This document shows positions 1 through 64,000 of a stretch of 64,000 bases of DNA, in pieces. Under the pieces are notes generated by a model, which ran no database searches, was not told where the DNA came from, and worked only from the letters and a program-made list of their open reading frames with translations. The first letter of the stretch is position 1, and each line of letters begins with the position of its first letter. This stretch comes from Blasia pusilla. Taxonomy: Eukaryota. Where the stretch lies: NCBI GenBank assembly GCA_050084515.1, contig CM114271.1, positions 34,162,001-34,226,000 of the forward strand, given 5' to 3'. The position numbers were made by a program, and so were the translations under genes.

Positions 1-1899
1 CTTCCCAGAGAATGTCTCGGAGGAAGAGGGTATTCGCGATACGTTACCGGCATTTTAGTTTCCGAACTATATTATTAATATTTTCAGTTGTTTCTATTGA
101 ATTATGTCCTTATGAAATCTACTTGGATGTAGCCATATTTCATCCATCCACGGACATCTTGGGAAAGGAGAGAGACCTGATGACCACTTTGGTAGAGGGG
201 AGGGTTTAGGGTACTATACATGTACCAAAAATTAAATGAGAGCTACATGGGTAAATTAGTCCTCCTAAGTCCCTGGTTTAATGATCATAGGTATCACGTA
301 AAGGAATGGGTTGGGGGCAAATCAGTCATGCGAAATCCATGGTTTAATGATGATAGATCTCACTTAAGCAATGGGTTGGAAATATTTATGAAAGCAAAAT
401 AGTTATGGTGATGCATAAGGAGGCGTTAAAGGTTGAGACTCCCATATCTTACTAGTGTGATCTTATACGGTAGTAGTTGTATGATCAGCCTTTACTTTTA
501 AGGTGTGCTTCTAAGTAGTCGGTAGTTGAGTGGGAATATTCATGATTTTAGGGTTAGGGCATGTTTCCCATCGCTTTAAAGGGGTATTTTTCTCATATCT
601 TTAAGGGAGCGTATGGTATAGAGATAGGGGGCATTTAAGGTGAAGTTTAAAGAGTTGTTATTTCAAGAAAAAAATGGATGTTTGTCCCGTTTTCATCATC
701 TCTTTCCAAATATTTTAGAGAGTTCTAACGTGAGCATTCATTTCCAAAACCGCACGGGCATGAGTTTTTTTATCCTTCCGTCACTTGTTTCATCCATAAC
801 CGCATGGGCATGAGTTTAAGGGGCTCTAGTCACTTCATATATTTCTGCTAAGAAACATCTGAAGTGATGAAGAAATTTATGCGACCCCTTTTTGCATTCA
901 AATAGTTTCCAAATCCTAACCTTTAAATATAGTTCATGTCAAATTTGTGCCACCGTATGCTCTCTCCTCCTCTAACCCTACCTACCTTTAAGGAATGTTT
1001 TAGTGACCTTCATATATATTGCTTGGAGGCTGCTCTTATAATGGACACTAGTTAGGAAAACTAGTTCGGAGCTGCAAGGGATCGTGAGATGCATGGCACG
1101 ATGATTAATAAATTCACTCTCTTTACCAATTATCAGACCCTGTTAAGATGAAAATTTTATTTTTGAGAGAATTTTAGTGACAAGTGTCAAATAGAGGAGC
1201 AGCTTAAAAAACTGCATCCACCAATTAATATATAGATACACTGTCACACTCAACTTTTGAAACATCGCGGAAATGTTCATTGTTTGAAGCATAAGAGGAC
1301 TAAAAAAATTGTGGTGGAGCTTGTTAAATAACGTTGTGGTTACATAGCTACAACCTTTACAGTAATTTTGACAAGATAAGCTAGTTTCACATGAAAAAAA
1401 GGTCTTTCAAAACTGCAATAAGAGAAAAAAAAAACCCCTAAAATGGAAAGTTCTCATACGGTGCGGTGTAATTAGTTTAAGTCAGATGTATCTTCTCACA
1501 CAAGAAATAGGGATCCTTTCACCCCCACTTTCAAAAGGCTGAGATTTTCGATAAAAATCTGGCCACAATAAAGAGCGCAGATTCCTTTTTCTCGTTCTGA
1601 TTCCCGAACGTAGCGAGTGAGCATACTTTATTGACTGGGAACCATAATTGTGGAATAGTCAACAATGGGGCAATAAGAAGTGCATCGTCGTCCCCCCACC
1701 CCAACGATCTTTCGAGCAATGGGGCAACGGAGCAGCGATTTTGGGCGGGGATGGCGAGAGGCATGGACGGGGACGGCGGGAGGAAGGACGGAGGGCGTAG
1801 GGGACGAAAAGAGATGTGCTACATGTCGAAACGGAGAGCGTGACGAGAGCTTCGTTTTGATCCGGACCTTGCTGCATGGCGTGAAGTATTTTTATTTTT

Positions 1900-4800
1900 A
1901 TTCATCTTTTTAGAATTCGGTTCATATTAGGGTTCCAAATGTGAATATTAGGGCTTAGCTTATTGTCATTTGGAGAAATTTCCCAAGGTAACGTCCTCTA
2001 TTCACCCACCCTTCCCCTCCTTTCCCAAGTCCTTTCTTGTTTGTCGTATTTGTCGTATGTGCTTCTCATTTTGGTTCGATTCTCGTTTGTATTTGTTACC
2101 CTTCCCGTACATACACTTTTCTTCTCATCTATTTTATCTCGAAGGGCCCATGATCTTTTCACACTCTTAGCAACTCTACGTATTCATGAGTTTATTTTTG
2201 GGAGGGGGTTGGGACTAGAAGTCCTAGGTGATGTCGGTAGGTGAGAGTTTATGTTAGAGGGAGCATTACCGTGGGACGGAAGAGAGTGGTTTGCCGGGAC
2301 CGCTCGTTCGAATGGGGATGACAGGATCAAGTATTGACGGGGATTGTCGCATGCGATTTTATTGGAGGGGCCATGTCCTCTTCTTGGTGAGTTGCATCCA
2401 TGCCTCGACCGCATCGGCTCCCCGTGTGGGGACCCGTGGGTCGTCTAGTCGGGATACTAAATGCCCATGTTGTCCCGAATTCTTCACTCGTTCAGAATTC
2501 GGAACCACTTAGCGGCTAAACATCCCGACTTTGATAGATTTGGATGGGTGGTCCCTCCTGCCGACCATGGATGCTCTCGGTGCTTCCCGCATCATCGCCC
2601 CCTCCCGAGGCATGGGAGTGGTTGAGGTCCCACCAGGCAGCATTATAGGTCTCTTCGAGACCCGTTTTCCCTGCCGAGGTTGTTTCATAGGATCCCCATG
2701 CTATTCGGGGACGACCTCCGCCACGCATTCCTCCTTCCCCTCGCTAGGATCGCCCTTGATCCTATGGATGAGCTCTCGTGGTACCTACTACTTCTCCTTC
2801 CACGATGGTGTCTTCGTTACACTCGGGAGGAAGGCCGGTCATAGAGAGGTTATAGCACGTCCGAGACGCTTTCGAGGAGGTGATTGGGAGTCTCTGCAGA
2901 GTGAGTTTGTGGCATTCGCGAGGTAGTAGTTCACCTGGTTTCCGGCGGACGATCCTGGAGCAGCCAGGTTGCGGCGATGTAGGACATCGGGCGAGCTCGT
3001 GAGTACTCACGAGCTGCACGTGCTCTTCGCCCGATGGACATGGCTCCTTCTTCAGCTGTTACCATCGATGCCCTCCGGAGGCTACATCCTCGTCCATCGG
3101 TTGACATTCCAGCTTTTGCACGTGACTTCCACCCTGACACGGCTATATGCCTTGACCCGTCCCTCTTTACGGGCACTTTGGACGTTCTCGAGGATTGCGG
3201 CCGGAGGTTTGTATGCGGTATGATGTACGAACACCTTCATGATTGCTTTCCTTCCGAGGACACCGCTAGCGGCTTCTCCGAAGTTGCTTCAGGTTGCCTC
3301 TCACCTAGCTCGTGGGAGAGTGCCACAACAATGGCCCAAGTATTAGGGGCGGGGCGACTTTTGGCGTTGTCAAAGGGGGGTGGTGGTATCCGTCCGATTG
3401 CCATAGGTGAGGTGCTCTTGCGGTTGGTGAGTCGTACTCTCGCTTTGCAATTCCGTGAGGCTTTCAAATCCACATCGAGTCCGCATCGTTTGGAGTTGCC
3501 ACGCCCGGCCGGATGTGAGACGGTTGCCTTAGGTTTGAGGGCTTGTCTAGATGTACATCCAGAGTGGGTGGTTCTCCAAGTGGACGTGGAGAACGCCTTC
3601 AACTCAATATCTCGGGCTACTATATTCACAGAGTTGAGGGACGCGGGTGGCCCCATGGCGAGCCTCATTCCCTTTGTGCAGGCTTTCTATGGGGCCCCTT
3701 CGGCCCTCTATTTCCACCATGGTCGATTCGAGGAGGAGGTCACGGTCTTGGAGTCCGCCACGGGACTCGTCGGGGTGACCCCTCTGGGTGGCGCGTTGTT
3801 TGTTGTGGCTCATTACCGAGCGGTTCTTTCTACGGTGGAGGCTTTCCCGGGTTGCATGTTCCCTTCGCTGGCAGATGATACTCATATTGTTGGTCCTGGA
3901 GATCTGGTTGTCCCTGCATTCGAGCACTTTTCAGCACAGTTGGCACGTGTCGGCCTGGCGGTGAAGGTGGGGAAGTGCAAGGCTTGGTCTCCATCAGGCC
4001 TACGTGATGATCTACATTTACCGGACGGCTTCTTGCGACCTGTCGGAGGGCTTCGAGTCTTGGGAGTACCGCTCGGGAGCCAGGACTTTGTATCGACTTT
4101 CGTGGCAGCGGCTCTTACCGAGGATCTTCTCCACGTTGATGATCTTACGAGGATTGGTGACCCTCAAGTCGCCTTCGGCATTCTCTCTTCTTGTTTTGCT
4201 CGTAGACCTGGTTACCTCACTAGAATGCCTCGGACATCTAGTCACCTTTCTTCCCTATATAGATCCTTTGATAGGAAGCTCATGCAGGTGTTTGGGGATC
4301 TTCTAGGACCCGGCTCCTTAGAGTGCCCCATGGGGGATTAAGTTCTTAGACAGGCCTCTTGGCCGATTTCTTTTGGTGGAGTAGGTCTTCTCTCGACCGA
4401 GTTAGTGGCGCCCTCCGCTTTTTTAGGGAGTTGGGCCATAGTGGCACCCCTCCTTTGCTCCCGATTTTTGGTTAGAGATAGACCGCTCCTTCTACACTAC
4501 GTCTCCCAGGTCGAGGATGGCTCTTTCCCACTTCAGTCTTCACTCACAGCTTGTAGAGATTCCCTTCGAGTTGAGGCCAGAGCCGTTCTCCCCACTTTCT
4601 CCTCCTTAGTTACCTCCGGTCAGTCTGGGCTCCAATCTTCCTTGATGGAAGCCCACTTTGAGGCAGTTTTTAGAGGCACTATGTCCGGACGGGAATATCC
4701 CCATGGAGGTTAGGGCCCGATTCGCTCTTGCTCCGGAAAGGGGGCAGGCTCATGGGTAGGGCGCCCCTTCTCCAGGCTTTCCGTATCGCACCACTTACCT

Positions 4801-5600
4801 ATACCACAGCGATGCGGTTCCGCTTGGGCCTCCCCCAACCATCGGTGGTTGGTTCGACACACTGCGAGTGTCGCCGGAGCCTGGATCCACTTGGTGTGCA
4901 TTTGGCACGCTGTCCAGTTGGGGGTGAGAGGATAGCCACTCATGATGCAAAGGCGGGATATCATGTTCGATTGCTCGGGAGAGTGGCTTCCATGTGTGAG
5001 AGAGAGGCACTACTCCATGCGGGATTCCCTCATTCGTGCCGATCTCTACATGACACGTGAGGCCGAGGTGGTTGTGGCGGACGTGGTAGTCGAGATCCTC
5101 ACGCGGGAGGCAATGCGAGCCCAAGTGGTGGCCCAAGGGCGAATGCAAGGAGCAGCGGCGGCGGCGAAGAAGACACATATCTACTGATCGACTACACGAG
5201 GACACATCTTCATCCCCCGGCCATAGAGATGTATGGGGCTATGGGGGGAGAGGTTCGACTCGTTCTTACGGATGCGCCCATCATCTCCACTCGAGAAATG
5301 GGTTGTCCTTAGCTCTGCGATTCTCAGACAGGCGCTGGTCTCCATAGCGTTGCAAAGCGTGCCCAAGCTAATGGGATTTTTGCGGCGGGCTCAGTGGGAG
5401 ACGCCGGCGCTAGAGGCCCACTTAGTAGTAGTCATAGCTCTCTTGTTGTTGCTGATATTGTCTCTGCTGTTGGTGAGTTTCGTCGTTAGGGGGGGGAATG
5501 CCCCCTTCTTCCTTTTCTGGTCGTGTTGTGGCCTTCAGGTTTTGACTTTTTGAGTCCCCCTCTTTTGTACTTCCGATGGGTTTTCCATCACTCGTTTTTA
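1900..5600 (+). mobile_element. Non-LTR retrotransposon, RLE-type, CRE-like clade; decayed (frameshifts and stops); boundaries approximate
   Basis: Frameshifted C2H2 finger near 2460-2525 (CPCCPEFF...NHLAAKH). RT ORF 3034-4341 has GIRPIAIGEVLLRLV, LQVDVENAFNS, SLADDTHIVG and GLRVLGVPLG. CCHC knuckle CECRRSLDPLGVHLARC at ~4860-4915. RLE endonuclease motifs RADL..VVADV..AAAAKKTHIY. T-rich 3' end at ~5550-5600. Confidence 0.85.
3034..4341 (+). pseudogene. Reverse transcriptase domain of the CRE-like LINE (longest open fragment of a disrupted ORF)
   Basis: 435-aa ORF with non-LTR RT motifs; homology continues in other frames both upstream and downstream. Confidence 0.85.
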
Positions 5601-8600
5601 TCGAAGTGCATCTTTGTTTCCTTTCAATTACTTATTCTAATAACCCACGTTCCGAGTATTTATTTATTATGAGAGTTATGATATCCTTACTTAATCCCTA
5701 AAAGCATGGGCATTTTCTTGTCTTAGGAATAGTAGAGGAATCCTCTAGCTTCGTACAAGATCCAACCCTAGAAATAAAAAATTGGCTGCTCACATTCTGC
5801 AGTACTATCTCAAGGTTAGTTTTATGATTTCTTTTGAAATTGGCTTACATATTGAAAAACTCTGCCGTTGAGAGTTTAAGGAGCTCTAGTCACTTCGTAC
5901 TCATTTCATAACATACACTACTTTCGAATCCTCCCATTCACTCTCTCCCCAACAGTGATATTTTAAGCTTTGTGCAACTATCTACCTACTAATTTTGCAT
6001 TCATCCAATATACCTAGGTAAGAAATAGAACCAAGTTTTTTCATTTGCTAATAAAACAATGAAAAAATATTCTTACAAGTTTTAATAATCGGATTATACA
6101 TTACAAAACTTTAATATTAAAGTTAAGACACAAAGATGTCGTGAATCTTCTCCTAATAAATTCTCATCATTTCATTTGAATAAGCATGCTTAATTGCTAC
6201 ACCGTGAATGTTAAATCTTACTTAGTGATAAATGAAAAAATTACGTCTCGATCAGTTATAATAGCCTAATCATTACACTAATCTCCTTCAAGTTCGTTCA
6301 TGAGTAGTATCAAATAATTGCACCACACCTCACATAGCCTTTATACATAATATCGCCACCAAATCACAAACGATAAATAAAAAGGAAGCACGAGATTAAT
6401 TTTGGTTTAAAATCGAGCACGGTGATTGAAGCATTAAGATAATTTTTTCCAAATGTACTCACATCCTGGGCCTTCTTCAGTAAATTAATAATGGAGAAAG
6501 GCCTCCTCTCCTCTCCATTTAGCATTTAAGGAAATGGATTAATTAATCAAAAGCAGATAATAACCACTTTGGAAGTTTCTCTTCTAAAACGTTTAGTTAC
6601 TTTAGTACCCTGTAACTCTTACTCCTTGAACTGCCCTTCGCTTCGTACTGGATGGAAGTGGAGGTACCGACGTACTTACTTCCGTCGTGCACGACTTTCA
6701 TAGAGTGCCACATGATTTACGCTACACTGACTGACTGCGCAATCTTTTCGAATTCGTGGTGGAGCGCTGGAAAGATGCTTAAGGCTGTAACCGCCAATTC
6801 TTGCTTACTAATCGTATCCCGATGCGTTAATACGTCTTGATGATTGCCACATGATTAGCTCACTTGCTAAGTCACTGTAGTTAGACAAAGTTAGTTAGTC
6901 AAGTCAGTCAGTCCGTCAGTTAGTTACTACGCTTCCATCCATTTATGTATGAGTGTGGGTGTATGTATGTATGAATGATCGGCGTTGGTCCTTATCACCC
7001 CTCGCGAATTGTATTTTGACTCGGCCAATATTAATGTTGTTAACTGACGGACGGATTATTGTGGTGTCCACCGGAAAAGAAGCACGTCAAGCACGGTGGG
7101 TAGGCTCAAATAGGGCGTTTCATAATGCGGGGCGAAGGTCTCACGACGTCTTGATATTGATCTTAAGTAGAATATGAACGATTTACCATTGCATCCAAAT
7201 ACATTTAATTTTGCTACGTGCCGTATGAAATACACTTCGCAACCTAAATAGACGAGAAAATGGATTAGACGTACGGTTGTAAAAGGTGCGAGTCCACCTC
7301 CTTCGGCACTCCGCATACAACCGGACATAAATCGAAAAAAAAAATATGGATCTTATGTCTAGTGCTACGGCCTACAACTTGAGATCCCCTGACGTCGCCA
7401 ACGGTGTTTTCTGTAAACCTTTCCTATGTTTATTGGGCACGTCCCTTGGGCCAGTGCCAAGCACATATGTGCTCACTAGTCTTGGACATAGACAAATTAC
7501 TGACACCTATTTAAAAGATGTAAAAAATCCTTCACGTAATTATATAAATCAAGTTAGAAATTATGCAACATGAACTTAATCGGACGGACTAGAGGAATTG
7601 AAAATGGTTGGTTAGATGATTTATGGGTCGGCGTCCTTAAGTTTTCATAAGGGTTTCTGGATTTCTTCCGCCAAAACTTTTGGGGGGCAAGAGGTGGGCT
7701 CGTCCTCACGCCCTCCCAAATCTATTGAGAGGAAGTGAGTATGGATTGAAATACTACGTGTTCTGATGGACAATCAGTTTGTGGTTTTGGAAATAGATAA
7801 TCTGGAAGTGGTTGAAAAGTCGTCGGCGGTGTAATATCGGCTAGTGTTTCCAACCGGTAGTCTTCTTCTTGGGATCATGTGCATCCCAAGAAGTTTTCCA
7901 TAGGACCCAGCTCTAAGGGGAAGCCAAAGTACTTAGCCCCATGAGTTGTTGTCTCCCAATAGCCCGTAAAGTTTGTGGTTTGTTAGGAGGGGAGTTGGGA
8001 GTTTCTGTTGGCCGCCATATTCCATTGGTGTAGGTCTTGCTCTCATAACTCTTTTCTATGGGACAAGATCCAAAGAGAGGTATCTTACGAGAGTAACAAT
8101 GATTTGTTGTAACCCATAGAAAGGGGGATTATCTTCTTTCAAACATATTAATTTCACTTTATCACTTCCCAATAGAAGAATGTGAATAGAAACTAAAAGT
8201 GGGGAGTGGTCTGGCACCAAAACTAGACATGACATGCGGAATGATTTTTCTAGCATGATGGCATGCTAGAAGATAGACCAATATGAGGGGTCCGAATCCA
8301 TTTGGGATTAGTGGTAAAACCGTAAAGGTGGTTATTTTATATTACAAATGCAAATCACATTACTTCAGTTTTTGTTCATCATAGCTTTGAGCCTTCCCTA
8401 AATACCCAAAGGGAAGACACAGAAACTTTGGATTTGGAAATTCTTCAATCCTTATAAATATGTCAAATTTATCTTTCATTTCACATTCATAGTTTCAAAT
8501 TTTTTATTCAATTTTTAAAAAATTTAAAGAATTCGATCATCATGTCTTATTTTCATCTCTTTCCATGCAATCCATGAGGATTTCATATCTAGTTAAAACT

Positions 8601-11600
8601 TGTATATGTATTATGCGGTTATATAATGACAAGCCTCGGGAGTTTATCTTTCATCAAATTATATGGTAATGGAGTGGAAATATGGTTGCTTCCTCTCCTA
8701 GTCTATTTTGAGATTCAAAGGAAAAAAATTAGTCCCACAATCCTAATCTATGCCAATGTAAAACTTACCATTAAGATTTTTTTTCCTATGACTTGCCATA
8801 TGAAAATGATCACTACAAGGTTTTTGAAAAAATAAAATTAGTTAGCATGTGTTGGTAGATCAAGATGATCATAGGGAGTTGGAAAAAGTGGGTTTATTTC
8901 TTACCTTATGAAGGTAAGTTAATGATGTATCCACTTTAGTTTTCTCATAATTTTCATTCCTCCTTTATAGTGTCTTTGTAGATTTGGCACTAGTGTACCT
9001 AAAAGTTGTTGCTCAACTTTTACATTAGTACAAAGAGATATTTCTATTCTTTTCTTGTCTACATGGAAAAGTGAGGGCTTAGGGGACCATGTGGCATTAT
9101 AATGACAATTTTTTTGTAATGATTGCATCCTAGATTCCTAGGGAACTATTGTTTTCAAATTTAGTTACAAGGTTCCAAATTAATCACTTATGATGTTTTT
9201 AATGAATTTTTTTCCAATTGAGTAAAAATGGTTTGTCCAATGGCATTCATCCATTCTCATCACTAGATCTCCCATAATGCAACATACAAGTATTTGGGAC
9301 AAACTATTTTTTAATGAAAAGTTTGACAAGTACAAGAATATGATGGATAGCACATCATGTCTCTTTTTCTTCTTTTTTTTGGTTCAAAGCCTTAGTTTTT
9401 TTAGAGTTAATTATAAAACATCTAATATGCTACTAAAAGAAGATTTTTTTTAAAATTTTTCAATCCAAAGAATGGCTTACACATCTTTTCACGTAAGTGG
9501 AAAAGAATTGAATCAAAGGAGAATTGGATTTTAGAACGTAGATACCCTTTTCATACATGAGAAACCTTTAGGTGTCTATAAAGATATTTGGAATAAGCAC
9601 AATGCCTAGCGTAACGATATGCTAGAGACAAAAACTTCAAGCATATGCAAAACATGATGTTATTATTTCTCCTCCCACTGGGGGATTCCACATCCCTCGA
9701 AGGAAAGGGATAAGGATAAGGGATAAGTTTCTTTCCCCCAACCAACCATCCATGATAGATGATATCATCTCATCCCACACAATCAAGTAAAAAATATTTA
9801 TGTTGAGATTGCAATCGCCAATTGATCCTTGAATGGTTCCCATGATAAGAAAATGGTGTGAGGAGATGGCTGATGGATATTGTACCTTTCTTAGATTTGG
9901 TGGAAACCATTTTCAAAGTTGGAAATTAGTTTTTGGTATGAAGGATGTACTCTTTCATATGAATCATAATGTTTATTTTCAAAATCAATGCATCAATTTT
10001 AAACAATGTTTCATCCTCAGCAAACTCACTTTCTTCCAAATGACTTTGAATAGAAAGTACAAACAATTTGGGATAGCAAGTACCAACAAAGATCTGAATT
10101 CCAAATTCTGATAAGACACACAACACTACTTCGACTTTAGATGCAACAATAGATTACCTTTGGCGCTCATAATAGAGAGGGTAAGTAAGTAGATCTTTTC
10201 TATCTAATAATGAAAAGGCAATATTAATAAAGGCTATTGAGCGGTTATGGAAATTTCCTCACGGAGAATTATCACAGGGATATTCAAGTTTAGCGAGCGA
10301 GTGAGTGCATGGCCGTAGGAGACCCCGCACAGTCATTCATGCATGCATGCATATAACCGCATATATATCATGGTTAGCATGCATGCGTCTTGACATGAGC
10401 AACAAAGCCCCTCCTTTCTTTATGGCGGAGATGTCAAAGTGGCTAAAATCGGGAGTCGGGACTTGGGGTTGCCGATGCACTGCATCATCATCATCATCAT
10501 GTCAGTCTGCTCCACCTGGAAGTTTCAAGAGGGAGCCTTCCTTAGTTCCCCCCATTTGGTCGATGACTTGCAAGGGGTGTCTTGATGAGAAGAGCCAAAT
10601 GCGTTTGCCATAAGTTTGACCGTTTTTCGAATCAGCTGGGAAATTCAAACTGGACTCTGGAGGCGTTTTCTTTGTCAATTGCGACTCGCTTTCTGCGCAG
10701 ATCGGCCGCAGGGGAGCACTGCAGCGGGCAGGCTTCTCCGAAAGTGAATAGTCTTCGATTGCGGTCGCTTACTTGAATCTGGAGGAGTGAGTTTCTTGCA
10801 GAGTGAGGAAGTCTGACCTGACCGTGAATAGTGGCGGTCGTAGGGGTCGTAGCGGTGGGGGTAGCACGAGAAAGGAATTGTAATTAATGTCGAAAGCTGA
10901 ACTAGAGCATTGTGAGCACCCGAACCAAATTCCGGATCCTTTGCCAAACGAGGCAGGATTGAGTCGGAGCTGCTTCTGGCGTACACGAAGCACTTCAAAT
11001 CGCCGCACTCGGTTTGTTGCCACATCGAGCCATTCGCAGCAGAGTTGTTGCTACGATCATCCCTCCGTCGCTGTCCACGCACCCCAAATCTTTCTCTCTC
11101 TCTCTCTTCAAATATGTGGTACCCGCTTGCCCATACTCTGTGCGATACGCGCTCTCACTACATATGAGCGTCTTTTTCTCCCTCATATTGTAATTTCTTT
11201 TCTTCACATCTTCTTTCCCAGTATCCGGCACGGTCCAAAGGAGGATTTATGGTCGCGATTCGCGAGACGACGGGTTTATGGCAGTAATAAATGTCTGTCT
11301 TCAAATCAATTCTCTGCTTTCCGGGGCGTTCGTTCTCTTCAAATCCTCTCGCCTTCCCGATGCCAAATCCTTTCTCGCCTCTCCGATGCGTCCTCACCGA
11401 AACGCATAGACAGCAGGCAGACGCACGCGCAAGGCAGGTGATCGATGCTTTACGCGGTCAGTTCACCAGAGCTGATGCGTTCCTGCGAATCGCAGATCTG
11501 GAGCTCTCCTTCGGGATGAAGACGAAGCGAGAAGAAATAGAAGTGACGGACGGATGTGTTCTGATCTCATTCAAACTGTTGTGTCTGCAACACAACGCAC

Positions 11601-13168
11601 ATGAGCCAGGAAGAAACCGACTCTTCGCCAAACGGTCTTGTTCTTATGACGACCGGTGAAGTACGCGCGCTGCGTCAGCTTCCCTGACAACGGCAGGGCG
11701 TGAGGACCGACTCTGATGAGCTTCTCTCTTTCCGAGGAGGTCGTAGCGCTTGGTAGTGTGTGTGGTCTGGAGCATGCAGATCTCCTTCCATACCAGACGG
11801 GATTGGTCAAGAGCTCCTTCTGCAATCTGTAGAGAGCCCTACGAGTGAGGAGCATTCAAATTCTTCGCACTTCTCTCTAAATCTACCGTCACCCATACAT
11901 ACTTCCTCGGTACAACGAGCGCGACTACAGTACCCGAAAGACGCTCTCATCCGTTTTCTGACCGACTCGACCACACAAATCGGGATTTACCGGACTCGAG
12001 CGCGCTCCTCATCCGTGCTTCTGACTTGACCTTACTTTTGGAAGCTCTTCAGACTGACGTGAGATGGGATTGGAGGGCAGGGGGAGGTCAGCAATGCAAC
12101 GACTACGACGATGATCGCGAGCACGAGCGAAGAAATGGGCAAGTTCGGCAGCTGGCCCGGTAGAATCCCGGCAAGACTGGATGAGAGGGAGTTAGTTCCT
12201 CAAGTTCATGATACACGCACGAGTGAGAATCATACGTTTGGGCCGGCTGGGTGATGCACGGACAGGTAGGTCGTCGACAAGAAAGCGCAAGCACAGTGTC
12301 GATCTCGATAGCTACCCCGAAAAAGCTTTGGTTTGGCAGCACGTCGGCAAACATCTGCTTGGATTGAATGGATCGGGAGGGTAGGGTTCAAAATTAGTTC
12401 CACTATAGCCTCGCTCCCTCAGGCGGCTGTCGTACATAACGGCCATGACGCCACAAAGCACGCCATCTTCCGATGGGAATGAATAGCATGTCTTGCAACG
12501 AGTGAGACAAAACGAGGAATAGAGTTCAAATCAGTTTCAGGACCGCAAGCCACCGCACACGGGGAAGGTGACTGAATCCCTAAGCTCATGGAGCACCGGG
12601 CCGATTTCACGGTCTGTGGAAACCAATGATTAGTATTAGTTGAACAGTGGATGATGGATGGCAGGGCAGGGGCAGGAAGAACGACCTCAAGCAGTGCTGC
12701 TCAAGCAGCACTGCTCCTGCACAGGTAGCAACAAACGAGGTCGCTTCGGCGGAGGTGTGACAGAAACCGTTCATCACCTCATCGGGTACCGAAAGGATAA
12801 GACGAGATAGAATGCGTGCCAGCCGTTGAGGTGGTTGTCGCACACAACAGAGGGAAAAGAAATGAAATGAACGTGACTTGGTGAGATTCGAATCGAGCAA
12901 GCAAACCCGCTCAGGAACACATGAAACATTGCGAGCTCAGAGAGTCGGACAGATGTTTGTATGCCCCGTGTTTGGCAAATCAAAGGTTTTGCCGGCATAT
13001 TAAGTTGCTTGTTCTTAGTAAAGAATCGTGATAATACAATGAATCCTGCACAAATATACACGACAGTCGTAAAGCAAAGCCTTTCGGTCCAAGACGGCTC
13101 GCTCCGAAACTATATCCTCCTTCTCGTATATCGTCGATTGCTCACTACCGCTACCGCCCTTGTCTAGA

Positions 13169-16087
13169 CTAATTTTTTACGGAAAAGGTTCTATCTTCAC
13201 TGAAGCTTCTCCGGTGATGAGCGAACGAGTCCCTCTTGGCGGTTCCCGACACTCTCCTTTGCCCCATGTAGCTGCAGTACCACTCGAAAGCGAAATTGGC
13301 ACCGCTGATCTTCTCATCCTCCACGCGAGATCGCACAGCGTGGATTTCGTTGCTGGGATCTTGCATGGGGGGCTTGTTTTCCAAGTACTCCGATCCTGAC
13401 GTTTCGCCCGATCGGTTGAAATCGCTGTCCGCCTTTTCACTTCTGCTACCGGAGGACGAGAATTTGCTGCGCCGAAGGAGCCCCAGCTTCATGAATGCTC
13501 TGCCCTTGAGGGAATTTTGAGACACGCACTTGGTGGTGTCTTCATCACAATCCGCTACTCTGTGCTTCTCCAAACATCTTCCCTTCTCCCTCGTCGGTGC
13601 CAGTGGCGCGCACCTTTCCCTGGATGCCGCGCGCCTCGACCTGCTCCGGCTCACTTCGGCGATGGAGTTGCTCAGCCGCTCGAAATCAAACGCAGCAGCG
13701 GGTGCGATCTTCAAGTTCTTCGTGGGCGTGGACGGAGGAGTCCGAGAGGATCCCATTGCATTTGTCCCTGACATCGTCTCAATTTCGAAGAGATCCGAGC
13801 TCGAGTCTCCGTCTTTGTCTTCCCTGCGCTGCCGTCTGCCGAAGCTTGGGGGTGACTTCGATCTCTTGGCACCCGCCGCGAAGCTCGCCCGCTCCAGAGA
13901 ATAGAATTTGAGCTTCTTGTTCATGCCTCGCCGTGATCTCGGCGGACAGGGAACGGCTGCCATGTGCAGCGGAGAGTGAGGACGAGAGGGGGGCATTGAG
14001 GAGAATTTCCCTGGTGAGCAAGGAAGTGATCTGCAGGGGGTGCCGGGCAGAACAATCTCATGAGCTCTTTTCGTGACTGTCTGCTCTACATCAAAAGAGA
14101 AGCTGCACCGGGCTAGCGTGATGTCATCAGAGAAGCTAATCCTCGGTGAAGCGATCTCTGAATGCGAATGCACTTGTTGGTGGTAACTTGGGCTCGGCGC
14201 AGCAGCTTCGGGGTTTGTGGGTGGGAGAGGCCATCTCCCACCGTGGTTTCTACCCGAAAATGTTCGAAGGTCGGTGATGGGTGGATCTTTCCACAGGCCC
14301 CGGGGTTCTCTAAAAGGTGAACACTCGGAGAATGACGAAGTGGGTGCGAGCAGGCAGGGGAAAGTGAAGCTGCCTTCCTGATCGGAGGAGGCATGTTCGG
14401 ATGAAGGCGAGGAATCCCCGCTGTGGAGAATGCGCGTGGTGAAGAAACCGCTGTGATTCCCAGACATCTCTGGTAACTCGACGTCGCTGAGCTCGAGGAT
14501 CTGTGGAGTGTCCCTGCTACCGTCCGGCATCCGGCTCTCCACCACGACGCATCCCACAGGAATGGGCGCCGACGACGAGTCATCTTCCTCCATGGCGTGC
14601 GTCTCCCCAGAAGGTTTCTGCTTGCATTCTTCCGCCAGCGGATTCTCGAACCATTGGCAGCCATGCTCGGAATCGCCCTTCTCCGCTGCAAGCTGCCGGT
14701 GCCTGGGATCATAAGCAACATCTCCGCGGCCGCCTCCTGCGAAAACCTGCTCGGGGCTCGTCGCCTCGTCGTCGTCGTCGTCGAGAGGCAGCGCAGTGAA
14801 GTCATCGTCCAGGTACGAAGAGCTGAAACTCGTACACGGTACGAAGTACTCGCAGGATGACTCTCCTCCGCTCCCATATCCGCCCCCTCCAGACGTGCTG
14901 GCTCTAGGTCCGACCAATGGAGTCGACCCGACCGGTTCACCTCCACTCACTCCTGTCAAAAATCCTCTGAACTCTTCCACGTCTTCGTCATCGCCATGGT
15001 CGTGCGTCAAGATTCGGCTGGCAGTCGAAGTCGCGGCAGCGGCAGCTCCCGAATGCGCCACCACCCGCACTCGAAAATCGACGAATTTGTCGACCTGATC
15101 TCCTCCTCCTACCGCTCGCTTGGCTTTCGAATAGAAAGCCTCTCTCGGCATCTCATCCGCCTGAGCTCTGACCTCCGCCTCGGCTTGGGAATGGACTAGC
15201 TCGCCTTCGGATTCCATGCAAGACCGAAGGTCGTCATCCGTATGCCCATCTTCACTCCCCGCAGCACCTCCTCCTGCCGCTGCTGCTGCTAACTGGAACC
15301 TCACTTTCTTCCTCGCGACTCGCGAGCTCTCCTTCGTGCCCGTCTCTTTGCCTGCGGCTGCAGATTTCCTCCTCTGGCGTCTCCGGGCCTTGGCTCGAGC
15401 TTGGACCGCGTTGAGCACGGAATCGAACCGATCATTCGCAGCCCGATAGTTGTCGTTGTCGACGGGCTTGTCGATTGTGCTGGAAGGGACTTCCCAGTCT
15501 TCTGACTTTCGAAGATGCTCATCCCACTCTTCAGACTCACCGCTCCTGGCGTAGTCGTCGTCCACATCCCCCGTGTCCTCGGGCGCCACTTTCGCAGGGC
15601 TGGCCGAGAAGCTCTGGGATACGTCGTTCTCCTCCAGGAACACAAAAGCGTCCCGAGCCGCAGCTTTTGCAGCCGACTCCGCATAGGATTTAGCGACGGC
15701 TTCCATGGCGTGCACGTCGAAACCCTTGAGAAGAGGGGATGAAAGGTAAGATGCGAAAGAGAAGTCGCCGGTGCACATTTGGTTGACATGGTGTACCCGA
15801 TTCCTCCCGCTGACACCTCCCAAGAACATCTCTAGCGGGCTGATGTAGTTGTACGACGTATCCCTCGACCTGCTCACCCTCTTGTAGAACAGAGACCCGA
15901 GAGCTCCCAGATCTCCGACATCAGCTGAAATTCTCGGAGTGTCGAGGCCGAAACTGTAACGCCCACTGGGATTGGGGCTCTCGTACTGCGAGCTCGCAGC
16001 TTCGGGGGTGCAGAATCCGTCATCCTCGCAATGGGAATGGCCGTGACCTCCTTTCGACAAGCAAACACCCATCTCGACAATCCCCAA
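13169..16087 (-). CDS. Intronless 972-aa largely disordered protein with PHYTOCHROME KINASE SUBSTRATE / BIG GRAIN-like motifs; probable true start at the MGVCLSK Met about 5 codons downstream
   Basis: Long uninterrupted GC-rich ORF. Contains FSFASYLS and DGDSSSDLFEIE, resembling PKS/BG1 conserved motifs, and an N-terminal MGxCxSK acylation-type signal. Confidence 0.7.
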   Translation of the reverse strand: MGIVEMGVCLSKGGHGHSHCEDDGFCTPEAASSQYESPNPSGRYSFGLDTPRISADVGDLGALGSLFYKRVSRSRDTSYNYISPLEMFLGGVSGRNRVHHVNQMCTGDFSFASYLSSPLLKGFDVHAMEAVAKSYAESAAKAAARDAFVFLEENDVSQSFSASPAKVAPEDTGDVDDDYARSGESEEWDEHLRKSEDWEVPSSTIDKPVDNDNYRAANDRFDSVLNAVQARAKARRRQRRKSAAAGKETGTKESSRVARKKVRFQLAAAAAGGGAAGSEDGHTDDDLRSCMESEGELVHSQAEAEVRAQADEMPREAFYSKAKRAVGGGDQVDKFVDFRVRVVAHSGAAAAATSTASRILTHDHGDDEDVEEFRGFLTGVSGGEPVGSTPLVGPRASTSGGGGYGSGGESSCEYFVPCTSFSSSYLDDDFTALPLDDDDDEATSPEQVFAGGGRGDVAYDPRHRQLAAEKGDSEHGCQWFENPLAEECKQKPSGETHAMEEDDSSSAPIPVGCVVVESRMPDGSRDTPQILELSDVELPEMSGNHSGFFTTRILHSGDSSPSSEHASSDQEGSFTFPCLLAPTSSFSECSPFREPRGLWKDPPITDLRTFSGRNHGGRWPLPPTNPEAAAPSPSYHQQVHSHSEIASPRISFSDDITLARCSFSFDVEQTVTKRAHEIVLPGTPCRSLPCSPGKFSSMPPSRPHSPLHMAAVPCPPRSRRGMNKKLKFYSLERASFAAGAKRSKSPPSFGRRQRREDKDGDSSSDLFEIETMSGTNAMGSSRTPPSTPTKNLKIAPAAAFDFERLSNSIAEVSRSRSRRAASRERCAPLAPTREKGRCLEKHRVADCDEDTTKCVSQNSLKGRAFMKLGLLRRSKFSSSGSRSEKADSDFNRSGETSGSEYLENKPPMQDPSNEIHAVRSRVEDEKISGANFAFEWYCSYMGQRRVSGTAKRDSFAHHRRSFSEDRTFSVKN

Positions 16088-17127
16088 TTGACGCTTCTCT
16101 CCGCGTTCACATGAAATATGTCAACACCTCCGATTGCTCCCTCGCCTCATCGATCATTCACGATGCCGTACTCTTGCCGTTGTCCCATTGAGTCCTCGCA
16201 AACCCGCATTCGCCCCTCCCGACCTCCACACCATAGTGCTGCAAGTGTCCACAGCTTCTCGTATCCCTTCACATCGGGACATGTCCGAAACCCATCGCGC
16301 ACGAACATTACCTCTGCCACGGCCTCTGCTTCGGTACGGCGATCACTCCTTGCGACTTCGCTTTCTCTCCACTCTTCTACTCTTGCAGCCCAGACCCCCC
16401 GGGTCGAGCAGCCTCGTGAACTTGTTCGTGCACGGGACTCGCCTCTTGGCTAGAGCACAGCACGCAGCAGTGCACCAGCGCAGGCAGGGTTAGATCAAAC
16501 AAAAGCAGCTTGGAATGAAGCGGCAGGCAGAGACTATGGATGCCCACCCACATGTGCTGTTATCTGTTCCCGGCCCTACCTAAAGCAAAAGGAGCTCCTC
16601 CGCAACCCCACCCAGCCTACCTCACACTTCCTCCCCTACTCCGCACTCATACCACTGCCACTTCGGCTGCCGATGCGCTTTCTATCGAGACACTTCGCCC
16701 CTCGTTCCCCGCCCCTCCACCATTTTCGCTGCGCCGCTTCTGAGATTAGCCCCAGAAAAGAAGAACCCCGATGTCTACCGACTCCGTCACTGCTGCTGTC
16801 CGCTAGTCCCTGTATAAATACTGAAACGTACGTATATTGATACGCAGGCGAGCGAGCGAGGAATCGCGCGAATCGACCGCAGCTGCCATCGAATCGCATC
16901 ACTCCAAAAAGTATTCGTATACACACTGTAGAAGGATCGATCGTGTGCCCGTCATCCTCCTCCCCTTCGCACAGAAGAGAAGAAGGTCTCGTCTCCGACC
17001 GGGAGAGGCGAGCGAGCCAGGGAAGGAACGAACGAACGCCCATCGCCTCGTCTTCCGTCTAGACCGTTGTTCACAGCGCAGGCATTCACTGCACGCCACC
17101 GGATGACTGAATCACTCGATCCGCTCT

Positions 17128-17158
17128 GTCCGTCCGTCCGTCCGTCCGTCCGTCCGTC
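17128..17158. repeat. (GTCC)n microsatellite
   Basis: Direct reading of the sequence. Confidence 0.9.
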
Positions 17159-17474
17159 TGTCGGTCGGCGAACGCAGGGGGAGGGCCGTATACCGGATCT
17201 CAGATAGGCTAGGGACGTCGTACAGCTAGGCTCGGGGAGCTACCTCAAGGAGCCGTATTCCTACGATACGATATACATCAAATGTAGAGGGACTCCTTCC
17301 ACAGTGCCTATACTAAACTTATCCCTCATTTCGAGCCGCCCGATAAGGCTACGTGGTGACATGGCCCACATCCGACGGTACGAGGGCCCCCTTCATTCCG
17401 ACAGTTGACCTTCACCACTCCAGACTCCACAAAGTGTAATGATTTTCGCTCCACGTACGTCAGTGACGAAGTAT

Positions 17475-17484
17475 GCCACGTGGC
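17475..17484. promoter_or_regulatory. Perfect palindromic G-box (GCCACGTGGC) upstream of the PKS/BG-like gene
   Basis: Exact motif about 1.4 kb upstream of the minus-strand ORF start, with other ACGT cores nearby. Confidence 0.35.
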
Positions 17485-18303
17485 TATTTCGGATTGCCGA
17501 AAGCTGTAGGGAGCCGTTGTGCACGGTTACGGACGAGGCAAGGCACCTGGCCGCACAATTATAGTCGCCGAGATCTTCGCCGGAATCTCCACTCGGCTTC
17601 TTCATGTCAGCGCCGAGACCGGTGTCCCCGCTTTCCCGTTCCAATCGCCATGTTCTCCTCTAGCCGTTAACGAAACTCCAAACTTGGAGATTCTCCACCC
17701 TTTGCCTCCTTTCGCCAGCGTCGGTGGACATCTGAAGGCGTAGCCCGTCGCCGATCGGACGGCTCAGTCTTCCCAACATGCCGTGTCCTCGCATCTCCGA
17801 CACTGCCACGTGTGTCGTCACTCCTCTCGCTCCCGCCGAACCCCTCGCGAGCCTGGCCGGCGAGCTCCGGCCCACCTTCGCCAGCCTCGGCGAAACCCTC
17901 CGCCCTCCTACAGCCGGGCTAACTACGATCCCGTCGCCTCTCCAAGACCGAACGAACGAATCATACGGTTCCACCAATCAAATCTGCTGGAAATATAATT
18001 AATTAATTAACTATACCTTCTCCACGCGAACGGGATCTCCTATGGAATTCCGTTTATTTAATCTCCTCCCTGAAGCCACGTCATACTGGGCCCATGCTCG
18101 TTTTCGGATATACTGCGACAACGATTCCCCACTATCCCACAATATAGTTTCACGACACGTCTTTCCTACAAACTAATGTGGCCCCCCAATATTAATGCAA
18201 GATAACGACGGGACGGGAGTGCGTTTAGGGCAAAGATTTAACTGAGAAACGACACAGTTTTAGATTGGGGCTATTATTTCGGTCCCGTATTAGTGATCAT
18301 CAT

Positions 18304-21300
18304 CGAGGTTCGGGGAGTTTTTTTAAATCATCGGACTACTACCGGTAAAAGTATATCTTATCGGATTTTTTCCAAAGGTACCGGTAGTAGCGGGAAGATT
18401 TTAGACTTTCCGTTTTATGTTCGGAAATTTTTTTATTACTCGGTTAAAATCTGAAAATCCCTTTTTTCTCTTCTTCATACTTATGGTGTTTTTTTTTTTC
18501 CCTTCCAATTTCCGGTCGTAATTCTAGCAGCCGGCCCAAAGTCCACCTACCAAATACCTCAACTAAACATGAAGATAATTTTTTTTCTACATAAAAAGTT
18601 GTGAGATAACTCTTAAATTAATTTATCATATAGAGAATTCTCTGTACCTCCTAAATCATTTTATAAAGTCATCTTTGGCATGAGTTGAGTCGGGCAAAAC
18701 TCCCACATGTTGGGAGCCAAGGATCCTTCCCCTCTTGAATATTTGGAGCCTCATGGCTCCAAGTATTCAAGAAGGGTCCTACTTCCTAAAGTAGTCTAAT
18801 CTACAGATATTTTAGTGGGATCCACTTTTTCAATCGGAGAGATATATCTATTTGGATTTGCAAACAAGTACCTAAAATGAGCAGAATTCTTCCATAATAT
18901 CACAGACTCAGAAAATATCTCCTCGGAATCAGATGAAGGTCCTTCTGAGGCAATCCTCAAGACGGCATCTAAATACTTGGTGGTCAACCTATTACGAAAT
19001 TTAGTCTTTATCATGTTTTGAATGGAAAAAGCCCTCTCACATATGGTAGTACTAACACACTGGACTCCAGTTACATTTCCAAAATCAAAAAATTGGAAAA
19101 TTTACATTGCAAGGAGGGACTCCAACTTACTATAGCCCACAAGTCTCTAATTGCGATCCTTCCACTCAGTAGTAGCCATCAAGTTGAAAGACTGAAACTC
19201 TTGCTTAATAATTGGAGAATTAATGACAGCTGGTTGCAACTGACCCCGCAATGGCAATTGAGCTCCAAAAAAACCACTCAAGTCATCTAAATCTTTACAT
19301 CCCCAACTATCCAATCCCACTTGCCAAGAAGGCATGTGTAGAGGATTGAGGATTCTCATTGAACCAATGAGGTTGTTATCTCGAAAGCGTTCATGTAAAG
19401 CTACACACACACTTTCAGCAAACCTTTTCTCAAAGAATAAGGCAGCCTCCAAGTCCTTTCCTGTCCGATCCCGAGATACATCGATACTTTGAAATTTTTT
19501 CCTCTAATCTCATAAGATAACAACCAGGTGGCCCAAGTCATGAAGTAAATGATAACATGTATCTTCATAGAAGGTTGAAGCATTCAAGTCATGAGTTTCC
19601 ATGACAAAATTCATGGTAATCCTAGCTATCTCTGAATTGACGATGCTCCCTATAGTGCTAACATCCACAAACTTGTACTGAAATATCTTACTCAGATTTC
19701 CAAGCATGGAAAGAATATCAGCCAGAAAAATACAATTGATAGATCATTTGGAATGATCTCAGCCTGTTGAATAAATTCACAACATTCCCATCATCCTCTA
19801 AAGGAGGAATATCTCTAATGTCAATACTGATTCTAAAGAATCACACAATGTGGTCACAGCTTGCCAACAAGATAACCATCAAATCTTGTGGTATCTCTTC
19901 ATGACTCGTTGGGATTCATTGAACTTTTCCTGGAAAGATGCTACAATTATCATCCTCTTGGACGACTTTCTAAAGTAACTAGCTACAACATTTAGAATTG
20001 AATCAACTTCAGAGGATATTAACTTGCAATTAGGAGCTTTTGCAGTAGACAAAGCAGCTAGATTCGTTCTATGGGCCACACAATGAACTGAAAGAATGTA
20101 AGGGTTTACCTTCTGCCTCATTTGGGAGGCTACCCATGTCTGGCTACCTACCATTGTTGATGCACCATCTAAACCAAATGCTATCATTTTGGAGAATTCC
20201 AACCCTCCATCTTTGATTAGTTGCAGCAAGGTTTGAGAAATAGCATTAGAACATTTCGATTCAAGCAAAGTAATCCTAGAAAACAACATTATGCCTGCCC
20301 TTCTTCAATGAAAGTGGCGAACACGACCAAATGCCTTGTTACAGATATGTCTGTTGACTCATCGATCATAATTCCAAAGAAAGGAGAGGCTTGAACTCTA
20401 GCAAGAGTTCTTCTATGCAGAACCTGGCTAATAAAATAAGACATTTCACTACAACTCGTTTCATCTTGGTATAAGTCTCTGGTAATGGGAGCATTGACAG
20501 AAATCATCAACTTACAGAGATTGGGAAATTTCAGAAATGGCATAGCCTCCTTTGCATGGAAGTATGCGCACTTAAAAAATGTCATCAAAGTGACTTCGCA
20601 AGTTTGGTTGGTTATGGAAATGGCCTTTGCCATCGACTTCTTATCCCCAATTGCAGCCCATGCAAGCTTAATGTGCTCATTGGACTTTGCATGGTCCATA
20701 AAGGCTGAAACCTTGCAATTAATTGTACATATGTTGCAAAGACACTCTTCCCCTTCCCCTTCCTACAAACTTTACAAAATATTCTACCAAGCACTAGTTC
20801 AAAATCAATCCAATCAAACATTTAATACCAGACATCCTTCCATGCTACACAAACTTTTTCGGATATAGCTGCACTGCTTCCTGATGGAGGCTGCTCGTCT
20901 CTTTCATTAGATGAGCCAGACAATGCGATAATGTCAAGTCCATCATCTGTGCGTTCCTTACCTAGGAACGCAACCATTGTTTTCTGTCTCTTGGCCATGT
21001 GCATTTATGAGAAACTACCTACTCAATGTCTAAAATGATCTAGACTAAAATTTGTAAACCTATCAAACCTTAACCCGAAAGTAAACCCAACAGCAAGGAA
21101 AGTTAATAAAAGGAGTTGGCTCGTTGGATAAAGAGTGCGGCTTAGCAGAGCTGCAGAAATCCAAAACTCAGAAACAAAACATGAAAGCCTGAGGCTACGC
21201 GAAACGTTGGGGGATGGGCGCACTACAGTGCATCGAGAAAATCGAGCAGTATACAAGCAAATGCAGTGGAGAACCCCTAGCCGCCCCAAATATTCATAGA

Positions 21301-22644
21301 GTCCCAAACCCGCGCCCAAATATCTGTAGAGACCAGGCCACAAATCACCCCAAAAAATTGTGGAAAGCCCCAAAGATTTGATGCCAGAAGTGTGGCAATA
21401 CATAGCAAAGTAAGAGCGATTGAAGCAAAGCAACTAGGGCGTTCAATGGAAGTGTAGCATCATAGTGCGGATCCAAATTTCAAGACTCCAAGTCCAAGAG
21501 CAAAACGAACATGGAAAATTTCGGATTGGCACTCAGATCTTGAGAGCCTTGCAACATAAAACTGTGCAACCAAAAAACGGCTAGTTTTGTGACAGGGCGT
21601 GGAGCTTGGAGCTAAAACAAAGTCAGCAAGGCCCACGACTCGGACTTTTTGACTCTACGTTCAGATTTGGAGAGCCCTCACCTCTCCAAAACAAAATGCA
21701 TAGGAGGACAACGGAGGGCCCGCAGCTCGAAGCTGGGACTTTGTGGAGCAACAGATGAGCACGGTAGCAAATGGGCACAACACGTAGCCCGCACCTGTAG
21801 GAAAAAAAAAAAAAGGAATTTAAAAAGAAGCATTGCATGCAACTCAAACTCCTGGACTCGGAGAGAGCAAGTGTGTAGCTCGGATAGAGCCGTATGCTAC
21901 GTGTGCACTGTGCAGCAGGGAAACGAAAAGTGCAGGGAAACAAAAAGCAGCAGCAGAGGGCCCATAGCTCAGAGAGAAATAAAATGCACTAGTAAAGGGT
22001 GTAGCTCGGATAGAAATGAAAATCAGCAGCGGAGGGCCCTAGGCGCGTAGCTTGGACATAAATGAAAAGCAGCAGCAGAGGGCCATGGGCGCGTAACTTT
22101 GAGAGACAAGTCACAATAGTGCATACTGCAGCCGAATGATAGAGTCATAGAATCCCAGGGAATGACCAGATCTGAACCTTGCCGTGGATCTCCACCCCCA
22201 GTTGCTTCGCCCCTGCGTATGAGTTCTTTCCCATGGAGCCGTTCGATCAAGATCGGACAGAACGCATTATGTCCATTAACGGCATATGTTTAAATGAACA
22301 TCCAAGATTTACCTGTCTTGTCTCGATGCACTCCTGCCGTCCATGACACTAGCCAATCAAATTAAAGAATCAGATTTTCGGCTACCAAGAAGTGATTCAG
22401 TAAAATACTCTCCACCTGAAATCTCATCTCGGCCTAAACCGGAAGTCTTGCCCGTCCTGCTACATTTTCCGGTAGCTCATGCCTGAAACCACTTCTATTC
22501 CGGCGTCGCGCATCTATATCCGTCAGCCGACGGAATCCTCTTAAATTCAGCCGAAAACCCTGCCGGTAATATGCTTGTGGAGTCGGTAAATCTCAAAAAT
22601 TGCCGGTCGGGGTTACTCATAACCCCAGATCTCCCTAAACATTG
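18304..22644 (-). mobile_element. hAT-superfamily DNA transposon (ZNF862/DUF4371-like transposase), full-length but defective
   Basis: 8-bp TSD ATCATCAT at 18296-18303 and 22645-22652. Imperfect 14-bp TIRs CGAGGTTCGGGGAG / CAATGTTTAGGGAG (9/14 match). CCGG/TCGG-rich subterminal regions and an internal transposase. Confidence 0.85.
18796..21004 (-). pseudogene. hAT transposase pseudogene
   Basis: Consecutive fragments carry FCKVC (Zn finger), FFGIMIDESTD, FGLDGASTMVG, VHCVAHRTNLA, I*WLS (RW motif mutated to stop) and C-terminal CERGFS..IKTKFRNRL dimerization motif; multiple frameshifts. Confidence 0.85.
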
Positions 22645-23488
22645 ATCATCATATGTTAGAGGGTTCTTTATGTTCCGTCTCCCTCTTCAAATGATGTTAG
22701 CTGGTGGTCATTCTTCACTCTTGGAGCTCTAAATTATTATGAATCTCGATCTATGGATACCCACTCATGCTTCCCCATTCAAAAAGTAGCTCCCTTGTAG
22801 TGTTCCCTTCTTATGTGGTCTAGCTTTGGCTTCTATTTTCCATAGTTGGGTTTCTTGCCATGCACTATCAATGTCAATGAGCACTAAACCATCCTATGGG
22901 AATCTTTTGTGTCAATCCTATGGGAATATTTTGTTTGGCGAACTAGACCAGATTTCGAAGTCCAAAATTTTCAACTTTTTATATTTGTATGTTCCCATTC
23001 TTGCAAAATGGGGGAAGTGTATACAATTGTTAGGTCATGATTTTGTCTATCATATGTATTTGATGGCCCCAAATGTGTTATGTCTTTACCACGTCCTCAT
23101 TCCATTAGACATATTAGTAAAATTCGTGCGATGAACGGGTTTAAATTACCTCCCATATTTAACTCTCAAAATTTTCAAGTGTAAATTTTAATCAAGTTTT
23201 AGCAATCCTAGTGGCTCGGCAGGCGAGCAATCCTATTAGTTGAAAGTGCCAAGTATTAGAGGAGAGGAGTTTGAAAAATGAAGGGGCACTCTCCAATAAT
23301 AATATAGATTGTGCATGCATTTGCTTTTCCTTTTTTGTTTCTTTAGGATTTTCAAATATCTTCTATGTAGAGAAGTACATCATTTCAAGGTGTTTGCCAC
23401 GCAAACCTATTACTTGGAAAAAATATCTAATGATCATAACTTCTATCTTTGCTTGTCTACCATGAAGCTCTCTAACCTATTCGAAATT

Positions 23489-23546
<58 letters not shown>
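23489..23546. repeat. Compound (TA)n(GA)n microsatellite
   Basis: Direct reading of the sequence. Confidence 0.9.
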
Positions 23547-23550
<4 letters not shown>

Positions 23551-26500
23551 TATACAGATCCATGGCAATGAGTATACGAATCTCCCACATAGAAGAGATT
23601 CTCCTCCTCGAGAGTTCAATATTTCTTACCGTGTATTTATCCCTATAAGATTCTTTTTAAGTCAATTTAAATATATTAAAACAAGCATGCAGTGATGAAA
23701 TATGGCAATAATTTCAATAAATAACCACATCACTACAGATTAGAAATGGGAAAAATGAACATTATTCTACCATAGAAAGGTTCTTACTAGTATAGATTGT
23801 GGGAGATATATATGTGCCATTATTTAATCTTTTTTAATTATCTTTATGCTAGGGAAGAAAGGTACAAAAAGAACTAATTTTGCTTCCATAAGAATGTAAT
23901 CTCTTAGTATGGAATAAAATCACGGATGATATGCTATCCTTATTCTTATGTTGAATTTTTTACTAAAAAAATTGATATGCATGAAATTCAACATGAAGTC
24001 CTACAAATGATACAACCAAACAATCATTTGAAACTCATATAATCTATACTATTAAAAACAAAGTCCTCGTTTGATTAAAAATTTTAGGGAAATCTTTTGT
24101 AATAGAATGATATCCATGTGTCCTCTTTCCTTTTTAAGATATGGTCATATGTTGGAGATTTATAGTGATATTTCATGGGTATGTTATTAGTAGAGCTATT
24201 CAATTCGGATTCTGCCAAGTTCAAGGGCCTTGGATGCCTAGGTTATGGATAATTCCCCGTTCATAGAATCAAACACCTATTTTGATGTGTCATTTTTCCA
24301 AACGGCGTTTTAACACCGACGTCCAAATGGATGTTTTTTTCCTCTTTGGGATGATTCTAATTTTATTATTTAGTGAAATATTTTAATAAAATAATTTTAA
24401 ATTATTTTCACTCGTATGGACACAATGGAAATTCCTTCCCTCCCCGAACTTCTCCCCTATTTGGAGAATTGAGTAGCCCTAGTAGGATATCATGGGTCTC
24501 TTGCAAGAGGAAACTTCCTTCTTTCCTCATGGGCTGAACCTTTCTACAACTAAATAAGACTTATATTTCTTCTTGACTTCCTTTTTGGAATGACTATATT
24601 TTATGGTTATTTGAAATTTCCACCAATGAATCACGTGGATTTGTATGTTCTAGCTTACATAATAGAAATATGAGATTACATTTGGAAAATCAAGCAAAAT
24701 AATTTGGAAAACGAGTTTAATCCTACTTATCAACATGGATGTTACTTACATCAAAATATGAAATTGCCATTATTTTTTAAATTTTGTGTATGTCTTTCAG
24801 GACATGGGTTAGTTTTGCAATAAGAATGTATGATGGGGTAATTTTTTCATTATAATTATGATTAAGTTCATGTGTATGTTGTCATTGTGAGAAGTTATAC
24901 ACATACAAGGAGATTGTGAATTGGAAATTTTTCCAATAATAGAATTTGACATTGTAGTTTTCCAAATTCAAAGCTAATTACAAGAGATCTCATCTTTTTA
25001 AAACTTAAGTCTAATAATAATTCTTATCATAGTTTTCAAAGCCACTTTGAACAATAATTAACCCAATTCCTTCCTTTTCTTGATCATTATGGGCAAGACC
25101 AAGGTAAAAACATGGGGTTTTGAAAACTAGGTACTCTTTCAAATGAATCTCTTGCTCCATCTCCGTTGAGCAAGAGGCCTATATTATTGTCCCCTATGTA
25201 TCATAGCATACTTAGGCAAGATCAAGTGTAGAAAGCTATACGATTGCACCAATAGTATGCATATACGTCCGTTCAGGTGCGCTATAAGCGAGTCTTATGG
25301 TCTGACCAAGTTGAGTGTTGGAGAATCCTTAGAGAGTAAGGTTTTGTGAACATTCATCCAATATCAAATATAGAGGTGGATGTGTATATATAGGTTGGCT
25401 CCCATGTTGTTGCATATGGACAATGTGATTCAAACCATGCGGATCCCATATAGATTCTAATCCCCATAAATGCCTTGATTGTGATGATTTGGTTATCCAC
25501 TAATATTCTTGGCACAAGATAGAGTGAATAATTCCATACATATGCATGAAAATGCAAATTATGGTATGTATGGACGGTCACCTGGGGATATATTGGAAAT
25601 ACATCCTCTAACACATGAACGATGCAAGTGTAGTCATGACAACATAGGCAAATATTCATGTGCTTGTCCATGAGACTGCAAAGTTGGTTCTTCATGCTTC
25701 CTCCACCACCTCCTTCCCTTGAGATGGAGGTCAACCAAGTGACGTTGAGCACGTAAGCATCTAGTGTTGAGCACTCAAGCCTCGAGTCACAAAATCCCAT
25801 AACAAGGGGAGGTGATCTTGAGTTTGAACGCGTGTCATGGTAGATGAGATGTAGGGCGAGATAAAATTGAGGCCTTAAAGGGATCTTTTACTTTCCCATT
25901 TTGAGAGGTCAGATGTAACATATTCTTAGGAGATGACCTACGAGCATAGGTCTCCCTTCACTTTGTAAGGAGTGGCAACCTTGGACAGGTTGGTCTTATA
26001 AGATCATGCGTGAAGATGTTAGGGAGTTAGTACCTTGTGTAGCCTAGGTTGTTGGTGACTTATTAAGAGGAGGTTATTTGACTTTATGATGTTTCCCATA
26101 CTATGGTTATGGTCAACACTCGCTTGTCATTGTAGTATTGGTCTATATACATTTAACATAGAAGAAGTTCAAATCTAATGTCGTTCTCCTTCTTGAAGTA
26201 GTCCTTTCTATAATTACCTTTGATCCCATACTAGAAGTTGTAAGATCTAGGTCATTGTAGTCCAAAACCTTAATTATGGGGCATTTCCCCTCCCCCTAAA
26301 GTTGCCCTTAACTTCCTTTGCCAAATTTTGTTTCTTGACAATACTAATATGGTTGTTTCTAATCTTAGAAGGTCGAGTTCTATTGACCTCAACCTTAGGA
26401 GCCAAATCTTCTACCATAGATGTGGTTTTCATTACCATTTTTTTTGTAGAATACTTATATTCCTATAAACTACTTGAAGAAACATTAGGTCCTAATCATA

Positions 26501-29500
26501 CATCTTTATTGATGATAAATTGAATCAATTTCTTAAAATATTGGGAATATATTGGTATTGCCAAAAGGGATGGATGTTTCCAAACATTTATGCTTCTCTC
26601 CTAATATTTTGAGTGTGATCATAATAACATGATCATTATCTAACTTCCTTAGTTTTCCGGACATCTAGAATATGATCTATCATGGATCGGGTGCATTGAG
26701 AATAATCAAAATCTAATGGATTACCTTCCTTCCTTTCTTGTTCATGCTTTGTATAACCTTTAGGTTTAAAAATTCTTCTTTGGTCTTTGGTCTTTTTGCC
26801 TCTAATCAAATTCCACAATTTATGATCCAAAATTAAGAAGTTCTCGATGTTTAATTTCCATGCAAAATAATTTTTTGGATCTATTTCTTCTCTTATTATG
26901 AGAGACGTTGATTTGAAATACTGGATTTTTTTTTAAAAAAAACAACTTCTAAGGATTTGAAAACTCAAATTTGAATTTTTATCTTTCTCTTGGGCATAAA
27001 TAGTCAAGTTTTGACCCACTATTCAATGACATATATTTCTTTGCTAATTTTTTTTTCTATCAAAATCTATCATAAAATTCAGATTTTTTTATTGTCCAAT
27101 CCAATATTTTTTTTTGTAGAAAATTAATTTATGGTTTCCATTTTGACCCAAAAAATAGAAAAATTCCACAACATTTTCATAGAAGAAAAAATGCGCAAAT
27201 TGAAAAGTACCAATTGATGAAGGGCTAGTTGATTGTGCGTTGAACCTCTTGATTTTGATGTTCTAAGATTGTTTCAGCCTCCAACCAATCCTTCCAACAA
27301 TCCAAGTAAATATTACCTCAATTGATCAATTTCCTCTCTCCTAAAATATTTACTTTCCCTCCTAGGAAATTTCCTATTTTTCACATGGTTCTTCGCTTTC
27401 TTCAAAGTCCAATATCACGTAGAAAATACAATATCTACAAATCTTACAATCATATAAGAGAAAAGGAGAAGGCTTTCATAATAATAATAATAAAGACTTG
27501 GAATATGGATCAAGAGAATGAGACAATATCATCCCTTTCTCTATATATATGAAGGTACAAATAAGAAGTAGAATCCACACAAAAGATGCATCACCTTTTC
27601 CTCTATGATGGCTTGTGCATAAATATGACTTGAACCTACGTGGGTCACTTCTAACATGTCACTCTTAATATCACTATACTAAATCTACATGAGTTATCTT
27701 CACCTTGGGCACATATCAAAATCTCCCAAACCACACCTTACAAAACCACTCTCGATGGTATAATGTCCAATTCCCCCAGAATCCCTCTAGGATCCTTCAA
27801 TGTCCACACCTTCCCCACTATTCCACTCGCCATATGTGAGAATTGGAAGGAAGAAATTTTATGAATTCACTCGGTCTTGGAAATGACCCCAAAGAGGCGC
27901 AAGAGTGCAAGAAACAGGGTTGCACATGAACAAAGTTTTTGTCCATGGACATGTCCATGTCCGTGTGGTCCCGGGTACCTCCAGCCCGCAATCGAGCCCA
28001 CCCTCAGAGCCCATCGAGACCGTATGTGTTCCCCACCATGCGTGGGCCTTACCACGAGCCACAAAATCGATGCAGGCTAGGCCAACCCGGGTGCATGCTA
28101 CGGGCTTGGCGCGCTCCGGGGGCGGGCTTGAATGCTGGCCGTGGGTACATGGGCGGCATGTCCGTGGACATATCTTTTTCTTGCAACCTTTGCAAGAAAT
28201 ACAAGAGGAAAAGAGGGGGTAGGAAGGGGGGTAACGAGGTGCTTTTGATGATTTTGAGTACCTTAAGAGCCCCTTGTTAGTGCTTTGCAATTTTTGTTCA
28301 AGTACTTGAGAGTCTCATGTCAGTAATTTTTTAGTACAATAACAATATATATGTATCAGAAGACTTGAAAAAGTAACTTGTAGGTTTTTGGGTTAGCGAT
28401 TTTATTGCAAGTAGCGTGTGAGTCTTTTTCAAGTGTGTTGTCATTACTAGGACTTCCAAAAAATATAAAGATCCCTTCCCTTTTCCAATTTTTTGATAAA
28501 GGGCATATTTAACTATGCCCTTTATCATTTTCTTCTACTATGCTCATTTTTCTTGCTTTTCATGCAAGAGAAGAGAACCACTTATAACTCCACCAATTTA
28601 ATGCATAACCTCATCTAAGTTTGGCACATGATGGATGGGCATAATATTATTTGCATACAAATATCTCTAGGATTGTCATGGATTTGTGGATCTCATAACA
28701 CTTTTCTTGCATGTGACTGTTTTGATCCAAACTTTTGTACATCCAACATATGTAAAACATTTTTTAAAAGTTACCACTACTTTCTTATTTTTTATGGTAC
28801 TGGAGTTGATGATTCCAAAATCCAAGTTGTGTTTAAAAAGTTTCCTTAGACTCATAGGGATGTCCATTCAATTCCCACTATTCGTGGGCAAGTCAAGTTA
28901 GTTATGAAGTCAATACAATACTATGTGTACTGCAATGTATCTCTATGGGGATGCCCGTGTCGTATTCTTGATAGGGATCCAATTGACGTCTATAATGAAA
29001 TATTTTAAATTGGGTATCAAGATAGGAAACCATATCCCATGCGCAAAATAGGATAGTTGCGGATGATCACTACGACATGGATAACAATCTCATTTTATTC
29101 CCCTATGTTGGCATGTCGTAATCCCATTCAATATGAAGGGAGATTATGAAGAGGGAATCCTCATAAAAAATGACTATCGTTTCCCCATTCCTTGAGTATG
29201 AAGGATATGGATCAACGTCAATACATCAACAATGATCACGAACATAGCATAAATATTTCTAGATATTTTTAATCTTTAGATTCCTACCATAATGGTGATT
29301 CTCAATGGGAGTATGTAGAGGGTTAGCATGAATGATTTTATTCGTAGTGGGATGAGTATTTCTAAATTTTGATTATTGCAAAAAAAGTCACGGAGATAGG
29401 AGAGGAGGTATTTATTAATTATGAATGGAAATCATTGTATGGATATAATTTAAATTATATTTTAAAATAATTATAAATTAGAAAATTGTATTAAAAAATT

Positions 29501-30189
29501 CACCAATTTATTTAGGGGAATACATTTGCACATGTAGAGATGCGTCTTTAATATCATCTATCATAGTCCATGGTGTATGAGATAATGGCAAAATTTGATA
29601 ATCATCCATTTTCTTATCCTAAATTGGGGTGAACGATGGTAGACCTACTCACATATAAGAATGTGGAGTTTTCCTTTTTCCACTTTGATTTGGTAGTATG
29701 AGAAATCCTCAAGTTTCATATTATGGGGTTTCTCATCCTATAAGTTACATTGATAACAAAAAGAAAGATTCCAACTTCAATTATTGCAATTGGGTTGTCA
29801 AATATGCAATGGAACATGTGTGTAAAGTCTTCCTCCATCGCGGAGATATTAATTGAGAATTAGAGAAAATTTTCATAGTGGAGGGTATTGACTCATCGGA
29901 CTTTTATGAGCCATGATGTGAAGATGATGTATATGGAATGGATCATGATATACACTTGGATGGAGATGGAAGGGATGAGTGGACACATGATATTGAGGAG
30001 GACTCGAAGCATTCTATATTAGAGGATACTACATCCAAGCCATAACAAACCAAGCATAAGGATGGGACAAATGAGTGTAAACTCGTTGAGTGACATTTAT
30101 CCTATGCTTATCCTTAATGATCTTGAATAAAATTATCCAAGATCATTTTTATATGGGCGATGAAGATTGAGATATATATATATATATAT

Positions 30190-31090
30190 TGTTGCATTAG
30201 ACTCACAACTTTGCAAGTCATGCAATGGATTTTGACTCCAAACTTGTAACTACAATGCAACTAAAAAGTTACTTTTTTTTACACTCCAAAGTTAGTTGTA
30301 GTTGAGTTATGAAATTTATGCAACTTTTTAGCACGTACATGAGTCACTTGTGAGTGATTGTGAGTCAAAGGAATTGCAAATAGGCATAGAATGACTTGCA
30401 GCTCACTTGCAAAACAACAAGTCCTACTAGTGATTTTTTGCACTTTCAGAAGACTTATTTTCTTTTCCATTTACACTTAATTTGGATTTATTTTTGGGTC
30501 TATAAAATTTTTTTAGGGGGAATTTGGCTCCTTTAATTCTTAGTGAAGGCTTTGATTTCTTTTACTCCTCCTTTATTTATTGTATTTAAGACCAATTTTT
30601 TTGGGAAAAAATATAATACTATGAAATTTAATCATCTACATGTCCTTCAATATATATATAAAAAAATCCCTACCTAAAAAACTCAAGACTCAGATCCACT
30701 ACATACAAAAATTAGTTGCAAAGTGAGGAGAGGAGTCTTTGAAACTTGGGAGGAAATTAAAAAATAGAGCAACTTGGAGGGGGAAGGGGAATTTATGGCT
30801 ATGATTTTGCTACTTGCTAGTGCCTATGTAATTTTCTCGCGAGTGAGTTTGCAAGTCGTTTGTGATTCTTGGAAGTTGCACTTAACAAGTCATTTACAAG
30901 GCACACTTGAAATTTTGAATGCAAGATGTTTACGAGTCTTTTCAATCCTTGGACTTATAACTTACTTGCAACTACTCACAAAGTCTAGAACACCCGTACA
31001 CTAGATTCGACTCACATTGGATTTGCAAATGAATTGCATGAAGTGACCTTGCAAAGGAGTCGCAATTTTGAAAAAAAACTTGCAAGATAA
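30190..31090. repeat. Degenerate non-autonomous repeat rich in TTGCAA / ACTCAC / GAGT motifs; related sequence at ~59860-59913 and ~60504-60790
   Basis: The same short motifs are enriched in both regions; no ORF and no clear TIR or TSD resolved. Confidence 0.35.
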
Positions 31091-31944
31091 TGGATGTGTG
31101 GCTATCATTTATGATAGTGATCTTTGTTGATACTATTTTCAAACATATGTTACATCTATAAAAATAAAGGATTGATTATTTACGTTTATCATGTACATTA
31201 GCATGGAAACACATGCTCTATTAATAGACTTAATACCCACTCCAATCTAAACATATATATGAGATGCTTGTAAAGTTATTTACAATGAGACAAATGCCCT
31301 AATTACAAGATCTTGCACCTATATGCTCATCTCTTACATGTTTACATATAACCTTGTCTTAAATTTTCCTTATTAATATTGTAACGGTAAGACTTTAAAT
31401 GATTTTAGTTTATACGTACATATCAAAACTTACAAAGATGAAATATTCATGAAAATGTTTTAATCCTTCTAACCCAATTCAGGTTTTTGATGTTCAAAAG
31501 GCTCTTTGTATCAAGTCACAAAGATATAAATTTGCAATTTATATTGAGAAAGTTGCACTTAGAAATTATTGAAGATTGAGTTACAATCAAACTCATGAGA
31601 CACCTGAACTGTTACATTTGGTACTCACACGAAGTAGGGAAGCTTAATCTTGGTTAGTCAGTTAAGCACGATTATCTTAACTAGGTTAGTTAATCATAAT
31701 TAGTCTAACTCGAGTCTAGATCACAAATCACCATGTCAATAAATTATTTTAGAGCATAAATATACCCTAAACCAAAGACCAAAAAGATTCACCCTCCAAA
31801 AATAATATAATTTTCCTTAGAAAAGAAATAAATCAAATGCATGTAGGATAACTCAATATTAACCACCCTAATTCACTCATGTCTACAATCCAGTGATTGT
31901 AAACCTTTCCTCAAAAGTTTATCCATGCTACTATTTAGACTACC

Positions 31945-32150
31945 TTCATAAATTTGTACACCTTCATTGTTTGGACAAATACGAATGCGACAATGTTTTA
32001 AAATTAAAACTTAAAACATGATATATGTATGTTTTTCACAATCATATAAATTTTGACACCTTCGTTGTTTGGAAAAATATGAATGCGACAATATTTTAAA
32101 CTTGAAGTTTAAAACACCATCTACATATGGTTTTCATCATCATATGTATA
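31945..32150 (+). repeat. Local tandem duplication of a ~98-bp unit
   Basis: caccttc.ttgtttgga.aaata.gaatgcgacaat.ttttaaa occurs twice. Confidence 0.7.
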
Positions 32151-32407
32151 TTTTTTTATGTTGGAATTTGGAACCCATACACATGCACTCCTTACTGGGC
32201 ACATATATACCAAAAATCTGCCCGTATACAACACCAATTTTAGCCCGTCTCAATTCCCAAATGTTCCATCCAAATGAAAGGAGGATGAAAGAGAAGATAT
32301 TTATATCATTATATTTATCATTATCAATGTGTGGAGAATTTCATCTTTGAGTCGTCTACGCACTTTGGAATAATCTATATTATTACGAGAGAACGTCTTT
32401 TTGATTT

Positions 32408-32544
32408 TGTCGTGCGCATACATATTGCTACACAACATACATCGCTCGTCACATCTACACCACACAACACCGATCTTCCCCACACACGGTAGATCCACAC
32501 ATGTACAAAAATCAACTCATACATATACATGGAGATCACAAAAC
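32408..32544 (-). repeat. Terminal repeat B2 (3' end of the element)
   Basis: Near-identical to 33027-33164. Confidence 0.9.
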
Positions 32545-33024
32545 AAAAATAAAGAGTTGTAAAAATGGCACACCCGGCCTAAAACTCCACTCCTCAATCT
32601 ACATCGGCATATCGAGCCTCGTCCACCCTGTGCTATCAAGGAATCCGGACGCTAGCACCCTAGTCCTAGCTCACACACATACAAGGGAGGTGCTCCAACG
32701 GCCGAACATGAGAAAGATGGCTTAGGAAAACCATCTTCCTCTCTTATATAGGGTTGGGAAGAGCCAAAAGGCTTTTCCCCTAAAAATAGCCCTTCCCTTG
32801 GTAACCTGTGCGCACAGGTTACCAGGGGCGGGTGACCTGGTCAACAAGTCACCCGACTGTAAAAGACCTCAACATGAAAGTTGTCAGGAACGACGTTCTT
32901 GACACAATGGACCTATCCTCAACCTCATCCGACACTGTGGGACAAAATTACACTCAAGATAGTCCGCTGGATCCTACGCCCTATCCACGATAGATCTCGG
33001 CCTATCAGTTACTCGGATGTGACA
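32545..33024 (-). repeat. Repeat A2 (LTR-like, TATA-containing)
   Basis: Near-identical to 39220-39660 apart from two indels and scattered substitutions. Confidence 0.9.
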
Positions 33025-33026
33025 GT

Positions 33027-33164
33027 TGTCGTGCGCATACATATCGCTACACAACATACATCGCTTGTCACATCTACACCACACAACACCGATCTTCCCC
33101 ACACACGGGTCGATCCACACATGTACAAAAATCAACTCATACATATACATGGAGATCACACAAC
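33027..33164 (-). repeat. Internal repeat B1, joined to A2 by a 2-nt spacer
   Basis: Plus strand reads ...GTGACA-gt-TGTCGT... at 33019-33032; near-identical to 32408-32544. Confidence 0.9.
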
Positions 33165-33240
33165 CGACCCCCTAGCTGGCAGTTGGATCCCCCTAACTCC
33201 AGATAGAAAATATCACATCTCTCTGACATGACCTACTACC

Positions 33241-34554
33241 CTATACACATCTCGGACACATCCATCGTCCTGTGGGAACCACATCAAGAGGGGGGGTCAG
33301 ACATGACATATGCCACCCTCGAGAACAACCATCACATACCAACATGGTGGTTGCACCCCTCGCAAATCTGCACAACATACACCTTAAGCCTACAAGTACC
33401 ACTGCCAAGCTTGGATCCACCGTCCCATCTACGTTCGGAAGATGACATGGCGCACAATTGCGCACATGATCCTTCCAAACCATACCATCCCGTCCCTCCA
33501 ACATGAGGACTCCGGTCGGTAATACCTCACGCACACGTAGGATCGTACGCCCTGTTGTAACATCTAGCGTCGTAGGTGTCGCCTGCTGTAAATACACGTA
33601 ATCTCCAGGATGAAACCTCCTAATCCTTGGACGATAACCTCCTCCACGAATAGTCGCGTACCTCAATGTATCTCTATGCTGGGCAATAGCTAAGTTCTCA
33701 AAGGCCATAGGCATAACTCTACAAAAAACTTCTGCCCTCTGAGAACATGCTTGTACCCACACATTTGGATCATGAATATCTAACACCTCCGCCATGTCAC
33801 GTCGAATCGCTGCAGGTAAATCTGGCTCTCTCCCAAAGAGCAAAAAGTATGGTGAAAATGACGCCAAGGATGCCTGCCGACTAAAGCGATAACCCATAGC
33901 CAACCATGGCAACTGTAGGTCCCACTCCCTCAACTGTCCCCGCTGCAAGCCATACTTGCGCAATCCTCTCTCCACCGTTTGTACCACTCTCTCCGCCAAC
34001 CCATCCGCCTCAGGATGATCTCTAGACGTGGTGCGGTGATCTATCAACGCCTGATCACACAAGGCCTGAAACTCTCCCCTGAACTCGGTACCCTGGTCAG
34101 TCAACACCTCCGCCGGTGCACCAAAGTGACTAAGCACACGATCTAGAAACGCATAAGCCGTTCCTCGCCGCCTTTGTGTCGGTAGTGCCACCAACTCTAT
34201 CCACTTGGAGAAATGCTCCACCATGACCAACATGTACCTATGATGACGCCCTGTCAATGGCAAAGGTCCCGCAAAGTCTAAACTCCACCGATAACCTAAA
34301 CCCATAATCAGCAAAGGATGTAACTGCGGAGTGGGAGCATTGAAGGATGCTCACACTCTGTCACATACCATACATCTGGCCACAAACTGCTGTACCCCAG
34401 TATGCATGCCGTGCCACCAATACTGAACCTGGAGTAAACTGTAAGTACGCTTTATTCCAAAATGTCCCAACTCCTCATGGGCCTGTCGCACTACACGTGC
34501 TCGCTGGGAAGGATGACGTACCACTCGTATCCTACCATCTCCCCATACCCGCAA
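33241..34554 (-). pseudogene. DDE integrase with N-terminal HHCC finger and C-terminal PHD finger
   Basis: AHEELGHFG..CMVC; SLDFAG, LTDQG, ADGLAERVV; C-terminal CMLC..CDGC..H..C..W.CPRC (Cys4-His-Cys3). Interrupted near 34350. Confidence 0.92.
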
Positions 34555-34868
34555 AATGTGAGTCCCCTCCCACCTGAACCTCTTGGCTCTCTGTAGGATC
34601 CGATCCCGCTCCTAGCACTCCTTTGTACTCGCAATGACGCCGCGGTGAGCAAGAACTCCACAACCTCCACGTCGTCATGGATATCACGACCACCTGTCGC
34701 CTCCTCACTAACCTCCGGATCCAAAGACTCATCATCCAATCCCACCACTGGAGTCATCACCTGTGGATGACCTGCCATAGTCAACCAACAAAGATAGGCA
34801 TATGCATGCCAACCGGGCACCATCTCCTCATCACTCTCTCCGTGCCATCGAGCTCCTGTGTCGTCTCT

Positions 34869-35291
34869 CTAACTCGGACATGGGTTACGACTCAACCCAT
34901 CCGCATCCTGGTTCAGCCGACCTGGCCTATGAACCACCTCAAACTCATACTCCAGTAGTAATAGAGCCCACCTGGCAAGCTTTCCTGTGAGCTTCTCGGA
35001 CTCCATCAACCACCTCAACGGCTGATGATCAGTGATAAGTGTGAAAGGGTTGACGAATAAATAGCACCTAAAATGTGCCACAACCCACACTGCAGCCAAG
35101 CACTCTCCCTCGTAGGAGCTGTACTTTGCCTCTGCAATGTTGTTCGATCGGCTCGCGTAAGCCACAACGAACTCCCTCTCCTCGTCATCCCTCTGAGTAA
35201 GCACTGCTCCTAGACCCAACATGCTCAAATCCGTATGTAACTGGAATGGGCGACCCCTAACCGGTCTCTGTAAAATGGGTGAGGACGTCAA
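34869..35291 (-). pseudogene. RNase H domain (Ty3/gypsy type)
   Basis: FQLHTD.S..GLGAVL, VVAYASR, YSSYEGECLA, LITDHQPL, ADGLSR. Confidence 0.92.
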
Positions 35292-35306
35292 CCTGTCCTT
35301 GAGCTC

Positions 35307-36321
35307 CTAAAATGCTCGCTCCTGATAATCTCCCCACAACCAAACCTGATCAAGTCTCGTCAACAAGGTCAAAGACTTTGCGATTGCACTAAAACCCTTG
35401 ACATACCGTCGATAGAAGTTCGCCAGTCCAAGAAATGCTCGGACTCGACTCACATCTGTAGGGCGTGGAATCTGCGCAATAGCCTCTACCTTCGTCTGCT
35501 GAACGCCTAACCCACTCGGGTATATGGTGTGTCCCAAGTACTCAATCTGCTCCTGAAAGAATTTGCACTTTCCTAGATGTAACTTCAGTCCATGTAACTG
35601 CAATCGCCGAAACACCTCCTCCAAGTGTCGCTCATGCTCCTCAACCGTGGAACTGAAGATAAGAATATCATCTATGTAACATCGTACAAAATCCAAGCCA
35701 GCCAGAATCCTATCCATAACTCTCTGAAACTCCGCAAGCGCGTTCTTCAATCCAAATGGTAAGAACCGCCATCGATACAAGCAATCTCTCCCGAACCGAT
35801 CTATCCCCAGAATCGTGTCTTCTCCTGTCCTCCAACTCCGATAGGAAGGCGATGATAGCCAAAGCACGGAGATCTAAAGTACTGAAGATCTTTGCATGCC
35901 CTACTGCATCAAAGATCTCCTCAGGAGTAGGCATGGCATACCGATCTGACCTCGTTTGATGGTTGATAGGACAATAATCTCCACACATCCGCCTATCCAT
36001 CCAATTTCCATACATATCCTTCTTCGCCGGCATGACCGTGGTAGATGCATACTCCCCATGTGATAACTCCACAAGTCCTGCCTCCAACAAGTCCCGACTC
36101 TTGCTCTGAATCAAGGCTCGCTCCATATCAGAATACCTGTAGGGTCGACGAAAGATCGGCGTATCACTAGCCAACTCAATCTGTATCCTAGGACCCTTCA
36201 GCGTACCCAAGTCTCTCATACTGAAGGCAAAACAACTGACATGCCCTCTCAGAAACCTATGAACTCGCCGTTGCTCTCCTCCTATCAACTTGGGACCTAT
36301 CATAGGCTCCCAAGTCTCCAT
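35307..36321 (-). pseudogene. Reverse transcriptase (Ty3/gypsy type), frameshifted
   Basis: RRMCGDY..IN, FSTLDL, LPFGLKNA..FQRVMD, CYIDDILIFS, IEYLGH, FLGLANFYRRYV. Confidence 0.93.
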
Positions 36322-36619
36322 CGTGACCTCACTCGGAGAGGACGCAACCTCCGACTTTGGTTGCTATGTAGCAACCCTAGCCACCTCTACAACAGCCACT
36401 CCACTCTGACTTCCTACACCATGCTCCACATCCGAAAAATGAACATGTGCTACTCTAGCCGCCTTCATGATCTCTCTTTCGAACGACGCCCTAGGAAGTC
36501 CATGGGTGCCTATCTCTCTCGTCTCGCTTGACCAATGCATGTCAGACCACTTGAGGCAATGGTCCAACTCGTGGACGTGACGGCATGGATGACACTTGCA
36601 TCTGTCTCAGCTCAGCCAT

Positions 36620-37573
36620 ACCTAGGCTGACTATCCATGTGAGACAGTTGAGGTCCATCGCCTGCCCCAACACCTCTCTTCGTGATGCCTCAGTCATCCA
36701 TGGCACCGCCGTAGTACCGGTGGTGAACCCCATGGCGCGCTCGCGCTCATCTGCTGTAGGCTCCTCCAATACTCCGGTCACCTCATCCCAAATCATGCAT
36801 GGCCCTTCCTGATGAAAGGCATGGGATGTTGGGAAGCTCACCAACGTAGGTAAGGCTGCCCTCAACTCCCCCACCCTATTGGCCATGGCCAACGGTGGTC
36901 TATCATCCCGTGTCGCCACCTGAGATCGACGCCCTGAGCCCAAAATAGCATCCACTGTGAGATGTGGTGCTCTCTGGACTCCATTGTAGGCTTGACTTAG
37001 TACCTCTGATGATATCAGGTTCGTCCACCACAGTCGTGGACGATGGGCACGTGACCCAACTCTCGCTGCATCTAACAACACAGCAGGTCCCAACCAGGAC
37101 CTCACGTGATGTACACTCGTCATCACACGTACACGAGTGTCTCCCAACAACGGCACGTTCTCCAAAATGTACGCTGGAGAACATATCTGACTCTCCTGCA
37201 AATGTCGTACTACTCGCAACATCTCCCAAAACATCCCTCACCTCGGATCCTGCAATCCAAATCCTCGGCCAATTGATGAATGACCATGACATGACCATCC
37301 AGCAATCACCAAATGAATGGTGCCAACTCTATCCAGATACTGTGCCCCCACCAAAGAGATGTCGGCGGGTAGCGTATGCTGGTATCCCCGTACTGCAGAT
37401 ACCGACAACAACTCAAGATACCTCTGGACCAATCTCGCCACGTGACGTAATGATACTCGCAGCGCGGTCTCATCTCTCTCCACATAAAGGTACTGATGCA
37501 CCCGTATGCCCGCCTGCAATATGGTAGCCAATCCGGTGCTAATCCCTCCGAAGAGATCTAACACCCTAACACC
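36620..37573 (-). pseudogene. DNMT3-like C5-cytosine DNA methyltransferase domain inside the retrotransposon pol (one in-frame stop at 37238-37240)
   Basis: Motif I VRVLDLFGGISTG; II YVERD; IV LVIAGWSCHGHS; VI YILENV; VIII HRPRLWWTN; IX ERERAMGF; X RREVLGQAMD. Linear I-X order as in DNMT3, not the permuted DRM order. Confidence 0.9.
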
Positions 37574-37959
37574 CTCCTCTGGGCACTGCCACACAACAGG
37601 TGTGGTATCTAGTGGGGTCATCGTCTCCACTCCAAGAGCCCGATCGCCACGTGACTCTCGCTGCTCTGGGATAAAAACATGACTCCACGCGTGCCTCACG
37701 AGGTTGTTGACACTCTTTTGTAGCTCCCGAGTTGTACCCCACAATGGTGAAGAGGCCTCGCCAACATGGGAAGAGATGGGATGAGACCCGCCATGGCCTG
37801 TCTCTCCGTGGGACATACCGCTACTGGGACATCCTCTGCATGTGCGTTCCCCTCCAACAACTCTCCTGGCCAGCTAACACTACATGTGAAAGCCGCCAAC
37901 GTGGTCACAGACTCGCCTCGTGATCGACCACCTCGTCCCGCAAACTGCAGGGGTAACTG

Positions 37960-38400
37960 ACTCATCCGGCCGTCACCTGACCGCCATCCTGGCCGATAAG
38001 CAACGGTCTCCTCCCAGAAGTCAAGGATGAATCCTAGGGAATATAACATTGTACTCCCCACCAACACATCGTACGACTCAGCTGGTGTCCGTCGCATGCT
38101 ATGGCTGGACTCTGACAAAAATATCTTGTCGAATCATATACTGAGTGAGTGATACGCCCCCAATCGAGGTATGTATCTGGAAGGGACAAGGCTCAATGTC
38201 GGCCTTCTGTAACCCCAACGCTAAACACGCCCCCTTCCCTAACATCAAGGGTTGCGCTCCCGAATCAAGTAGGACGCGCTGCGGGTGGTATATCGTCCCC
38301 GTTGGACTAACCAAGCGAAATACTCCAGATCGGTTATCCAGTAACACTACTCCAGGTGTCACCACTGCTCGCTCTATGGCCGGTCGAGCTGGCATATCTA
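37960..38400 (-). pseudogene. Retropepsin aspartic protease domain, frameshifted
   Basis: RVLLDSGAQPLMLG active-site motif, then YDVLVG..L...GFILDF in the next frame. Confidence 0.8.
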
Positions 38401-39205
38401 CCAACTTTGCCGCCGCCGCATGCCATGACTCTGTGGGGAACGTCCCAAGCACCGGCTCTGAGGGCAAGTCCACCACCTCCTGAACTACCTCTGAACAAGA
38501 AGTAGTCATCTCTCCACGCTCATACAACGTGGCGGCCAACCGGAACACCTCAGATGGTCCAACTCCCAACGTCGCCAACTCTATGGTGGAAAATAGCAGA
38601 GTCTGACTCACTCTAGTGGCCACCTCCAACACTATAGTCGAAACTGACTCCACTCAAGCCGGCATAGGAGTTGTCACTCCAACTCCTCGTGACGTCGACG
38701 TAGGTGCCTGAATTGTAGGCACCGCTGGTCGTCGAGGCACCATCGATGGTGTGTGTAGTGCCTCCGACAATGTGAACGACTGTGGAACCCTGGCCTGCCG
38801 CCCATCGGTCCCCTCTGGTGGATCAATCTCAACTCCACCTCTCGATGGCTCCTGACTCCGTGGTCCTCCAGTCCTTGTCCGTGACCTAACCCTAGACCGG
38901 CCCCGACCTAGCTAGCCGTCTTTACTTAACAGCCCCCCGGTGGCTGCAAGACCCAAACTTTCCTTTCTTCTCTCTCTCGACACCCTCACTTGCGTACACG
39001 CGACGCCCCACCACACACTACACTCAGCTGCTGTCCCCCATCAATCCGCACCAGCAAAATCTGAGAAAAACGGACAGCGCTTCCGCCCACGGCCTTCCGA
39101 ACAGAAAAATGACACACAAAATGTCACACACACGTCTCCAGGGGCTCCCGACCAAGGCAACTCGCTTGCCTACCTGCAAACATTGAATTCCCACCAGCCC
39201 CCTGA

Positions 39206-39219
39206 CATCTTTCTCATGT
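39206..39219 (-). promoter_or_regulatory. Putative self-priming primer-binding site (ACATGAGAAAGATG) immediately downstream of repeat A1
   Basis: Perfect 14-bp complement of 39381-39394, which begins about 32 nt downstream of the minus-strand TATATAA. Confidence 0.7.
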
Positions 39220-39660
39220 AAAAATAAAGAGTAGTAAAAACGGCACACCCGGTCTAAAATTCGACTTCTCAATCTACATCGGCATATCGAGCCTCGTCCA
39301 CCCTGTGCTATCAAGGAATCCGGACGCTAGCACCCTAGTCCTAGCTCACACACATACAAGGGAGGTGCTCCAACGGCCCAACATGAGAAAGATGGCTTAG
39401 GAAAGCCATCTTCCTCTCTTATATAGGCCCTAAAAATAGCCCTTCCCTTGGTAACTGCGCACCCCGGGTGACCTGGTCAACAAGTCATCCGGCTGTAAAA
39501 GACCTCAACATGAAAGTTGTCAGGAACGACATTCTTGACACAATGGATCTATCCTCAACCTCATCCGACACTGTGGGACAAAATTACACTCAAGATAGTC
39601 CGCTGGCTCCTACGCCCTATCCACGATAGATCTCGGCCTATCGGCTACTCAGATGTGACA
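39220..39660 (-). repeat. Repeat A1 (5' LTR-like end) with TATATAA box at ~39419-39425
   Basis: Matches 32545-33024; begins TGTCAC on the minus strand. Confidence 0.9.
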
Positions 39661-39810
39661 ATTTGCAAACACCTCTCTAATTGAAAAATGAATAACAATA
39701 AAATATTTCACATATTACGGACAACAAATTTTTTTAAATTTAAAATGATATATTAATCTTTTTTATTTCCCGCGTATGGTAGTTGCATCTTACTCGTCAT
39801 CCTTTCATTA

Positions 39811-40330
39811 GCGGATGTTGTAGTGATGGATCCTACGCCGGAGGCGGTGCGAGCCCAAGTGGTAACACAAGAGAGATTGCTACAAAGAGCGGCGGCGGTC
39901 AAGAAGACCCACATTTATAGTCGACTTCATGATGAACATCGATTTATCCCCCTAGCTATTGAGATGTACGGGGCGATGGGGGAGAGGTTTGACTCGTTCC
40001 TTACGGATTGCGCCCATCATCTCCAGTCGAGAAATGGGTTGTCCTTAGCCACTGGGATACTTTATTGTAGGCAACGGGTCTCCATAGCTTTGCAGCGCGG
40101 CTAGGCAAATGGGCCTGCGGCAGGCTCAGGCGGTTGGAGACGCCAACGCTAGAGCCCACTTAGTAGTAGTCATAGTTCTCTAGGTGTTGCTAATATGATC
40201 TCTGCTGTTGGTGATTTTGGTCATTGGGGGAAGGCCCCCTTCTTTCTCCTCGGAGCCGGTTCTAACTTCCTGAGGTCTATTTTTTGGTTCTCTATCATTT
40301 GTATCGCGATGGGTTTTCTTCATATATTTT
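39811..40330 (+). mobile_element. 5'-truncated 3' fragment of the same CRE-like LINE family (RLE C-terminus and 3' UTR)
   Basis: Aligns by eye with ~5077-5590; encodes AAAVKKTHIY..HRFIPLAIEMYGAMGERFDSFL..RQRVSIALQRG. Confidence 0.85.
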
Positions 40331-42497
40331 ACTTCTTCCCCTTTCAGAATGAAAACAGTGTTCGTCACTAACGGACGAAGAACGATAAAGATAGGAAAGG
40401 AATATGAGCACACGGGGGAGAGGAGCGCCGTTGCGCGCATATCGTGGACAGCGGACGAGGAGGAGAAGGAACACGGAGCGGCAGGGAGCAAGTAAATCCG
40501 AGCGCTGGATTCATTCATGGGCTCATTGGCGAGAAGAAATCCGCCAATGAATCCGAGTCCATGCGTCTCTTCCAGCCTTCCACTCGGCTGCTCCGGACGC
40601 ATACGACTGTCACATATTACGTCTTACGTACGAAAGAGAGAGAGACATGGAGAAGTCGATGGGGTGGTCAGTACAAGTCCTCGGCGGGCAATTAAGTCGC
40701 GAGGACCCATGCCCTCCCTCATGACCGCATCACGAGATTATCACCACCGCTTCTCTATCGTCGAGACGAGATCAACGTGAAAACGCGAATGGTCTCGGGA
40801 TCGTCGCGACGGGAGGCGGTGCGTTGCATTGCATGGAGCTCGTGCTTCCGGGGACTGATTGTCAAGTGAAGTGAAGTGAAGGGAAGGGGAATCAAGAAAT
40901 GGGGTGTAAAGTAGGAAAGGGTATGGTGAGCACAAGTCACTTCGTCGCATGGGGATCGGATGAGTGAGTGAGGGAAGGAATGAAATGAGGCGTTCTCGGC
41001 TGATTCACGTGATTTCAAGGGATCGCTAGAAGGAATAAATTCAGGTGTCGACAACAATCCAGTCTTGAGGTGGTGGTGCTCGTTGATTGGTCGGGTGGTT
41101 AGTTGCGTTGATTCCATGGTGGCTTCGATTGAATGCGGGAGTTGAAAATATTCGTGGCCAGAGGAGAGGAGGTTGAGAGGATGGGGGAAGTTAGGGGAGT
41201 GAAGTGAGGCTTTGCAGTGGAGGTGTTTTCGTTCGTGGGGTCCCTCGACTCATTTCATGGTATGGAATGAATGAGTTGAAAATATTCCTCGCTTTTGGAG
41301 GAGAGGGGAGAGACATCTTTCGGTTGGTCGATTTGAAGGTATGAATGAATGCAGCAGTTGGGAAATATTGTCATCTTGAGAAGAGGGAAGAAAGAGAGGA
41401 GTTGTTTCGTTGGTTCCGTTCATTTCACCGATGTTCAAATGAGCGGATGAGTGCGTCAATGAATGCGCAGTGTAAAAAACACTCTCGTCTCGAGGAAAAG
41501 GAGAGGAGGACGAAAAGTTTCCTTCGATCCGAGACGCAAAGTGTGAAAAGCTACGCGCGACGGACGGAGTTGTCGCCGTCTCTTTAGATATGGAGGAGCA
41601 CACCCCCGAGCCATGAATATACGTACGAATTTGCATCGGGTACGTACTTTCATACACTCCTTTGCGTCCGAAGATCCGCAAGACCGTATGTATGCCCAAT
41701 CGAAAAAGCCTCCGGGAGATATACATCGATCGAATCGATCCATCAATGAAAGCGTTTGTCCCCCCCTGCTCTCCAGACTCCGATGTCTCCGTTACACCGC
41801 ACTGGCCCATCAATGCGTCGTTGGCCTTGCTCTGGGTGCCCTAAGTTGCCCTCCTCCTCCTCATCTTCTTCATTTCACTCGTGCGCTCTTCCTCCGGCAC
41901 CAACTCCCTCCTCCTCCGTGTTCATTTCATTTCACTCGTGTGATCGTTCGTGCGAAACCCACTCCCTGTGGAGGACGTTTTCACTTCGCTCGTGCGCGCC
42001 ATCAAACCCCACCTCCATTTCCACGACATTCCTCCCACCATTCTCTTCCGCAATTCCGCCTCCCCACCGATTGAATGTCGATACTGCGGACACTGAACGT
42101 TCGCCTTCGGGAGAGCGAGCGACGCCCGCGGTTCAGGGTGTGGCATCCTCGCGCCTGCGAGCTGCGGGAGGGCCTACATGGATGGGGAGGGCGGGTTCCG
42201 CGTCCGGTGGGCATGCGCGAGGGAGAGAAAAGGTTGGAGTCTGCAAAGGGGAGGGGAGCAAAGTTCAGCAAACGCAAATGGGGGGGGGGACATAGACAAC
42301 CGCTTTATGTCAGCGATGAAACGCGAACCTCAGTTCGCAATCATCACGTCCTTCGACGCATGGAATCATCGCGTCCCCAAAGGCGCGCACGCACGCAACG
42401 ATGGCAGCAGGCGAGTCTCGCTTCCGATCCCCTGGACTCTGGACGAAGAGCGAGCGAGCGAGGTCGGTCGACTGATTTAATGATGATGGATTGATTG

Positions 42498-42524
42498 ACG
42501 GACGGACGGACGGACGGACGGACG
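42498..42524. repeat. (ACGG)n microsatellite
   Basis: Direct reading of the sequence. Confidence 0.85.
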
Positions 42525-44001
42525 GGTTGAGGGCGCCCTGTGGAAAGCGAGGAGGTTATGAGAAAGCCTGGGTGGGACTCTGGAGGCGCCTTGTCTGGGA
42601 TACAGGGGATTTAGGGGAGAGAGGCGCAAAATGAAAGAGAGAAAAAGGTGCGAGAGCCGGGGCAGAGGGCAATGAATGCAGTGCGTGATCTCGATGATGA
42701 CACGCAGAAATAATTGGTGTTCGATGCGGATGCGGATGCGGCTAACGGGACTCGGGAGACGACGAGGATGATGACGACGGACCCGCCGGCCGTACGCTTC
42801 CGCTAGTTCCGTCGGTCGGAGCTATAGATCGTTCGGTGGTTGCTGCTACCGAGACAGACGCGGCGCGGTTCGGTGGCGTGCATGGGAACCGATTAAGAGG
42901 CGGGGGGCGTCCGCTGCGCAAGCTTTCCTTGAGAGGGAAAACTCGAGCGAAAGAGTTTAGAGTAGAGAGGAGGGGGCGGAGGAACGCATCATCTGCTTCG
43001 TGCAAGCTTTCGAGGAGATGTCCAACAGCGCGTCGTGACCTTCCGTCTCGAGGCTGCAAATCTGCAGGCAGGCACACGGACCGAAACCAGGTTGCCATGG
43101 GCCTTTCATCGGTCCGTCCGTGTCTTTAGATGAGTTGTTGACGTGCGTCCACCCTCGTAAGATTGCACTAGAGTGGAGCGGCTTGGCATAGGTCATGGGT
43201 ACCTATCTGTCGGTCCCGATCTTCATGCCATGTCAACGCTGCCACAAGAGTTCGAAAAGCACTGGAGAGTGTGGATCAGCATATCCCACCGTTGGGTGAA
43301 GATTCTCCCACCTGCGAGGTAGTATCTGTATTCCGAGAGGCACATAGCAAAGTAAATAGTTACGATGTGAGAAAGTGCTGGTCGGTCCCCGATATAAACT
43401 CTTTCGAAGTTTTGAACTGCACATCTTTCCACATTGTTCAACCTGATCTTCAAAATCTAATCCGAAAATTTTGAATGTATAACAGATTAAGACCTCCTCG
43501 CAGGACCAAAACTGACATTGGAACAAAATACCCCTCCGTCACATAGCAAGTAGCCTTCCCACAAAAGTACATCTTGAGATAAAGTTGACGATACGTGATC
43601 AGTAGAATAACCAGTAATTGGATTAGTAATTGAACAATTTTCCTCGCTGATCGCTGATTGCTGTAGCTACGCTTAAAAAAAGGCCATGAGCGTCGATACT
43701 CCTAAGCTACAAATTCTGGCTGACGAGCCACGATATGGATCCATGGAGCCGGATGAGGGCTTTGGGTGGACACATCGTTTGCTGCTTGCTAAGTTCTTTG
43801 GCTGCTTGTCGCTTGGCCCTCTTGGATACCCCGGGAACACCTAGTCAGTTTATTCATTCCTTGTTCCGCAGACTCTTTCGAGAAATGCAAGATTCCAATT
43901 GTGAATTCAGCAGTCTACTGTGGTCTACGGGCTTCATCCAACCTGCTCCAGGACATCTGTCAATCGATGCATCTAACAGATAATTGACCGCATCACAAAC
44001 G

Positions 44002-47000
44002 TTAAAGGCGTGAGTAGCTTGCTGCTCGCGGTTCTCGCTCTGCAACAGGCAGTACCAATTCCTCCCCAAGATCTCCCAGAGGAGAAAAATGATAGTCTAC
44101 CAGCTCTGCTGTTACTTGCTCCAAAGAGGGAGGGTTCCACTGCAAAATAATGAACCAGATCCAAAAGAATGTTTTAGGATAACAGTAGCTGAAGAAAATG
44201 TATGCCGTGAAATAAAAGACGTATGAAGCAAGACAGAGATTACACCTCAGGTCTCAATGACCCATTTCAATATGACAAAAACTAAAATTGAAGAAGCTGG
44301 AGGACTGATTACCTTGGGTGAATTATCCTTATCTACTAGAAGAGCTCTACAACCTTCCAGAAAATCACTGCTGTAACGGCTTTCCACTGCATGCGCACTC
44401 AACCGAAACTCCCGTTGCAAGCACTGATATAATTGCTGCCTCCTGCCTTCCCTAACCTTTTCAAACACAACGAAATTCACATTTGATTCAAGAATTCTTA
44501 CAGCTTCCCGCCAATCACAAGTTTGTGAGATAGTATAATATTCAATCTAGTAGATAGCATTTGCCCACCCACCCATGCACAAAACGTATCAGATTGCATT
44601 TACATGTCCAGATGATCTCCACAGAAGCACTGAACAAAAGTTGCCCAAGATAAGGATTGTACGGCCAAATTTAACATGGTCCATTTCGATCATTGAGAAG
44701 CAAATTCAGAAGGAATGGTAGGTTCTTGCAGTACCTACCGATCTTAGAGTTACTTTCAAGCTCAAAGGGGAAACTTTTTTCAAAGCAGTAAGGACTTCTT
44801 GATACCAAGGATTTCCTGATTCCACTCCTGCCTCCTGCAAAAGAGATGACGAATTAAAAACTGTGTTCTAACCATAATCACAGATTTTATCCTTGAGGAA
44901 TCACCAGGCTCTGGCTCTATTCCAATCATGTCAATTTCCTGTATCTTGTAAAAAGAAAGGATAATTCCTCCTATGGACAGACATACGATAAACAAGCACA
45001 TAAAGCATTCGTATTACACGGAGGTAACTGCAGCTGTAAGCGAGCACACTGAGACAGGTGAAGAACTTACTACGGCACGGACAATTTCCTCCATAGAACT
45101 TCTCCCAAAGCAGCTGTCAATTTCTTTCCTCCTGCAAACAGCAACATAAGTAGAATAACATGTCAGTTTGCACTTGGCAAGAAGGGTACTGATGCTGGAG
45201 TAAAACCGTCTCAGAGAGAGTAACAAGCGAGACGGCAACTGATCAAAAAGCTCTTCAAATCTAAATCCACTTGACTTCCAGAAGATTTAACCTAACAAAA
45301 CCTCTTAGACTCACTGCAAGAAAGTTACCTGTGAAGAGGACTTTTCACACTCAGATGCACAATGTCACAAAACTCGTCTATAGCATTGCTGACAACAGCT
45401 ATATCTTCCGTGTTTAGAGAACCTAGACGCTCCTCAAGCATTGCCAGTCGCTGTTACACGAAACATTATGAAACCAATTCAGCTATCAGTTTACACCTAG
45501 AAGCTCCAATGGTAAAATTGCTATGATGCATGGTTGAGGACACCTTGAGAACACCTACAAAAAAGATAAAAAATATAAAGGCGCCATACACAATGTTAAA
45601 CATCAGTCAAGCTTGGAACATTACATGTGATGGTACAAAGTGAGTAGCCAAGTTGGTGGCAACCATGTCTGCTCCGTCAAGCCGAGTTCCAGTAGTAGCC
45701 AAAAACTCCCCTGTTTAACAGAACCGAGCTCGGCTTTGAGTCACTGGCATGTAACATGATAACTGTAGCTGATGCCCACTGAGTCTCAGACAGCGGATGA
45801 GGAAAGCTACAAAGATCACACGGAATAAAAATGCTACGATCCGTTCAGGAAGTTCTTGTCACATACCTAAATGCCCTGGTAGCCTTGACAGGTAGTACGA
45901 GGCACCCACATCAGGGTGGAGTCCTATTGCAGTCTCCGGCATGGCGAACAACTAGAATCAAGCATACATCCAAATTATATCACGAGTCTATAACTCAACA
46001 TTCTGGGAATTCTAACTAGCCTGCTGGGATTTTCCAAGATAACTTGTTGACATAGTCCAATTCATGCTTAATGGACTGAATACTAATATGGACGCACCAT
46101 GCCACTATGACCCGCAACTGAGTAGATTTTGGGCTTCACTCAATAGATCTGCCGCTGATAGTGCAGATAACTTGCCAAGCAGATTATATTCTCAAAAATT
46201 TATGAGGTTCAGTGCATAAAATTGCAGTGAAATGTTAGAAGAAAAATGTAGCTTACCGAGTTCTCAGTTGCCACTCGAAAAGTTCCATGAATTGAGAGCC
46301 CAGTTCCACCCCCCATCACTACCCCATTGAGTAAAGCTACCTGTTTTTTTGTGACTTAGATTCTATTAGAACTGAGTAACAGAATTCAGACTTCGTTACA
46401 GATTTACAGGAGGTATATAATGAAAGGATGCCTTCAAAAGCCAGAAAACAACAATTAAATTGACATACAATCAGTCCCTCAAGCTAAAACAAAATCTGAT
46501 CCACATACAACTATGAAGGGAGAGTCTTGTCATCACACCCACTGGCTTATTCTCAAGAATCTATCAACAACTCCTGCTCTATCCTCTGAAAACAGCACCC
46601 AAGGTTGGAAACTTACATGAGGCTTCTTGTAGGTCCCAATCAAGTAATTGAGGACATATTCTTTCCTGAAGTATTCTATTGCCAGTTCCATGTTTCCTGC
46701 ATACTTAAGTGACCAGTCAGATTTGATCCGAAAATACAAGTACACAGACCAAGGGCATATTTTTTTGAGGCAGATCTCTCAACTTCATGAGACCTATGCT
46801 CTCCAACACTTGCATGCCTCTTATCTACCGGTTCCTAAACTACCAGGCTTCAAGATAGACTGTTATGAGACCAGCTCAGTCAGCAAACTCGCGGCATGAT
46901 GGTCATAATATCAATCAAAAGATGCAACCATCAAACAAAACCCATACACTTAAGACTTAGGGCATACCTGCCTTCTGCAATTGATAGACTCCTGCAACAT

Positions 47001-48171
47001 CTCCCCCTGCACAGAAGCCTCTGCCACTACCCTGTGGAGAACACAATGACTCCATCTTCAAAACCCTAATTTCCTCCGACACAAATCTTATTGTTACTCT
47101 TTTTCAAGTCATTCTTTTCCAAGATCCTCCATCAGAGACCACAACATAAGCTGCCCTTCCAATTATTTACAGTCCTCTTTAGTTTTCAAAATAATGCGCA
47201 CCTCCAGACACTTCTGACACTGTTTAAAACCAAAACCAAAATAAAAGGCAGCTGGGAGCGTACTTTGAGTATCACCAAATGCACATACGGGTCTTTCTCC
47301 CACCTTTCATACAGATCCCTTAAATCACAAACCTGAACACAGTCGAAGGCAACCAATATTGGGCTGTTATTTGGCAAGTCTCATTAATGAAAGTTCGAAA
47401 GCAATATGCTTGACAAGGCCATAGTGCGTCAACTAGCTCCATAACTGAGGCATCCTGGTAGAACATCCATCCTGTGCAAGTTCTGGGAACTAGGGGCATA
47501 TGTTTGAATTAGTCGAAGATGATCACAAAGTTCGGAGCAAAACACGTAATAAAGATTTTGAGCGATGCTGACATACCATTGGAAGGGAAAGAGCATTCAG
47601 TTTTTTCGGTCGGTTCATGATTGCGATTTTCGTGGCAAATCGTTCCTCCGACAAAATCTGGCATTAAATTTAGTCCAGAAGTTAGAGCCACAAAGTAGCG
47701 CAGCAAATACGATTTTCGTAACAAGTTACGCCGACAACGTCAAGGAACTGTAAAATTCAAACCTTACAGATTCTTGCAGATTCCTGTGAATCGCACAAGA
47801 TCAGGATCGTAACAACCAAATTTTACGCCAATTCGATTGCCACGAAACGAAGCGACAAAAGTTTCTCATTCACGACCACCCATACAAACGCTACGAGCAT
47901 AAATCTCGCGAATCAGCTCTCACATCTTGACGCCTCCCGACCTCTTGAAAGCAGTGGATTGAAACGTGAAAGGCTAATGTATACGCACTTCTCCATCAGA
48001 ACTAGACGACGATGATCCTCCAGACGCCATGGTTGATTGACGAGCTACCACAACATTCGACGTCGGAAAAGAACTGCTGAAAACTGATGAAGCTGCAACC
48101 ACGCCAGGCGCCAGGAGTTTGTTCGCTCTCAGAGCCCTTCCCAACCGCTGCAGTCCAACTTGCTTCAGCAT
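44002..48171 (-). CDS. CHY1: 3-hydroxyisobutyryl-CoA hydrolase (enoyl-CoA hydratase/isomerase family), about 13 exons
   Basis: Exons reconstructed with GT-AG ends encode, in order: [15 protein letters not shown]..., [148 protein letters not shown]. Last exon 44139-44002 reads WNPPSLEQV...YSRL*. Confidence 0.92.
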
Positions 48172-49480
48172 CTCTCCTCTTCCCCTCTCGTCCTCTTCTG
48201 CCCTTCCCGTTCTCCTTTCTCGCGCCGAATCCCGATCTCGTCGCCGCTCACCTTCCTAACAGAGGATCCGCGTTTATTAATTCACCTGTTAGTACGTAAG
48301 AAGTTGACTCGTTGAAAGGTGTAGGAGATGGACCTATGCCCTCCGCTCGCGACCAAAGTCCACAGGAGGAGGAAGAGCAGCAGGAGAAGGAGAAGGAGAA
48401 ACAGGTCCAAAGGAAAGGAATCAATCCCAAGATGAGCAGTCCGCTTACGCTTCTCCGAAGAAACTACAAACATGTCATCATCTACGCTAATCCAATCGAA
48501 TCTAATCTAATCGATCGGTTCATCCACTCGCGAACTAACGGCAATAGATCCGGATTCATTTCATCATCCCCCCGCGCTCTACATTAGGGATATTTTAAGA
48601 AGCGCAACGCACCACAAATTTACGCTTCGTGTATCGAGAGAAACGCCTCGAGTTGAAATTTTGCACGTGAAGTGTATGGCGAAAGCGTAATTGGCGCCTG
48701 AAAGCTTTGATGCCTTGGAATTCGCGCACGAGTGTATCGCGTACGGTGAAATCGCCTATGTCCGATTCGCACATTCAAGACTCCTCCATGTATTGCATAC
48801 AAACCTTTCCCCTCAAATGGGAAGAGATTTACATGAGTTGCGAATGGAACTAGTGTGCTCTATAATGTATAGGCTTTACGAAGTAGTTATTTGATAGTTG
48901 GATAAGTAATACGCATTAGTGCCTACTAGTGTAAGCCAAAGAGATGCGAGTTAAATTTTTTTCATATTTAATTTATTGAGAGTTTAAAAGGTGAATTATT
49001 TATTATTTGAAAATTTAAATTTTCATAAGAAGTTTGTTAACAAAATGAAAGGACATTCTCAAATAAAAATATGGTTTTTTCACGTATTTATCATATTATA
49101 ATAAAATTGTTACAATTTTTTTATAATGCACTTATTATTTGAATCTTCTAACATATTTTCTTCGCTTATGAATAGAAGTTAGAAAAATTTAAGCACCCTC
49201 TCCTCTTATTGTAATATAGATGTCCTTCCCCACTTTTATTAAAATTTAAAATTTGGTAACTTTTCTCCTGGAAATTTTCTACCCTTTTTTTAATAAATTT
49301 TTTCATTTAAAGAAATGTATCATCCTTACTCCATAATTCATTGGGAAATGTTTTCCTAACCCCTCATCTCTTTATTTGAAGAAAATCATCCCTTCACCCC
49401 TCTTCCCTTAACTCCCTTCTAACCCAATTAATAGTTTGCCATCTATTCCTCAAATATCAAGTATCTACAATTGGGCTTCC

Positions 49481-49780
49481 ATTTATTAAAAGAAAGAGAA
49501 ATCTCTTCTCATGCACTTTGGAATAATTCTTGTTCCAATTCCTTCAACTTCATTTTGAAGTAGAATAAAATCTTTGCATTGATTGTCATATGTGGAATTG
49601 ATAGTTTGCTCTCTAGTACTCTTATGTTAAATTTCAAGTGTCTACTATTTGACTACTATTTATTTAAAGAAAGAGGAAGATCTTCTCATGCACTTTGAAA
49701 TAATGATCTTCCCAATTCCTTCAGCTTCATTTTGAAGTAAAATAAAATCTTTGTATTTTCATTTGTGGAATCTAGTGTTT
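49481..49780 (+). repeat. Direct repeat pair of ~120 bp
   Basis: aaagaaagag..tcttctcatgcacttt..aataat..ccaattccttca.cttcattttgaagta.aataaaatctttg at ~49488 and ~49666. Confidence 0.75.
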
Positions 49781-51879
49781 CTTTTGATGTGAGAATGTAT
49801 AGATGTGTCTACAAGTTATTTTGTGGGAGGAAGATAGACATTATGTGTCCATTTTTCTACCAACTAAAGGATGGAATTGTCATGTGACACTCAACAATTC
49901 CTTCCCGAAATTCTAAGAACACAACTATCTTAATTTAGAGCACTTTGTCACTTAAGGAAATTTCTTGTACTTAAGAGGGCATGAGGATATTGTTTCATTT
50001 CTATGCCTAATTTATACCACTATTGCAAACCATTTCTTCAAGTTTCGACACTATATTGCTCTATTGTGGTATTTTGGATCTTTCAAGTTTTGACATGTGT
50101 CTTTGATTCAATTTTAAAAACACCATATTTACATATTTAAAAGCATAATATATGTTACTTTTCATGCTATTTTATGTACATCATGCTATTTGTAACTATG
50201 CATCACATGAGCATGTTACTAGTATATCTTGGAAATAGGAAAAAGGGTAGGCAAAATCCCATGCAATTGCATGGAGCCTTTAGTAACCCATCCCAATCCC
50301 GTTTGGGAAGGAAAGCCTCATTTATACTATTAAGAAAGGATGGGTTTACCAAATTCTTCCTCGTGAAGTTGACACTTGATATTAAAAAACTCCTCTCATA
50401 TTAATACCTATCACTTTAGTGATTTAAGTTAAGGATAAAGAATAAAGACAAAAGAGAATTAGGTTAAGGGAATGATGGAAACTCCCATGAATAGGGTGAT
50501 GTGGAACCCATAACCATGAAAAAGAAAGTGATTTCAACGTTTGATTCTTCCCTTCCCTTTCCTAAACTCTAAATTACCGGTTTATACCTAGAAGGGACCC
50601 CATATCCAAGACTCTCGGGTGGGAATGGCCAAGTTTGTTTGCATAGTGGGCATATAGATGGATCTATATGCCCCTCCTCCATCTATATTATTATTGTTTC
50701 TTGATTTGCAAACATTTGCACAAGTGACCAGCAAGAAAATTAAATTTGTGTGCCGGATTATTAGTCCCTTCACGAGTTATTACCTTACTAGTACTCATTA
50801 CATTCACGCCGCACTACGCCTCCTTCTTTGAGTTGTCACCTCCATGGGTGTGATCTTCTCGTACTCCATTCTTCGAGTCCTCCTCTTTGGAGTTCCCATC
50901 GAAAATACCAAAGATGTACAACGAATGAATGAAGGATTATTCACTCTATTCCATGTTTGAGAAGAGAAGATTCTTGCATCTTTTGATAACTGTCGGTATG
51001 CGTGACATGTATGAGTAGAGTTCCTGCTGCTCGTCCCTACTCTCTTCGGTATTCTTGTCATTCCCCTCTCGGAGGAAATGGAGATCAGTGGATCAGGCAT
51101 TAGGCAGTGGGCAATAAATTTGTTGTTGCCCTCGTGTTTTCTGTCGACCTTGGTGGACTGGAAGAGTAGGGAGTGAAACTCCAAGAGAGCATGTGCGCAT
51201 GGAGGCGAGTCGTATTGAAGTCCAGCAACGGCAAGAAGGAGGACAAGGACCGGCACAGGAGATCACCCGGCAGCCCACGTACACCGATCGCGACGTTGAA
51301 TTCTCAAGAGACTGCATGTGGAATGCACACATTGAGAAGACCACTGAGTTACGTGAATGAGAAGCAGGTGAAAGGACTGTCGAGTTTCCTACACTGCCGA
51401 GATCTCCCATCGGAAGTAAAGCGAGCGATCATTTGGCATAGCATTCATTCCTCGCTGGAATCTGGTGCGGCAGTGGTTAGGGTGCCAAAACCAAACAAAA
51501 AGGGACAGGCTTTGAAGCTGTGCGCAACTGGAAGCATTTCGGCGTGTGATTTTAGCATCCTCACGGCCATCAATATTCCAAAGTGTTGGTGGGGACGATT
51601 CGGAGCCTAACAAGGCCAGCGAAGCAGGCCAAATCTTGGACTGTAAAGGTTCACGAGATTGTGCAAGCAACCAAGCTCCCTGCAGGGCCTGAAACGTGGG
51701 AGAAAGATGAGAAACCATTTGTGGATGAAACATCTACTACTTGGTCTCCTGCACAAGATTCAGAGCACACAGAACAAGAGCAAGAGCATATGCTGATATT
51801 GCTAAGCTGGTAACGCCAGAATTTTCGAACGCATTCAGCAGCCTAGAGATTGACTGCCCACAGCTGCTACACTGGTAAG

Positions 51880-52125
51880 TAATGTGTGTTGGGAATCCAA
51901 ATCAGGTTAAGTAGATGGTGTTGTAAAGAGCTTCCTGGATGACACTTGAAGTTCTGCACCAACACTCTTGTATGGTCAGCACTCACCCTGTTTGAGAGTG
52001 TCTCCCTCCTCTCATATAGTACCTTCTTCACTTCTTCCTCTCTCTACACCCATCCCAGTCTCAAGCACCGTCCAACCAGGGCACGGGATGTATGGTGGCG
52101 AGGCCACGACAGGCACCACTTAATG
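51880..52125. repeat. Dispersed ~245-bp repeat, copy 1 (copy 2 at 60819-61064)
   Basis: Colinear, clearly homologous sequence in the same orientation. Confidence 0.85.
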
Positions 52126-52797
52126 TACAGTCTATCTCACTCTATGCACACTCGACGCCACTGTCAGTGATGCAGTCATAGGTTTCACATGAAGACTGGC
52201 TCAGGATTCTATGCTTGCATCTTGCAGTGGGGATGTGAGTGATGGGGCCATGATACACAAGTTTAATTACCGAGAACATTTGCCATCACATTGAATCTCA
52301 TCAAAGCAAGAATGAGCCCACTTCAGGAGGAAAGTGTTCCATTTCTCAACCAAAACGAATGAAATTCGAATATAGGACCTCATAGCCATGAACTCTTCGA
52401 CAAAGCACTTTTTTGGTGACCAAGCTTCCCCCGTTCAGGGTTAGGTCCCGGACCGCTTATAAAGATGTAATGTACACAGTGGGAATCACAAGAAGTGTGA
52501 TTGGCAGTGTAGGAATACCCACGATGGGAAATGGGGAAAAGCAAGAATTCCAGCTTGGCGAGCTAGTTTAGCCTGATCGAGGTTCTGCCACATTTGTGCT
52601 GCAGCCAACCCCTTGGTTTGGAATCATGCTATTGGCCCAACCCCTGAAAATAGCATGTGGAATTTTCAAATTCAGTGCTCCTACCTACACCTACGCCCAT
52701 TTGATCAAACGAATGAATGTTATCTAAGAAGCTCAACATCCAAATGGAGGATGTTGGAAGAATACTTTCTTTGCAGATGATCCCATGAAGCTCCATT

Positions 52798-55700
52798 TTA
52801 CTCGAACACCAAAAAGGCCGCGTCCCTGAAGATGGGCAGATCCTTGGCAACCGCAAGAGGCCGAACCAGACTGTCTTCCTCTGCTGTTGTTGTCTTTGTT
52901 TGAGAAGCTGCTTTCTCACTCTTGCATGCCATCTCCAAAAACAAGGTGTGCCTGTTGATTGTGCATACAAACCAGGCAAATGTCATCAGACACTTCCATC
53001 TTTCACAATAAATGCCAGCAAGGGGATGTACACCTTGCAAATATTTTGCAAACCTGATAAAACCAATATAGTTCCACAGCATGTAGCAGCAGAGGATCTG
53101 ATGAACTACCAACGAGTGTCGCCTGTAAGCTCTGGATGGAAAGCCGTAGCAAGAAGGTTGCCCTGCCTTACAGCCACAATAACCCTTTGGCCCTGTTCAA
53201 TAGCCTGCAACAACAAGACGAGCGATAACGATCTGATCAAGTACTGCAATGGCTTAACGAGTACTGATTCCAAGACAACTTTGGGATGTAATCCATGCAT
53301 CTTCTGGAGATCTTCACATGCAGCTCACATGTCTTCCTCACTTTTGTCTAATGTACAATTTAAATTGTTGGTTTGATGAAGTAAGCCAAGTGTTCAATAT
53401 TAGGTCACCAGATATAACAAGAAGCTTGAAGAGTGTGACCATCCAGAGGACAACACTGGCTTATAGAACCCTCTAGTGTATCAAAGGTTCCTTCAGACCA
53501 ATCTTTTTCCCTTTAGCAACAGGGCTGTGCCCAGATCACCAGTGAAAGTTCTACTCCTCCAGATTTGCCCTTCGCCCTTTCGTCTCGAAGGACCAATTTT
53601 CATCGACTAAGGAAGGCGGCCCATTGACCTGTAAGATGGAAGGTGGAGAAGCACTTTACCGGACAGATTTATTAAAAGCGTGTTCTCCTGTGGTGGGATA
53701 ATTGTCTAACGCTGGATAATTTGGATCCTTGCTAGGGGTGCGTTTAGAAAGGTAGCCTATTTGGATGCTGTGTAGAAAACTGCGTCAGTCAAATTTAGGG
53801 ACCGTCCGAATCGACCTTGGGAGGATAGCATCCTGTCAGTCGAGTTCAAGTTAATTGAATTCAATCTTACTATCTGCAAAATTTCCTCTGGAGCAAAAGG
53901 AACGCACTAGCATTCTTGTCTACAGAGTTGACTTGAATCGATAACTGCTGTCAATAAATTTGACGGGAACCGATAGAATTATCGGCCCACTTCGACTTAA
54001 ACCAAACGAATCCTGCTGGTGAAGGGAAGATGCACCCCATTTGCTACACTCCTTGCCGAGCACCGTGACGATGACTCCACTGGTAGACTCACGGTAGGAA
54101 ACTCCAACGAAATTTCCAAATGCCTTAACGGCAGCATGGCGCACTGATCAGAAACCGGGCACGGGGAAGAACCGAGTACTTAAATGTGCTTCCCGAGAGT
54201 GACCGAACGTGCTCACCATCATCTCAGATCCTTCCCAGTGGCTTGATCTGAGATGTTGAGTGAGGAAAACTCCTCGACATTTCGAGCCTTGCACGAGCTG
54301 GCTCGAAATTTAAGGAAGCTTATTTTTTAAGGAAGTATTTTCAGTGGACAACCGTACCTATGACAATCAAACAGCAAATACAGTTTTCTTCATACCCCTT
54401 CTTCGGGAGACGCTGCTGACCGCACCATTATCTCGGCCAAAATTTCTACGGTTGGGCCCGCATCTATGATGGCAGGAGCTCGGATAAATACTGCACGAAA
54501 ATTCTCCGAGCCGCCGTGCGCAGCCAGGACCGGAGGTGCTGGTAGCTCCGTCTCAAAACTGTTCAGCTATTGGACACAGGCAGGAACACGTCTCAAATCA
54601 GTCGCCACTTTCACATTCTCTTCTCCAACCGAGAAGTCTTTAAGATCTGTCTCAAAGGACATCGTACTGTCAGTAACCAGCGCATTCGTCATCGCGAGCT
54701 GAAAGAGATAATGCCTCACAACGACCCTCTGCTACGCGCGCAGACATTTCGAGCCCGACATGTGCAAAATCCAGAAGCACTCACCTGGCTCCCGAAGAAA
54801 TTGCGGTGAACTGTACAATCCAAGCCTCCGAGAAGTGCCTGACCACCGGTCTTTTGACCTATTTGAGCAAATTCCGAGCGTCAGAAATGCGTGGCAGGAT
54901 CCTCCCCATCCTCTCTGAAAAACAGTTGCGAAGCTGCCTAGCACGGAGAAATCAACAAGTCCTCCAAATCCCTCGAAATGTCCCCAGACTTCTAGAGGGG
55001 GGAGAATCCTGATAAGTAACTGGTGGGTCGAGTTATTTTCACTGGTGTCACTTCAACGTTTCCTTCCACAGAGATTCAAAAGCAAGGCTGTCCTCGGCTT
55101 CGCAAGAAGCTCACTCACCCACTGCTTTGTCTGCCAGAAATATGAGACCTGCGCATGTGCCCCATATGGGTTTCCCGCTGGTACCAAATTCCTTAAGAGC
55201 GGGTATCTGCAATCCGAAAGGCTAGGAAGTCAGAGACAACACAAGAAAATGTAATACATTAATGAATTGAAAAGATGTGCCTTCGCAGCCTACGAATTCC
55301 TACAATCATTCACATCACATACCCAGCCTTACACCAATGTACATCTCATTATCCACAGTGTCCATTTCAGAGTCAAGGCAGCATAAACAGAGAAAAATTC
55401 GCTGATACGAAAATGAGCGAAATCAGCTTCGCTTTTTCCATGTCGACATCTCGAAGCTCTTGAGGACTGCCTAAACTCAAATTGCGACCAAAAGCATGTG
55501 CAGAAAACTGATGGGGTCAGGAGATAGGTACACACGAGTTTGTACTGCTCAGCAAGCTTGGCCATCGTGGTGCTCTCCCCACCAGGGATAATAAGGCCGT
55601 TCAAACCCGCGAGCTGCTCGGGCTTCCGCACTTCTACGCCCTCCACTCCGACTTTCTTCAGAGCTGCCAACCAAACGAAAGATTCAAGGATTCAATTAAC

Positions 55701-55938
55701 GAAGATTCACACGGCTACTTCTGCGTCCAATGTAGACCGAGGTGCCCAATCCACGAACGACACCAAGTCAGAGAAATCGCTTTCTCGCAGCAAGCTGGGA
55801 GAACAAAAGTGCCCGCAGAATTCTCTAATCCACCACTTGGGGCGAATTGCAAGCGCGAGCCCATGAGAGATACGCCACTCACTCACCAGCAATGTGTTCT
55901 TTGAAGGAGCCCTGCAACGCCAACACACCAACCGCCAT
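52798..55938 (-). CDS. PDX2: Pyridoxal 5'-phosphate synthase glutaminase subunit, about 7 exons
   Basis: Exons encode [44 protein letters not shown] (catalytic Cys), [50 protein letters not shown] (His/Glu) and a final exon ending [14 protein letters not shown]. Confidence 0.93.
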
Positions 55939-57251
55939 CGCTCCAATTCCACCCACCCTCCCCAACCTCCACTGGATTTGCGAGCGGCGACGCTGATCAC
56001 CGCCTTCTCTCTCCCCACCCCCCACGCCTCTACCAGAGCTCCACCGCTCCGGTAACTGTTACTTCTCCACCGGACGCGAACCTTCCTCAATCCTCCTCCT
56101 CCTCCTCACTTCTGCCCCTTCTCCTTCCTGGGGCCCTCTCTCACTGTTCTCCAGCGCTTCACGCAACCTCTGCTCCGCTCCCTCAGTGATTCCTTCTCCT
56201 TCTCTCTCTCTCTCTCTCTCTCTCTCTACCCTTCCCTTCCCTGACTCCTCCCTCTCCTCGACTCTCCGTTCGCGATCGGGAGTCGCTCTGCTGCCTCTGC
56301 AAGGCGAACCCAAACCCGGAGGGTTTGGGGTTTTAGTTCTCGCTCTTGAACTCCGGAAGATGCACGGATCCGGCTTCGTTCCGGTCGTCACGGACCCGTA
56401 GCTGCGCCGTCGTGATGGGTGGCCCGGGCCAGCGACTGTGGTAGGCACGCGGTTGACGGGTGGTGCAGAGTCCCGAGCTACAATAACGGCCGGGAATACA
56501 ATGCACCAGAGAGTGGGGGGCATATCGAGCTAGATGCCGGCTCCTCGGACATTGGAGCCCCTCTGGTAATGTCACTGTAACAAGACCGCGTACTCTGTAC
56601 AATATGTATGTGCTCTCCATTGCTCCACGTCATTGTATCTACCACTTAATTCCAAATTAATTAGAATATATATAGGATGTGAATGATTTTTTTTCTATTA
56701 ATTCTAATAGAAGCAATGCATTCTTTTAAAAAATTCAACTTTACATGCGTATCTATTTTTTAATTTATTTTCATCTCTTCAGTGGAATATTCCATCCCAT
56801 CTATTCAATTCGATGAATAAATTATTTTCATCTTTCAACCCTGATCGTAGAAAAAATAAACTTCCACCCTTTTAATTTCTTATGTCAACTTAAATGAGTC
56901 TCTTCAACCTAAACAAGTTGGTTTCCCTTAATTGGTTTTTGAATTTCCAAAGAGTAAACCTTTTTTAATTGAACTACCATTTTTAATATCCCGTGCCATG
57001 CAAGAGATTAAAATGATGGGTAATTTTGAATTACCCATCATTACTTGTCATTGTTGTGTAATCGAATGATTTAACTTCTTAATTTAATTTCGAGCAGGAC
57101 CTTATTAGTTGAGAGAGAGAGAGAGAGAGAGAGCCTATTGGCTAAAAGGGACGCAAGATCAGAGATGTTCTAAAATCAAGAAAGGGGTTCTTCAATAATC
57201 AAATAGATTTAAGATTCCCCATAATTCTCCATTCTATATATATATATATAT

Positions 57252-57280
57252 ACTAGTTCATGCATGTACGATGCACGGAT
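57252..57280 (-). mobile_element. Possible Helitron 3' terminus
   Basis: Minus strand reads CCGTGCATCGTACATGC-ATGAA-CTAG|T (decayed hairpin plus CTAG). Related CCCGTG..ATGCACGGG hairpins at ~56990 and ~57396. Confidence 0.4.
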
Positions 57281-59091
57281 TAAAAATAATGGATAATTTT
57301 GATTTACCATCCATAATGTACAATTGAATTCGAATTATCTTGTTTTCTTAGACAATCTTATTGGCTAGAAAGGTCATGTGTCAAGATAGTAGAGGCCCGT
57401 GACATGCACGGGTTTAAATCAACTCCTAAGATGCTAATTAGTTCTCAAAATTCTTGATTCTTGATTCCCCAAAATCCCCCAATCTACTTGATTTTAAATA
57501 GGAAAAACCGTCTCCTCTTCCTTCTTAAGTCCTTTCCTAGTGACTTACATTTCTTCTAGTTATATATGGATTTGCCTATAGAAGCATTATTTTATAAAAT
57601 CTCAAATAAATTGCGTGAGTAACTTTCGTTAAAAATGTTTCCTATTTTTTTAAAACATTATTTATTTTTCCCAAAAAAAATCTATTGAATCAGTTAGATA
57701 GATTTTCATTGTGATTTTGTCTTGTGTGATAGATCTTTTAAAAGATACATCAACAAAAGTTTTTCATATGCGAATATACAATGCCTATGGTACAAACTAA
57801 AACTAATTCTTTTTTATTGGATAGAGAGATTCACATCATCCATGACTTGGGCAAATCAAGAGAGATTCCTGCTTGATAGTACAAATGAATAGACTACAAA
57901 ATCTTTTTGTATTTTGCATGTGGAGGCCCCATCATGGAATCCACGTTTTTTGTACATGAAAGAAGTTAAGTGATCTAAACTAACTTGCCAACTTTTGGGG
58001 ATGAGAGTTTGTCTCAACCTAATCCTTGTCAATTAAGAAATCCTCCAATAGAAAAGATTGCCTTACGTGGGTAAAGAAGATAGAAAAAAGAAGGGTTTGA
58101 ACAAATTTAGTAGCATATGCTACATGGGCCTTTTCTTGTTCTTTTTCAACACATGGTCTAATTGGATAATAGATGCATGTATGTCAATTTCACCTCCCTA
58201 TATGGTAGTATTTTGTTATAAATTATTTTACTTCTAGAATTATTCAATTACTTAAACTATTCATTTTCTAAACCTCATAGTGCATATAATTTTAACGCAT
58301 TCAAAATATCTATCTTATAAAAAGGAATTTCTCAATCCATGTGATTTCAAAAAGAATTTGAACTTTGGCGTAAATAAATGCTATTTAAAGTTATTTTATG
58401 CTCCTTCTCATGTTTTTGAAATTAAAAATATGTATTTGAATTTTATTTTTTTAATCTCTATGTGACTATTGATACAACTAATCCTTTTATAGATGTAATA
58501 AATGAATATTTTATATATTTTTAAATCTTAATCTAAAATGAGGTTGTCTAGTAAATGTGTGATGAGCCATTATTTTTGGGTCCACTTGTGTTCTCATTTA
58601 TAATATTAAGACTATAGGGATTTCATGATAATGACGAGTAATAATTTTCCCAATGGGATTCAGCTTTCCATTTTAGAAAAAAAAACGATTCTTTTTTCCT
58701 AACATACTCTTTTCCTAACTCACTAACATACTCAACTTCCTTCCAACCATGATTCCATTGATTTGGAAATATAGTGACTCTTTCATTACCCTTTTTTTTC
58801 TTTCATTACTTTCCATGGTAACGAACTATACCATTATTGGTGTTAGGCCCCTTGGCTTCATATAGCAATTCTTAACACATGAAGTTCCCTTATGTGAATT
58901 TGAGATCGCATTTTTACAAAATAAACTAGTATGCGGGCCTTTGATAAATAGGGTGGGAGAAAAAAAAAAATTAGTTCGTAGTAGGAGGGAGAGGCACCAC
59001 AAGTTTGTATACCATGAGAGGAGAGAATACAAGGGAGGGGCACCACTAGTTTGTATGCCAGGTATATACAGGAGAGAATAGCCTTAAGGAG

Positions 59092-59351
59092 AGGAGAGAA
59101 TATGAGGGAGGGGAAGTTTTCGCAAGAGAGAGAAAATATCCGATAAAAAAACCACCAAGAGTGTGTGTATGAGGTCTATACACCATCACGGGAGAAAATA
59201 CTTGACTAAGAAAGAATAGGAGAGAATACGAGGGAGGGGAAGTTTTGGCAAGAGAGAGAAAATGCCCGATATACAAACCACCACTAGTGTGTATACGAGG
59301 TATAACCATATAACCATCATGGGAGAGAATACCAGATCGAGAAAGAATAGG
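59092..59351 (+). repeat. Tandem duplication of a ~126-bp purine-rich unit, with shorter related units from ~58980
   Basis: aggagagaata.gagggaggggaagtttt.gcaagagagagaaaat..ccgata occurs twice. Confidence 0.8.
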
Positions 59352-59913
59352 ACGGATGGGACGGAATTAGTAGGAGGTTGTCACGTGCTATGTGTTAAAG
59401 TCACACGAATATCATTAATCATACAAAATTAGCTCACACACATTTGCTACATGGATCCATGGTGGGCAGAAATGTAAAACTTTCATCCACGGTAGACAAC
59501 ATTCACACAAATCAAAGTAGCTTGCCCAGCCTAGATGCAAAGCAAAGCATACATGAGGGAGGCTGTAATCATTAAATGGAGCCAATTTTAGTAACATGAG
59601 GAATCTAAAAAATTCAATATCATTTACAACAACTCTTTTAGTGTCTAATGTAAATTTCAAAAGCCCCACATTGAGTAATACTATTTTTTCCATATTTAGG
59701 CATGAATATTCTTAGAAGCATCCATTTTTTTAAATGACCATTGCCAATATGTGTTGTTAGAATTTATGCTTTTAAAAGAGTAATAAAAAAATCCTTCATA
59801 ATTTTGTGTATTTGGGATTTGTTTTGTCCACATGTGTTGTTAGATTCACTATTATATTTACGATCAATTTGCAATTGTGACTCCCAAGAGTTACAACAAC
59901 TCGCAATTTACTT

Positions 59914-60503
59914 TGTCATAACTTAGTTAGCCAAAAGGTAAAATTCGATCTTGTTGACGACGTAGAAAGTAACAGATGGTTTGAGCATAACTTTAGCTTG
60001 AGGTGTCGGATGAGGTTGGCAATAACTCTATTTGGTTAGGATTATCGTCTAAGAAAATTCGTGTCTTTCGCTATATTGGGCCATATGACCCATTGACTGA
60101 GTCAACGAAATCGATCGGTAACCTATATACGTATATTACTAACCTAGGGCTATTTTGGGGGAAAGTTCCCTTTTGGCTCTTCCTAGGGATATATAGATGA
60201 AAGAGATGGCTTTCAAAAGCCATCTTTCTCATGTTGAGCCTTTGGAGCATTTAGAGTTTTAGGATTTGCTAGAGTCTTGATTCCCTCATGGCAAAGGGTG
60301 GATGTGGCTCAATATGTCGATGTAGATTCAAGAGTGGATTTGCGGTTGTGTTACTTTTACTTTGATTTTGTTATGTGAACTTGATGTACATGCATAAGTG
60401 TGTTTTTGTATTTTTGTGGAACTACCTATGTGTAGGGAAAATTAATGTTGTGTCCATGCGACCCAAAAATGTGGATTATGTAGCGATGTGTATACGCACA
60501 AAA
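59914..60503 (+). mobile_element. Diverged solo A+B terminal unit of the DNMT-gypsy family
   Basis: Reverse-complement blocks of A then B: gtgtcggatgaggttg, gggctatttt, gccatctttctcatgtt, tgtagcgat.tgtat.cgcac. Starts TGTCA; flanks ACTT/ACTC (3/4 TSD match). Confidence 0.8.
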
Positions 60504-60818
60504 ACTCACAATATAATCTTATGCTTATGAGTTTGCCACTAAAAAAAATCACAAATGAGAGAAATTTATTCATAATTTATTATTGTGATGTGAGTCAGAA
60601 AGGGCCATTCGTAATTGAATTGTGAATTCACAATTCAATTACAAAAATCTTGGAAGGTACTCAAAAACCATTTGCAATGTTTTTATAACTTTGCAATTAG
60701 ATTATGGGTTTTCACGGGTCTTCGTAGTCATTTTGATCACTCACAAGTTACTCACAAGGATCTCGCAAAGAAGTAACAAAAATGTAGTTAAAACGGAGAG
60801 GTAAAGATTTTGCACTTA

Positions 60819-61064
60819 TAATGTCTATTGGGGATCCCAATCAGGTAAAGTAGATGGTGTGGTGAAGAGTTTCTTGGTTGACACTTGGAAGCTCCGCACG
60901 AACACCTTGTTTGGTCAGCACTCACACTATATGAGAGTGTCTCCCTCCTCTCATATAGCACCTTCTTCACTTGTTCCTCTCTCTACACCCATCCCAATCT
61001 CAAGCACCGTCAAACCAGGGCGGAGGGTCTATGGTCACAAGGCTACGATAGACACTACTTAATG
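60819..61064. repeat. Dispersed ~245-bp repeat, copy 2
   Basis: Homologous to 51880-52125; followed by a (CT)n tract at ~61074-61106. Confidence 0.85.
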
Positions 61065-61071
61065 AGTAAAC

Positions 61072-61107
<36 letters not shown>

Positions 61108-62699
61108 GAAATATTAATTTTGGAAAAAATACTTATAGTAATATGAACTTCACTCATGTACATCTCCTTCAATATGAAGAAAATATACAACTCCATAATG
61201 CATAATTGATTTGATGACCTTGAGAGATCTCTCAACCTAAATTGTCAATTTTTTAACATGACTTTATAAGGAAAACTCTTTTAATATTACCCATGTTATA
61301 ACTCTAATACAATATCTTTACCATATTTCTCTACTTCTATTTTAGTAGGTAAAGGTGTAAACATGCGACCATCCATGGAATTGATAGAGATATGAGGCAT
61401 GCTTGCCCATCACAAAACAACAAATCAACCATTTAGAAACAGAAAAACATTTCCAAGGTTGATGCTTCACCAATATTCAAAAAGACAATGAAAAGCAACA
61501 AGCAATCAATATTCTTGAGGCAACCACTATAGAGGCTTTGTAATAGTGGATGTAGCACTTCCAAAGATACACCTCCAACACCATCACCAAGAATCCCTCC
61601 AACAACTGAGGGAACTCCTAAAAAGGAGGAAAAGTAATAATATGTAGAAGTGGAGGCCTCTCAGCACATGCAACACCTTTGCAATTTTTCCTTTACTCTT
61701 GGCTAGGATGAATCTTCTTCTAAAGATGATCAAGAGTACTATCCAACTCTCATTCTTCTTGATGGAGAATTCATAACGCTACTACATATGGGAGAATTTG
61801 GCATTTGTGATTTTACCCAAGGAATGCTATCTTAGAAAATAAAAACATAGGTGCCATATTGACCTCTACCCAAGATTGAAACAACCAACCCATCGCTAGA
61901 TTTGGAGGTGGATAGTTTTGGCTATGATCAAACTCTATGGGGCAACCTATTCAACTCAAGCTCTAATACAAGCTCAAAGGACACAAGTTCATCCATCAAC
62001 TATTTCAAGGATGGAGACCATTCCTTCACCTGAGGAGAAGCTTTAGTGAAAATTACATTCCAAAAAATAATTTTTTCACATGTTAATTCCCATTGGAGTT
62101 TGTTACGGCCCCTACAAGAAGTCAACTCCAAGTGCAGAGCTTGAAGAATGCAAGTTATTATGCACGCTTCTGGACCTTAGGATATGAGTTTTTAACGACC
62201 CGATTCGATTTGTGTTCTCAGTGTTCTCCGACCCTCCAAACATATGGGGGCGCCGTATTACTCAAGATCTCAATGTGTATTACTCCCTATCCCTATTTCC
62301 GAATCCGATTCGTGTTGTGTTACTCCTGACTATTAGTGTTTCCAAACTCCTCCATTATAAAATTCAAAACCCTAAAAAGGACTCGCACTGATTTAAATAA
62401 GAAATATGTGAAATATTATTAATTATCAAAAGAAATTTGGAACATGCTAAACGGTAATTTACTTACAAAACATTTGTCGAATATATAAATATCCCCCGTG
62501 CATGCACCGCCATCCACGTCAGCACACAAGGACATTTGTCACTGTCCAAAGGCCGACAGCCGATCGAAGATATCTTGTATCCTACGTCCGCCGTCCGTCC
62601 ACGGCAGTGGTAGCCTGGGACACAGTAGCGGGGAGCACTGTGTCCTCGAATCCCACTGGAGCGAGAGAGCGAGAGAAAATACGACAAGAATCCACACTA

Positions 62700-62760
62700 A
62701 CGACGTGGAATGTGACCACGTAGCACGTGAGGCACACGTGCTGGAAGATCGGCCACGTCG
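62700..62760. promoter_or_regulatory. Dense G-box/ABRE (ACGT-core) cluster
   Basis: Five ACGT cores in 60 bp, including two CACGTG; a further CACACGTGGC lies at ~63008. Confidence 0.4.
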
Positions 62761-64000
62761 CAGTGCCTCCCCCGACCGGGTTCTCAGTTAGTTCGTGTAC
62801 AAACGGAATGTCGGACTTCCGTGACACGTCACCACCCGTCATCCCAGCGACCTTCGTCGTACGGGTGAAGGTCGCTTGACGCGCCGCGTAGCCCGTGCTA
62901 CATTCGGAAGAAAGAAAGGAGGAAAGAAAAAGACAGAAAGATCTTGCTGCTGCTATCTTTACAGTTTCCAGCTCGGGCTGACTCTGACGCGGGCGTAGGA
63001 GCCGCACACACGTGGCTTTTCCAATCACAAAAAAGATATTCTTACTCGCAAAGTTTCTCTTAACTAATCATTTCGACCCGTTAAGAAGTGTCTAAACGGA
63101 ACAAGATGTGGAATTTGTATTTAGTAAAGAAGGGATGTCCATTTTGTTATGTAAACAAAGAAATCCAAAAACAAGAAATGTGAAAATATAATGGTATTTA
63201 ACCAACGTAAAAAACAATTTGTGTATTTCATGATTAATAGTTTAAAACAATTTGGCATGAGTATTAGTGGTCGGTCATATGTGAATGGATGACAAAAAGA
63301 GTGGTCACACATCATTTCGGTGCATCGTGTCAACTTTAGTACTTGTAAATATTGTGATGCCACCAATATATATTGTTGATAATAAGTAGTGAAAGCGGAA
63401 AGAGATGGATAATTCTCAAGGGAATGGTAAGCACATATTTTTATGACAACATCAAAAGATACATGTGAGTGCCCAAAGATTCCAATGCATAAGGGGTAAA
63501 TTCATTGATTACATGTCTCACCACATCACTGAACTCCTTCATTCTTGTTGCTACATCAATTCGGGACTTATAGTATGTGCAACTTGAGACACCAAGTGAG
63601 AATTTATAGGATTAGAAACCATCACATCACTAATAGAAAAAAGCCACCTCCAGAGATAACTTGGTGAACTTCTTGGCGAGAGGTTGCTTTTGGTGTAAAA
63701 TGTAGGATATCTAGTTGCTCTTGCCCAAAGGTGTCACATGAAGTACGAGTCATTGATATTATATCCTCTCTATCTGAATCTTCTTGTAAGACCCCTCTTG
63801 TTGAGTCAACATTTTTCACTTGTCAAATGATCCATATTAAGGGGAAGGATCTATTATTCCAAGGATATTTGAGATCTCCTCAAGCCCTTCTTCCACTTAC
63901 AACACAAGCAGTTCTATCCCTCATTCCCCTTTCAATCAATTGATTACATAAGGTCCTAGTCGACTTCAAGAGCTTATCTTTCAGAATTTGCACCAACATA

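Follow-up and report, generated by a model that had tools for sequence, protein, structure and literature searches.

The retrotransposon described here lies on the minus strand of a 64,000-nucleotide stretch of Blasia pusilla DNA (the window, whose positions serve as coordinates throughout; the element is described in element sense). It is decayed and belongs to a clade of Ty3/gypsy retrotransposons found in streptophytes, and its repeats form a split direct arrangement in the order A1, internal region, B1, AC, A2, B2. Because dozens of relatives share it, this A..B-A-B layout looks like the clade's normal integrated form and the family's normal way of inserting. The favored explanation, fairly probable, is that the DNA was joined end to end, most simply as a 2-LTR circle, and reopened at a palindrome located inside the repeat defined by reverse transcription; that a whole streptophyte clade of DDE-integrase retrotransposons must integrate in this way is a further reading, slightly more likely than not. 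A first-pass annotation of the same DNA had arrived at a permuted 2-LTR circle, an interpretation that is well supported overall, if indirectly. The architecture, its recurrence, the positions of the priming sites, the target-site duplications, and the distinction between one fixed and one variable joint are read directly from the copies themselves.

Architecture and coding content of the element

The features of the element, together with a related unit elsewhere in the window, are as follows.

39661..39664, minus strand: target-site duplication, 5' copy (AAAT in element sense), matching 32404-32407
39220..39660, minus strand: A1, left terminal repeat, starting TGTCAC and holding the TATA box and predicted transcript start; without 39 bp of A2 (repeat comparison)
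39425-39419, minus strand: TATA box in A1 (sequence)
39381..39394, minus strand: predicted first 14 nt of the transcript and putative self-primer, CATCTTTCTCATGT, 31 nt after the TATA box
39206..39219, minus strand: putative self-priming primer-binding site (PBS), ACATGAGAAAGATG, directly after A1; exact complement of 39394-39381
38099..38653, minus strand: putative aspartic protease fragment (LLDSGAQ), broken gene (weak Pfam match to gag-asp_proteas, E 0.19)
36542..37873, minus strand: Dnmt3-like cytosine-5 methyltransferase domain, two frame fragments (PDB matches, E from 0.0017)
35307..36363, minus strand: reverse transcriptase, two overlapping frame fragments (RVT_1, E 4e-23)
34869..35306, minus strand: RNase H (RT_RNaseH, E 5e-34)
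33241..34611, minus strand: integrase overall (Pfam domains)
34611-34351, minus strand: integrase H2C2 zinc domain (Integrase_H2C2, 6e-17)
34350-33241, minus strand: integrase DDE core and C-terminal PHD finger (rve, 7e-15; PHD, 1e-10)
33168..33173, minus strand: polypurine tract (PPT) AGGGGG adjoining B1 (position conserved in relatives)
33027..33167, minus strand: B1, internal copy of the right terminal repeat, ending ..CGACA (repeats and relatives)
33025..33026, minus strand: 2-nt spacer AC of the palindromic B/A joint GACA-AC-TGTC, the proposed integrase cleavage site (exactly 2 nt in 14/14 aligned relatives)
32545..33024, minus strand: A2, second copy of A (repeat comparison)
32408..32544, minus strand: B2, right terminal repeat, with GACA at the element's end (repeat comparison)
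32545/32544, minus strand: A2/B2 joint, the proposed end-to-end (U5/U3) junction (joint variability)
32404..32407, minus strand: target-site duplication, 3' copy (sequence)
59916..60495, plus strand: solo A+B unit belonging to a related family (identity about 70-73%), B directly after A (sequence comparison)

The two copies of A (39660-39220 and 33024-32545) are 95-96% identical in ungapped blocks and only 88.5% identical over 480 columns, the latter because 39 bp just upstream of the TATA box are absent from A1. B1 (33164-33027) and B2 (32544-32408) are 96% identical, and repeats of 137-480 bp at such identity are far beyond chance. The sequence after A1 is unrelated to B. B1 ends in ..CGACA, followed by AC (33026-33025) and then by the TGTCAC with which A2 starts, and the element as a whole runs from TGTC at 39660 to GACA at 32408 between duplications of AAAT (ATTT on the plus strand) at 39664-39661 and 32407-32404. 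The first-pass annotation had described this order with its AC spacer and no B after A1, the TGTC/GACA ends with a 4-bp ATTT duplication, and the internal GACA-AC-TGTC junction, all of which are found where it placed them; the repeat B1 is likewise present, but its start, given there as 33164, is probably 2-3 nt earlier (33167/33166), directly after the G-run AGGGGG at 33173-33168, by comparison with relatives.

Set against a Ty3/gypsy element, the TG..CA termini and a duplication within the usual 4-5 bp agree, as does the order of Pol, in which RVT_1, RT_RNaseH, Integrase_H2C2, and rve follow in sequence behind a weak protease match. The identical full-length terminal repeats of that group are missing, since A stands on both sides and B only on the 3' side, twice; the split direct repeats A1-B1-A2-B2 correspond to the DIRS order of PAT, Toc, and Ngaro. 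Nevertheless, no match to a tyrosine recombinase (Phage_integrase) was obtained among 46 open reading frames of at least 60 amino acids on both strands, where rve is present; tyrosine-recombinase (YR) elements are also not known to make target-site duplications.

The complete gene order is protease, Dnmt3-like methyltransferase, reverse transcriptase, RNase H, DDE integrase, and PHD finger. The domain search gave no chromodomain. The protease region is conserved in 12 related loci. The methyltransferase fragment of the window, for which 29 of 30 PDB matches are Dnmt3A/B/C (best E 0.0017), is 53-64% identical to the domains of relatives, one of which (L025) scores 31.8 bits against PF00145 (cutoff 22), matches Dnmt3 in 29 of 29 PDB entries, and carries the motifs DLFGG, PCQ, and ENV. 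A homologous region is present in 33-34 of 80 related loci, and a Dnmt3-type C5 methyltransferase domain inside a gypsy Pol is the feature that marks elements of the KnitGypsy-Dnmt3 type.

Recurrence of the layout in related loci

The census covered 80 related metagenome loci, 51 of them assessable for layout; as these are short-read contigs, some repeat collapse is possible. The order PPT-B-NN-A-B-flank, where NN is the 2-nt spacer, occurs in 25 of the 51 (19 independent insertions), which come from three or more families whose integrases are 47-78% identical to that of the window and include five loci with internal deletions. Six further loci read PPT-B-NN-A and then reach a contig end or a B2 that could not be scored, and 20 (17 independent) have A..B without a second repeat. 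One full-length relative, L048, repeats the whole A..B-A-B layout, and at the 5' ends all nine independent cases have unrelated flank before A and PBS-like sequence after it, never B. Duplications of 4 bp are perfect in the window, in L011 (ACTA), and in L078 (TCCC), match at three of four bases in L048 and L006, and have no matching counterpart in L036, one full-length copy. Independent insertions with different flanks and different duplications (AAAT, ACTA, TCCC) share the same ends; a comparison of independent insertions was among the checks that the first-pass annotation had proposed. It had also named conventional [A+B]..[A+B] repeats in other full-length copies as evidence against its interpretation; a conventional LTR layout was found in 0 of the 51 assessable loci.

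Two simpler explanations bear directly on these counts. The window copy is decayed and its reading frames are broken, as might befit a conventional [A+B]..[A+B] or [B+A]..[B+A] element that was rearranged in this single case, inserted in tandem, or misassembled. This explanation is hardly credible, for an identical order of parts recurs in 25 further loci, which stem from independent assemblies and differ in their flanks, none of the 51 assessable loci is conventional, and the region is covered by contigs from two DNA runs, each belonging to a different study. Likewise, given that A..B elements and a solo A-B unit both exist, the layout might be a composite in which a short non-autonomous A-B derivative inserted beside an A..B element. 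This is very improbable, because independent adjacent insertions would not reproduce a fixed 2-nt palindromic joint: the spacing is exact in the window and in 14/14 aligned relatives of two families, the GACA-NN-TGTC joint is found in further families (L008, L009, L034), and A2-B2 is not flanked by a separate 4-bp duplication.

Priming sites, joints, and a proposed cycle

The G-run PPT adjoins the first base of B1 in 14/14 aligned PPT-B-NN-A-B loci and adjoins B in 20/20 A..B loci. On the upstream side, the bases directly after A1 are complementary to the predicted start of the element's own transcript, a motif that occurs again in A2 at 32719-32706. In three divergent families this exact complementarity extends over 14, 12, and 15 nt, beginning 0-1 nt after A and with its partner 31-32 nt past the TATA box. 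Shuffled controls reached these lengths in 0/2000, 2/2000, and 0/2000 trials, respectively; the 14-nt match of the window was reached by 0/2000 and 0/5000 shuffles, and 500 random internal 18-mers gave complementarity of at most 8-10 nt. Because it recurs in three divergent families, the complementarity points to self-priming of the Tf1 kind from a predicted transcript start, although RNA reads examined for that start yielded no usable one. A primer site after A had been expected in the first-pass annotation and is present, but as a putative self-priming site and not a tRNA site, which was unforeseen.

As in other Ty3/gypsy elements, the PBS lies by the upstream repeat and the PPT by the downstream one, but the repeats that they bound are A1 and B1. 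Consequently, the repeat made by reverse transcription would be B+NN+A, as the first-pass annotation had proposed, and the integrated copy would be permuted with respect to it.

The two joints behave differently. The B/A joint is a fixed palindrome, GACA-NN-TGTC, with a spacer of exactly 2 nt in 14/14 loci (GC in 8, AC in 4, GT in 2), and the spacer variants are attributable to later point mutation since one insertion sampled twice differs GC/AC (L033 versus L035, L055 versus L062). The A/B joint in 11 family-2 insertions either shows a small deletion or carries an addition of 0, 1, 2, or 3 nt, these states being scattered over the tree of the insertions, and the additions AT and ATT agree with the start of the PBS; the window's own organism has at least 10 variants of the joint between A end and B start. 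Such variability appears to resemble that of end-joined circle junctions, although the copies are old (B1/B2 identity 76-96%) and part of it could therefore be later mutation.

The cycle that these observations suggest is, taken as a whole, fairly probable. Transcription would begin in A1, about 31 nt past the TATA box, and stop in or beyond A2; by folding back on the complementary site after A1, the first 12-15 nt of the RNA would, as in Tf1, prime the minus strand, and the plus strand would be primed by the G-run just upstream of B1. Reverse transcription would then yield DNA with the terminal repeat B+NN+A, the ends of which (A end and B start) would be joined, most simply as a 2-LTR circle. 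Integrase would cut the GACA-NN-TGTC palindrome inside one repeat, leaving CA-3' ends and 2-nt overhangs, and insertion with a 4-bp stagger would produce A, internal region, B, NN, A, B. Three parts of this cycle, namely where transcription starts, the circle, and cleavage of the palindrome by integrase, are reconstructed from integrated copies. Given that the attachment palindrome would lie inside the repeat defined by reverse transcription, only the permuted A..B-A-B form would regain terminal redundancy for the next round; the 20 A..B loci have none and would be unable to replicate by this cycle, and such copies may descend from circles with one repeat or have arisen when B1 later recombined with B2. 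Bacterial insertion sequences of the IS3/IS30 type offer a parallel, in that a DDE enzyme acts on abutted ends a few bp apart in a circular intermediate, but they are DNA-only and use no reverse transcription, so that the likeness is one of analogy.

The opening of a 2-LTR circle at the internal site, as envisaged in the first-pass annotation, thus fits the layout, the PPT, the PBS, and both joints, but the circle itself is known by inference and one expected product is missing. A symmetric 2-LTR circle has two identical palindromes, and cutting the other one should yield the mirror permutation A-B-A-internal-B, which was seen at 0 of 9 independent 5' ends; the model consequently requires either that one site be preferred or that the mirror form collapse faster. 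The same absence weighs on a route that dispenses with a free nuclear circle, in which integrase cuts the left-repeat palindrome of linear cDNA and host end-joining closes A end to B start during or after integration. This would give the same product, the same variable A/B joint, and the same 4-bp duplication, but the two sides of the broken chromosome must stay together until a second repair is complete, the mirror form is equally predicted, and the retroviral precedent is cleavage of circle junctions; the route has a small but appreciable probability.

A further possibility is a DIRS/PAT-like route, in which reverse transcription uses the internal B1-NN-A2 as a bridging template to form a closed cDNA ring, the A2/B2 joint is copied, and the DDE integrase opens the ring. 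The layout is that described for PAT and Ngaro (PMC4157794), and the Klebsormidium repeats have been termed DIRS-like by de Mendoza et al. (PMC5890265). However, a PPT at B1 and a PBS at A1 are the hallmarks of standard two-jump reverse transcription, with B+NN+A as the repeat, B2 lies outside the region that two-jump synthesis copies, and the A/B joint varies in length between close relatives where the templated B/A joint never does, all of which leave this route rather improbable. If integration from an end-joined circle is instead obligatory throughout the clade, split direct repeats would generally mark integration from circles, an outcome at which tyrosine-recombinase and DDE elements would have arrived separately, and the clade would be an example from nature in the long debate on whether circles can be integration precursors.

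Relation to known systems

The repeat layout itself is already in print once, for KnitGypsy-Dnmt3 of Klebsormidium nitens, where a figure legend (Fig. 4c) gives DIRS-type repeats (A, coding, B-A-B), and the account of the element in that paper describes neither PBS nor PPT, gives no joint, and proposes no model of integration (de Mendoza et al. 2018, PMC5890265). The first-pass annotation had held A..B-A-B to be typical of tyrosine-recombinase elements and not of gypsy elements, which is borne out by the order in PAT and Ngaro but not by KnitGypsy-Dnmt3; the latter and the window element alike combine gypsy domains with a Dnmt3-type methyltransferase inside Pol (PMC5890265). Integrase-PHD proteins of K. 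nitens are 54-55% identical to the window protein, and the window element belongs to another host, its best named protein relatives being from liverworts (Calypogeia fissa, 80%, and Marchantia). We infer that the two elements form one group, KnitGypsy-Dnmt3 being known here by description. Gypsy-7a_cRei of Chlamydomonas, an active, PHD-bearing gypsy element, is also compared by description: its legend mentions 'LTR subparts' and a left LTR without the last 8 bp of the right LTR, and in its listed domain order PHD precedes INT, unlike that of the window element (PMC9940879).

PAT, Toc, and Ngaro share the repeat order of the window element, with an internal B-A pair downstream of the coding region that mirrors the joined termini, but carry a tyrosine recombinase, whereas the window element has a DDE integrase, TG..CA ends, and a 4-bp duplication (PMC4157794). 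Self-primed reverse transcription is described for Tf1/sushi and plant Tcn1 elements, in which a sequence after the upstream repeat complements the 5' end of the element's own RNA and replaces a tRNA site, the position at which the window element has its complementarity to the predicted 5' end of its RNA; their LTRs, unlike the repeats of the window element, are conventional (PMC6317226). Finally, the integrases of foamy virus and HIV-1 are able to cleave 2-LTR circles at their palindromic LTR-LTR junction, and common to the retroviral case and the present proposal is a DDE integrase that acts on an internal CA..TG palindrome to give processed ends (PMC1180852, PMC1905944). In retroviruses the palindrome is the U5/U3 circle joint itself and the provirus is unpermuted (PMC1180852, PMC1905944), whereas in the window element the palindrome lies inside the repeat defined by reverse transcription, with a 2-nt spacer, and the proposed U5/U3 joint would be carried into the chromosome.

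Split repeats in the element and its relatives

The split-repeat arrangement of the decayed Ty3/gypsy element at window 32408..39660 is real and family-wide. Repeat comparison placed the two copies of each repeat part, A and B, where the first-pass annotation had put them, and together with reading of the sequence gives the following features.

Features of the element
39660-39220, minus strand: A1, starting TGTCAC
33173-33168, minus strand: G-run AGGGGG, between internal sequence and B1
33164-33027, minus strand: B1, ending CGACA
33024-32545, minus strand: A2, starting TGTCAC
32544-32408, minus strand: B2, ending CGACA

In element sense (minus strand) the order is AAAT flank, A1, unrelated internal sequence, AGGGGG, B1, the spacer AC, A2, B2, AAAT flank; no B follows A1, its place being taken by the unrelated internal sequence. 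B1 and B2 are 96% identical, and A1 and A2 are 95-96% identical in ungapped blocks and 88.5% overall, the difference being due to 39 bp that are missing from A1 directly before its TATA box. This stretch, retained in A2 (32790-32752) and gone from the 39427 region of A1, contains a short inverted repeat and is also present upstream of the TATA box in a solo A+B unit that belongs to a related family (~59916-60495, plus strand; ~70-73% identical to A and B); in that unit B directly follows A, and the degenerate ends show no clear duplication. Two direct repeats enclosing that unit (51880-52143 and 60819-61082, plus strand; stretches of 69 and 177 nt, 84-86% identical, 8939 bp apart) could belong to another element as its LTRs. 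About 260 bp from the 3' end of the element studied here, the AT-rich flank contains a 98-bp tandem duplication (31948-32143, plus strand; 82% identical).

Eighty related loci (handles beginning with L) were fetched from metagenome contigs with an integrase alignment and sorted by self-comparison, cross-comparison and reading, independent insertions being counted after contigs with a common flank were merged. In the layouts below, PPT is the polypurine tract before B1 and NN the 2-nt spacer.

Layouts among the 80 related loci (layout; loci; independent insertions)
PPT-B1-NN-A2-B2-flank; 25 (20 complete, 5 internally deleted: L050, L057, L064, L066, L040); 19
PPT-B1-NN-A2, then contig end or no B2 scored; 6 (L008, L009, L034, L037, L042, L043); not merged
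PPT-B-flank without second A or B (A..B type); 20; 17
Too short for judgement; 15
Unclear or interrupted; 14

The first-pass annotation had held that conventional [A+B]..[A+B] repeats in other full-length copies would mark this copy as a rearrangement, tandem insertion or assembly artefact; none of the 51 assessable related loci is conventional, and the layout is not a one-off. Three apparent exceptions, L064 and L040 (integrase-A-B) and L066 (integrase-B-A), proved to be split layouts with internal deletions. The loci comprise at least three families, whose integrases are 47-78% identical to that in the window: family 1 at ~75% (e.g. L003, L016, L019), family 2 at ~50% (e.g. L030, L048, L070) and the L042/L046 family at 62-64%, while the L008/L009 family (69%) and L034 (52%) share the same B|A joint with no B2 scorable. 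L048 provides a complete second example, with A1, 9.7 kb, B1-AC-A2-B2 and flanks GCAT/ACAT. At the 5' end, A lies between flank and primer-binding site (PBS) in 9 of 9 independent cases, and A-B in none. Perfect 4-bp target-site duplications accompany the window's element, L011 (ACTA) and L078 (TCCC); three of four bases match in L048 and L006, and L036 has no matching 4-bp duplication.

Primer sites and the reverse-transcription repeat

The G-run extends right up to B1 in each of the 14 split-repeat loci that were aligned and in each of the 20 A..B loci, the position of a polypurine tract. At the other end, sequence beginning 0-1 nt past A1 is exactly complementary to a site in A that lies where transcription is expected to start, 31-32 nt beyond the TATA box.

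Complementarity between the site after A1 and A (source; length; site after A1; partner in A)
Window; 14 nt; ACATGAGAAAGATG; CATCTTTCTCATGT
Family 1 (L006); 12 nt; ACTCAAAGAACT; AGTTCTTTGAGT
Family 2 (L048); 15 nt; AATTCTAGAAAAACT; AGTTTTTCTAGAATT

The pairing and its position are kept across the three families though the sequences differ. Shuffles of A attained the observed length in 0/2000 trials for the window (0/5000 in a repeat run), 2/2000 for family 1 and 0/2000 for family 2, and 500 random internal 18-mers, used as a control, reached a maximum complementarity of 8-10 nt. The same arrangement is known as self-priming in Tf1/sushi elements and has been predicted for plant Tcn1 and TAR elements (PMC6317226). 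No tRNA-type PBS adjoining A was found; the candidate TGGGAATT (39186-39172, minus strand) lies 25-45 nt downstream of A and was rejected as not adjacent. That motif, whose start resembles a tRNA-type PBS, is conserved in the window and in family 1 (L010, L011 and L026, ~40 nt after A). Separately, an inverted repeat (39414-39389, minus strand; AGATGGCTT-TCCT-AAGCCATCT) spans the predicted transcript start in the window, at 39394 in A1, its upstream arm PBS-like, and the A copy of L006 has a similar hairpin, CTCAAAGAAC-AT-AGTTCTTTGAG; such hairpins may be relevant to self-priming or its control.

Given a PBS after A and a PPT before B, ordinary two-jump reverse transcription would yield a B+NN+A repeat at both DNA ends, as the first-pass annotation had deduced, and the integrated copy would be a circular permutation of the reverse-transcription product. 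A conventional [A+B] LTR eroded by deletions was considered and rejected, because the PPT sits at B1 and the PBS at A1.

Two RNA runs bearing the same species label, aligned to the window, indicate that the family is transcribed in sense (first mate on the plus strand at 5-50x over the internal region, against ~0-2x on the opposite strand); most reads are only 90-95% alike to the window's element and so derive from other copies. The aligned reads gave no usable transcript start or end, a listed end at 39420 coinciding with the 39-bp deletion in A1 and probably reflecting alignment clipping. The flank beside A1 (39653-39900) is strongly transcribed, its reads running against the direction of the element (first mate on the minus strand at 29-53x), with loose read ends at 39809 (52 and 89 reads). 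A joint from 32392 to 39661 that skips the element, seen in one DNA contig and 5+5 RNA reads, has its left edge exactly at the A1 start and its right edge 16 nt past B2, and may represent an empty allele or a paralogue.

Joints and the proposed integration from circles

The two joints differ in their constancy. Between the ..CA of B1 and the TG.. of A2 there are exactly 2 bases in 14 of 14 loci (GC in 8, AC in 4 and GT in 2); the window has AC. With GC the site, GACAGCTGTC, is a perfect palindrome, AC and GT being its two transition variants; two insertions each sampled twice show GC versus AC (L033 versus L035, L055 versus L062), so the variants arose after insertion, which we infer to be deamination of methylated CHG sites. 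The A|B joint, by contrast, is variable in length: among 11 family-2 insertions it has zero to three added bases (none, T, AT, ATT or ATA) or a small deletion. AT and ATT agree with the opening bases of the PBS, and the joint states are scattered on the tree of adjoining sequence, with differing sister pairs (L033/L030, L038/L055, L056/L077). In family 1 the joint differs by 1 nt (3/4 versus 1/4). The family is also very abundant in DNA-run contigs from the window's organism, which hold at least 10 forms of the joint between A end and B start, 1-2 letters being inserted in some of them; chromosomal A2|B2 joints and free circles are indistinguishable there. The end-joined U5|U3 junctions of retroviral circles are likewise variable and carry primer-site remnants.

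The simplest reading is that of the first-pass annotation, integration from a circular intermediate. The cDNA ends would first be joined into a two-repeat circle; within one of the repeats, integrase would then cleave the palindrome 3' of each CA, so that the 2-nt spacer gives both ends a recessed CA-3' and an overhang of 2 nt; and these ends would be inserted with a 4-bp stagger. Only the A..B-A-B product would restore an A downstream of the coding region, and with it a 3' R for the next round. Several independent lines of comparison among integrated copies support this interpretation indirectly: the recurrence of the layout, the PPT position, the self-priming PBS, the fixed versus variable joints and the duplications. 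The chemistry of the proposed cut has precedent in reports that retroviral integrases cleave 2-LTR circles at their palindromic junction (PMC1180852, PMC1905944). A rival order of events, in which cut linear DNA integrates first and end-joining follows, remains in contention; DIRS-like templated ring closure is disfavoured, as both the primer sites and the variable A|B joint count against it.

A symmetric circle would contain two identical palindromes, and cutting the other one predicts A-B-A-internal-B, a form seen at 0 of 9 independent 5' ends. The A..B copies, which are without terminal redundancy, may derive either from circles with a single repeat or from recombination between B1 and B2, and for some of them repeat collapse in short-read contigs remains a competing explanation. 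It is speculation that A-B-A-internal-B collapses fast into A..B through A/A recombination; such a collapse would agree with split and A..B insertions being nearly equal in number (20 including the window versus 17).

Coding content and comparison with known elements

The internal region contains broken frames for a putative protease (assigned from a weak match), reverse transcriptase, RNase H, an H2C2 zinc domain, a DDE integrase core and a C-terminal PHD finger; among 46 ORFs of at least 60 aa on both strands there was no match to a tyrosine recombinase. Named relatives of the integrase-PHD protein come from liverworts (Calypogeia fissa, 80%; Marchantia), Sphagnum, Klebsormidium and Chromochloris. 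Between protease and reverse transcriptase lies a Dnmt3-like cytosine methyltransferase (36542-37873, minus strand), identified through PDB sequence search and the intact relative L025. For the window's fragment 29 of 30 PDB matches are Dnmt3 chains (best E 0.0017), and Pfam returned no match to the window's own fragments; L025 (117-1292) has the motifs DLFGG, PCQ and ENV, scores 31.8 bits against PF00145 (cutoff 22), and has Dnmt3 in 29 of 29 PDB matches. The region occurs in 33-34 of the 80 related loci, and the best-scoring of the listed contigs, family 2 included, are 36-64% identical there. In the published Gypsy-Dnmt3 case the domain was presented as having been acquired within the Klebsormidium lineage (PMC5890265); the liverwort-like relatives suggest that the lineage is wider.

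More broadly, the primer sites imply a reverse-transcription repeat of B+A, yet chromosomal copies appear cut at a palindrome inside that repeat, with the end-to-end joint internal. In the textbook account, LTR retrotransposons and retroviruses integrate the linear reverse-transcription product, and two-LTR circles are regarded as dead ends. If the circle reading is true, the normal substrate of a DDE integrase would here be joined ends, gypsy elements would share a mechanistic link with DIRS-like elements and with bacterial insertion sequences that form circles, and the DIRS-like repeats noted without comment on a gypsy element in 2018 would be accounted for. Standard LTR finders would pair A1 with A2, expecting TG..CA ends and a matching duplication; an abundant bryophyte and charophyte family and its Dnmt3 cargo would consequently be mis-delimited or missed.

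The 2018 observation, gypsy content with DIRS-like repeats, stands in the Fig. 4c legend of de Mendoza et al., which offers no mechanism (PMC5890265). A literature search of incomplete coverage found no other paper naming that Klebsormidium element (KnitGypsy-Dnmt3); nor did it turn up, for elements of this kind, an account of the primer sites, of a palindromic site inside the element or of a circle model. In Chlamydomonas, the active element Gypsy-7a_cRei combines a PHD finger with 'LTR subparts', and its left LTR stops short of the final 8 bp of the right one (PMC9940879, Fig. 6 legend). Split direct repeats define the PAT, Toc and Ngaro tyrosine-recombinase elements (PMC4157794), from which the window's element is set apart by its DDE integrase, the lack of a recombinase and its target-site duplication; with gypsy elements, in turn, it agrees in gene content but departs in having no conventional LTRs.

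Follow-up and report, generated by a model that had tools for sequence, protein, structure and literature searches.

A DNMT3-type methyltransferase domain in a degraded Ty3/gypsy-like element of Blasia pusilla and its probable place in a large family of green-lineage retroelements

It is highly probable that the methyltransferase domain found in the stretch of Blasia pusilla DNA analysed here (64,000 nt, hereafter the window) comes from a dead, gag-less Ty3/gypsy-like copy, and that this copy belongs to a large green-lineage family in which a DNMT3-type de novo methyltransferase (DNMT) is a regular and selected part of the polyprotein, accompanied by a putatively leaky stop and by split repeats at the termini. 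The evidence comes from the domain itself, from the organization of the element and from the relatives of both.

Identification of the methyltransferase domain

The domain comprises 331 codons on the minus strand. Motif I (FxGxG) and motifs VI, VIII, IX and X follow each other in linear order (LFGGISTG, ILENV, HRPRLWWTN, ERERAMGF, LGQAMD), and the six motifs that a first-pass annotation had placed on the pol strand were recovered there in one frame, without introns and with motif IV in its expected place (Table 1). Analysis with PF00145, which that annotation had suggested, gave a significant match (E 3.2e-5, 24 bits versus a cut-off of 22) spanning only the motif IV-VI stretch; relatives scored 32-51 bits. 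A phmmer search against PDB retrieved 29 distinct DNMT3A/3B/3C sequences (E 1.2e-8 to 2.1e-4), the next matches being of the M.HhaI type with E of at least 0.77. With the family profile, DNMT3 was reached at 8e-26, DRM at 5e-11, M.HhaI at 7e-7 and DNMT2 at 2e-5, and neither DNMT1 nor CMT was matched at E<=1 when the family profile or the window domain was compared with PDB. In addition, all 33 matches listed by Foldseek (ranks 1-49) for the AlphaFold model of the domain (pLDDT 87.5, pTM 0.88) were DNMT3A/3B/3C chains; the best among those listed was 6f57_D (E 1.9e-17, TM 0.71/0.82), and identity to the human DNMT3 enzymes in the structure matches was about 20%. Sequence and predicted fold concur, and the likeness of the domain to DNMT3, as first proposed, is confirmed at these two levels.

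Host DNMT3 enzymes (animal DNMT3A/B/C and, in plants, for example PpDNMT3b as described in PMC6453930) share with the domain the catalytic fold and the motif order and provided its best sequence and structure matches. The domain of the element, in contrast, is embedded in a Gag-protease polyprotein and lacks the PWWP and ADD domains and the plant DUF N-terminal region, none of which was detected by Pfam in the window copy or its relatives.

Organization of the element and lesions of the window copy

The element is Ty3/gypsy-like, 7,253 bp long and bounded by a 4-bp target duplication (TSD). The LLDSGAQ of the protease (PR) and the YIDD of the reverse transcriptase (RT) flank the domain, which consequently sits between PR and RT. 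To this extent its first description as lying inside pol was correct, but in the family it closes ORF1 (gag-PR-DNMT) at the C-terminus, ahead of a conserved stop, and is not a segment of one continuous pol.

Table 1. Features of the element and of its methyltransferase domain (coordinates of the window)
Feature	Position	Strand	Evidence or remark
Element, Ty3/gypsy-like	39660..32408	-	
TSD AAAT, 5' side	39661..39664	-	...gcAAAT|TGTCAC; same 4 bases after 3' terminus
Terminal repeat A1, 441 nt	39220..39660	-	Starts TGTCAC; identity to A2 95-96%, indels of 13 and 25 nt
TATA-like cctatataag in A1	about 39418-39427	-	
Short leader, gag missing	38870..39219	-	tblastn of L001 ORF1
Protease region	38099..38869	-	LLDSGAQ at 38252-38272; in-frame stop 38654-38656
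PR-DNMT linker, two frame changes	37592..38098	-	L001 residues 807-906 align in another frame (38088-37783)
DNMT3-like C5 cytosine methyltransferase domain	36599..37591	-	Motifs, Pfam, PDB sequence/profile matches, AlphaFold and Foldseek
Motif I, VRVLDLFGGISTG	37532-37570	-	DNMT frame
Motif IV region, IAGWSC	37289-37306	-	DNMT frame
Ser codon (TCA) for motif IV Pro	37292..37294	-	Alignment, reading frame
In-frame TGA, between motifs IV and VI	37238..37240	-	18 codons past motif IV
ILENV (motif VI ENV)	37154-37168	-	DNMT frame
HRPRLWWTN (motif VIII RxR)	37019-37045	-	DNMT frame
ERERAMGF	36725-36748	-	DNMT frame
RREVLGQ	36662-36682	-	DNMT frame
DNMT-RT linker	36367..36598	-	TGA 36542-36544 and frame change
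Position-conserved stop TAG, then CAA CCA	36364..36366	-	Fits UAG-CAR-YYA; same position in 29 loci
Reverse transcriptase, one frame change	35307..36363	-	YIDD at 35667-35678; RVT_1 4.3e-23
RNase H	34869..35306	-	RT_RNaseH 4.7e-34
Integrase	34012..34611	-	H2C2 zinc domain (ORF 34351-34611), Integrase_H2C2 5.7e-17; DDE core (about 34012-34293), rve 6.6e-15
PHD finger, integrase C-terminus	33244..33381	-	PHD 1.3e-10; ORF stop TAG 33241-33243
Polypurine-like tract agctaggggg	33165..33176	-	Directly upstream of B1
Internal repeat B1, 138 nt	33027..33164	-	Ends GACA
Spacer AC, 2 nt	33025-33026	-	Between B1 and A2
Repeat A2, 480 nt	32545..33024	-	Starts TGTCAC
Terminal repeat B2, 137 nt	32408..32544	-	Ends GACA, the 3' end of the element
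TSD AAAT, 3' side	32404..32407	-	

When ORF1 of the related locus L001 (957 aa, CCHC at residues 387-403) was compared by tblastn, the window was matched only for residues 521-906; residues 1-520 therefore have no counterpart in it, about 350 nt being left. No Pfam match was obtained for the protease region of the window copy; the relatives L034 and P0118 match Asp_protease_2 / gag-asp_proteas. Elsewhere in the window, a 983-aa ORF at 13169-16120 gave no Pfam, PDB or Atlas match.

The single in-frame TGA reported at first is true of the domain itself, but the whole copy bears further lesions. Gag is absent, stop codons interrupt the protease region and the DNMT-RT linker, and the reading frame changes near 38088-38101, again near 37783-37873, between 36542 and 36606, at about 35710-35873 within the RT, which is read in the +1 frame relative to DNMT, and at about 34491-34611, before the integrase. 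At the column of the TGA within the domain, 54 of the 56 relatives with a residue have Ser, one Gly and one Ala. The Pro-Cys dipeptide of C5-MTases reads Ser-Cys in the window copy, the catalytic Cys codon being kept. This substitution, already remarked upon, departs from the two nearer clades of a 59-homologue alignment, where all 30 rows with a residue there have PC; it is less exceptional in the distant clade, since the residue before the catalytic Cys is Ser or Glu in 18 of 26 rows (P 8, E 11, S 7). To judge from these lesions the window copy is dead, and it would be incapable of any of the element functions proposed below.

Distribution of the family and selection on the domain

Homologue searches returned 102 'near' and 48 'longer' sequences, including those of Marchantia, Calypogeia, Riccia, Sphagnum, Closterium and Cymbomonas, and further homologues in Monoraphidium and Haematococcus, so that chlorophytes are among the hosts; no match was named Klebsormidium. 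A profile search gave 605 clusters at E<=1e-30 and 3,150 at E<=1e-10, and the best 150 of them were all below 1e-85, many being 1,000-3,400 aa long. DNMT is followed by RT in 49 related metagenome loci, in one frame in 37 of them, and the polyproteins of Marchantia, Closterium and others carry DNMT together with RT, RNase H and integrase. Neither of the outcomes that the first-pass annotation had named as speaking against it was observed: the Pfam, PDB and profile matches to C5-MTases are significant, and the domain recurs in other copies, in the equivalent position in the 49 loci and in the polyproteins of several genera. On this comparison, the DNMT domain is a family trait and not a one-off capture.

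A quick IQ-TREE tree with SH-aLRT only was built from the window and 82 proteins chosen from 246 whose domain is at least 280 aa long (all named and all 'type I' proteins, plus a random 25 'DNMT only' and 35 'type II', 164 being left out). The position of DNMT within the element, before RT or after RNase H, separates two clades in this tree, in which the window domain was placed next to liverwort sequences. An alignment of 59 homologues shows conservation of motifs I, IV (Cys), VI, VIII, IX and X, and the clade of the window retains all of motif IV PCQ, ENV, RxR and the residues of motifs IX and X. Between the window and 23 close loci, pN was 0.21-0.26 and pS 0.68-0.77, and dN/dS was 0.08-0.17 in the 19 pairs with a computable dS. 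Close-clade metagenome copies are mostly decayed, with a stop-free DNMT in only 3 of 23. These sequence comparisons indicate that the domain is a regular, selected part of the family polyprotein.

A conserved stop between ORF1 and ORF2

ORF1 of the family encodes gag(CCHC)-protease-DNMT and ends at a position-conserved TAG or TAA, downstream of which ORF2 (RT-RNase H-DDE integrase-PHD finger) continues in the same frame. In L034, a 1,369-aa ORF with PR and DNMT is followed by a single TAG and then by an in-frame 1,047-aa ORF with RVT_1, RNase H, H2C2, rve and PHD. Inspection of 29 loci found the stop at the identical codon, as TAG in 20 and as TAA in 9, and CAA comes directly after it in 25 of 26 close-clade loci, CAG TTA in L033 and L034. 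The ORF1-type proteins of Marchantia end about 74 aa after DNMT.

The known leaky-stop motif is UAG-CAR-YYA, tobamoviruses having UAG-CAA-UUA, and in Type I readthrough (tobamovirus; gammaretroviral gag-pol) an in-frame UAG likewise parts an abundant upstream product from the polymerase, as far as described in PMC3542737. Both TAG CAA CCA of the window and TAG CAG TTA of L033 and L034 fit CAR-YYA. However, the stop here follows the protease and DNMT instead of dividing gag from protease, and most close relatives have CCC, not YYA, the majority of close loci carrying C instead of A as the sixth base after the stop. From this context we infer a leaky stop of the tobamovirus type, at which readthrough would take place.

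Split direct repeats with a DDE integrase

Although a DDE integrase is encoded, the termini are split direct repeats with the order A1-internal-PPT-B1-NN-A2-B2: repeat A is found at the 5' end and near the 3' end, and repeat B on both sides of A2 and not after A1. Two identical LTRs bounding the element, as in Ty3/gypsy, were not found; the other Ty3/gypsy characters, namely the order PR-RT-RH-INT with a DDE integrase, TGTC...GACA ends, a short TSD and a polypurine tract, are present. A tyrosine recombinase, the mark of DIRS, PAT and Ngaro elements, gave no Pfam match, and rve and Integrase_H2C2 were found instead.

TSDs of 4 bp were found in all three elements with both ends readable (window AAAT, L048 AAGG, L070 AATC), and a TAGGGGG(G) tract precedes B1 in six of six (window, L048, L070, L013, L059 and L038). 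Both A and B pairs were detected in L048, L070, L038 and L039, and B pairs alone in L013, L059 and L035; the pattern was thus seen in 7 of 35 loci of at least 7 kb, among which many contigs end within the element or hold degraded copies. No TGTC...GACA was present at the BLAST boundaries of L038 and L039. No tRNA primer-binding site was recognised by eye after A1, where the sequence (ACATGAGAAAG...) does not begin with TGG.

Two sets of joints (33158-33164 to 39211-39222, and 32541 to 39220) were considered as deleted forms and discarded, since they arise from mapping the normal A-B junction onto A1 and A2, which are nearly identical. Another joint, 32392 to 39661 (5+5 RNA reads and one DNA contig, with sides of only 18-24 letters, too short to rely on), resembles an unoccupied paralogous site, in accord with the 5' boundary.

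Abundance and transcription in the source organism

The word depth of DNA contigs in X2 was 1,264-8,887 over the bins of the element versus 0.56-2.7 in two unique left-flank bins. RNA reads with the same species label were almost only in sense orientation, and 926 of 1,180 and 1,143 of 1,423 of them were 90-95% alike, which indicates that they derive from other copies. RNA depth was lowest over the DNMT bins (0.33-4). The family appears abundant and sense-transcribed in the source organism.

Comparison with known elements

The closest known element is KnitGypsy-Dnmt3 of Klebsormidium, reported in 2018 with few copies and an acquisition placed 'in the K. nitens lineage' (de Mendoza et al., 2018; PMC5890265). 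As described there, it also has an intronless, non-rearranged DNMT3-type domain, under purifying selection, in a Gypsy-type polyprotein, and the legend of its Fig. 4c gives a DIRS repeat structure with Gypsy-like domains, matching the A1..B1-A2-B2 found here. On the other hand, the hosts in the present family include liverworts, mosses, Zygnematophyceae and chlorophytes, the two being compared by description rather than by sequence, and the main text of PMC5890265 makes no mention of a leaky stop, TSDs, a GACA-NN-TGTC junction or a PHD finger. SymbioDIRS-Dnmt3 and SymbioLINE-Dnmt of Symbiodiniaceae are likewise retrotransposon-borne cytosine methyltransferases, the former DNMT3-derived and giving CG methylation in yeast according to PMC5890265. 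They differ in their tyrosine-recombinase DIRS and LINE backbones and in the host lineage, the present family having a DDE integrase.

PAT, Ngaro and DIRS elements share the A1-B1-A2-B2 layout, with internal repeats downstream of the last ORF, as outlined in PMC4157794. Theirs is a tyrosine recombinase, whereas an rve-type DDE integrase, TG...CA-type ends and 4-bp TSDs are found here. Elements of the PAT, Ngaro and DIRS type are not known to make a TSD. Chromoviruses are Gypsy elements with a chromodomain at the C-terminus of the integrase; a chromatin-reader module is fused to the same end in the present family, but it is a PHD finger.

In open-access full texts, no description was found of Gypsy elements with split direct repeats, nor of Gypsy-DNMT3 elements in land plants, for which figures and supplements (for example those of PMC5890265 and PMC12344493) may hold relevant trees or species lists. 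This is in line with the earlier remark on the scarcity of good descriptions from land plants: such texts yielded only the report on Klebsormidium (PMC5890265) and subsequent papers that cite it for 'streptophytes'.

Proposed explanation and alternatives

In active copies most ribosomes would stop after DNMT, yielding Gag-PR-DNMT, and a minority would read through, adding RT-RH-IN-PHD. The protease would then free DNMT, which could methylate the new cDNA of the element or its fresh insertion, and possibly nearby host DNA, and the PHD finger on the integrase may steer integration toward a histone-H3 state. The B1-NN-A2 junction resembles an LTR-LTR circle junction, which suggests that the integrated form arises from a circular or junction-containing DNA intermediate; this would be opened by the integrase at GACA-NN-TGTC.

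A different role for the enzyme, which we regard as unlikely, is self-silencing, in which DNMT marks new copies for heterochromatin and keeps copy number tolerable, giving a long-term benefit to the host or to the element rather than protection of cDNA or mimicry of host methylation. The nearest solved chains of the PHD finger, which include CHD4, PHF12, KDM5A/B, PHF21A, DPF3 and AIRE, would suit it, some of them being readers of unmodified H3K4. The idea was raised by de Mendoza et al., who report that the copies of KnitGypsy-Dnmt3 are silent and methylated in CHG and CHH contexts (PMC5890265). However, a family that seems very abundant and is sense-transcribed does not look like one that effectively limits itself.

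It is also quite unlikely that the conserved domain does not methylate DNA and is instead a pseudo-enzyme for structural or binding purposes, or an enzyme acting on RNA, as proposed for SymbioLINE-Dnmt. The variable residue before the catalytic Cys in the wider family would fit this, as would the failure of the LINE-borne DNMT to methylate DNA in yeast, for which RNA methylation is discussed in PMC5890265; but the clade of the window keeps the motif residues listed above, and the closest structural matches are enzymes of de novo DNA methylation, with DNMT2 scoring far lower. Finally, a single insertion of a fragment of a host DNMT3 gene or pseudogene into one Gypsy copy, outside the biology of the element, can practically be dismissed in spite of the degraded copy and its interrupted domain, because relatives have the domain in this position too, together with its linker and the conserved stop, there are neither introns nor a separate TSD around it, and dN/dS between lineages is about 0.1.

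Beyond the presence of DNMT as a selected part of the polyprotein, a wider reading is offered only tentatively: a green-lineage-wide Gypsy-like group not yet described as such may combine a DNMT3-type MTase at Gag-level stoichiometry, made as the last part of Gag-PR-DNMT before a leaky stop of the tobamovirus type, with DDE integration from a circular or junction-bearing intermediate (split repeats, 4-bp TSDs), and its copies might be numerous and transcribed enough in bryophytes, Marchantia included, to add to host de novo methylation.

Significance

Plants silence their transposons mainly through cytosine methylation, and a family bringing its own de novo methyltransferase would reverse that logic. 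The sole Gypsy case described was in one charophyte alga, with few copies, and in the source organism elements of this kind seem to be abundant and transcribed. The conserved, putatively leaky stop, and split repeats together with a DDE integrase, bear on the variation in expression ratios and integration intermediates of retroelements. Close relatives are present in the annotated genomes of Marchantia, Calypogeia and Sphagnum and, since Marchantia is genetically tractable and the family abundant, it would be testable what the enzyme targets, whether it protects the element or silences it, and whether it shapes the host methylome.

Identity of the methyltransferase domain

The frames of the window copy, read from stop to stop, encode a protease region with the motif LLDSGAQ, a stretch resembling a methyltransferase that a TGA splits in two, a reverse transcriptase (RT, YIDD) and an RNase H, followed by the zinc domain and the core of an integrase and, at the C-terminus, a PHD finger. 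The first-pass annotation had proposed a DNMT3-like C5-methyltransferase (DNMT) inside a Ty3/gypsy element, and this was confirmed by Pfam, PDB sequence, profile and AlphaFold/Foldseek comparisons; every methyltransferase motif that it quoted was found in place, all sharing one frame. The PF00145 profile matched with 24 bits (cut-off 22, E 3.2e-5) over the motif IV-VI stretch only. In a phmmer search of PDB sequences with the window domain, 29 DNMT3A, 3B and 3C sequences ranked first (E 1.2e-8 to 2.1e-4). The family profile ranked DNMT3 (8e-26) ahead of plant DRM (5e-11), M.HhaI (7e-7) and DNMT2 (2e-5), and it gave no match to DNMT1 or CMT at E<=1. The AlphaFold model of the domain, built from a 15-row alignment, was confident (pLDDT 87.5, pTM 0.88), and DNMT3 catalytic domains made up 33 of the 33 Foldseek matches listed (ranks 1-49), the best of those listed having E 1.9e-17 and TM 0.71/0.82.

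Features located in the window and referred to in the text
Feature	Position	Strand	Length	Remarks
Retroelement	39.7 kb to 32.4 kb	-		stop-to-stop frames and Pfam
Repeat A1	39660-39220		441 nt	95-96% identical to A2
Repeat A2	33024-32545		480 nt	95-96% identical to A1
Repeat B1	33164-33027		~138 nt	one side of A2
Repeat B2	32544-32408		~138 nt	other side of A2
Conserved stop TAG, then CAA CCA	36364-36366			window copy
Open frame	13169-16120	-	983 aa	GC-rich stretch, ~58% GC
Open frame	2983-4341	+	452 aa	weak RVT_1 match, E 4.3e-9
ORF in right flank	39757-40104	+

Distribution and architecture of the family

Relatives of the window domain in a large protein collection comprised 102 of about its length and 48 that were longer. 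The nearest (64-68% identity) came from the liverworts Calypogeia fissa and Marchantia polymorpha, Sphagnum and unnamed metagenome records, and the remoter ones (32-47%) included Closterium and Cymbomonas. Further members, from Monoraphidium and Haematococcus, came from a profile search. When 1.84 billion cluster representatives were searched exhaustively with a profile, 14,262 matched at E<=1e-3; the count fell to 3,150 at E<=1e-10 and to 605 at E<=1e-30. Every one of the top 150 lay below 1e-85, and many of these were polyproteins of 1,000-3,400 aa. According to Pfam, full-length relatives combine the DNMT with a zinc knuckle, a protease, an RT, an RNase H, an integrase and a PHD finger. As the domain recurs across related polyproteins, its one-off capture from a host gene is excluded. 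Two related proteins, P0017 and P0310, carry bacterial MAG labels in their source (Obscuribacterales and Minisyncoccia). They are pieces of Gypsy-DNMT polyproteins nested among eukaryotic sequences in a quick tree, and probably stem from eukaryotic contigs that ended up in bacterial MAG bins.

Among 334 proteins collected, 21 share the window's order, with the DNMT upstream of RT or RNase H. In 121 it lies downstream of RT or RNase H (114 of them with no RT or RNase H further downstream), and most of these are RT-RH-DNMT-INT-PHD. The rest showed DNMT-INT(-PHD) only (27), the domain alone (164) or an odd arrangement (1). In a tree of 83 domains from a quick maximum-likelihood search the two layouts formed two clades (SH-aLRT 100), and the window fell within a 16-row clade (SH-aLRT 99) alongside Marchantia and Calypogeia sequences.

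A conserved stop codon between two ORFs

DNMT and RT shared the same frame in 37 of the 49 related loci carrying both. For comparison of the stop, 29 of the 49 were chosen by eye, their first post-DNMT stop lying just before the RT match; the other 20, outside this comparison, had an earlier stop or a frame change between the two domains. The stop fell at exactly the same codon in all 29 chosen loci (TAG in 20, TAA in 9). The following codon was CAA in 25 of 26 close-clade loci, and L033 and L034, two metagenome loci, had CAG TTA. The type I readthrough motif of plant viruses is UAG-CAR-YYA (PMC3542737), which the six bases past the stop fit or nearly fit. L034 is intact: a 1,369-aa ORF encoding protease and DNMT ends at a single TAG, beyond which a 1,047-aa ORF with RT, RNase H, integrase and PHD continues in unchanged frame. 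Marchantia ORF1-type proteins (1,150-1,330 aa) terminate about 74 residues past the DNMT domain. At the level of reading frames, the family layout was thus shown to be Gag-PR-DNMT / stop / RT-RH-IN-PHD. Gag-PR-DNMT would be the main product, and RT-RH-IN-PHD would be reached through readthrough of the stop.

Terminal repeats

The repeats of the window element follow the order A1-B1-A2-B2, which for PAT and Ngaro elements has been defined as the "split direct repeat" layout (PMC4157794); no repeat B follows A1 in this copy. Among 35 related loci of at least 7 kb, both repeat pairs were found in L048, L070, L038 and L039 and the B pair in L013, L059 and L035; the pattern was not detected in the other 28, many of whose contigs end inside the element. 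Because repeat pairs recur in 7 of the 35 loci, the layout is no accident of the window copy. Repeat A begins with TGTCA and repeat B finishes with GACA, and the two-base B1-A2 spacer reads AC (window), GC (L048 and L013) or AT (L059 and L070). A TAGGGGG(G) tract lies immediately 5' of B1 in all six elements examined. In the three elements with both ends readable, 4-bp target duplications lie outside A1 and B2 (window AAAT, L048 AAGG, L070 AATC). The integrase is of the DDE type, not a tyrosine recombinase. The internal GACA-NN-TGTC junction looks like an LTR-LTR circle junction, and the integrase may open circular or junction-bearing DNA at this point to give the integrated form.

Two metagenome loci of the distant clade carry very long and almost perfect direct repeats, L058 (1-3492 and 6557-10048; 99.97% over 3,492 nt) and L066 (1-824 and 825-1648; 100% over 824 nt), which may represent tandem elements or artefacts of assembly. 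An open frame of 3,329 aa is also present in L066.

Selection and decay

Motifs I, VI, VIII, IX and X were retained across 59 relatives with a near-complete domain, as was the catalytic Cys. The residue preceding this Cys is Ser (TCA) in the window and Pro in all 30 rows having the position in the two nearer clades; of 26 rows in the distant clade, 8 have Pro, 11 Glu and 7 Ser at this site. At the column of the window's TGA, Ser stands in 54 of the 56 rows that have a residue. Comparison of the window with 23 close metagenome copies gave a pS of 0.68-0.77 (synonymous sites saturated), a pN of 0.21-0.26 and, where dS was computable, a dN/dS of 0.08-0.17. Judged from codon substitutions, these values show long-term purifying selection on the domain. 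Most of the sampled close copies are evidently decaying, since the median dN/dS among them was 0.48 and only 3 of 23 had a stop-free domain. The window copy, with several stops and frame changes, is dead; it also lacks gag, and ORF1 of the metagenome locus L001, which has a CCHC knuckle, aligns to it from residue 521 onward only.

Abundance and transcription

DNA contigs of two runs and reads of two 2026 RNA-seq runs, all sharing one species label, were mapped at a likeness of at least 90%. The contigs of both runs accumulated across the entire element, where X2 word depth, which is not copy number, was 1,264-8,887 versus 0.56-2.7 in two unique left-flank bins. In both RNA-seq runs the first mate over the element was nearly always on the plus strand, which in most stranded libraries corresponds to minus-strand RNA; assuming such a library, the element RNA is sense. 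RNA depth per bin was 0.2-37, with its minimum over the DNMT (0.33-4). The reads come from copies other than the window's, because most (926 of 1,180 and 1,143 of 1,423) were only 90-95% alike to it; 11 and 2 were at least 99% alike. Around B1 (33019-33168), many RNA reads matched 33019-33063 only, with unlike sequence on both sides, and some jumped over 33064-33167, so expressed relatives differ in the B repeat.

In the right flank (39627-40228), RNA reads were strong (depth 24-135) and of opposite orientation, the first mate being on the minus strand; this seems to be a repeated, transcribed sequence that received the insertion. RNA reads and a single DNA contig contain a joint, 32392->39661, that resembles an empty site at a paralogous locus. 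A 98-nt AT-rich unit occurs in two tandem copies (82% identical) at 31948-32143, close to the left end of the element. Elsewhere in the window, the 983-aa frame had no match in Pfam, PDB sequences or the ESM Atlas, and the 452-aa frame is probably another retroelement.

Known systems and possible function

The closest known system is KnitGypsy-Dnmt3 of Klebsormidium nitens (de Mendoza et al. 2018, PMC5890265), which has DIRS-like repeats and Gypsy domains (Fig. 4c legend); later papers cite that work for "streptophytes" (PMC12344493; preprint 10.64898/2026.05.21.726589). In the main text of open-access papers we found no description of Gypsy-DNMT3 elements in land plants, in line with the first-pass annotation. 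Six Marchantia gene identifiers were likewise absent there, and none of the Gypsy elements described had split direct repeats. Three traits are seemingly new relative to that literature: the position of the DNMT in ORF1, ahead of a conserved, putatively leaky stop; split repeats flanked by TSDs in an element with a DDE integrase; and the division of the architectures into two clades.

The nearest solved relatives of the PHD finger include CHD4, PHF12, KDM5A/B PHD1, PHF21A, DPF3 and AIRE, several of which read unmodified H3K4. Methylation of cDNA or new insertions has been argued for DIRS elements (Discussion, PMC5890265), and here, too, the DNMT may act on cDNA or a fresh insertion of its own element, the target that we consider most likely.

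Follow-up and report, generated by a model that had tools for sequence, protein, structure and literature searches.

The retrotransposon at 39660-32408 on the minus strand of the window (the whole 64,000-nucleotide stretch of Blasia pusilla DNA analysed here) is a degenerate Ty3/gypsy-type element. Its genes run in the order protease, reverse transcriptase, RNase H, and integrase, and both its reverse transcriptase and its integrase are Ty3-like. A full-length relative (P0003) matches the Ty3 Gag-Pol structure at E 4e-101, which places the window element in the Ty3/gypsy type. Two repeats, A and B, occur twice each within it, and its features in the 5′ to 3′ sense of the element are as follows.

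39661-39664, minus strand: 5′ target-site duplication (TSD) AAAT; the identical 4 nt stand at 32404-32407, directly outside TGTCA...GACA
39220-39660, minus strand: repeat A1, 441 nt, beginning TGTCAC (a Gypsy-type TGTNR end), with promoter, R, and U5 within it
39419-39425, minus strand: TATATAA box, from the sequence
39389-39412, minus strand: hairpin across the predicted start site, with 5′ arm AAGATGGC, loop TTTCCTAA, and 3′ arm GCCATCTT
39381-39394, minus strand: predicted self-primer CATCTTTCTCATGT, the first 14 nt of the predicted transcript and the exact complement of 39219-39206
39206-39219, minus strand: predicted primer-binding site (PBS) ACATGAGAAAGATG, directly after A1 and the exact complement of 39394-39381
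38099-38653, minus strand: protease-like open reading frame fragment with an LLDSGAQ motif in its translation; no Pfam match
36545-37873, minus strand: C5 cytosine DNA methyltransferase-like domain in pol, with one in-frame stop (PF00145, E 3.2e-5)
35307-36363, minus strand: reverse transcriptase, frameshifted (PF00078, E 4e-23)
34869-35306, minus strand: RNase H (PF17917, E 5e-34)
33241-34350, minus strand: DDE integrase core and C-terminal PHD finger (PF00665, E 7e-15; PF00628, E 1e-10)
33168-33173, minus strand: polypurine tract (PPT) AGGGGG, from the sequence, 3 nt ahead of B1
33027-33164, minus strand: repeat B1, 138 nt, ending ...CGACA, 96% identical to B2
33025-33026, minus strand: dinucleotide AC between B1 (..GACA) and A2 (TGTCA..), the centre of a palindromic joint
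32545-33024, minus strand: repeat A2, 480 nt; a second copy of the primer segment occupies 32719-32706
32408-32544, minus strand: repeat B2, directly adjoining the end of A2; its ...CGACA is the element terminus
32404-32407, minus strand: 3′ target-site duplication AAAT
59876-60508, plus strand: solo A-B unit belonging to this family but diverged; its 14-mer lies at 60221-60234

The methyltransferase domain lies between the protease and the reverse transcriptase and contains the DLFGG.., ENV, and RPR motifs. Its match to PF00145 scores 24 bits against a cut-off of 22, with the stop translated as X. Some relatives from metagenomes also bear PF00145. The integrase has no chromodomain at its C-terminus; a PHD finger (PF00628) is found there in the window element and in nearly all listed relatives. 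A Pfam scan of eight open reading frame pieces from the window element finds the rve integrase core and no member of the phage-integrase (tyrosine recombinase) family. Named protein relatives of the PHD-finger integrase come from the green algae Haematococcus, Pleodorina, Tetrabaena, and Chromochloris, and many more come from metagenomes. The ESM Atlas returns only generic integrase and PHD clusters. The window copy is dead: it carries stops and frameshifts, and its 5′ internal sequence is about 2 kb shorter than that of the related locus L005. Its primer site is thus a fossil of the family's mechanism.

Similar combinations of domains are known from green algae. KnitGypsy-Dnmt3 of Klebsormidium nitens is a Gypsy LTR element with a C5 DNA methyltransferase inside pol, like the window element, whereas its description in the available part of the source mentions no PHD finger, self-priming, or split repeats (PMC5890265). 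Transposons of Chlamydomonas are described as often carrying PHD fingers (PMC8557442), and the integrase of Chlamydomonas REM1 is reportedly reduced to a truncated, reversed form that has a chromodomain (PMC2774666). Troyka elements were considered as relatives and, from the accessible portion of their description, are unrelated.

Repeat A1 ends, in minus-strand sense, in ...CTCTTTATTTTT at 39220; this end, ...TTTATTTTT, carries no CA. The 14 nt that follow directly are the exact complement of a 14-mer inside A1. An earlier note on this DNA had pointed out this pair, and sequence comparison and a pattern search both reproduce it. The note had placed the A1 14-mer about 32 nt downstream of TATATAA, and it lies 31 nt from the first T. 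It had also reported that no TGG-type tRNA PBS stands at the repeat end; indeed no TGG is present there, the nearest being CTGGTGGGAATTC, about 22 nt further on. The repeat and its solo copy needed new bounds: A1 runs from 39660 to 39220 and starts with TGTCAC, and the "solo copy" consists of A followed by the second repeat, B. The pairing is exactly 14 bp long, with unpaired flanking bases on either side. With up to one mismatch allowed, the 14-mer has four sites in the window: 39381-39394 (minus), 32706-32719 (minus, in A2), 39206-39219 (plus, the complement after A1), and 60221-60234 (plus, in the solo copy). Shuffled sequences are expected to hold 0.05 such sites, and none of 100 shuffles reaches four. 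The longest complement of the site after A1 is 14 nt, against a maximum of 9 nt in 55 control windows inside the element, and the duplex energy of the pair is -22.9 kcal/mol compared with -15.3 +/- 2.0 for shuffles.

A fold of the predicted first 200 nt of the transcript, one of the checks that the earlier note had proposed, puts the 5′ end in a duplex with the site, in the minimum-free-energy as well as the centroid structure, for the window and for L005. The stability of the whole fold is ordinary in the window (z -0.66) and better in L005 (z -2.7). The 3′ arm of the hairpin across the predicted start overlaps the primer segment, and its 5′ arm, which resembles the PBS, lies between the TATA box and the predicted start. 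Analogous palindromes are present in two of the other lineages described below (1 and 2), while lineage 3 has a short palindrome, TTCTAGAA, inside the primer only. A transcript that begins at 39394 lacks the 5′ arm at its 5′ end and contains it in its 3′ copy, so the hairpin could mask the 3′ copy of the primer.

Related loci were collected by aligning the integrase with 25 relatives, which led to 80 loci on metagenome contigs with 46-83% protein identity. Among the loci with an examinable repeat, LTR sequence separates the lineage of the window and at least three others. Repeat A is present upstream of the genes in 11 of these loci and in the window; removal of two same-insertion pairs leaves 10 distinct 5′ ends. 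In the pairing test, the last 3 nt of A and the next 20 nt were searched for the longest exact reverse complement in A1 of that locus and in the A2 repeats from the same lineage. The paired segments are as follows.

Window lineage: LTR segment CATCTTTCTCATGT; site after A1 ACATGAGAAAGATG
Lineage 1: LTR segment AACATAGTTCTTTGAG; site after A1 CTCAAAGAACTATGTT
Lineage 2: LTR segment TTTTGGTGATT; site after A1 AATCACCAAAA
Lineage 3: LTR segment AGTTTTTCTAGAA; site after A1 TTCTAGAAAAACT

The four lineages have unrelated sequences at both sites, yet within every lineage the two members are complementary to each other. The earlier note had suggested a search for compensatory changes linking the two 14-mers in different subfamilies; such changes exist, in the form of four unrelated complementary pairs. 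Wherever the pairing test is positive, the LTR member begins 26-33 nt past the TATA box and its partner begins -2 to +1 nt from the repeat end. Nine of the 10 distinct 5′ ends have an 11-17 nt complement in their own LTR or in the LTR of a sister copy of the same lineage. The match is to the element's own LTR in four: the window (14 nt), L004 (12 nt), L005, which is the same insertion as L007 (17 nt), and L079 (11 nt, in its own A2). It is to a sister LTR, over 11-13 nt, in L006, L014, L031 (the same insertion as L033), L043, and L050. L029 gives no match in the pairing test, its primer site having decayed altogether.

Six of the 10 distinct 5′ ends lack a match of at least 11 nt to their own LTR; four of these (L006, L014, L029, and L031) have lesions, and L043 and L050 have a mismatch. 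Counted over all 12 loci, the exact match to the own 5′ LTR alone fails in eight, through lesions or single mismatches at the site. Against 3′ LTRs and sister LTRs the test succeeded, except in L029. Lineage 3 contains a compensatory pair of its own. The L043 PBS, ..TAGAAAAACT, matches LTRs carrying ..AGTTTTTCTA, and for the L050 PBS, ..TAAAAAAACT, only two of the 16 lineage-3 A2 repeats compared, those of L059 and L073, contain an exact complement of 13 nt. The A-for-G change in the L050 site corresponds to a T-for-C change in these two LTRs.

Control windows inside the elements have longest complements of at most 8-13 nt, with means of about 6.6-7.3 nt. The duplex energy of L005 is -28.3 kcal/mol against -13.2 +/- 2.3 for shuffles, and the energies of the window, L005, L006, L014, and L079 all stand out against the shuffle background. 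For the window and L005, pairings across lineages are weaker. The energies of L029, L043, and L050 are not distinct from shuffles; lineages 2 and 3 are AT-rich and form short duplexes, and for L043 and L050 the energy test is a weak one.

Four 5′ LTRs (L006 2758-3081, L014 1765-2075, L029 2652-2978, and L031 1975-2249) have lesions precisely at the start-site hairpin and primer segment. In L014 the whole hairpin is missing, in L029 its 5′ arm is missing, in L006 its 3′ arm is replaced, and in L031 its loop is inverted, so that the LTR carries PBS-sense sequence. The 3′ LTRs of the lesion-bearing lineages are intact at this segment. It may be speculated that the lesions are palindrome-copying errors made during plus-strand strong-stop synthesis, a step that gives rise to the 5′ LTR alone.

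Self-priming of the Tf1 type is the likely mechanism of the family, with the first ~14 nt of the element's own transcript, and not a tRNA, predicted from the sequences to serve as primer. This reading, proposed in the earlier note, is accepted because the site lies exactly at the U5 end and its partner lies where a TATA-driven transcript should begin; the comparison across four lineages, the duplex energies and folds of the window and L005, the lack of TGG, the sense orientation of family RNA reads, and the co-varying pairs all support it. In the proposed sequence of events, transcription would start at 39394, some 31 nt past the TATA box, and the RNA would fold its 5′ end back across the 175-nt R-U5 to pair with the site, the pairing itself being shown. 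By analogy with Tf1, RNase H would cut behind the duplex, and the freed 3′-OH would prime cDNA synthesis through U5 and R. Plus-strand synthesis would then copy the primer, and every new copy would start with a perfectly matched pair. Such copying would account for the co-variation of the two sites between lineages without selection on each change.

It is improbable that the pairing is instead a structure of the 5′ leader, acting in packaging, dimerization, or translation control, with the minus strand primed in some other way. The stem does close the whole R-U5 domain in the folds, and the LTR member also takes part in a local hairpin and thus has more than one pairing partner. However, the site stays within -2 to +1 nt of the repeat end in four lineages, which is where a minus-strand primer must sit because that point defines U5, and no other candidate primer site is conserved downstream.

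The same 14 nt might also come from elsewhere, either from the 3′ copy of R in A2 or, in trans, from a co-packaged second RNA. The sequence occurs twice in the full transcript, the 5′ arm of the hairpin precedes the 3′ copy, and the data do not separate cis from trans. An origin of this kind is nonetheless distinctly improbable, for it requires an extra cut inside the RNA, and Tf1 reportedly primes from the 5′ end of its RNA.

Priming by a tRNA, a tRNA half, or another host small RNA, with the LTR match secondary, is highly improbable. A site derived from a tRNA would be constant across lineages and would start with TGG; the four lineages have four unrelated site sequences, none of which begins with TGG. 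The TGG-containing string downstream of the site in the window could be taken for a tRNA site, but it is not conserved in the other lineages. A tRNA scan of the window and 51 related loci finds no tRNA genes with which the sites could be compared. Plant elements that do use tRNAs keep one site per lineage, according to the available part of PMC6317226. A functionless match, arisen by chance or through a local inverted duplication, is almost certainly not the explanation: the PBS does resemble the 5′ arm of the hairpin at 10 of 15 positions (by hand), but the chance of an exact complement to a given 14-mer in a 441-nt repeat is about 428 x 4^-14 = 1.6e-6 (by hand), and three further lineages show this arrangement with sequences of their own.

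Tf1 of fission yeast is, to our knowledge, the only directly studied case of self-priming, and its self-priming duplex is said to be 11 nt long. Tf1 and Tf2 share with the window family a site beside the 5′ LTR whose complement lies at the start of R (predicted in the window family), the apparent lack of a tRNA site, and the gene order protease, reverse transcriptase, RNase H, and integrase. The window family differs from them in its duplex of 11-17 nt, its PHD finger in place of a chromodomain, its methyltransferase in pol, its 4-bp TSDs, and its integrated ends, which are not the LTR ends; self-priming is predicted here from sequence.

Self-priming in plants is less new than the earlier note had implied. 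It has been predicted for 12% of plant LTR elements, namely Tcn1 chromoviruses and TAR copia elements (Neumann 2019, PMC6317226). The predicted share is 83% of Tcn1 and 89% of TAR elements, and Tcn1 is found in mosses and club-mosses (PMC6317226). Tcn1 elements have 5-bp TSDs (100%), a chromodomain (100%), and ordinary LTRs, whereas the window family has 4-bp TSDs, a PHD finger, and a permuted layout; in the table of that paper, as far as its available part extends, no lineage joins self-priming with a PHD finger, a methyltransferase domain, or 4-bp TSDs (PMC6317226). The window family adds a third, separate group of plant or green-lineage elements for which self-priming is indicated by comparing sequences, here together with its own DNA methyltransferase and a PHD finger. 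Self-priming frees a retroelement from dependence on host tRNAs.

RNA was placed on the element from one raw RNA-seq run with the same species label and from two possible RNA contig sets. The run yields 1,112 reads on the element, at low cover and mostly 88-95% alike, and at that similarity they derive from related copies. Stranded reads of the family lie almost all in the orientation expected of sense transcripts. At this low cover, and with reads from related copies, no pile-up of read ends and no molecule starts are seen on the element. Differences between the reads or contigs and the window copy (32300-39800) are mainly C>T, G>A, T>C, and A>G, an excess that fits decay of methylated cytosines in an old copy.

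The repeats of the element are arranged in the order A1-PBS-genes-PPT-B1-A2-B2. A1 and A2 are 88% identical with indels included and 95-96% identical in ungapped blocks, two indels apart. The same layout is present in the window and in 27 loci, which represent 17 distinct insertions, and it is very probably real and family-wide. The 3′ ends of the 80 loci fall into the following groups.

B1-A2-B2 after the integrase: 27 of 80 loci, 17 distinct insertions
Single B, then unrelated DNA: 23 of 80 loci, 19 distinct insertions, two with a truncated B
B1-A2 without B2: 3 of 80 loci
Contig stops after B1: 8 of 80 loci
No B found, or too little 3′ sequence: 19 of 80 loci

L004, L006, L010, L013, L016, L018, L027, L043, and L049 are among the single-B loci. 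Such contigs could result from cutting at both internal sites, from recombination between B1 and B2, or from collapse of the B-A-B loop in short-read assembly. In L057 (4373-5305) and L061 (1281-2213), an inverted B follows B1-A2 in place of a direct B2.

A polypurine G-run stands directly before B1 in all 28 long-form rows (the 27 loci and the window). Since the PPT adjoins the start of B and the PBS adjoins the end of A, reverse transcription should make an LTR consisting of B+A. The integrated copies do not have the ends of this expected LTR; they start at the start of A and finish at the end of B. The left end is thus A and the right end B, and the two do not carry one and the same LTR bounded by PPT and PBS. 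TGTNR is the end signature of Gypsy-type elements (PMC2836005). In the window family it is found at the start of A (TGTCA) and, as the reverse complement TGTCG, at the end of B, and it is absent from the start of B and the end of A. Perfect 4-bp TSDs flank the A-start and B-end in six of seven complete copies: AAAT in the window, AAGG in L005, TCTC in L014, ACGA in L079, TGTT in the single-B locus L004, and TACA in the single-B locus L006. The seventh copy, L043, is ambiguous. At the 3′ end of L043/L046, one insertion seems to retain two additional bases (GACA-AC), with a 6-bp duplication (TCTAGC) and not a 4-bp one.

The two repeat joints differ in kind. The joint between B1 and A2 is always (G/A)ACA-NN-TGTCA, and NN is purine-pyrimidine in 18 of 18 distinct insertions: GC in seven, AC in five, AT in three, and GT in three. 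All four can be derived from GC by C-to-T change on either strand, which suggests an ancestral 10-bp palindrome, GACAGCTGTC. The joint between A2 and B2 is a fusion of the PBS-defined end to the PPT-defined end. In the window and lineage 3 this fusion is precise; in lineage 1 it is ragged, and there L005 has an extra A, L008 a 1-nt overlap, L014 a 17-nt insert, and L028 nine replaced bases.

Relative to the canonical [B A]-PBS-genes-PPT-[B A], the provirus A-PBS-genes-PPT-B-A-B is circularly permuted. It is possible, though somewhat doubtful, that the cDNA ends are joined (A-end to B-start) and that the DDE integrase then uses the internal palindrome GACA-RY-TGTC in place of the LTR ends. Ordinary cDNA would be made first; its LTR would be B+A, with the PPT to the left of the LTR and the self-primed PBS to its right. 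The A-end and B-start could be joined through a two-LTR circle or by end-to-end template jumping, and the molecule would be reopened at the palindromic joint inside the PBS-proximal LTR. Joining of the cDNA ends followed by integration at the internal palindrome would yield a provirus that is a circular permutation. Retroviral integrases can cut palindromic LTR-LTR junctions. A two-LTR circle would hold two palindromic sites, yet of the two full-length products that these could give, just one is seen. Random cutting of such a circle would, in addition, yield A-B-A-PBS...B, and no B is found upstream of A1 in the 10 distinct 5′ ends, which counts against the simplest circle model. An origin of the permuted form by reverse transcription alone was considered and rejected: none can be derived on paper, where every scheme that has the PPT before B gives a left end made of B.

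Ngaro, PAT, and VIPER elements share the split direct repeats A1-genes-B1-A2-B2 with the window family (PMC4157794, PMC5890265, in their available parts). These elements use a tyrosine recombinase, whereas the window family has a DDE integrase (PF00665), TGTNR ends, and 4-bp target duplications. DIRS-type elements often bear a methyltransferase, as the window family does. A literature search by titles and the beginnings of abstracts, with Repbase reports and subscription journals outside its coverage, finds no split-repeat layout with a DDE integrase. Self-priming itself is already known in kind, and the permuted layout with a DDE integrase is undescribed as far as this literature shows.

The layout separates the ends made by reverse transcriptase from the ends used by integrase, which coincide in textbook LTR elements. 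If the proposed joining mechanism is true, the family would match, with a DDE integrase, a split-direct-repeat design that has until now been linked to tyrosine-recombinase retrotransposons. If the separation of the two kinds of end is confirmed, a DDE integrase would be able to act at an internal palindrome, and the family would connect LTR elements with the DIRS/Ngaro type of architecture. Software for finding LTRs that relies on identical terminal repeats beside a tRNA site would then miss the family or misplace its bounds.

The solo A-B unit at 59876-60508 is flanked by a candidate TSD, CAAT (59872-59875 and 60509-60512). Its B aligns with B1 at a score of 53, compared with 11 +/- 1.9 for shuffles. 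The earlier note had described the 14-mer as perfectly preserved in this diverged copy, and all 14 of its positions are indeed kept, though the unit is only ~72% identical to A; the hairpin arms are kept too. Similarity between the main element and the solo copy past the start of A or the end of B was looked for and rejected, local alignments there being no better than shuffles, and a reading of the upstream flank as a decayed B was likewise rejected. Elsewhere in the window, two GC-rich islands lie in AT-rich DNA: one contains a 983-aa open frame with no Pfam match (13169-16120, minus strand), and the other contains another reverse-transcriptase open reading frame (2983-4341, plus strand; PF00078, E 4e-9).
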